Source: Eledone cirrhosa (taxonomy: Eukaryota). Taken from it: DNA of 64,000 bases. Within the stretch, counting starts at the first letter, position 1. Each line of letters begins with the position of its first letter. Under the pieces are notes generated by a model that was not told the origin of the DNA, made no database searches, and was given only the letters and a program-made list of their open reading frames with translations. Location: assembly GCA_964016885.1 (NCBI GenBank), contig OZ024759.1, forward strand, positions 22,444,001-22,508,000, written 5' to 3'. Shown piece by piece: positions 1-64,000 of this stretch. The translations under genes were made by a program, and so were the position numbers.

Positions 1-28619: not shown

Positions 28620-31560
28620 CTCTTACATTCTTAAGAAACTTCATCTACATTCTTTTTTCGCCATTTACATTCTTAGTTTAAGACCATTCATATACATTTT
28701 TAGCTTCTTTTTTCATCAATTACATTTTCAGTTTCTTTTCTTAAGAAACTTCATTAACATCCTTATTTTCTTCTTTAGACACGTACGTTCTTTTTAGTAC
28801 GTCTGGTGGGGACATGTAGAATATGTTTACGTAAGCACTGTTGTTATATTATTAAAAAATGAAAAACCTATTTGTTTGTTTTTTATTCACAAAATTAATG
28901 TTGAAACTAAACAATAGAATGTTGAGATTTAATAATAAAATTCAACGTGTTTCTTTTTTATTAACAAAATAGTGTATTTTGTTTTAAAACTGTTCCTGGT
29001 AGATTCAAATGTTTCTTTCAAGATTGAGAACAGAGACCGCAAATTGTTGATTCAATTCTTCAGCAGTGCTAAATAATTTCTAAAACTAATCACAATTTAA
29101 TATTGTTAGTTAATCGGCAAAGTTCTTGTTGGCTTAAATCCCCAAAGTATGTGGAGGTTCTCTGGTCTGTCGCGAGTCCAGAAGCTTATCCCGTAAAGTG
29201 ACAGTGTACAAGACCCCACCCCTCTGGACAGGACGTCAGTCCATCACGGGGTTAAATCCCCATCTACTGCTGGCGCTCATTTTCAGCTGCGTATAACTAG
29301 GAGAAGGAGAAGACGAGACGACACACCTAGAGGGGCTAACCCCAGTGCACAAGCCAGGTAAACATACACTCGGGTCGATTTAATTGACCCCCCCCCCCCC
29401 ACCTCCACGAAAATTGTTGGCCTTGAGCCAAAGCAGAAACAAGGAGGACCCTCCGACTGCACCAAATACATGACAACAACCCTAGTATTGGTATCACTTA
29501 GTAAACTCAGTAAAGTGGTTTTCGTAAGGGCATCTCTCCAAATAAAGAGTCATCCTTTGGGGGAAAGAACTTAATACATTTGATTGATTTATATTAAAAT
29601 CGAATAGAGCGTTTATTTCATGTTTCATCTGTGTTTATATATTCAAAATGTTTTCCTTTCTCATAATATTTCTCAGGACTTATATTTGAGTCTTTGTGGC
29701 ATATAATCAAAATTGCCCCGGGCATCACTAGAGCTCTGCATGCCGCTGATTCTCTGGTCTGTCGCGAGCCCAGAAGCTTATCCCATAAATTGACAGGGTA
29801 CAATACTTCCTCCTGGACAGGACGCCAGTCCATCACAGGGTTAACCTCCACTTATTGCTGGTACTCATTTTCAGCTGAATCATTCGTAAAAACTAAAACA
29901 ATTGTAAATTCATTTCAGTTTTTCGATCACTTTCTTCCGCTGTATGTTCATCATTGGTTAACTGTGGATTAGAGTTTGTAAAGATCGATATCGACTAACT
30001 TGTGGGTTTATTTCGCCATCATTAAGTCCCAGGTTCGATCACACCCCATGTGAAACTGGATAGACAGAAACTGTATAGAAGTGTGTCATCTGTAATTCAA
30101 ATGACCAGTCTTATAACGCTGAATCTCCCTGAGAATTACGTATGTAAATATAGATTAACTTCTAGTCCTGTAGCATGGCCAGGATACTTTGAACATGCGC
30201 ACTGGATTTCTAAATCTCGCGCTTGCGCATTGAAAACAAAACAAATGGCCGTCAGTTTGTAAAATTTTACAAGCTTTACAAAAACTCTTGCTAAATGGTT
30301 TAACAATGGACAAGAGCAACTTTCCGAAAGGTAACGTAGATTTTCATATTATGTTCAGATATTTTTGTAAATCTTTCCTTCTTAGTCGCTTTCGTATGAT
30401 ATACTATTTACACCTACCTAGTTGTTTACGTATTCTTAATGAAATACACATCCACTTGTTTCAATATATTGCGAATATCACATTTAACATATATTTTATT
30501 AATAAATATGTATCTAGTATAGTTTAAAAATTGTTTCTACTTCCTGGGGTAGATCCTTTGTCTTTATCAAATCCTTCTGCCGACTATTTCTCCCCATCAC
30601 TTTTTTGTTGTCTTCCTCTCCAGATCTAACTCACTCCCAATTAACAATCGAACGTTGTGGTTTCGATTATTAGAAGTTGCCTACCTCTTGCGATGTTTCC
30701 GAGGTACACACAATAAGTCCAGCTGTTCACCATCTATGTTTTAAACCCTTTTTCTCCCATTTAACTTTGCCGATGGGGTGGGGGGAATCTTATCCCCCCT
30801 CTTGTAGTGTCGTACATTTAATTCTATACATCTAAGTTTTGTTTTCATCTGTTCTTGTGGTAATTATGGTCGAAGTATTGATCAGTGTTAACAGATCCAT
30901 ATCGATTAACTTTTAGCCACGTGAATTCTCAATAATTAGGTGAGAGAGTGACATCTTGTGTAAGGGTCATCATAAACTTCAGTTGACTCGTGAGTGAAAT
31001 TTAGTAGACAGCATCTTTCTGGAAGCCTGTAAGATGGACTGTAACTGCAATTGAGTCAGTCTTGTCACACACCGTGCGAAACTTCAGTATTTCTTCGCAT
31101 AGTGGTTAATGTCATAAGTTCGATTCCTTGATCGTGTTGTGTTCTTGAGCAAAACACTTCATTTCACATGGCTCCAGTAGTATCACGGGGTGTAACTCTG
31201 GGATAGACTGGCATTCTGTCCAGGTTCCTGTATTTTCAGCCGACTAACTGACTCGGATAAGCACCGGTCTAATGAGCCTCCGGGTTTGAGACAGAGCTTG
31301 CAATCGACTGGCGTCCTATCCAGGGGAAGTCTCTTCTTACCGTATTCTTAATGAAATACACAGTTCCAATTCATGTTGAAAATAAACAATAAAATGTGTC
31401 GAGTGTATTTCTTAAACACTCTTCTTAGTTTTTGTTAATATTTCGGTGTATTTAAATGCTTCTTTCAAGATAGATCAATGGTCTTAAATTGTTGAATCAA
31501 TTCTTCAACAGTGCTAAATATTTTCTGAAACTTGTAAATTAATTTTGTATTCTGGAGCAG
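28620..31560. repeat. Older, diverged relics of the modular AT-rich element family, interleaved with SINE fragments (29150-29300, 29750-29880, 31095-31330)
   Basis: AAGAAACTTCAT...CATTCTTAGTTT motifs, GCGCATTG...AAATGGCCG and TTGATCAGTGTTAAC..GATC.ATATCG resemble 41820-43100. Confidence 0.55.
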
Positions 31561-31989
31561 CATCCAGGGGTTTTCATCATGAGGTTTTCTCGGGTGTTTT
31601 AACAATAGGGTCCACAGTGCAGTTATTCAATCCTCCCCTCCCCACATATGTTAGGTAAGTCCGTAATTATGATTATACCCTGATATGATCGATATTGACA
31701 CGATTGCAATATGCCAATAAAGTTTATATATATGCTGCAATTGACTTCGATCCTGTTTATATATAAATAGGATAAACCATGCTAGCGTGGAAGATAGACG
31801 TTAAACGATGATGATATATATAGGCATAATTAGGTCCTCACATTCATTCACCTTCGTTGGACATAGCCTTGGTGTTGATCTCCACTGGCCGCGTTCTACG
31901 TTCATTGAGAATTTTGACCCTCAATCGTAACACCCTCTCGCCGGTGTGTCAGCATTGGTGGCCAAATTACTGCCCATTATTCCCTCTCT

Positions 31990-32330
31990 CCAGCTCCAAA
32001 GCCAACAGGAGGCCTTTTCTTTTGCCTCCCTCATCCTGCGGCCTTCTCTCGTCCTGTCATTCCAATGAGAGCATTCTCCATACTGATTAAGCCGAGGATT
32101 CCCTGCAGCCCACCTCGACTGGAAATAGCCATACCTACGAACCTTTCTTGGCCTTCCTGTCACATCCTAGAGACGTGCCCTGTCCAGCTTCATGTTTAAT
32201 CTTTCACACGTTAGTACAGTCTATCAAATTCACTGGTCACCTTTTGCCAGTCTGTTGCTGATTTCTCTGTCAATCTTGGCATCCGATGTGAAAATGCATC
32301 CCAGGTAGCTGATATGATGGTCTGTTTTCA
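31990..32330 (-). mobile_element. RTE-like LINE 3' fragment
   Basis: Minus strand reads ISYLGCIFTSDAKIDREISNRLAK, followed by a RWA/GRP-type 3' region. Confidence 0.6.
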
Positions 32331-32469
32331 GTTCAGTCTCGCCAATGGGGAGGGTGGTACTCTTCCTGAGGTGCAGGCTGGTGGAATACCTCCATCTTCT
32401 TTAAGTTTACTTACAATCCAGAGAGCTGGGCAGCCTCTGCGAAACTGGAAGTGATACGCAGCAAGATTC

Positions 32470-33090
32470 TTTCTCTGTGATAACAGAATGGGCCTGTCTT
32501 TTAACGTCCCTGATATACAATGGTAGCTGTCCCCACACACGGCAGCTGTTACATCAAAGGATGGGTCTGTTTTTTAACTTCCCTGATATACAGTATATTG
32601 TGGAAGCTGTCTCTCCAGTTACATCTAAGGATGGGCCTGTCTTTTAACGTCCCTTATATAGAGTATATTATGGCAACTGTACCTCCTTGCGGCCAAACGT
32701 TGTTTGTCTTTTAACGTCCCTGATATAAGGTTGGGTCTGTATGTCTCTCCATACGGCAGCTGTTGCTTCTAATAATAGGCTGGGTCTGTTTTTTAACGTC
32801 CCTTACATAGAGTTTATTGTGGTAGCTGTCCTTCACTCGGCAGCTGTTACATCTAAGGTTGTGTTTGTCTTTAACGTCCCTGATATTGAGTATATTTAGG
32901 TAGCTGCCCCTCGATACGGCCCACTGTCAAATCTAATATAAGGTTGGGCTTGTCTTTTAACAGTATATTGTGATAGCGATCCCTCCATACTGAGAGGTGT
33001 CACATCTGATATAAGGTGAGGTCTGCTGTCCCTCCATACGGCCCACATTTGCAGCTTATAAAAGGTTGACCTGTCTTTTAACATCCCAAG
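32470..33090 (-). repeat. Degenerate monomers of the 81-bp satellite, inverted relative to the main array
   Basis: GGG(C/T)CTGTCTTTTAACGTCCCTGATATACAGTATATTGTGG.AGCTGTC...GTTACATCTAAGGATGGG is the reverse complement of the 48.9-64 kb monomer. Further copies at 36508-36712. Confidence 0.85.
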
Positions 33091-35696
33091 AACATGTGTC
33101 AATCGCACACCCTTAAACCTGGAATCCATCAAGGTACGTATTAGTCACATCGATTTTTTTAATTATTCGTTGATAAAATGATATATGTAAACGGCATAAA
33201 TGGAAGTAATTCAGGTGTGAATATATTTTTCATTTCAAAATTGTTAATGCGTTGCTGGTCATGTGGTGATATATGTGTATTGTTACGGGGTGCACTTATG
33301 GTTGTCGATCGAAAACCGATGGTGACTGTCTTGTTCTTCAATTGTGGATCATTTGGTGATTGTACATATGTCAGTCTATACCTCCTCCCCCTCGAAAACT
33401 CAGTGCCCTGTCTGGCTTCTAAGACTTTCGCTGTGGCCAACGCTTGGTTAGAGGGCCAACGGCATGTACATAATGTCGACAAAAAAAAAGAAAACGGTTA
33501 AAAGAGACATGTCTAAGCTGTATAATCTTCTATGAGTATCGCTTGACTGTAAACATGTTTAAACCCTCTCGCGGGAGGGTAAACAAAGCGGTTTAAAGAC
33601 ATGTCTAACTTCCTTCTCCATCGTAGACATCGAACTTAGATAAACCACCACAATTAAACTCCCTAAACACTCCGTTGGCAGACATCGAAAACCCCGTCTT
33701 CATAGCACCACCAATGCGTTAATAATTGTCTTATGAAAAAAATATTTAAATCCAAAATTACTTCCCTTTGTTCATATTAATTTTTTTTTTAACAAAATCT
33801 TTCAAAAGTACCACTATTTAACTCACTAGAATTGCGGCCTTCGCATCGATGCAAGGCCCGTCCCTGACCACCGTGAAGAACTTTTTTTCGAAATTTCTTT
33901 TAATATGCTAATTTGGAAATTATACTAGAAGAAATTTCTCTTAATATGATATTTTTGAAGTTTCTAGATTCTTAAAACCCTTGAAGGTTATTAACATTCT
34001 TGGAAGACAGATAGATTCGAGCCTTTTTAACTTATATTTTAACCCTTGATACTTCTTACTACATTCTTGACTGAGATTCGAACCTTTGATACTTTCTTTA
34101 CATGGTTCAAGGTTCTTATTACATTCTTACCTAGATTTGAATCTTTGATACTTCAAGGTTCATTCTTGGAAGACAGTTTGATTCGATGCTTTCTTTACAT
34201 ACTTAAAGGTTCTTGATACTTGGAACCTTGATTGTTACTCCATTCTTGGCCGACTGTTGGATTCGAACCCTTAATGACACTTTTGGACGACTGTTACATT
34301 GGTAATACTGTCTATACATTTTTTTTTTGTCAAAATAAACTGAACACAATTCGTATATAATATGTAAACTTTATTCATTTTTGTCAAATAAACTGAACAC
34401 GATTCGTATAAGATGTTCGACATTTTTTACGGCAACACAGCATATGACCTCGAAGGCTGGACATCTGTAAAAGGAAATAAAAAGAACATTAAACTTTATA
34501 AAATTCTTCCAATTTTGTTCTTTTATTATATATACATTTAAAAAGAGGAAACCTTTTCCTACATCAAAGTTACGTAGATTAAAACCTAGGGTGTAATATT
34601 CACCATGACCTAAGACGACAGATCTCAAAAGGTTATTAATAATAACCAGAATTTACAACAATACACGAGGATATCATGAAGGGAACTAGAAATAATATTG
34701 TTGGATGGAAACTAAGAGTGTTGAAAAAAGAAACGAAAATTGTAAATGAAGTTTCTAACGAAAGAAACTAAGAGTATCAAAGAATGTAGCAAGAAGTATC
34801 TCATCCAACTGTCTTCCAAGAATGTAAAGAAAGTATCTAAGGTTCTAATCCAAGGTTTAAGGGGACAAGTGTGCGAGAAATCAAGATTCATTGGGTGAAT
34901 ATTTCTTCGAAAGCATGTATACAGTGTCGAGATGGCTTAATTTAGTTTCTTAGAAGAGGTAACACTATTTGTGTGTGTATTTAGTTTTAAATTTCAAAGA
35001 AAGCCACAGAAAATAAAATATGAACACAATAACCAAAGTGTGTATCTAATGAAATGTATGTTTTCTGAAGAGTAGAAAAAAAATCTATATGAAACTAGTG
35101 ATTTTGAAATGTCGAGAAAAATTCTATATGAAACGTATGTTTTCTGAAAAGTCGAAAAAGGAAATCTACATGAAATTGGTGTTTTGTGAAAGGTGTATAT
35201 CTAATAGAATGTATGTATATAGAAAACAATATCCAAAATGTGAGCGTTATTGACATAAAGTGTATATATTAGTCCTAGTATAGAGCAAAGAAAACATTAC
35301 ATACCTCTCTACATGAAAGTAATATCCAAAATGGTTCTCTTCCAAAGAACCGGAAGTTACTTGAAAAAAGTCACTTCAAAAAAAGAAGAGTTTAAAAAAG
35401 GGGAGATAATTCTAATAAAATTTTGAGCAAAAATCGATTGTTCGCGAGGTCCGGGACGCAGGTCAGACAAGTAGCCAGCCTGCGAAATAGTCCCAGCTGC
35501 ATAAACCACGAAGACCTCGTAACGATTCGAACTTCAGACACATAGAATGGTCACGCCATACATAGGTAGACGACAAAGTTAGAACCGCTACGCGCAAAGC
35601 TGCAATTCTACTAAGTAAAATTAGTATACTTATAGGTAAAATTTTAGTATTTTGTACATATATGCAGAACAATTATTATGGAGATAAATATATGTA
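32843..35696 (+). repeat. Modular element unit A (direct-repeat partner of unit B)
   Basis: Near-identical to 36508-40334. ORF offsets are 3625 bp (33159 vs 36784) and 4515 bp (34371 vs 38886) because of internal array expansions in B. Confidence 0.9.
35429..35601 (-). ncRNA. Candidate structured Pol III RNA, variant 2 (unit A copy)
   Basis: Near-identical to 39940-40122 with a 10-bp deletion; upstream TATAAG and a T5 end on the minus strand. Confidence 0.35.
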
Positions 35697-36505
35697 TTTC
35701 TCTCTATAAACCTCATTCTGTAGATCTTTCCTTAGAGACATACATATAAAACTATATACTCTCAACTAAGAAAAATATATAAACCTTCTTCTCTATACCT
35801 TTCCTTTTTTCTTCTAATAAACCTCTATACACAGCTACATTTTATTATCTTCTCTATTTCTTTCACACGTGTCCTCTTCTATGTAGAGAGAAACCTTTGT
35901 GAGAATCGAACTCACGATTGTAAAGTCCGACAACTTTACATAAATACTTTGCGCATTGATGTCCAATTATCTCGGCGCATGCGTACTTTAGTGAAAATTA
36001 AATGGCCGCATGAAGAACTTCATGTTTTACAACGTGAATTAAAAAAACGTTAAAAACTTGGATTTTACTAATTTTACGGAGGTAAACTAAAGCTTTATTT
36101 TATGTTGATCAGTTTTATTGAAACATTTTCTGTTTATTTCCCTCCATAATGTCAGAAATAATTATTTAAACATTAGTTTTGTTTAGCCACATCTTACATT
36201 CTAATGTAATACAACACCCTCCTCATAAATATTTCTTGCTCATACGAAATAGTGTATTTTGTTAATTATTATTTAAGCTTGTAAATAATATATTTCTATT
36301 TCCCTTCATGATATCCTCGTATTTTGTAATTAGAGGTTAACTGTTGATCCGTGTTAACTAGATCGATATCGCTTTAACTATTAACCTACAATCATTTATA
36401 TTCTTAGTTTCTTTCGTTAGAAACTTTATTTACATTTTTAGTTTCTTATTTTCCCACCAACAATATTATGTAGACGATAGTTTTGTTTAAGCTACTGCCA
36501 CATTT
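35696..36505 (+). repeat. Module X (also at 41571-42382 direct and ~45523-46333 inverted)
   Basis: TTTCTCTCTATAAACCTCATTCTGTAGATC...GCTACTGCCACATTTCTA is shared nearly base for base. Confidence 0.9.
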
Positions 36506-37480
36506 CTACTGTTACATCTAAGGTTGTGTTTGTCTTTTAACGTCCCTGATATTAGGTATATTAGTATATTTAGGTAGCTGCCCCTCGATACGGCCCACTG
36601 TCAAATCTAATATAAGGTTGGGCCTGTCTTTTAACAGTATATTGTGATAGCGATTCCTCCATACTGAGAGGTGTCACATCTTATAAAAGGTTGACCTGTC
36701 TTTTAACATCCCAAGAACATGTGTCAATCGCACACCCTTAAACCTGGAATCCATCAAGGTACGTATTAGTCACATCGATTTTTTTAATTATTCGTTGATA
36801 AAATGATATATGTAAACGGCATAAATGGAAGTAATCCAGGTGTGAATATATTTTTCATTTCAAAATTGTTAATGCGTTGCTGGTCATGTGGTGATATATG
36901 TGTATTGTTACGATGTGCACTTATGGTTGTCGATCGAAAACCGATGGTGACTGTCTTGTTCTTCAATTGTGGATCATTTGGTGATTGTACATATGTCAGT
37001 CTATACCTCCTCCCCCTCGAAAGCTCAGTGCCCTGTCTGGCTTCTAAGACTTTCGCTGTGGCCAACGCTGGGTTAGAGGGCCAAAGGCATGTACATAATG
37101 TCGACAAAAAAAAAAGAAAACGGTTAAAAGAGACATGTCTAAGCTGTATAATCTTCTATGAGTATCGCTTGACTGTAAACATGTTTAAACCCTCTCGCGG
37201 GAGGGTAAACAAAGCGGTTTAAAGACATGTCTAACTTCCTTCTCCATCGTAGACATCGAACTTAGATAAACCACCACAATTAAACTCCCTAAACACTCCG
37301 TTGGCAGACATCGAAAACCCCATCTTCATAGCACCACCAATGCGTTAATAATTGTCTTATGAAAAAAATATTTAAATCCAAAATTACTTCCCTTTGTTCC
37401 GTTTGCATATATTAATTTTTTTTTCAACAAAATCTTTCAAAAGTACGTATAAGTACCACTATCTAACTCAGTAGAATTGC

Positions 37481-37635
37481 GGCCTTCGCGGTGGCGTGCG
37501 AACTGCGTCTCGGACTACCAGTCTCCCTGGCTGGCGTTCTATTCGTGGTGGCGTGCGACTGCATCGGCCTGGGACTATTCTGGGCCGGCACATAGATGCA
37601 AGGCCCGTCCCTGACCACCGTGAAGCTTTTTTTTT
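37481..37635 (+). ncRNA. Candidate structured Pol III RNA, variant 1
   Basis: GC-rich island in AT-rich DNA. Terminal stem TTCGCGGTGG/CCACCGTGAA followed by GC and T9. Internal GGGAC-TATTCT-GGGCC...GGCCC-GTCCC hairpin. TATAAG 33 nt upstream. Confidence 0.45.
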
Positions 37636-37781
37636 GAAATTTTTTTAATATGCAAATTAGATAAAAAAAAAAAGAAGAAAAAAAATCTTTGACATAGTAA
37701 ATATATATATATATATGTTGACATAGTATATATATATATATATGTCGACATATATATATAGTGAGACTTGTCGAAGATTTA

Positions 37782-38070
37782 ATCTAATATGCTAATTTGG
37801 AAATTATATTAGAAGAAATTTATTTAAATATAATTTCTAATTTGCATATCTAATATGCTAATTTGGAAATTATATTAGAAGAAATTTCTTTTAATACAAT
37901 TTCTAATTTGCATATCTAATATGCTAATTTGGAAATTATATTAGAAGAAATTTCTTTTAATATAATTTCTAATTTGCATATCTAATATGCTAATTTGGAA
38001 ATTATATTAGAAGAAATTTCTTTTAATATAATTTCTAATTTGCATATTAGAAATTTTTTGTAATATGATA
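37782..38070. repeat. 66-bp tandem repeat (~4.3 copies), each unit an imperfect palindrome carrying octamer motifs
   Basis: Units start at 37782, 37848, 37914 and 37980. ATTTGCAT at 37840, 37906, 37972 and 38038; ATGCTAAT in each unit. Confidence 0.9.
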
Positions 38071-38124
38071 TTTTTGAAGTTTCTAGATTCTTAAAACCCT
38101 TGAAGGTTATTAACATTCTTGGAA

Positions 38125-38775
38125 GACAGTTAGATTCGAACCTTTTTAACTAAACTTAGAATCTTAGATTCTAACCCTTGATACTTCTTACTAGATTCTT
38201 GACTTAAATTCGAACCTTTGATACTTTCTTTACATGGTTCAAATTACATTCTAACCCTTGATACTTCTTACTACATTCTTGACTTAGATTCGAACCTTTG
38301 ATACTTTCTTTACATAGTTCAAGGTTCTTATTACATTCTAACCCCTGATACTTCTTACTACATTCTTGACTGAGATTCGAACCTTTGATACTTTCTTTAC
38401 ATGGTTCAAGGTTCTTATTACATTCTAACCCTTGATACTTCTTACTACATTCTTGACTTAGATTCGAACCTTTGATACTTTCTTTACATGGTTCAAGGTT
38501 CTTATTACATTCTAACCCTTGATACTTCTTACCACATTTTTGACTTACTTAGATTCGAACCTTTGATACTTTCTTTACATACTTCAAGGTTCTTATTACA
38601 TTCTTACCACATTTTTGACTTACTTAAATTCGAACCTTTGATACTTCAAGGTTCATTCTTGGAAGACAGTTTGATTCGAACTTTCGATGCTTTCTTTACA
38701 TACTTAAAGGTTCTTGATACTTGGAACCTTGATGGTGACTCCATTCTTGGACGACTGTTGGATTCGAACCCTTAA
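38125..38775. repeat. ~87-bp tandem repeat with repeated GATTCGAACC (B-box-like on minus strand)
   Basis: GATTCGAAC at 38133, 38287, 38374, 38461, 38552, ~38673 and 38761, plus AATTCGAAC variants. Confidence 0.85.
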
Positions 38776-39939
38776 TGACACTTTTGGACGACTGTTACAT
38801 TGGTAATACTGTCTATACATTATTATTTTTATTTTTTTGTCAAAATAAACGGAACACAATTCGTATAGTATATAATATGTAAACTTTATTCATTTTTGTC
38901 AAATAAACTGAACACGATTCGTATAAGATGTTCGACATTTTTTACGGCAACACAGCATATGACCTCGAAGGCTGGACATCTGTAAAAGGAAATAAAAAGA
39001 ACATTAAACTTTATTAAATTCTTCCAATTTTGTTCTTTTATTATATATACATTTAAAAAGAGGAAACCCTTTCCTACATTAAAGTTACGTAGATTAAAAC
39101 CTTGGGTGTAATATTCACCCTGACCTAAGACGACAGATCTCAAAAGGTTATTAGTAATAACCAGAATTTACAACAATACACGAGGATATCATGAACTAGA
39201 AATAATATTGTTGGATGGAAACTAAGAGTGTTGAAAAAAGAGACGAAAATTGTAAATGAAGTTTCTAACGAAAGAAACTAAGAGTATCAAAGAATGTAGC
39301 AAGAAGTATCTCATCCAACTGTCTTCCAAGAATGTAAAGAAAGTACCTAAGGTTCTAATCCAAGGTTTAAGGGGACACGTGTGCGAGAAATCAAGATTCA
39401 TTGGGTGAATATTTCTTCGAAAGCATGTATACAGTGTCGAGATGGCTTAATTTAGTTTCTTAGAAGAGGTAACACTATTTGTGTGTGTATTTAATTTTAA
39501 ATTTCAAAGAAAGCCACAGAAAATAAAATATGAACACAATAACCAAAGTGTGTATCTAATGAAATGTATGTTTTCTGAAGAGTAGAAACAAAATCTATAT
39601 GAAACTAGTGATTTTGAAATGTCGAGAAAAATTCTATATGAAACGTATGTTTTCTGAAAAGTCGAAAAAGGAAATCTACATGAAATTAGTGTTTTGTGAA
39701 AGGTGTATATCTAATAGAATGTATGTATATAGAAAACAATATCCAAAATGTGAGCGTTATTGACATAAAGTGTATATATTAGTCCTAGTATAGAGCAAAG
39801 CAAACATTACATACCTCTCTACATGAAAGTAATATCCAAAATGGTTCTCTTAGAAAGAACCGGAAGTTACTTGAAAAAAAGTCACTTCAAAAAAAGAAGA
39901 GTTTAAAAAAGGGGAAATAATTCTAATAAAATTTTAAGC

Positions 39940-40122
39940 AAAAATCGATTGTTCGCGAGGACCGGGACGCAGGTCAGACAAGTAGCCAGCCTGCGAAATA
40001 GTCCCAGCTGCATAAACCACGAAGACCTCGTAACGATTCGAACTTCAGACGCATAGAATGGTCACGCCATACATAGGTAGACGACAAAGTCGGAACCGCT
40101 ACGCGCATCGCCGCGCAAAGCT
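39940..40122 (-). ncRNA. Candidate structured Pol III RNA, variant 2 (unit B copy)
   Basis: Minus strand: TATAAG at -33, AGTAGAATTGC, terminal stem TTTGCGCGG/CCTCGCGAA, internal GTTCGAATC, GGGAC-TATTTC-GCAGG...CCTGC-GTCCC hairpin, T5. Confidence 0.4.
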
Positions 40123-40649
40123 GCAATTCTACTAAGTAGAATTAGTATACTTATAGGTAAAATTTTATTCATTTTTTAAAAAAAAATATAGAAACGGAAA
40201 GGGAGGTAACACGTCTCAAAATATATTTAGTGTGTTATCTCACTCTTATTCCGTTTCTATATTTAAATTAATTTAGAATCTACTAGTATTTTGTACATAT
40301 ATGCAGAACAATTATTATGGAGATAAATATATGTGTGGGTTGTCTTATATATATACATAAGACAATTATTAACGCATTAATAATTGTCTTATGTATATAC
40401 ATAAGACAATTATTGGTGGTGTTGTGAAGATGGGGTTGTTGTACATATATACACAACAATTGTTATGGAGATAAATATAAGTTATGAAGGTAAGTTTGAG
40501 GATAGCCTCAGAAGGATGGAAGAAGTCCTTGACAAAGTCGACCAGGGTCTCAACATTCTGCTGCTGTGAGACTTTTAACCTACCTATGGCCACCTCCTCC
40601 CTGGAATGACATCACTCGAACAGAGACAGATGGAGTCCATACTGGCCCT

Positions 40650-40800
40650 AAGACACAGGAACAAGCAGTACTCCTCCCAACAAGAGGCGAGAATGTTATG
40701 GAACTGATTTACAGATAACACAGTGCTCATCCGCAATGTAAAGGTTACACTAACGATTTTCTCGGACCATAACTTAGTAGAACTAATGACATGTGGTCTG
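40650..40800 (+). mobile_element. Possible LINE APE-endonuclease relic
   Basis: LIRNVKVTLTIFSDHNLVEL contains the SDH motif typical of LINE endonucleases. Confidence 0.4.
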
Positions 40801-43393
40801 AGAGAGTCACATTTTCAATATGATTACAATACAAACCATGTGCCAGAACAACAGACAAAAATCTTATTCCCAGATCTCAAAACAGTTAAATGCACAACAG
40901 AAAAAACAATAAGGAACCCTATCTGAAATAGGCACTACTTGAAATTGAAATGACACTCAAACTTTTCCATGAGAAGGATGGGAGAAGCCATAGAAAATAT
41001 TAAAACAAACCTTTAAATTTGCAAAAGAAACTGCCTTGGTACACTGTAAGATTGGGCCACTCTTCCATAAAAATGGTTCATTCTTTTTATTGATAACGTA
41101 TGTAAATGACTCATTTCCTTTTACAGATGTCCAGCCTTCAAGGTCATATGCTGTGTTATTTGTCGTAACAAGTGAGAATGGCGAAGTTTCTGTAAATAAA
41201 AAAGGTTACATTTTATATACAAATCATGTTCAGTTTATTTTGACAAAAATGAATAAAGAAGTCAAGTAGAGGTTTAACAGTTGCCTCAAAAGGTAGATGG
41301 CCTCCGTAGTACTTTTACCTGTCACAAATCCAAACTATAGAGGTATGTAATGTTTTCTTTGCTCTATACACATACATTTTATTAGATGCATACTTTATGT
41401 CAACAACTCTCACACTTTGGATCTTGTGTTCATGTGGCTTTCTGGCACATCGCCACTCACTCAACATGCTTTCTTTGAAATTAAAACATAATACACATAC
41501 AAATAGTGTTACCCCTTCTAAGAAACTAAACTAAACCATCTCGACACTATATACATACTTTCTAACTCAAATTTCTCTCTATAAACCTCATTCTGTAGAT
41601 CTTTCTTTAGAGACATACATATAAAACTATATACTCTCAACTAAGAAAAATATATAAACCTTCTTCTCTATACCTTTCCTTTTTTCTTCTAATAAACCTC
41701 TATACACAGCTACATTTTATTATCTTCTCTATTTCTTTCACACGTGTCCTCTTCTATGTAGAGAGAAACCTTTGTGAGAATCGAACTCACGATTGTAAAG
41801 TCCGACAACTTTACATAAATACTTTGCGCATTGATGTCCAATTATTTCGGCGCATGCGTACTTTAATGAAAATTAAATGGCCGCATGAAGAACTACATGT
41901 TTTACAACGTGAATTAAAAAAACGTTAAAAACTTGGATTTTACTAATTTTACGGAGGTAAACTAAAGCTTTATTTTATGTTGATCAGTTTTATTGAAACA
42001 TTTTCTGTTTATTTCCCTCCATAATGTCAGAAATAATTATTTAAACATTAGTTTTGTTTAGCCACATCTACATTCTAATGTAATACAACACCCTCCTCAT
42101 ACATATTTCTTGCTCATACGAAATAGTGTATTTTGTTAATTATTATTTAAGCTTGTAAATAATATATTTCTATTTCCCTTCATGATATCCTCGTATTTTG
42201 TAATCAGAGGTTAACTGTTGATCCGTGTTAACTAGATCGATATCGCTTTAACTTTTAACCTACAATCATTTATATTCTTAGTTTCTTTCGTTAGAAACTT
42301 TATTTACATTTTCAGTTTCTTATTTTCCCACCAACAATATTATGTAGACGATAGTTTTGTTTAAGCTACTGCCACATTTCTAGGTCATATGAAATAGAAT
42401 TTAGCTTATTTTCTATATTATTTAAATAATATATTTCTAGTTCCCTTCATGATATCCTCGTGTTTTGTTGTAAATTCGTTTTGGAGGACTTGCTCCTGTC
42501 ACACATGATGTTGGTATATTCTGGTTATTAATATTAACCAGAATCTTTTGAGATTGTTGTCTTTGGTCAGGGTGAATATTACACCCGTCACGTTTTGGCC
42601 ATAAAACTTAAGTTTTGTACCCATTTTTTTTTTTTTAGATATCATGATCGTAATCAAAGATTAACTGTTGATTAATTTAGATATCATGATCGTAATCAAA
42701 GATTAACTGTCGGTCAGTGTTAACTAGATCGATATCACTTTAACCCTTTACATTCTTAGTTTCTTCTCACGAAACTTTATTTACGTTCTTTGTTCCTTTT
42801 CAACACTTCATTTACATTCTTAGTTTCTTTTCTCGTCATTGAAGACAACTAAGAATGTAGATGAAGTTTCTAAAGAAAGAAATTTAGTTGTGTTTTTTTT
42901 TTTTAGACATCATCATCGTAATCAGATCGATATTATTAACCAGATCGATACCGCTTTAACTTTTAATCTACGTAACAAGTAACCGTTTACAATCCTCTTT
43001 ATGCATTTTATGTACATTCCTAGTTTCTTTCTTTATACACTTCATCTACCTTCTTATTTCCTTTCTTTAAGAAACTTCATATAGATTCTTAGTTTCCTCT
43101 ATTTAAATGATTTTTATAATAAAAGACAAAATTGAATGAATTTTATAAAGTTTAACATTCTTTTTATTGACAACGTCTGTAAATGACTTTTATTTCTTTT
43201 ACAGATGTCCAATCATCGAGGTCATATGCTGTGTTGTTTGCCGTAACAAGTAGGAATGTCGTAGTTTTTGTTAATAAAGAAAGTTTACATCTTATATACG
43301 AATTGTGTTCAGTTTATTTTGCCAAAGATGAATAAAGAAATCAAGAGTCTACAAGAAACTGAGTAAGACGCGCTATAAAGAACGTAAGTGTAT

Positions 43394-43672
43394 ATGAAGT
43401 TTCTAAATAAAGAAACTAAGAGGTAGATAAAGTTTCTTGAAAGAAACTAAGAATGATGAAGTTTCTAAATAAAGAAACTAAGAGGTAGATAAAGTTTCTT
43501 GAAAGAAACTGAGAATGATAAATTTTTTAAATAAAGAAACTAAGGGGTAGATAAAGTTTCTTGAAAGAAACTAAGAATGATGAAGTTTCTAAATAAAGAA
43601 ACTAAGAGGTAGATAAAGTTTCTTGAAAGAAACTAAGAATGATAAATTTTTTAAATAAAGAAACTAAGAATG
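43394..43672. repeat. 62-bp tandem repeat (~4.5 copies; mirror at ~44232-44512), each unit two ~31-bp AGTTTCT-N-AGAAACT subunits
   Basis: Unit registers at 43396, 43458, 43520, 43582 and 43644. Confidence 0.9.
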
Positions 43673-43771
43673 TTTTTGAAATTGTCGAAAAATAGATCTA
43701 TGAAACGTACCCTCTTTTTTTAATTTTTTTTTTTTATTAAAGGGAGGTAACTCTGTAATATTTTTGAGAGA

Positions 43772-44133
43772 ACACCTTCGTCACCGTCGTTACCACCGTC
43801 GGCACCTTCGTAACCGTCGTCACCATTACCGCCGCCACCTGGTGGCGGAGGTAAAGATACCGACGACGACGAAGTTGCACCGTCGTCTTCGTCGGTACCT
43901 TTGCCGCCGCCACCTGGTGGCGGAGGTAAAGGTACCGACGACGACGAAGTTGCACCGTCGTCTTCGTCGGTGTCTTTTCCTCCGCCACCAGGTGGCGGCG
44001 GCAAAGGTACCGACGAAGACGACGGTGCAACTTCGTCGTCGTCGGTATCTTTACCTCCGCCACCAGGTGGCGGCGGTAATGGTGACGACGGTTACGAAGG
44101 TGCCGACGGTGGTAACGACGGTGACGAAGGTGT
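43772..44133. other. CpG/GC-rich nested-hairpin core of the palindrome
   Basis: 9-bp ACCGTCGT-type repeats flank 75-bp units containing CCGCCACC-T-GGTGGCGG and ACCGACGACGACGAAGTTGCACCGTCGTCTTCGTCGGT hairpins. Confidence 0.9.
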
Positions 44134-46829
44134 TCTCTCAAAAATATTACAGAGTTACCTCCCTTTAATAAAAAAAAAAATTAAAAAAAGAGGGTACGTT
44201 TCATAGATCTATTTTTCGACAATTTCAAAAACATTCTTAGTTTCTTTATTTAGAAACTTCATCATTCTCAGTTTCTTTCAAGAAACTTTATCTACCCCTT
44301 AGTTTCTTTATTTAGAAACTTCATCATTCTTAGTTTCTTTCAAGAAACTTTATCTACCCCTTAGTTTCTTTATTTAGAAACTTCATCATTCTTAGTTTCT
44401 TTCAAGAAACTTTATCTACCCCTTAGTTTCTTTATTTAGAAACTTCATCATTCTTAGTTTCTTTCAAGAAACTTTATCTACCTCTTAGTTTCTTTATTTA
44501 GAAACTTCATATACACTTACGTTCTTTATAGCGCGTCTTACTCAGTTTCTTGTAGACTCTTGATTTCTTTATTCATCTTTGGCAAAATAAACTGAACACA
44601 ATTCGTATATAAGATGTAAACTTTCTTTATTAACAAAAACTACGACATTCCTACTTGTTACGGCAAACAACACAGCATATGACCTCGATGATTGGACATC
44701 TGTAAAAGAAATAAAAGTCATTTACAGACGTTGTCAATAAAAAGAATGTTAAACTTTATAAAATTCATCCAATTTTGTCTTTTATTATAAAAATCATTTA
44801 AATAGAGGAAACTAAGAATCTATATGAAGTTTCTTAAAGAAAGGAAATAAGAAGGTAGATGAAGTGTATAAAGAAAGAAACTAGGAATGTACATACAATT
44901 CATAAAGAGGATTGTAAACGGTTACTTGTTACGTAAATTAAAAGTTAAAGCGGTATCGATCTGGTTAATAATATCGATCTGATTACGATGATGATGTCTA
45001 AAAAAAAAAAACACAACTAAATTTCTTTCTTTAGAAACTTCATCTACATTCTTAGTTGTCTTCAATGACGAGAAAAGAAACTAAGAATGTAAATGAAGTG
45101 TTGAAAAGGAACAAAGAACGTAAATAAAGTTTCGTGAGAAGAAACTAAGAATGTAAAGGGTTAAAGTGATATCGATCTAGTTAACACTGACCGACAGTTA
45201 ATCTTTGATTACGATCATGATATCTAAATTAATCAACAGTTAATCTTTGATTACGATCATGATATCTAAAAAAAAAAAAATGGGTACAAAACTTAAGTTT
45301 TATGGCCAAAACGTGACGGGTGTAATATTCACCCTGACCAAAGACAACAATCTCAAAAGATTCTGGTTAATATTAATAACCAGAATATACCAACATCATG
45401 TGTGACAGGAGCAAGTCCTCCAAAACGAATTTACAACAAAACACGAGGATATCATGAAGGGAACTAGAAATATATTATTTAAATAATATAGAAAATAAGC
45501 TAAATTCTATTTCATATGACCTAGAAATGTGGCAGTAGCTTAAACAAAACTATCGTCTACATAATATTGTTGGTGGGAAAATAAGAAACTGAAAATGTAA
45601 ATAAAGTTTCTAACGAAAGAAACTAAGAATATAAATGATTGTAGGTTAAAAGTTAAAGCGATATCGATCTAGTTAACACGGATCAACAGTTAACCTCTGA
45701 TTACAAAATACGAGGATATCATGAAGGGAAATAGAAATATATTATTTACAAGCTTAAATAATAATTAACAAAATACACTATTTCGTATGAGCAAGAAATA
45801 TGTATGAGGAGGGTGTTGTATTACATTAGAATGTAAGATGTGGCTAAACTAAACTAATGTTTAAATAATTATTTCTGACATTATGGAGGGAAATAAACAG
45901 AAAGTGTTTCAATAAAATTGATCAACATAAAATAAAGCTTTAGTTTACCTCCGTAAAATTAGTAAAATCCAAGTTTTTAACGTTTTTTTAATTCACGTTG
46001 TAAAACATGTAGTTCTTCATGCGACCATTTAATTTTCACTAAAGTACGCATGCGCCGAAATAATTGGACATCAATGCGCAAAGTATTTATGTAAAGTTGT
46101 CGGACTTTACAATCGTGAGTTCGATTCTCACAAAGGTTTCTCTCTACATAGAAGAGGACACGTGTGAAAGAAATAGAGAAAATAATAAAATGTAGCTGTG
46201 TATAGAGGTTTATTAGAAGAAAAAAGGAAAGGTATAGAGAAGAAGGTTTATATATTTTTCTTAGTTGAGAGTATATAGTTTTATATGTATGTCTCTAAAG
46301 AGAGATCTACAGAATGAGGTTTATAGAGAGAAATTTGAGTTAGAAAGTATGTATATAGTGTCGAGATGGTTTAGTTTAGTTTCTTAGAAGGGCTAACACT
46401 ATTTGTATGTGTATTATGTTTTAATTTCAAAGAAAGCATGTTGAGTGAGTGACGATGTGCCAGAAAGCCACATGAACACAAGATCCAAAGTGTGAGAGTT
46501 GTTGACATAAAGTATGCATCTAATAACATGTATGTGTATAGAGCAAAGAAAACATTATATACCTCTATAGTTTGGATTTGTGACAGGTAAAAGTACTACG
46601 GAGGCCATCTACCTTTTGAAGCAACTGGTAAACCTCTACTTGATTTCTTTATTCATTTTTGTCAAAATAAACTGAACATGATTTGTATATAAAATGTAAC
46701 CTTTTTTTATTTACAGAAACTTCGCCGTTCCCACGTGTTACGACAAATAACACCGCATATGACCTTGAAGGCTGGACATCTGTAAAAGGAAATGAATGTC
46801 ATTTACATACGTTATCAATAAAAAGAATA

Positions 46830-48190
46830 TTAAACTGTATTAAATTCTTTCTATTTTGTCTTTTATTACATATAGATTTAAATAGAGGAAACAAGAAAAC
46901 CTTTCCTACATCGAAGGAGGTAACTAAACTAAGAATGTAAATGAAGTGTTGAAAACGAACAAAGAAAGTAAATGAAGTTTCGTAAGAAGAATCTAAATGG
47001 TTCTATGCTACCTAGGTTAAAATGATATCGATCTAGTTAATACTGACCAACAGTTAATCTTTGATTATGATGATGATGATGATATCTAAAAAAAAAAATT
47101 TCGTTCAAAACTAGACAGGTATAATATTGACTATGATCAAAGATGACAGATCCAAAAGATTCTGGTTAATATTAAGATGTGCCAGAAAGCCACATAAAAA
47201 TCCCTTCACATAAACACAATATCCAAAATGCATGTGAGGTTTATTGACATAAAATGTATGTGTATGGTTGTTCGCGAGGTCCGGGAACGCAGGCCAGCAA
47301 GTAGCCATCCTGCAAACAGTCCCAGCTGCATAAGCCACGAAGACCTCGTAACGATTCGAACTTCAGACACATAGAATGGCCACGCCATGCATAAGTAGAC
47401 GACGAAGTCCGAACCGCTGCTTTTAGGTAAAACTTTATTCATTAAAATATATATATATATATAGAAATGGAGAGGAAAGTAACACGTCTCAAAATAGATT
47501 TCGTGTGTTATCTCACATTCCGTTTCTATATTTAAATTAATTTAGAATCTACTAGTATTTTGTACATATATGCAGAACAATTGCAGAACAAGGCGGTGGA
47601 TTGGCAGTATCGATAGAGGGTCGGACGCCATGCTTTGCAGCACAGTTAGTCCCTTTACGGACTGAGTTCAAATCCCGCCGAGGTTAACTTTGCCTTTCAT
47701 CCTTACGGGGTCGATAAAATAAAGTACCAGTAATACACTGGAGTAATTGCTGGCCTTGTGCCAAATGTAGAAACAATTATTATGGAGATAAATATATGTA
47801 CACATATGTGTGGGTGTATATACGTTAATAATTGTCTTATGTATAAGACAAATATTAACGCATTGGTGGTGTTGTGAAGATGGGGTTGTTGTACATATAT
47901 ACACAACAATTGTTATGGAGATAAATATATGTGTGGGTGTATATGTATATATGCCGAGGAGAGAGAAGAAGGGGGAGCACGTCAGCTCTGATAGAGAAGA
48001 TCAGAAGTGTGGAGAGAGCGGTTGATAGGTCTAAGTGACACACTGATAGTACATATGAAGCAACTGTAAATGGCAATATGTGTCACATATCGGCCACCCG
48101 ACGCACCTAGTTATGAAGGTAAGTTTGAGGATAGCCTCAGAAGGATGGAAGAAGTCCTTGACAAAGTCGACCAGGGTCTCAACATTCTGC
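46830..48190 (+). repeat. Third, more diverged and partial copy of element modules (including truncated candidate RNA at 47268-47420)
   Basis: Matches 34500-34640, 39950-40100, 40155-40330 and 40400-40560 with more substitutions. Confidence 0.8.
47592..47778 (+). mobile_element. tRNA-derived Meta-domain-type SINE
   Basis: GGCGGTGGATTGGCAG...GAGTTCAAATCCCGCCGAGGTTAACTTTGCCTTTCATCC..CGGGGTCGATAAAATAAAGTACCAG. Confidence 0.85.
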
Positions 48191-48227
48191 ATATATATAA
48201 ATACATAAGTTTATGAATAATTATCTA

Positions 48228-48279
<52 letters not shown>

Positions 48280-48289
48280 CATATTTATA

Positions 48290-48745
48290 TGTTTCAAGGA
48301 AGATAATAAGCTACATGAGAGGTTCACAGTAGAAGTGGGGAACAGGTTCAGTGCTCAGACGAGGGAGAGATTGGAGGGACTAAGGAGAGTGTGACGGGGA
48401 GGTACCGGTACTTCACCAATGCAAGTGAGACTCTGGTGCCGAGGAGAGAGAAGAAGAGGAAGCACGTCAGCTCTGATAAAGAAGATCAGAAGTGTGGAGA
48501 GAGCGGTTGACAGGTCTAGGTGTAAGGAGAGCTGGATGATCATAGGGAGGAAGAGAAGGGGTTCGAGTCAGATCCAGGGAACAGGACCCGAGGATAGGAA
48601 GAGGAAATGGCTGGACCATTTTAGGGCCCTCCGCAGTTGTATGATCAACTGGATATGGAGACACGACCCTTCACCAGAGAGGAGCTTCCGAGACCCCAAA
48701 AGAAAATCAAAGAGGGCTAGGCTCATGGAGTGGCATCAGAAGTGT
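48290..48745 (+). mobile_element. Decayed RTE-like LINE fragment
   Basis: RFTVEVGNRFSAQ resembles the RTE linker motif; RKRKWLDHF follows. Confidence 0.45.
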
Positions 48746-48754
48746 GATTTTGAT

Positions 48755-48870
48755 TAGAGCATTGGGCTTGCAATCGAAAGGTTGTGAGTTCGATTCTCGG
48801 ACCGGGTGATGTCTTGTGTCCTTGAGCAAGACACTTTATTTCACGTTGCTCTAATTTACTCAGCTGTAGA
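48755..48870 (+). mobile_element. CORE-type SINE at the satellite boundary
   Basis: GTGAGTTCGATTCTCGGACC...GTGTCCTTGAGCAAGACACTTTATTTCACGTTGCTC. Confidence 0.75.
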
Positions 48871-48883
48871 AGGGGGAGGGGGA

Positions 48884-51800
48884 AGCTACGACATATATAT
48901 TCTATATTAAAAGACAGACCCACTCTCAGATGTAACTGTGGGCTATATGGTATGACAGCTACCACAATATACTGTATATAAAGGATGTTAAAAGACAGAC
49001 CTATCCTCAGATGTAACTGTGGGCTATATGGTATGACAGCTACCACAATATACTGTATATAAAGGATGTTAAAAGACAGACCCACCCTCAGATGTAACTC
49101 TGGGCTATATGGTATGACAGCTACCACAATATACTGTATATAAAGGATATTAAAAGACAGACCCACTCTCAGATGTAACTGTGGGCTATATGGTATGACA
49201 GCTACCACAATATACTGTATATAAAGGATGTTAAAAGACAGACCTATCCTCAGATGTAACTGTGGGCTATATGGTATGACAGCTACCACAATATACTGTA
49301 TATAAAGGATGTTAAAAGACAGACCCACCCTCAGATGTAACTCTGGGCTATATGGTATGACAGCTACCACAATATACTGTATAAAAAGGATGTTAAAAGA
49401 CAGACCCATCCTCAGATGTAACTGTGGGCTATATGGTATGACAGCTACCACAATATACTGTATATAAAGGATGTTAAAAGACAGACCCACCCTCAGATGT
49501 AACTCTGGGCTATATGGTATGACAGCTACCACAATATACTGTATATAAAGGATGTTAAAAGACAGACCCATCCTCAGATGTAACTCTGGGCTATATGGTA
49601 TGACAGCTACCACAATATACTGTATATAAAGGATGTTAAAAGACAGACCCATCCTCAGATGTAACTGTGGGCTATATGGTATGACAGCTACCACAATATA
49701 CTGTATATAAAGGATGTTAAAAGACAGACCCACCCTCAGATGTAACTCTGGGCTATATGGTATGACAGCTACCACAATATACTGTATATAAAGGATGTTA
49801 AAAGACAGACCCATCCTCAGATGTAACTGTGGGCTATATGGTATGACAGCTACCACAATATACTGTATATAAAGGATGTTAAAAGACAGACCCATCCTCA
49901 AATGTAACTGTGGGCTATATAGTATGACAGCTACCGCAATATACTGTATATAAAGGATGTTAAAAGACAGACCCATTCTCAAATGTAACTGTGGGCTATA
50001 TGGTATGACAGCTACCACAATATACTGTATATAAAGGATGTTAAAAGACAGACCCATCCTCAGATGTAACTGTGGGCTATATGGTATGACAGCTACCACA
50101 ATATACTGTATATAAAGTATGTTAAAAGACAGACCCATCCTCAGATGTAACTGTGGGCTATATGGTATGACAGCTACCACAGATGTAACTGTGGGCTATA
50201 TGGTATGACAGCTACCACAATATACTGTATATAAAGGATGTTAAAAGACAGACCCATCCTCAGATGTAACTGTGGGCTATATGGTATGACAGCTACCACA
50301 ATATACTGTATATAAAGGATGTTTAAAGACAGACCCACCCTCAGATGTAACTGTGGGTTATATGGTATGACAGCTACCACAGATGTAAGTGTGGTCTATA
50401 TGGTATGACAGCTACCACAATATACTGTATATAAAGGATGTTAAAAGACAGACCCATCCTCAGATGTAACTGTGGGCTATATGGTATGACAGCTACCACA
50501 ATATACTGTATATAAAGTATGTTAAAAGACAGACCCATCCTCAGATGCAACTGTGGGCTATATGGTATGACAGCTACCACAGATGTAACTGTGGGCTATA
50601 TGGTATGACAGCTACCACAATATACTGTATATAAAGGATGTTAAAAGACAGACCCATCCTCAGATGTAACTGTGGGCTATATGGTATGACAGCTACCACA
50701 ATATACTGTATATAAAGTATGTTAAAAGACAGACCCATCCTCAGATGTAACTGTGGGCTATATGGTATGACAGCTACCACAGTTGTAACTGTGGGCTATA
50801 TGGTATGACAGCTACCACAATATACTGTATATAAAGGATGTTAAAAGACAGACCCATCCTCAGATGTAACTGTGGGCTATATAGTATGACAGCTACCACA
50901 ATATACTGTATATAAAGGATGTTAAAAGACAGACCTATCCTCAGATGTAACTGTGGGCTATATGGTATGACAGCTACCACAATATACTGCATATAAAGGA
51001 TGTTAAAAGACAGACCCACCCTCAGATGTAACTGTGGGCTATATGGTATGACAGCTACCACAATATACTGTATATAAAGGATGTTAAAAGACAGACCCAC
51101 ACTCAGATGTAACTGTGGGCTATATGGTATGACAGCTACCACAATATACTGTATATAAAGGATGTTAAAAGACAGACCCACCCTCAGATGTAACTGTGGG
51201 CTATATGTTATGACAGCTACCATAGATGTAACTGTGGGCTATATGGTATGACAGCTACCACAATATACTGTATATAAAGGATGTTAAAAGACAGACCCAC
51301 CCTCAGATGTAACTGTGGGCTATAAGGTATGACAGCTACCACAATATACTGTATATAAAGGATGTTAAAAGACAGACCCACCCTCAGATGTAACTGTGGG
51401 CTATATGGTATGACAGCTACCACAATATACTGTATGTAAAGGATGTTAAAAGACAGACCCACCCTCAGATGTAACTGTGGGCTATAAGGTATGACAGCTA
51501 CCACAATATACTGTATATAAAGGATGTTAAAAGACAGACCCACCCTCAGATATAACTGTGGGCTATATGGTATGACAGCTACCACAATATACTGTATGTA
51601 AAGGATGTTAAAAAACAGACCCAGCCGCAGATGTAAGTGTGGGCTATATGGTATGAGAGCTACCACAATATACTGTATATAAAGGATGTTAAAAGACAGA
51701 CCCACCCTCAGATGTAACTGTGGGCAATATGGTATGACAGCTACCACAGATGTAACTGTGGGCTATATGGTATGACAGCTACCACAATATACTGTATATA

Positions 51801-54800
51801 AAGGATGTTAAAAGACAGACCCATCCTCAGATGTAACTGTGGGCTATATGGTATGACAGCTACCACAATATACTGTATATAAAGGATGTTAAAAGACAGA
51901 CCCATCCTCAGATGTAACTGTGGGTTATATGGTATGACAGCTACCACAATATACTGTATATAAAGTATGTTAAAAGACAGACCCATGCTCAGATGTAACT
52001 GTGGGCTATATGGTATGACACCTACCACAATATACTGTATATAAAGGATGTTAAAAGACAGACCCATCCTCAGATGTAACTGTGGGTTATATGGTATGAC
52101 AGCTACCACAATATACTGTATGTAAAGGATGTTAAAAGACAGACCCACCCTCAGATGTAACTGTGGGCTATATGGTATGACAGCTACCACAATATACTGT
52201 ATATAAAGGATGTTAAAAGACAGACCCATCCTCAAATGTAACTCTGGGCTATATGGTATGACAGCTACCACAATATACTGTATATAAAGGATGTTAAAAG
52301 ACACACCCATCCTCAGATGTAACTGTGGGCTATATGGTATGACAGCTACCACAATATACTGTATATAAAGGATGTTAAAAGACAGACCCATCCTCAGATG
52401 TAACTGTGGGCTATATGGTATGACAGCTACCACAATATACTGTATATAAAGGATGTTAAAAGACAGACCCATCCTCAGATGTAACTGTGAGCTATATGGT
52501 AGGACAGCTACCACAATATACTGTATATAAAGGATGTTAAAAGACAGACCCACCCTCAGATGTAACTGTGGGCTATATGGTATGACAGCTACCACAATAT
52601 ACTGTATATAAAAGATGTTAAAAGACAGACCCATTCTCAAATGTAACTGTGGGCTATATGGTATGACAGCTACCACAATATACTGTATATAAAGGATGTT
52701 AAAAGACAGACCCATTCTCAAATGTAACTGTGGGCTATATGGTATGACAGCTACCACAATATACTGTATATAAAGGATGTTAAAAGACAGACCCATCCTC
52801 AGATGTAACTGTGGGCTATATGGTATAACAGCTACCACAATATACTGTATATAAAGGATGTTAAAAGACAGACCCATTCTCAAATGTAACTGTGGGCTAT
52901 ATGGAATAACAGCTACCACAATATACTGTATATAAAGGATGTTAAAAGACAGACCCATCCTCAGATATAACTGTGGGCTATATGGTATGACAGCTACCAC
53001 AATATACTGTATATAAAGGATGTTAAAAGACAGACCCACCCTCAGATGTAACTGTGGGTTATATGGTATGACAGGTACCACAGATGTAAGTGTGGTCTAT
53101 ATGGTATGACAGCTACCAAAATATACTGTATATAAAGGATGTTAAAAGACAGACCCATCCTCAGATGTAAGTGTGGGCTATATGGTATGACAGCTACCAC
53201 AATATACTGAATATAAAGGATGTTAAAAGACAGGCCCACCCTCAGATGTAACTGTGGGCTATATGGTATGACAGCTACCACAATATACTGCATATAAAGG
53301 ATGTTAAAAGACAGACCCACCCTCAGATGTAACTGTGGGCTATATGGTATGACAGCTACCACAATATACTGTATATAAAGGATGTTAAAAGACAGACCCA
53401 CCCTCAGATGTAACTGTGGGCTATATGTTATGACAGCTACCATAGATGTAACTGTGGGCTATATGGTATGACAGCTACCACAATATACTGTATATAAAGG
53501 ATGTTAAAAGACAGACCCACCCTCAGATGTAACTGTGGGTTATATGGTATGACAGCTACCACAATATACTGTATATAAAGGATGTTAAAAGACAGACACA
53601 TCCTCAGATGTAACTGTGGGTTATATGGTATGACAGCTACCACAATATACTGTATATAAAGGATGTTAAAAGACAGACCCATTCTCAAATGTAACTGTGG
53701 GCTATATGGTATGACAGCTACCACAATATACTGTATATAAAGTATGTTAAAAGACAGACCCATCCTCAGATGTAACTGTGGGCTATATGGTATGACAGCT
53801 ACCACAGATGTAACTGTGGGCTATATGGTATGACAGCTACCACAATATACTGTATATAAAGGATGTTAAAAGACAGACCCATCCTCAGATGTAACTGTGG
53901 GCTATATGGTATGACAGTTACCACAATATACTGTATATAAAGGATGTTAAAAGACAGACCCATCCTCAGATGTAACTGTGGGCTATATGGTATGACAGCT
54001 ACCACAATATACTGTATATAAAGTATGTTAAAAGACAGACCCATCCTCAGATGTAACTGTGGGCTATATGGTATGACAGCTACCACAGATGTAACTGTGG
54101 GCTATATGGTATGACAGCTACCACAATATACTGTATATAAAGGATGTTAAAAGACAGACCCATCCTCAGATGTAACTGTGGGCTATATGGTATGACAGCT
54201 ACCACAATATACTGTATATAAAGGATGTTAAAAGACAGACCTATCCTCAGATGTAACTGTGGGCTATATGGTATGACAGCTACCACAATATACTGCATAT
54301 AAAGGATGTTAAAAGACAGACCCACCCTCAGATGTAACTGTGGGCTATATGGTATGACAGCTACCACAATATACTGTATATAAAGGATGTTAAAAGACAG
54401 ACCCACACTCAGATGTAACTGTGGGCTATATGGTATGACAGCTACCACAATATACTGTATATAAAGGATGTTAAAAGACAGACCCACCCTCAGATGTAAC
54501 TGTGGGCTATATGTTATGACAGCTACCATAGATGTAACTGTGGGCTATATGGTATGACAGCTACCACAATATACTGTATATAAAGGATGTTAAAAGACAG
54601 ACCCACCCTCAGATGTAACTGTGGGCTATAAGGTATGACAGCTACCACAATATACTGTATATAAAGGATGTTAAAAGACAGACCCACCCTCAGATGTAAC
54701 TGTGGGCTATATGGTATGACAGCTACCACAATATACTGTATGTAAAGGATGTTAAAAGACAGACCCACCCTCAGATGTAACTGTGGGCTATAAGGTATGA

Positions 54801-57800
54801 CAGCTACCACAATATACTGTATATAAAGGATGTTAAAAGACAGACCCACCCTCAGATATAACTGTGGGCTATATGGTATGACAGCTACCACAATATACTG
54901 TATGTAAAGGATGTTAAAAAACAGACCCAGCCGCAGATGTAAGTGTGGGCTATATGGTATGACAGCTACCACAATATACTGTATATAAAGGATGTTAAAA
55001 GACAGACCCACCCTCAGATGTAACTGTGGGCAATATGGTATGACAGCTACCACAGATGTAACTGTGGGCTATATGGTATGACAGCTACCACAATATACTG
55101 TATATAAAGGATGTTAAAAGACAGACCCATCCTCAGATGTAACTGTGGGCTATATGGTATGACAGCTACCACAATATACTGTATATAAAGGATGTTAAAA
55201 GACAGACCCATCCTCAGATGTAACTGTGGGCTATATGGTATGACAGCTACCACAATATACTGTATATAAAGGATGTTAAAAGACAGACCCATCCTCAGAT
55301 GTAACTGTGGGCTATATGGTATGACACCTACCACAATATACTGCATATAAAGGATGTTAAAAGACAGACCCATCCTCAGATGTAACTGTGGGTTATATGG
55401 TATGACAGCTACCACAATATACTGTATGTAAAGGATGTTAAAAGACAGACCCACCCTCAGATGTAACTGTGGGCTATATGGTATGACAGCTACCACAATA
55501 TACTGTATATAAAGGATGTTAAAAGACAGACCCATCCTCAAATGTAACTTTGGGCTATATGGTATGACAGCTACCACAATATACTGTATATAAAGCATGT
55601 TAAAAGACACACCCATCCTCAGATGTAACTGTGGGCTATATGGTATGACAGCTACCACAATATACTGTATATAAAGGATGTTAAAAGACAGACCCATCCT
55701 CAGATGTAACTGTGGGCTATATGGTATGACAGCTACCACAATATACTGTATATAAAGGATGTTAAAAGACAGACCCATCCTCAGATGTAACTGTGAGCTA
55801 TATGGTATGACAGCTACCACAATATACTGTATATAAAGGCTGTTAAAAGACAGACCCACCCTCAGATGTAACTGTGGGCTATATGGTATGACAGCTACCA
55901 CAATATACTGTATATAAAGGATGTTAAAAGACTGACCCATTCTCAAATGTAACTGTGGGCTATATGGTATGACAGCTACCACAATATACTGTATATAAAG
56001 GATGTTAAAAGACAGACACATCCTCAGATGTAACTGTGGGTTATATGGTATGACAGCTACCACAATATACTGTATATAAAGGATGTTAAAAGACAGACCC
56101 ATTCTCAAATGTAACTGTGGGCTATATGGAATGACAGCTACCACAATATACTGTATATAAAGGATGTTAAAAGACAGACCCATCCTCAGATATAACTGTG
56201 GGCTATATGGTATGGCAGCTACCACAATATACTGTATATAAAGGATGTTAAAAGACAGACACACCCTCAGATGTAACTGTGGGTTATATGGTATGACAGC
56301 TACCACAGATGTAAGTGTGGTCTATATGGTATGACAGCTACCAAAATATACTGTATATAAAGGATGTTAAAAGACAGACCCATCCTCAGATGTAAGTGTG
56401 GGCTATATGGTATGACAGCTACCACAATATACTGTATATAAAGGATGTTAAAAGGCAGACCCACCCTCAGATGTAACTGTGGGCTATATGTTATGACAGC
56501 TACCATAGATGTAACTGTGGGCTATATGGTATGACAGCTACCACAATATACTGTATATAAAGGATGTTAAAAGACAGACCCACCCTCAGATGTAACTGTG
56601 GGTTATATGGTATGACAGCTACCACAATATACTGTATATAAAGGATGTTAAAAGACAGACACATCCTCAGATGTAACTGTGGGTTATATGGTATGACAGC
56701 TACCACAATATACTGTATATAAAGGATGTTAAAAGACAGACCCATTCTCAAATGTAACTGTGGGCTATATGGTATGACAGCTACCACAATATACTGTATG
56801 TAAAGGATGTTAAAAAAGAGACCCAGCCGCAGATGTAAGTGTGGGCTATATGGTATGCAAGCTACCACAATATACTGTATATAAAGGATGTTAAAAGACA
56901 GACCCACCCTCAGATGTAACTGTGGGTTATATGGTATGACAGCTACCACAATATACTGTATATAAAGGATGTTAAAAGACAGACACATCCTCAGATGTAA
57001 GTGTGGGCCATATGGTATGACAGCTACCACAATATACTGTATATAAAGGATGTTAAAAGACAGACCCATCCTCAGATGTAACTGTGGGTTATATGGTATG
57101 ACAGCTACCACAATATACTGTATATAAAGTATGTTAAAAGACAGACCCACCCTCAGATGTAACTGTGGGCTATATGGTATGACAGCTACCACAATATACT
57201 GTATATAAAGTATGTTAAAAGACAGACCCATCCTCAGATGTAACTGTTGGCTATATGGTATGACAGCTACCACAATATACTATATATAAAGGATGTTAAA
57301 AGACAGACCCATCCTCTGATGTAAGTGTCGGTTATATGGTATGACAGCTATAACAATATACTGTATATAAAGGATGTTAAAAGACAGACCCAGCCTCAGA
57401 TGTAACTCTGAGCTATATGGTATGACAGCTACCACAATATACTGTATATAAAGGATGTTAAAAGACAGACCCACCCTCAGATGTAACTGTGGGCTATATG
57501 GTATGACAGCTACCACAGATGTAACTGTGGGCTATATGGTATGACAGCTACCACAATAGACTGTATATAAAAGATGTTAAAAGACAGACCCATCCTCAAA
57601 TGTAACTGTGGGCTATATGGTATGACAGCTACCACAATATACTGTATATAAAGGATGTTAAAAGACAGACCTATCCTCAGATGTAACTGTGGGCTATATG
57701 GTATGACAGCTACCACAATATACTGTATATAAAGGATGTTAAAAGACAGACCCATCCTCAGATGTAACTGTGGGCTATATGGTATGACAGCTACCACAGA

Positions 57801-60800
57801 TGTAACTGTGGGCTATAAGGTATGACAGCTACCACAATAGACTGTATATAAAAGATGTTAAAAGACAGACCCATCCTCAAATGTAACTGTGGGCTATATG
57901 GTATGACAGCTACCACAAAATACTGTATATAAAGGATGTTAAAAGACAGACCCACCCTCAGATGTAACTGTGGGCTATATGGTATGACTGCTACCACAAT
58001 ATACTGTATATAAAGGATGTTAAAAAACAGACGCCGCCTCAGACGTAAGTGTGGGCTATATGGTATGACAGCTACCACAATAAACTGTATATAAAGGATG
58101 TTAAAAGACAGACCCACCCTCAGATGTAACTGTGGGTTATATGGTATGACAGCTACCACAATATACTGTATATAAAGGATGTTAAAAAACAGACGCCGCC
58201 TCAGACGTAAGTGTGGGCTATATGGTATGACAGCTACCACAATATACTGTATATAAAGGATGTTAAAAGACAGACCCACCCTCAGATGTAACTGTGGGTT
58301 ATATGGTATGACAGCTACCACAATATACTGTATATAAAGGATGTTAAAAAACAGACGCCGCCTCAGACGTAAGTGTGGGCTATATGGTATGACAGCTACC
58401 ACAATATACTGTATATAAAGGATGTTAAAAGACAGACCCACCCTCAGATGTAACTGTGGGCTATAAGGTATGACAGCTACCACAGATGTAAGTGTGGTCT
58501 ATATGGTATGACAGCTACCACAATATACTGTATATAAAGGATGTTAAAAGACAGACCCACCCTCAGATGTAACTGTGGGCTATATGGTATGACAGCTACC
58601 ACAATATACTGTATATAAAGGATGTTAAAAGACAGACCCACCCTCACATGTAACTGTGGGCTATATGGTATGACAGCTACCACAATATACTGTATATAAA
58701 GTATGTTAAAAGACAGACCCATCCTCAGATGTAACTGTGGGCTATATGGTATGACAGCTACCACAATATACTATATATAAAGGATGTTAAAAGACAGACC
58801 CATCCTCAGATGTAAGTGTCGGTTATATGGTATGACAGCTATAACAATATACTGTATATAAAGGATGTTAAAAGACAGACCCAGCCTCAGATGTAACTCT
58901 GAGCTATATGGTATGACAGCTACCACAATATACTGTATATAAAGGATGTTAAAAGACAGACCCACCCTCAGATGTAACTGTGGGCTATATGGTATGACAG
59001 CTACCACAGATGTAACTGTGGGCTATATGGTATGACAGCTACCACAATAGACTGTATATAAAAGATGTTAAAAGACAGACCCATCCTCAAATGTAACTGT
59101 GGGCTATATGGTATGACAGCTACCACAATATACTGTATATAAAGGATGTTAAAAGACAGACCTATCCTCAGATGTAACTGTGGGCTATATGGTATGACAG
59201 CTACCACAATATACTGTATATAAAGGATGTTAAAAGACAGACCCATCCTCAGATGTAACTGTGGGCTATATGGTATGACAGCTACCACAGATGTAACTGT
59301 GGGCTATAAGGTATGACAGCTACCACAATAGACTGTATATAAAAGATGTTAAAAGACAGACCCATCCTCAAATGTAACTGTGGGCTATATGGTATGACAG
59401 CTACCACAAAATACTGTATATAAAGGATGTTAAAAGACAGACCCACCCTCAGATGTAACTGTGGGCTATATGGTATGACTGCTACCACAATATACTGTAT
59501 ATAAAGGATGTTAAAAAACAGACGCCGCCTCAGACGTAAGTGTGGGCTATATGGTATGACAGCTACCACAATAAACTGTATATAAAGGATGTTAAAAGAC
59601 AGACCCACCCTCAGATGTAACTGTGGGTTATATGGTATGACAGCTACCACAATATACTGTATATAAAGGATGTTAAAAAACAGACGCCGCCTCAGACGTA
59701 AGTGTGGGCTATATGGTATGACAGCTACCACAATATACTGTATATAAAGGATGTTAAAAGACAGACCCATCCTCAGATGTAACTGTGGGCTATATGGTAT
59801 GACAGCTACCACAATATACTGTATATAAAGGATGTTAAAAGACAGACCCATCCTCAGATGTAACTGTGGGCTATATGGTATGACAGCTACCACAATATAC
59901 TGTATATAAAGGATGTTAAAAGACAGACCCATCCTCAGATGTAACTGTGGGCTATATGGTATGACACCTACCACAATATACTGCATATAAAGGATGTTAA
60001 AAGACAGACCCATCCTCAGATGTAACTGTGGGTTATATGGTATGACAGCTACCACAATATACTGTATGTAAAGGATGTTAAAAGACAGACCCACCCTCAG
60101 ATGTAACTGTGGGCTATATGGTATGACAGCTACCACAATATACTGTATATAAAGGATGTTAAAAGACAGACCCATCCTCAAATGTAACTTTGGGCTATAT
60201 GGTATGACAGCTACCACAATATACTGTATATAAAGCATGTTAAAAGACACACCCATCCTCAGATGTAACTGTGGGCTATATGGTATGACAGCTACCACAA
60301 TATACTGTATATAAAGGATGTTAAAAGACAGACCCATCCTCAGATGTAACTGTGGGCTATATGGTATGACAGCTACCACAATATACTGTATATAAAGGAT
60401 GTTAAAAGACAGACCCATCCTCAGATGTAACTGTGAGCTATATGGTATGACAGCTACCACAATATACTGTATATAAAGGCTGTTAAAAGACAGACCCACC
60501 CTCAGATGTAACTGTGGGCTATATGGTATGACAGCTACCACAATATACTGTATATAAAGGATGTTAAAAGACTGACCCATTCTCAAATGTAACTGTGGGC
60601 TATATGGTATGACAGCTACCACAATATACTGTATATAAAGGATGTTAAAAGACAGACACATCCTCAGATGTAACTGTGGGTTATATGGTATGACAGCTAC
60701 CACAATATACTGTATATAAAGGATGTTAAAAGACAGACCCATTCTCAAATGTAACTGTGGGCTATATGGAATGACAGCTACCACAATATACTGTATATAA

Positions 60801-63800
60801 AGGATGTTAAAAGACAGACCCATCCTCAGATATAACTGTGGGCTATATGGTATGGCAGCTACCACAATATACTGTATATAAAGGATGTTAAAAGACAGAC
60901 ACACCCTCAGATGTAACTGTGGGTTATATGGTATGACAGCTACCACAGATGTAAGTGTGGTCTATATGGTATGACAGCTACCAAAATATACTGTATATAA
61001 AGGATGTTAAAAGACAGACCCATCCTCAGATGTAAGTGTGGGCTATATGGTATGACAGCTACCACAATATACTGTATATAAAGGATGTTAAAAGGCAGAC
61101 CCACCCTCAGATGTAACTGTGGGCTATATGTTATGACAGCTACCATAGATGTAACTGTGGGCTATATGGTATGACAGCTACCACAATATACTGTATATAA
61201 AGGATGTTAAAAGACAGACCCACCCTCAGATGTAACTGTGGGTTATATGGTATGACAGCTACCACAATATACTGTATATAAAGGATGTTAAAAGACAGAC
61301 ACATCCTCAGATGTAACTGTGGGTTATATGGTATGACAGCTACCACAATATACTGTATATAAAGGATGTTAAAAGACAGACCCATTCTCAAATGTAACTG
61401 TGGGCTATATGGTATGACAGCTACCACAATATACTGTATGTAAAGGATGTTAAAAAACAGACCCAGCCGCAGATGTAAGTGTGGGCTATATGGTATGCAA
61501 GCTACCACAATATACTGTATATAAAGGATGTTAAAAGACAGACCCACCCTCAGATGTAACTGTGGGTTATATGGTATGACAGCTACCACAATATACTGTA
61601 TATAAAGGATGTTAAAAGACAGACACATCCTCAGATGTAAGTGTGGGCCATATGGTATGACAGCTACCACAATATACTGTATATAAAGGATGTTAAAAGA
61701 CAGACCCATCCTCAGATGTAACTGTGGGTTATATGGTATGACAGCTACCACAATATACTGTATATAAAGTATGTTAAAAGACAGACCCACCCTCAGATGT
61801 AACTGTGGGCTATATGGTATGACAGCTACCACAATATACTGTATATAAAGTATGTTAAAAGACAGACCCATCCTCAGATGTAACTGTTGGCTATATGGTA
61901 TGACAGCTACCACAATATACTATATATAAAGGATGTTAAAAGACAGACCCATCCTCAGATGTAAGTGTCGGTTATATGGTATGACAGCTATAACAATATA
62001 CTGTATATAAAGGATGTTAAAAGACAGACCCAGCCTCAGATGTAACTCTGAGCTATATGGTATGACAGCTACCACAATATACTGTATATAAAGGATGTTA
62101 AAAGACAGACCCACCCTCAGATGTAACTGTGGGCTATATGGTATGACAGCTACCACAGATGTAACTGTGGGCTATATGGTATGACAGCTACCACAATAGA
62201 CTGTATATAAAAGATGTTAAAAGACAGACCCATCCTCAAATGTAACTGTGGGCTATATGGTATGACAGCTACCACAATATACTGTATATAAAGGATGTTA
62301 AAAGACAGACCTATCCTCAGATGTAACTGTGGGCTATATGGTATGACAGCTACCACAATATACTGTATATAAAGGATGTTAAAAGACAGACCCATCCTCA
62401 GATGTAACTGTGGGCTATATGGTATGACAGCTACCACAGATGTAACTGTGGGCTATAAGGTATGACAGCTACCACAATAGACTGTATATAAAAGATGTTA
62501 AAAGACAGACCCATCCTCAAATGTAACTGTGGGCTATATGGTATGACAGCTACCACAAAATACTGTATATAAAGGATGTTAAAAGACAGACCCACCCTCA
62601 GATGTAACTGTGGGCTATATGGTATGACTGCTACCACAATATACTGTATATAAAGGATGTTAAAAAACAGACGCCGCCTCAGACGTAAGTGTGGGCTATA
62701 TGGTATGACAGCTACCACAATAAACTGTATATAAAGGATGTTAAAAGACAGACCCACCCTCAGATGTAACTGTGGGTTATATGGTATGACAGCTACCACA
62801 ATATACTGTATATAAAGGATGTTAAAAAACAGACGCCGCCTCAGACGTAAGTGTGGGCTATATGGTATGACAGCTACCACAATATACTGTATATAAAGGA
62901 TGTTAAAAGACAGACCCACCCTCAGATGTAACTGTGGGTTATATGGTATGACAGCTACCACAATATACTGTATATAAAGGATGTTAAAAAACAGACGCCG
63001 CCTCAGACGTAAGTGTGGGCTATATGGTATGACAGCTACCACAATATACTGTATATAAAGGATGTTAAAAGACAGACCCACCCTCAGATGTAACTGTGGG
63101 CTATAAGGTATGACAGCTACCACAGATGTAAGTGTGGTCTATATGGTATGACAGCTACCACAATATACTGTATATAAAGGATGTTAAAAGACAGACCCAC
63201 CCTCAGATGTAACTGTGGGCTATATGGTATGACAGCTACCACAATATACTGTATATAAAGGATGTTAAAAGACAGACCCACCCTCACATGTAACTGTGGG
63301 CTATATGGTATGACAGCTACCACAATATACTGTATATAAAGTATGTTAAAAGACAGACCCATCCTCAGATGTAACTGTGGGCTATATGGTATGACAGCTA
63401 CCATAATATACTATATATAAAGGATGTTAAAAGACAGACCCATCCTCAGATGTAAGTGTCGGTTATATGGTATGACAGCTATAACAATATACTGTATATA
63501 AAGGATGTTAAAAGACAGACCCAGCCTCAGATGTAACTCTGAGCTATATGGTATGACAGCTACCACAATATACTGTATATAAAGGATGTTAAAAGACAGA
63601 CCCACCCTCAGATGTAACTGTGGGCTATATGGTATGACAGCTACCACAGATGTAACTGTGGGCTATATGGTATGACAGCTACCACAATAGACTGTATATA
63701 AAAGATGTTAAAAGACAGACCCATCCTCAAATGTAACTGTGGGCTATATGGTATGACAGCTACCACAATATACTGTATATAAAGGATGTTAAAAGACAGA

Positions 63801-64000
63801 CCTATCCTCAGATGTAACTGTGGGCTATATGGTATGACAGCTACCACAATATACTGTATATAAAGGATGTTAAAAGACAGACCCATCCTCAGATGTAACT
63901 GTGGGCTATATGGTATGACAGCTACCACAGATGTAACTGTGGGCTATAAGGTATGACAGCTACCACAATAGACTGTATATAAAAGATGTTAAAAGACAGA
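48884..64000 (+). repeat. Satellite DNA: 81-bp monomer plus 38-bp deletion monomer, higher-order repeats; runs off the window end
   Basis: Consensus TTAAAAGACAGACCCA(T/C)CCTCAGATGTAACTGTGGGCTATATGGTATGACAGCTACCACAATATACTGTATATAAAGGATG. The 27-aa periodic minus-strand ORFs reflect the monomer length. Confidence 0.98.

What the first reader, a model, noticed from the sequence alone, without database searches (positions are those of the whole stretch)
37440..40160. Convergent pair of structured, Pol III-like small RNA genes with compensatory stem changes (candidate new ncRNA family)
Seen: two diverged GC-rich islands face each other, 37481-37635 (+) and 40122-39940 (-). Both have TATAAG exactly 33 nt before the inferred start despite partly divergent intervening sequence, and both have the same AGTAGAATTGC leader. 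Both can form a 5'/3' closing stem (TTCGCGGTGG/CCACCGTGAA vs TTTGCGCGG/CCTCGCGAA) whose G-U pairs work only in this orientation, and both end in an oligo-T run (T9; T5). Both keep a hairpin GGGAC-[6-nt bulge TATTCT/TATTTC]-inner stem-GTCCC, but the inner stem is GGGCC/GGCCC in one and GCAGG/CCTGC in the other, so pairing is preserved while sequence changes. Variant 2 also has GTTCGAATC (B-box). Further copies: 35429-35601, 47268-47420 (truncated) and 33836-33888 (internally deleted). Established: TATA near -30 with an oligo-T end is type-3 Pol III architecture (U6, 7SK, Y RNA), and paired ends plus oligo-T occur in vault, Y and adenoviral VA RNAs. Inference: an element-borne structured RNA that I do not recognise as any known family.
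Basis: partly seen in the sequence, partly recalled or inferred. Interest (0 to 1): 0.85.

Follow-up and report, generated by a model that had tools for sequence, protein, structure and literature searches.

The report
New paired small-RNA gene family
Two facing GC-rich stretches belong to a family of well over a hundred genes, in a likely octopus genome, predicted to make small folded RNAs that match no catalogued family; they spread as inward-facing pairs and would most likely act as decoys for proteins that bind double-stranded RNA.

Summary
The two islands are members of one family with at least 141 places on 19 contigs of this 3.0 Gb genome, in four types of 150-195 nt. Neighbouring copies face each other in 26 of 38 cases. 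Changes keep the predicted stems more often than expected (v1 40 of 78 against 21.7; v2 33 of 67 against 20.2). The promoter is hybrid, not type 3: TATA-like box at -31, an internal B box in 52 of 83 copies, and an upstream motif shared with the genome's own U6 genes. The predicted starts are 37479 (+) and 40124 (-); the 'leader' lies upstream of them. No Rfam match; the genome's U6, 7SL, vault and 7SK-like genes lie elsewhere. The genes spread by DNA duplication inside a mosaic with no fixed ends and no protein found. A tRNA-Arg origin is suggested, weakly. Transcription is untested because no RNA run was listed. Closest analogues are snaR and 4.5SI; the fold recalls VA RNA and EBER. The decoy role is inferred. 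Verdict: new variant of a known kind.

The parts
37479..37635 (+). Type v1 RNA gene: predicted start G37479, terminal stem, long G-U-rich apical stem, bulged 3' stem, T9 run (37627-37635)
37448..37455 (+). TATA-like box at -31 of v1
37383..37393 (+). RTTAYYTCCCT motif at -96, shared with upstream DNA of the genome's U6 genes
37401..37408 (-). Reversed octamer/PSE-like motif (ATGCAAAC) near -71 of v1
37536..37544 (+). Degenerate B box of v1 (GTTCTATTC; GTTCGATTC in 21 of 45 v1 copies)
39940..40124 (-). Type v2 RNA gene: predicted start G40124, B box 40043-40035, T5 run 39944-39940
40148..40155 (-). TATA-like box at -31 of v2
40200..40210 (-). RTTAYYTCCCT motif at -86 of v2
37782..38047 (.). 66-bp tandem repeats carrying ATGC[AT]AAT sites on both strands
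38168..38580 (-). 87-bp tandem repeats carrying B-box matches on the minus strand
38880..39020 (-). Module E: pyrimidine tract + ACAG|ATGTCC (splice-acceptor-like), no conserved reading frame, found in 21 of 22 loci examined; coordinates approximate
33821..33894 (+). Internally deleted v1 copy; faces the 35422-35616 copy in a tandem duplicate of the unit
35422..35616 (-). v2 copy lacking 11 nt of the 5' arm of the terminal stem
47265..47420 (-). Truncated v2 copy, start region and terminator lost
41080..46828 (.). 5.7-kb palindrome (98.5% arms) of the carrier unit, centred on GC-rich 75-bp hairpin repeats near 43952
48907..64000 (.). 81-bp satellite related to degenerate repeats upstream of v1; travels with some copies of the unit

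Best explanation
These two islands are members of a family of at least 141 related sequences that are predicted to be RNA polymerase III genes for 150-195 nt folded RNAs, spread by DNA duplication mostly as inward-facing pairs, and likely to act through their shape as decoys for proteins that bind double-stranded RNA. Shown: the family, its four types, the facing arrangement, co-copying of 100-200 bp of upstream DNA, the promoter motifs and their match to the genome's U6 genes, and stem-preserving change. Inferred: the factor that reads the U6 distal motif, TFIIIB at the -31 box and TFIIIC at the internal boxes start Pol III at the G of GCGGC, and it stops at the first T run. The RNA closes its ends in a stem, which would make it stable, and shows a long G-U-rich apical stem and a bulged 3' stem. 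Inferred more weakly: the 5' half grew out of a tRNA-Arg-like head; the gene is the conserved core of a unit that inverts and duplicates within a chromosome; the RNA titrates dsRNA-binding proteins (ADAR, Dicer, PKR- or RIG-I-like sensors, ILF3/NF90), as snaR, EBER and VA RNA bind such proteins. Odds: expressed, selected Pol III RNA family about 0.8; decoy role given that about 0.45.
For: Structure: on 20 v1 copies 95.0% of 957 cells pair, 5 of 48 pairs change on both sides, covariation above all 500 shuffles, slid controls 34-39%. Across 20 copies of all four types the 3' stem pairs in 96.8% of 187 cells, 3 of 10 pairs double-changed. On trees, v1 keeps pairing in 40 of 78 changes (21.7 expected) and v2 in 33 of 67 (20.2 expected); Watson-Crick to G-U outnumbers Watson-Crick to A-C 23:11 and 20:10, and 14:2 on v2 internal branches. 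Folding z <= -2 in 48 of 66 distinct full-length sequences (25 shuffles each). Conservation peaks on promoter + RNA (0.96-1.00 within four subfamilies) and is lower in flanks; between v1 subfamilies 0.86 against 0.52-0.71. Promoter: YATAARTA at -30/-31 in 80 of 83 copies; RTTAYYTCCCT upstream in 44 of 45 v1 and 20 of 38 v2 copies and at -266 to -289 in 4 of 5 U6 loci checked, against 2 hits in 151 kb of background; 110 exact promoter-core matches in the genome against 2 for the control. Arrangement: 26 convergent, 8 tandem, 4 divergent; outside C20 20:2:1. Analogues: snaR spread by segmental duplication in a core sequence (PMC3045588, passages); complementary ends stabilise 4.5SI (PMC3440375, abstract); EBERs bind La, PKR and RIG-I (PMC8223928, passages).
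Against: No transcript evidence either way. No test of protein binding was possible; the decoy step rests on analogy. In v2, paired sites change as often as unpaired ones (0.80 against 0.75, P 0.68), terminal branches show no excess (13 of 32 kept, 10.3 expected), and the closing stem is in the best fold of only 11 of 29 sequences against 30% of shuffles. Further pair types do not exceed shuffles (450 of 500; 489 of 500), and double-changed pairs are reached by 51 of 500. Structures were derived from these same sequences and copies recombine, so the P values are optimistic. The B box is imperfect in 24 of 45 v1 copies, including the window copy and the young v1B subfamily. The U6 motif is absent from the 7SL copy checked and from the 7SK-like locus. 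Many copies are deleted or truncated.
Confidence: 0.38

Rival explanations
1. Same Pol III RNA genes, but the RNA is a precursor: the apical stem (about 63 nt in v1) is cut by Dicer into small RNAs, as in the tRNA-miRNA transcripts of murine gammaherpesvirus 68.
For: tRNA-like head and long stems; the apical stem is of pre-miRNA length; TMERs are a Pol III precedent (PMC8223928, passages).
Against: The apical stem has several internal loops and differs between types; no Rfam miRNA match on the RNA genes; family motifs not found in the four supplementary files held as text for PMC9699675, which hold little sequence and may concern other species.
Confidence: 0.15
2. Same expressed RNAs, but acting in translation or as a protein scaffold with a specific partner (snaR on ribosomes, BC1/BC200-like), not as a dsRNA decoy.
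For: snaR-A is ribosome-bound (PMC3045588, passages); the bulged GGGAC/GTCCC stem is conserved in sequence across all types, which fits a specific protein site.
Against: No A-rich or other recognisable translation-factor motif was seen; nothing tested.
Confidence: 0.17
3. The working part is the DNA: a Pol III/TFIIIC-loaded platform (promoters, B-box and octamer arrays) that stalls forks or clusters loci and so drives inverted duplication of a selfish unit; the RNA fold is a by-product.
For: 18 B-box and 10 octamer-like sites in window 28000-48800; palindromes and facing pairs; chromosome-restricted subfamilies.
Against: The 87-bp and 66-bp arrays occur in only 4 and 1 of 22 loci; stem-preserving and G-U-biased change is not expected for a DNA site.
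Confidence: 0.12
4. Relic of an integrated large DNA virus or Polinton-like element whose coding genes are lost, the RNAs being its VA/EBER equivalents.
For: VA/EBER-like size, fold and hybrid promoter; hairpin-repeat palindrome centre near 43952.
Against: No viral or mobility protein in 24 selected open frames scanned or seen among the long frames listed; 0 matches for 2 patterns in viral contigs; no fixed ends; the promoter motif is the host's own U6 motif.
Confidence: 0.08
5. Dead tRNA- or SINE-derived fragments carried passively in segmental duplications and homogenised by gene conversion, under no selection.
For: Many broken copies; partial likeness of v2 to a tRNA-derived SINE (2-15 of 1000 shuffles for 3 of 4 v2 copies); v2 terminal branches look neutral.
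Against: Conservation peaks on promoter + RNA, four types keep one fold, TATA spacing is fixed.
Confidence: 0.1

Closest known systems
snaR family (hominid small NF90-associated RNAs)
   Same: Lineage-restricted, structured Pol III RNAs grown from an older Pol III head by internal expansion; spread by mostly intrachromosomal segmental duplication inside a 'core' sequence (PMC3045588, passages).
   Different: snaR is Alu/7SL-derived and about 117 nt (listing of PMC2094060); this family shows no 7SL likeness, is 150-195 nt, lies on 19 contigs and forms inward-facing pairs. NF90 binding untested.
Rodent 4.5SI and 4.5SH RNAs
   Same: A/B boxes plus TATA-like box at -31/-24; 4.5SI is tRNA-derived (PMC10137851, abstract) and has complementary ends that stabilise it (PMC3440375, abstract).
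   Different: About 100 nt; here longer, three-stem fold, U6-type distal motif close to the gene, more than 100 dispersed copies. No sequence comparison was run.
EBV EBER1/2 and adenovirus VA RNAs
   Same: Pairs of related, highly folded Pol III RNAs; EBERs use hybrid promoters (PMC8362101, passages) and bind La, PKR, RIG-I (PMC8223928, passages). Their size of about 160-170 nt, the terminal/apical/central fold and Dicer/PKR decoy action of VA RNA are recalled.
   Different: Those are viral and lie in tandem (recalled); these are chromosomal, convergent, with no viral genes found and no Rfam match to those families.
tRNA-derived SINEs and TRIMp3 elements (Helenus, Cassandra)
   Same: tRNA-like head with Pol III boxes inside a repeated sequence.
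   Different: [quoted passage not shown]

Membership tests
Any Rfam 15 family | Score at or above gathering threshold | tested here: not met
   0 matches in the window; at E<=10 nothing credible on either gene; 12 further loci gave only weak matches far under threshold, none on an intact RNA gene
Type-3 Pol III gene (U6-like) | TATA at about -30 | tested here: met
   80 of 83 copies at -30/-31; U6 at -30
Type-3 Pol III gene (U6-like) | PSE-position element as in this genome's U6 (ATGC[AT]AAT forward at -76 to -78) | tested here: not met
   0 of 83 forward; reversed near -71 in 21 of 45 v1, 0 of 38 v2
Hybrid Pol III promoter class (EBER, 7SL, vault, BC200) | Internal B box plus upstream TATA-like and activator sites | tested here: met
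   B box GTTCGA[AT]TC in 21 of 45 v1 and 31 of 38 v2; U6 distal motif upstream in 64 of 83; class defined in PMC8362101. Met in sequence only.
Hybrid Pol III promoter class (EBER, 7SL, vault, BC200) | Transcription by Pol III in vivo | not testable with these tools
   No RNA holder listed
7SL / Alu-like (SINE1, snaR) | Homology to the 7SL Alu domain | tested here: not met
   12 comparisons with the genome's own 7SL, best 69 of 2000 shuffles
Vault RNA | RF00006 match, 80-150 nt panhandle | tested here: not met
   The genome's vault-like cluster is on C3; none of the 16 matches lies at a family locus
7SK RNA | RF00100 match | tested here: not met
   Single match on C2
Y RNA / sbRNA | Rfam Y RNA or sbRNA match | tested here: not met
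   No match; no genome-wide Y RNA search was run
tRNA / tRNA-derived RNA | Cloverleaf | tested here: not met
   ARAGORN 0 genes in the window
tRNA / tRNA-derived RNA | Colinear homology of the 5' half to one tRNA | tested here: inconclusive
   tRNA-Arg(ACG) best of 28 tRNA-like sequences for 8 of 9 copies, z 2.2-4.8; the panel lacks most isotypes and Arg was added on a prior guess
SINE (retroposed) | Copies begin at the transcription start, without the source gene's upstream DNA | tested here: not met
   100-200 bp of upstream DNA is shared by nearly all of 99 upstream regions
TIR / foldback DNA transposon | Fixed termini shared by copies | tested here: not met
   Shared blocks end at different places
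TIR / foldback DNA transposon | Target-site duplication | not tested
   No fixed ends were found at which to look
Viral VA/EBER RNA | Lies in a viral genome or provirus | tested here: not met
   No viral genes found nearby; 0 viral-contig matches. Distant relatives would be missed.
snaR-like dsRBP ligand | Binds NF90/ILF3 or another dsRNA-binding protein | not testable with these tools
   Needs pull-down

The most novel reading that the evidence does not exclude
A protein-free selfish duplicon that multiplies by making palindromes and carries, in each inward-facing arm, its own VA/EBER-like Pol III RNA that blunts the host's double-stranded-RNA defences (Dicer, ADAR, PKR/RIG-I-like sensors): a chromosomal parasite armed with an RNA suppressor, in a lineage known for heavy RNA editing.
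Probability: 0.17. Interest if true: 0.88.

Novelty: new variant of a known kind. Interest (0 to 1): 0.64.

Why it matters
New Pol III RNA families in animals are rare, and nine full-text searches listed no description of this one; subscription papers and Repbase were not searchable. If expressed, it is an invertebrate parallel to snaR and 4.5SI, with more than 100 genes, four structural types and an unexplained rule that they face each other. It gives exact, cheap predictions (start sites, lengths, strands). In a cephalopod, where RNA editing is unusually heavy (recalled; also stated in the abstract listing of PMC9699675), an abundant double-stranded decoy would bear on how ADAR and dsRNA sensing are tuned. 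It also offers a case to test whether a small RNA gene can be the core that drives segmental duplication.

Tried and rejected
7SL/Alu origin, prompted by a recalled likeness: rejected against the genome's own 7SL. Known families: none. The 'leader' as an A box with an earlier start: fits TRGYNNANNNG in v2 but would put the TATA-like box at the start site; set aside after the U6 spacing comparison, not excluded. Derivation from SINE A: 3 of 4 v2 copies score above most shuffles (2, 2, 15 of 1000), the C13 v2 copy and all 5 v1 copies do not, and a SINE profile found nothing; unresolved. SINE B: no likeness. Antisense guide role: longest perfect complement to U6, 7SL, vault, SINEs, module E or satellite was 10 nt, best 4 of 200 shuffles among 72 comparisons; rRNA and mRNAs not tested. 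Autonomous partner: of 24 selected frames Pfam named one retrotransposon endonuclease and one weak hit under cut-off; other long frames looked like LINE, Penelope-like, mariner or Helitron pieces by eye only. Fixed ends: none. Viral contigs: 0 matches for 2 patterns. Metagenomes: 1 match of 27 nt with unrelated flanks, taken as chance. Expression: no RNA holder listed; the three runs laid are contigs of one sample covering all 30 bins, show presence only and may be the assembly's own sample. The U6 distal motif as a general Pol III motif: absent from the 7SL copy and the 7SK-like locus. RNAalifold on mixed v2 copies gave a poor consensus. The sense strand folds better than the antisense in 66 of 66, but G+U skew alone does this, so it is not counted as evidence. 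Earlier findings of the scan: nothing returned.
Full report
Setting. The window lies on contig C20 of a 3.0 Gb assembly, G000. Its SINEs, microsatellites and retroelement fragments look octopod to me; this is recalled and was not tested. From about 28.6 to 48.2 kb the window is an AT-rich, non-coding mosaic of repeated modules, with a 5.7-kb palindrome (41080-46828, 98.5%) and a following 81-bp satellite.

The observation. v1 and v2 are homologous (0 of 2000 shuffles; 32.5 bits with a model built from v1 only). The window copies are among the weaker folders: z -2.0 and -0.89. The v2 closing stem is not in its best fold.

The family. DNA searches with four copies returned 40-42 matches each, the tool's scoring limit. 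A pattern for the promoter core matched 110 places against 2 for the control; 100 were listed. Merging the lists gives 141 places on 19 contigs, a lower bound that includes truncated copies and approximate positions. None of them is on C1-C5. Subfamilies are largely chromosome-specific. Fetching new places showed two more types: v3 (C8, C22; 163-164 nt; z -5.0) and v4 (C18; 186 nt; z -3.7). Of 38 neighbour pairs closer than 12.5 kb, 26 are convergent, 8 tandem and 4 divergent; outside C20 the count is 20:2:1. These pairs are not independent, since many descend from one duplicated unit. Facing genes may be identical (C8, C22) or of different types (window, C21).

Structure. v1 folds into a terminal stem, a long G-U-rich apical stem holding the B box, and a bulged 3' stem. 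On 20 distinct copies, 95.0% of 957 cells pair and 5 of 48 pairs change on both sides (7 of 500 shuffles); the covariation score exceeds all shuffles; further pair types do not (450 of 500); slid controls pair 34-39%. The 3' stem across 20 copies of all four types pairs in 96.8% of 187 cells, with 3 of 10 pairs double-changed (51 of 500 shuffles) and 12 such cells (0 of 500). Counting changes on trees, with deleted copies, v3 and v4 left out: v1 (44 sequences) keeps pairing in 40 of 78 changes against 21.7 expected, and v2 (27 sequences) in 33 of 67 against 20.2. Watson-Crick pairs turn into G-U twice as often as into A-C (23:11, 20:10), which points to one strand read as RNA and not to a DNA hairpin. 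Against this: v2 terminal branches are neutral (13 of 32, 10.3 expected) and v2 paired sites are no slower than unpaired ones (0.80 and 0.75), while in v1 they are slower (1.02 and 1.55, P 0.03). Among 66 distinct full-length sequences, 48 have z <= -2. The closing stem forms in 31 of 33 v1, 3 of 3 v3, 1 of 1 v4 and only 11 of 29 v2, with 17-30% in shuffles. The structures came from these sequences and the copies recombine, so the P values are optimistic. Identity between copies peaks on promoter + RNA and is lower in the flanks.

Promoter. I compared with the genome's own Pol III genes. Four of five U6 loci checked have TATA at -30, ATGC[AT]AAT at -76 to -78 and RTTAYYTCCCT at -266 to -289; the fifth lacks both upstream motifs. 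The new genes have YATAARTA at -30/-31 from the G of GCGGC in 80 of 83 copies, and the same RTTAYYTCCCT at -85 to -97 in 44 of 45 v1 and 20 of 38 v2 copies (background 2 in 151 kb; 5 in the window against 0.41 expected). They lack the forward -77 element. GTTCGA[AT]TC lies inside 21 of 45 v1 and 31 of 38 v2 copies. This is the hybrid class described for EBER, 7SL, vault and BC200 (PMC8362101, passages). The motif is missing from the 7SL copy checked and from the 7SK-like locus, so it is not universal. The predicted starts are 37479 and 40124. AGTAGAATT is then upstream DNA; it is nearly invariant and unexplained.

Origin. 7SL is rejected. tRNA-Arg(ACG) is the best of 28 tRNA-like sequences for 8 of 9 copies (z 2.2-4.8), colinear from the 5' end to the B box, but the panel is narrow and Arg was added on my guess. 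Three of four v2 copies also resemble a tRNA-derived SINE; v1 does not. I take a tRNA-like head as likely and the parent as open.

How it spreads. Upstream DNA of 100-200 bp travels with nearly all of 99 upstream regions compared, so the copies are DNA duplicates and not retrocopies. Shared blocks among eight C25 copies range from a few kb to most of 30 kb, include inserted retroelements and end at different places; C13, C21, C27, C8 and C22 units also show no common end. The units share modules, notably a splice-acceptor-like one in 21 of 22 loci, with no conserved reading frame. No mobility or viral protein belonging to the unit was found. Inverted arms of 87-98% identity flank several pairs. 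The simplest reading is a core that inverts and duplicates within a chromosome, as described for snaR (PMC3045588, passages).

What it does. Shown: a multi-copy family with Pol III promoter anatomy and a fold kept through change. Inferred at about 0.8: it is transcribed into stable RNAs with paired ends (end pairing stabilises 4.5SI; PMC3440375, abstract). No guide complementarity was found among the targets tried, and selection seems to fall on pairing, so I commit to a shape-based role: a decoy for dsRNA-binding proteins, as with EBER (PMC8223928, passages), snaR and VA RNA (recalled). Overall 0.38. Rivals: ribosome-bound or scaffold RNA 0.17, Dicer precursor 0.15, DNA platform 0.12, neutral debris 0.10, viral relic 0.08.

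Known or new. No Rfam family matches; U6, 7SL, vault-like and 7SK-like genes are at other loci. Nine paper searches listed nothing on it (listings only unless cited). Also read: PMC10886601 first of six parts, PMC4758252 passages, PMC10137851 abstract, PMC9699675 supplements searched for motifs with no hit. Repbase, MirGeneDB, subscription papers and other cephalopod genomes were not available, so a prior annotation as an unclassified repeat cannot be excluded. It works like snaR or 4.5SI in origin and spread, and like VA/EBER in build, but is a member of none. Verdict: new variant of a known kind; interest 0.64, limited mainly by the lack of expression data.

Noticed in passing
L214-L218 (G000 C5, C9, C19 U6 genes): This genome's U6 promoters use an octamer-like ATGC[AT]AAT at the PSE position (-76 to -78) and RTTAYYTCCCT at -266 to -289; useful for building cephalopod U6 expression cassettes.
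   Followed up: partly
L228-L233 (G000 C3:221.18-221.25 Mb): Cluster of 14 vault-RNA-like matches of two types (87-93 nt) at or above the Rfam cut-off.
   Followed up: no
L296:1501-1790 (G000 C2:194.68 Mb): Single 7SK-like gene, 45.1 bits, TATA near -31, T-run end.
   Followed up: no
L081-L092 (G000 C12:42.10-42.13 Mb) and L216-L226 (C19:31.78-31.84 Mb): 7SL and U6 genes lie in tandem arrays of 20 or more copies.
   Followed up: no
L253, L262, L265-L272: A dispersed tRNA-like family with identical upstream flank and variable anticodon (read as Ala, Asp, Val, Thr); may be a tRNA-bearing repeat such as a Helenus-type LTR.
   Followed up: no
window 43770-44140: GC-rich 75-bp repeats of small hairpins at the centre of the 5.7-kb palindrome, flanked by RTTAYYTCCCT on each side; all matches listed lie in C20 loci.
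   Followed up: partly
window 38880-39020 (-), 41100-41230 (+), 43180-43300 (+): Module E: pyrimidine tract, ACAG|ATGTCCAGCCTTC, then AATAAA about 80 nt on; looks like the last exon of a spliced Pol II non-coding transcript carried by the unit.
   Followed up: partly
window 40122-40141 and 37460-37478: The nearly invariant AGTAGAATT before the predicted start is half of an imperfect palindrome (AATTCTACT-T-AGTAGAATT in v2); possible protein site, unexplained.
   Followed up: no
L066:7503-7910 (G000 C20:21.55 Mb): Open frame that looks like eIF3e by recall, possibly a retrocopy.
   Followed up: no
L240 (G000 C25:7.345-7.355 Mb): C2H2 zinc-finger frame with 17 fingers about 10 kb or more from a v1 copy; the only one in 1.5 Mb of fetched loci.
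   Followed up: no
L129:6094-6867 and 7608-8381 (-): Duplicated 258-aa open frame beyond the satellite, no Pfam match.
   Followed up: partly
L078:7700-7763: Isolated 64-nt piece of the v1 3' stem embedded in unrelated sequence; similar fragments in L069, L074, L077.
   Followed up: no

What the first reader, a model, noticed from the sequence alone, without database searches (positions are those of the whole stretch)
43772..44133. Palindrome core is three copies of an imperfect hairpin unit arranged forward, forward, reverse (flip/flop-like)
Seen: a 75-bp unit (starts 43829 and 43904) contains the perfect 1-nt-loop hairpin CCGCCACC-T-GGTGGCGG and a bulged hairpin ACCGACGACGACGAAGTTGCACCGTCGTCTTCGTCGGT. 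A third unit follows in reverse orientation, so the only asymmetric part of the core is the middle bulged hairpin (~43926-43978). The core is CpG-dense within very AT-rich DNA and could fold as a multi-branched cruciform. Established: parvoviral and poxviral hairpin ends occur as flip and flop isomers. Inference: possible resolution/origin site or the fold-back priming point that generated the palindrome.
Basis: partly seen in the sequence, partly recalled or inferred. Interest (0 to 1): 0.7.

Follow-up and report, generated by a model that had tools for sequence, protein, structure and literature searches.

The report
Nested hairpin centre of giant palindrome
A GC-rich cluster of nested DNA hairpins sits at the exact centre of a 5.7-kb palindrome in apparently non-coding animal repeat DNA, and its old, mismatched middle hairpin likely primed the fold-back copying that made the palindrome; virus-like flip/flop ends remain untested.

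Summary
43772-44133 (61% GC, 52 CpG) is the centre of a 5.75-kb palindrome (41080-46828, 98.5%). It holds four short perfect palindromes (P) alternating with three 38-bp imperfect hairpins (D; forward, forward, reverse). The inner arms were probably homogenised afterwards. The arms belong to an AT-rich mosaic repeat family with no detectable coding. A ~60-bp end motif of this family occurs as four other inward-facing pairs 3.1-3.7 kb apart; its link to the core flanks is moderate (E about 0.01) and fails when two training copies are dropped. No second core exists in the window, and flip/flop isomers are neither shown nor excluded. Each P contains an exact CTCF core motif (lead only). Verdict: new variant of a hairpin-primed palindrome. 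There is about a 15% chance that it is the dimer junction of a non-coding, parvovirus-like hairpin-ended element.

The parts
41080..43952 (+). Left arm of the 5.75-kb palindrome; ends at 41080 against unrelated, LINE-like DNA (label recalled)
43953..46828 (-). Right arm; beyond 46828 it continues into further modules of the same repeat family up to about 47580, so it is the likely template copy (inference)
43927..43978 (.). Asymmetric 52-bp tip: D2 plus 7-bp flanks, 6 symmetric mismatches; proposed fold-back primer
43772..43828 (+). L: two diverged 27-30-bp copies of the D-arm sequence (9-bp periodic); mirrored at 44077-44133
43829..43851 (+). P1, 23-bp palindrome with perfect 17-bp centre (centre T); CTCF core motif on - strand
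43859..43896 (+). D1, imperfect hairpin, forward
43904..43926 (+). P2 (centre T); CTCF core motif on - strand
43934..43971 (+). D2, imperfect hairpin, forward, centred on the palindrome axis
43979..44001 (-).
44009..44046 (-). D3, mirror of D1
44054..44076 (-). P4 (centre A), mirror of P1; CTCF core motif on + strand
44077..44133 (-). Mirror of L
43739..43765 (+). Flank resembling the family end motif H, facing the core (moderate support)
   Evidence: E=0.024; weakened
44142..44166 (-). Mirror copy of that flank
   Evidence: E=0.0077
43394..43669 (+). 62-bp tandem array (4.5 copies) in the left arm; variants are distributed differently from the right-arm array
44236..44510 (-). 62-bp tandem array (4.4 copies) in the right arm
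35696..36508 (+). Third copy of arm segment 41571-42382, inserted with blunt junctions; outgroup for the arms
40170..40276 (.). Related junction: two inward-facing H motifs forming a ~80-nt hairpin with no GC core
   Evidence: z=-7.4
47443..47545 (.). Related junction of the same small-hairpin type, more decayed
   Evidence: z=-1.7, 13 of 200 shuffles as good
36791..37426 (.). Related junction: inward-facing H pair around a ~500-bp spacer unrelated to the core; folds as a long stem with a branched top
   Evidence: z=-5.6, 0 of 20
33166..33788 (.). Recent duplicate (1.1% substitutions) of the 36791-37426 junction

Best explanation
The core is an array of 38-bp half-units in alternating orientation centred on a 5.75-kb palindrome, and its middle, mismatched hairpin (43927-43978) likely acted as the fold-back primer that copied about 2.85 kb of the adjacent repeat element into an inverted arm. 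Step 1 (shown): the core is built from one 27-38-bp unit in alternating orientation, with divergence layered from old to young: outer half-unit against inner ones 8-11 of 38, tip arms 6 of 26, unit 1 against unit 2 4 of 75, palindrome arms 0-1.8%. Step 2 (inferred): a 3' end exposed at the middle hairpin folded back and was extended along its own strand. This could be a broken or stalled chromosomal strand, or the hairpin end of a linear copy of the element. Replication then opened the hairpin-capped molecule into a palindrome that keeps the primer's mismatches as its only asymmetry. Step 3 (inferred): the new left arm was joined to unrelated DNA at 41080, probably in the same burst that made the tandem duplication 32844-35695/36509-40334 and the 813-bp third copy, all 1-2.3% diverged. 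Step 4 (pattern shown, cause inferred): arm-to-arm repair or conversion later homogenised the inner arms. Step 5 (inferred, moderate): the core is the expanded hairpin end of a local family of apparently non-coding, AT-rich mosaic elements whose ends carry motif H and meet head to head. The GC-rich, mismatched centre may slow cruciform extrusion and so help the palindrome persist (established principle recalled; not tested).
For: Axis and the 6 mismatches. Layered divergence. Differences between the arms are concentrated outward: KS against uniform p=1e-4 for 26 events, p=0.002 for 20 events after dropping the outermost 130 bp, and an 899-bp run with no difference p=4e-4. The third copy differs from both arms at 4 sites where the arms are identical. 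Of 8 left/right differences in that segment, the third copy sides with the left arm at 6 and the right at 2, so the arm differences are real mutations. The right arm continues into family modules while the left stops against unrelated DNA. Mechanism in print: fold-back priming at pre-existing inverted repeats (PMC7999016, passages); junctions that preserve interrupted inverted repeats (PMC4689423, passages). H pairs: all 10 top hits of a profile built from 8 non-core copies lie in 5 inward-facing pairs, the core flanks being the best two non-training hits (E=0.0077 and 0.024; next 0.55), and 0 of 40 block-shuffled regions reached their scores (best 11.1 bits).
Against: No pre-palindrome allele could be examined. 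The H link is fragile: a single-sequence test was not significant (38 of 300 shuffles) and a joint test gave 6 of 200. The core flanks drop out of the hit list when the two left small-hairpin copies are left out of training, and score at best E=1.2-2.8 with 4-sequence profiles. The two core hits are mirror copies (one observation), and the five junctions are only three independent types. The third-copy test of homogenisation alone gives Fisher p=0.07. The junctions of the third copy have no microhomology, which is unusual for microhomology-driven template switching (recalled). The 7-bp right flank of D2 differs from the mirror of its own left flank at 3 sites, so the primed stem had to include wobble or mismatched pairs.
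Confidence: 0.6

Rival explanations
1. The core is the true telomere of a hairpin-ended, rolling-hairpin replicon (a parvovirus-like satellite without genes of its own). The palindrome is an integrated head-to-head dimer junction, the 52-bp tip exists as flip and flop isomers, and L and D are binding sites for a HUH nickase supplied in trans.
For: The tip size and form match densovirus telomeres: a 55-nt flip-flop palindrome in an I-shaped hairpin (PMC12297876, passages) and a 33-34-nt one (PMC11642819, passages). Units of 2.9-3.5 kb are bounded by hairpin-like junctions at both ends. The only three runs of 3 or more GAC in the 64-kb window are in D; a densovirus NS1 site made of GAC repeats is recalled but was not found in the library. 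One marker column is incompatible with three inner-arm markers, as a tip inversion would give.
Against: No NS1/Rep, helicase or capsid family in 186 frames; no homologues for three frames. The other junctions have unrelated or no tips, whereas telomeres of one replicon should be conserved. One substitution or conversion explains the marker conflict equally well. Only one tip orientation is present.
Confidence: 0.15
2. The family is a Helitron/Helentron-type non-autonomous mosaic (HINE-like) whose terminal hairpin was expanded into the core; the palindrome arose when rolling-circle copying turned back at that hairpin.
For: Shuffled modules and internal tandem repeats of 39, 62, 66 and 87 bp resemble HINEs that carry satellite-like arrays in a mollusc (PMC7492417, passages). 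The two small hairpins are followed by CTAG then T after 16-18 nt. P is a 17-nt GC-rich palindrome, the size given for Helitron 3' hairpins (PMC4067079, passages). No target-site duplication was found.
Against: No CTRR within 25 nt of P in 8 of 8 directions. The small hairpins are ~80 nt and AT-rich, not 16-20 nt. H copies at opposite ends of a unit share only 7-10 identical bases, under the 11-bp subTIR criterion. No RepHel coding.
Confidence: 0.12
3. The core works as a host insulator or boundary: four CTCF core motifs in a CpG-rich, probably unmethylated island, arranged divergently. This concerns function and is compatible with a fold-back origin.
For: The exact 11-bp core motif given in PMC10216408 (passage) occurs 4 times, strands - - + +, and nowhere else in the window (0.05 expected; 0 of 100 shuffles reach 4). 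CTCF motifs are reported at coleoid cephalopod boundaries and loop anchors (PMC13652810, passages).
Against: The four copies descend from one, and the divergent layout follows from the palindrome. The motif is itself a near-palindrome (PMC10094706, passage), and its half is the 4th commonest of 512 5-mer classes in 1-48,900, so fold-back of a common tract can create it. The motif was picked after seeing the sequence. Orientation does not matter in echinoderms (PMC13317027, passages). The organism is only inferred.
Confidence: 0.1
4. The whole 5.75 kb is one foldback transposon: long TIRs with internal tandem repeats and the core as middle domain.
For: Long inverted arms with tandem subrepeats and a non-coding middle match the foldback layout (PMC4079207, passages).
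Against: No 8-10-bp target-site duplication at 41080/46828 (best shared word 6 bp). The right arm runs on into more family sequence instead of ending. There is no true spacer: the middle is itself palindromic.
Confidence: 0.05
5. The palindrome is a read or assembly artefact (fold-back read, or collapsed polishing).
For: The inner arms are almost identical (0 substitutions in 253 bp, 4 in 1,323 bp). Spacer-less palindromes of this size are normally unstable (PMC7999016, passages). No reads were available.
Against: The arms differ mainly by substitutions (22 outside the array, 14 transitions) that a third copy polarises, and the 62-bp arrays carry different variant patterns on the two arms (10 substitutions in 279 bp).
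Confidence: 0.05
6. The core is a Pro/Gly/Asp/Ser-rich coding exon whose codons happen to be self-complementary.
For: The 75-bp unit is 25 codons and the core has open frames of 123-154 aa on both strands.
Against: No homologue for the Pro/Gly frame (193 candidates, none at E<=0.001). The Arg/His frame gave 2 hits in 1.84 billion proteins at 36-42% identity, probably from shared composition (not examined further). No Pfam family above cut-off. Frames on both strands follow from the palindrome.
Confidence: 0.03

Closest known systems
Fold-back-primed / ODIRA palindromic duplications (PMC7999016; PMC4689423; passages read)
   Same: Large near-perfect palindrome whose junction preserves a pre-existing short interrupted inverted repeat; nearby duplication with a third, inverted copy.
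   Different: The primer here is a 52-bp hairpin inside a nested array of hairpins rather than a 5-9-bp repeat with a spacer. The palindrome has persisted long enough to diverge 1.8% with no central deletion. The third-copy junctions are blunt.
Densovirus/parvovirus telomeres with flip-flop palindromes (BtaDV, PMC12297876; MpDV, PMC11642819; passages read)
   Same: Imperfect terminal-type hairpin with a ~50-nt asymmetric tip, short GC-rich reiterated motifs beside it, and inverted ends around a 3-3.5-kb body.
   Different: No NS1/Rep or VP coding detected. Only one tip orientation is seen. Tips differ between related junctions. The body is a 30%-GC mosaic of tandem repeats.
Helentron non-autonomous elements (HINE/DINE-1; oyster Cg_HINE) and canonical Helitrons (PMC4067079; PMC7492417; passages read)
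   Same: Non-coding, with hairpins at the ends, internal tandem repeats, adjacent satellite-like monomers and no target-site duplication found.
   Different: The terminal structures are several times larger. There are no 11-bp identical subTIRs at unit ends and no CTRR after the GC-rich hairpin.
Foldback transposons (Tetris, FB, Galileo; PMC4079207 passages read, the others seen in a search listing or recalled)
   Same: Long inverted arms with tandem subrepeats and a non-coding middle.
   Different: No target-site duplication, asymmetric outer boundaries, and a middle that is itself a palindrome.
Poxvirus/ASFV hairpin telomeres (recalled; no paper read)
   Same: Concatemer-junction-like palindrome flanked by tandem repeats in AT-rich DNA.
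   Different: Those hairpins are AT-rich with extrahelical bases. This tip is 52% GC with symmetric mismatches, and no viral genes were found nearby.

Membership tests
Fold-back-primed palindrome | Pre-existing imperfect inverted repeat exactly on the axis | tested here: met
Fold-back-primed palindrome | Arms younger (more alike) than the central repeat | tested here: met
   tip 6 of 26 against arms 0 of 253, 4 of 1323 and 18 of 991
Fold-back-primed palindrome | Unduplicated ancestral allele carrying the hairpin once | not testable with these tools
   no eukaryotic genome or read collection was available
Parvoviridae (telomere) | Imperfect terminal palindrome of 100-550 nt folding into a hairpin | tested here: met
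   362-bp core and 52-bp tip; range from PMC12297876
Parvoviridae (telomere) | NS1/Rep (HUH + SF3 helicase) and capsid genes between the termini | tested here: not met
   0 of 59 frames above a Pfam cut-off; 0 of 127 at E<=0.01. Caveat: a Tc1-like frame also missed its family, so decayed genes can escape.
Parvoviridae (telomere) | Tip present as flip and flop isomers | tested here: inconclusive
   one core, one orientation in the window; marker conflict equivocal; reads unavailable
Parvoviridae (telomere) | Genome length about 4-6 kb | tested here: not met
   inter-junction spacing 3.1-3.7 kb; range from PMC11357303
Parvoviridae (telomere) | Rep binding and nicking at the hairpin | not testable with these tools
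   GAC runs only in D; the densovirus motif is recalled and was not found
Poxvirus/ASFV hairpin telomere | AT-rich hairpin with extrahelical bases (recalled) | tested here: not met
   tip 52% GC, symmetric mismatches
Canonical Helitron | 16-20-nt palindrome about 11 nt before a 3' CTRR | tested here: not met
   P: no CTRR in 8 of 8 directions. Small hairpins: CTAG at 16-18 nt in 2 of 4 directions, but stems ~80 nt.
Helentron/HINE | At least 11-bp identical subterminal inverted repeats at the two ends | tested here: inconclusive
   7-10 bp between opposite ends of units; 13 bp between the core flank and the 40170 copy; true ends unknown
Helentron/HINE | Insertion in T-runs with no target-site change, shown by empty sites | not testable with these tools
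   no empty sites available
Foldback transposon | Long TIRs with internal tandem repeats and a non-coding middle | tested here: met
Foldback transposon | 8-10-bp target-site duplication at both ends | tested here: not met
   the right arm continues into family sequence
CTCF site cluster | Core motif present | tested here: met
   4 exact matches to the motif given in PMC10216408
CTCF site cluster | Occupancy by CTCF in vivo | not testable with these tools
   needs ChIP or CUT&Tag
Known structured RNA (Rfam) | Match at gathering score | tested here: not met
   0 matches in the whole window

The most novel reading that the evidence does not exclude
An animal genome carries a previously undescribed family of gene-less, ~3.5-kb linear elements with hairpin telomeres at both ends that copy themselves by rolling-hairpin replication, with a HUH nickase supplied in trans. 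This locus preserves an integrated head-to-head dimer junction with the complete telomere, its reiterated binding sites and one of two flip/flop isomers, beside four collapsed or divergent junctions: a parvovirus-style satellite that lives as a genomic repeat.
Probability: 0.15. Interest if true: 0.85.

Novelty: new variant of a known kind. Interest (0 to 1): 0.5.

Why it matters
Spacer-less kilobase palindromes are normally fragile. This one has survived to 1.8% arm divergence with only six central mismatches, and it records its own history in layers: an old hairpin, a younger fold-back, and later centre-outward homogenisation. It is a natural test case for how a GC-rich, nested centre might stabilise a palindrome, and for fold-back priming in a germline. 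If the flanking motif really marks hairpin-ended elements, it points to an unclassified repeat family. If both tip orientations are found in reads or paralogues, that would be evidence of parvovirus-style terminal resolution acting on a gene-less genomic repeat.

Tried and rejected
Second core in the window: none by mismatch search or by a profile of the half-units. Prokaryotic origin or contamination: no match for the core or the right unit in 50,697 phage records; one low-complexity 65-bp match in 72,556 plasmids (not opened); no exact match of a 32-base core pattern in GTDB genomes. Coding: Pfam on 59 + 127 frames gave nothing above cut-off. Frames lying wholly in 44300-46500 were left out as mirror images, and frames under 33 aa were not scanned. 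The scan also missed a Tc1-like frame, so it is weak against decayed genes. Protein searches were negative for 41611-41925, the Pro/Gly core frame and 36788-37219. The Arg/His core frame gave two 36-42% hits that were not examined. Atlas hits reached only 0.82, chance level. Rfam: 0. Target-site duplications: none of 8 bp or more at 5 candidate boundary pairs. The H link failed as a single-sequence test and in a leave-out test. The binomial test used a miscount (29 events, p=2e-6); the corrected count is 26, p=2e-5, and boundary-free tests are. Literature: ten keyword searches listed no description of this element family. They were keyword-only and the species is unknown, so this is weak evidence of novelty. 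The recalled densovirus GAC-repeat binding site could not be confirmed. Unchecked: viral and metagenome contig collections, any eukaryotic genome or read set (so paralogous cores elsewhere, other haplotypes and animal DNA viruses were not examined at DNA level), and paper supplements (none opened).

Full report
Context. The window is animal genomic DNA: dinucleotide microsatellites, minisatellites, an 81-bp satellite from 48.9 kb to the end, and decayed retroelement and Tc1-like frames (element labels recalled from motifs). Its repeat style looks cephalopod-like; this is recalled and untested. A self-comparison shows one large inverted repeat, 41080-46828, 98.5% identical, centred on the finding.

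Observation. The axis is 43952|43953. The only asymmetry is six mismatched pairs in 43927-43978, followed by 202 bp of perfect arms. The order is L, P1, D1, P2, D2, P3, D3, P4, L'. The P centres read T, T, A, A and the D hairpins forward, forward, reverse. L is two diverged copies of the D arm, so the whole core is one 27-38-bp unit repeated in alternating orientation, with seven local symmetry centres about 37.5 bp apart. The core is 61% GC, CpG o/e 1.54, against 27% GC in the flanks. It folds far beyond chance. A branched form is much less stable than the single long hairpin (-104.5 against -253.2 kcal/mol), so it could only be a kinetic intermediate.

Ages. The outer half-unit differs from the inner ones at 8-11 of 38 sites, the tip arms at 6 of 26 and the two forward units at 4 of 75. 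The palindrome arms differ at 18 of 991 (outer), 4 of 1,323 (middle) and 0 of 253 (inner) sites, plus 10 of 279 in the 62-bp array. The hairpin therefore predates the palindrome (inference from divergence). Arm differences are not uniform: KS p=1e-4, and an 899-bp difference-free run has p=4e-4 (the binomial used a miscount and is superseded). A third copy of 41571-42382 at 35696-36508 sides with the left arm at 6 and the right at 2 of 8 differences, and differs from both at 4 sites where the arms agree (Fisher p=0.07). This argues that the arms are biological and were homogenised from the centre after they formed. The neighbouring tandem duplication is 1.1-2.3% diverged and the third copy 1.0-1.6%, which is compatible with one burst of rearrangement. 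The third copy's junctions are blunt.

Flip/flop. Only one core and one tip orientation exist in the window. Among five informative columns of the half-units, the flank column at 43857/43898/43932/43973 is incompatible with three inner-arm markers. A past inversion of the inner tip would give this pattern, but so would one conversion across P2 or one repeat transition. The isomer claim is neither shown nor excluded.

The arms. 32.4-48.2 kb is a mosaic of shared AT-rich modules in both orientations. No coding was detected: 0 of 59 frames above a Pfam cut-off, 0 of 127 at E<=0.01, negative protein searches, two low-identity hits not examined and chance-level Atlas scores. The Pfam scan also missed a Tc1-like frame, so decayed genes cannot be excluded. 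Nothing matched phages or GTDB genomes, and the one plasmid match was low-complexity; Rfam gave 0. A ~60-bp motif, H, occurs in inward-facing pairs at 33166/33788, 36791/37426 (500-bp spacer, long stem), 40170/40276 and 47443/47545 (small hairpins). A profile of those eight copies picks the two core flanks as its best new hits (E=0.0077 and 0.024; next 0.55), and 0 of 40 shuffled regions score as high. The five junctions are 3.1-3.7 kb apart. Against this, the single-sequence test failed (38 of 300), the joint test was marginal (6 of 200), and the link disappears or falls to E>1 with reduced training sets. The junctions are three independent types, and part of the regular spacing comes from the tandem duplication. 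I put the homology at roughly 0.7 (judgement).

Mechanism. Most likely (0.6), a 3' end folded back on the mismatched middle hairpin and copied about 2.85 kb of the element on its right. The copy was opened into a palindrome, joined to unrelated DNA at 41080, and later homogenised from the centre. This is the fold-back priming route of PMC7999016 and gives the junction type of PMC4689423 (passages only). The rivals are an integrated dimer junction of a rolling-hairpin element (0.15), a Helitron/HINE-type mosaic (0.12), a foldback transposon (0.05), an artefact (0.05) and a coding exon (0.03). A CTCF-boundary role (0.1) is compatible with the best model. For the rolling-hairpin reading, the tip resembles the 55-nt flip-flop of BtaDV and the 33-34-nt one of MpDV (passages), and GAC runs occur only in D, but the Rep and capsid genes that define Parvoviridae were not found. 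For Helitrons, P has the right size but no CTRR follows it (0 of 8 directions), while the two small hairpins are followed by CTAG (definitions from passages). For foldbacks, no target-site duplication was found (passages). For CTCF, the exact core motif of PMC10216408 (passage) occurs four times, divergently, and nowhere else in the window. However, the copies descend from one, the motif is nearly palindromic (passage), and its half is among the commonest 5-mers here. CTCF motifs are reported at cephalopod boundaries (passages), but orientation is irrelevant in echinoderms (passages).

Works like versus member. The core works like the primer hairpin of a palindromic duplication and is shaped like a densovirus telomere. 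It is not filed as parvoviral, poxviral, Helitron or foldback, because a defining feature was tested and not met in each case; HINE membership is inconclusive.

Novelty and verdict. Ten keyword searches listed no description of this family; only listings and passages were seen, and no supplements. Eukaryotic genomes, reads, and viral and metagenome contigs stayed unchecked, which is where the decisive evidence lies. Verdict: real feature, new variant of a known kind, interest 0.5. The novel reading has probability 0.15 and would deserve 0.85 if true.

Noticed in passing
48904-64000; 32509-33080; 36562-36705: 81-bp satellite array of at least 15 kb on +, with decayed monomers on the - strand left of the H junctions, so the mosaic region is framed by the satellite in opposite orientations.
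   Followed up: partly
32844-35695 and 36509-40334, with 35696-36508 between: Tandem duplication (1.1-2.3% substitutions) with an 813-bp insertion copied from the palindrome arm 6 kb away; both junctions are blunt.
   Followed up: yes
35644|35645: In the first duplicate the ~120-bp small hairpin seen at 40164-40283 is cleanly deleted, with 2 bp of microhomology.
   Followed up: partly
40480-40561 and 48109-48190: An 82-bp LINE-like piece (label recalled) is 100% identical in two places whose flanks are only 68-78% alike, suggesting a recent templated copy.
   Followed up: no
40340-40409: AT-rich near-perfect 70-bp palindrome (z=-11.8), part of a module found 7 times, only between 33.6 and 48 kb.
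   Followed up: partly
37782-38047: Four 66-bp tandem repeats, each of which is itself an imperfect palindrome.
   Followed up: no
37130-37250: Small nested hairpin inside the 500-bp spacer (z=-4.8).
   Followed up: no
41611-41928 (also 35736-36053 and 45977-46294): 105-aa open frame after a pyrimidine tract, intact in all three copies; no homologue found.
   Followed up: yes
6724-7978 and 24770-26013: Two copies (93.7%) of a Tc1/mariner-like element with a broken transposase frame (label recalled; Pfam gave no family).
   Followed up: no
323-1440 and 3061-4249: Decayed reverse-transcriptase-like frames (Penelope-like and RTE-like by recall).
   Followed up: no
14499-16289 and 18660-23690: Long ACC/GGT-type minisatellites on opposite strands with extreme GC skew.
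   Followed up: no
28620-28800: Isolated decayed copies of the 31/62-bp repeat of the palindrome arms, 4 kb left of the mosaic region.
   Followed up: no
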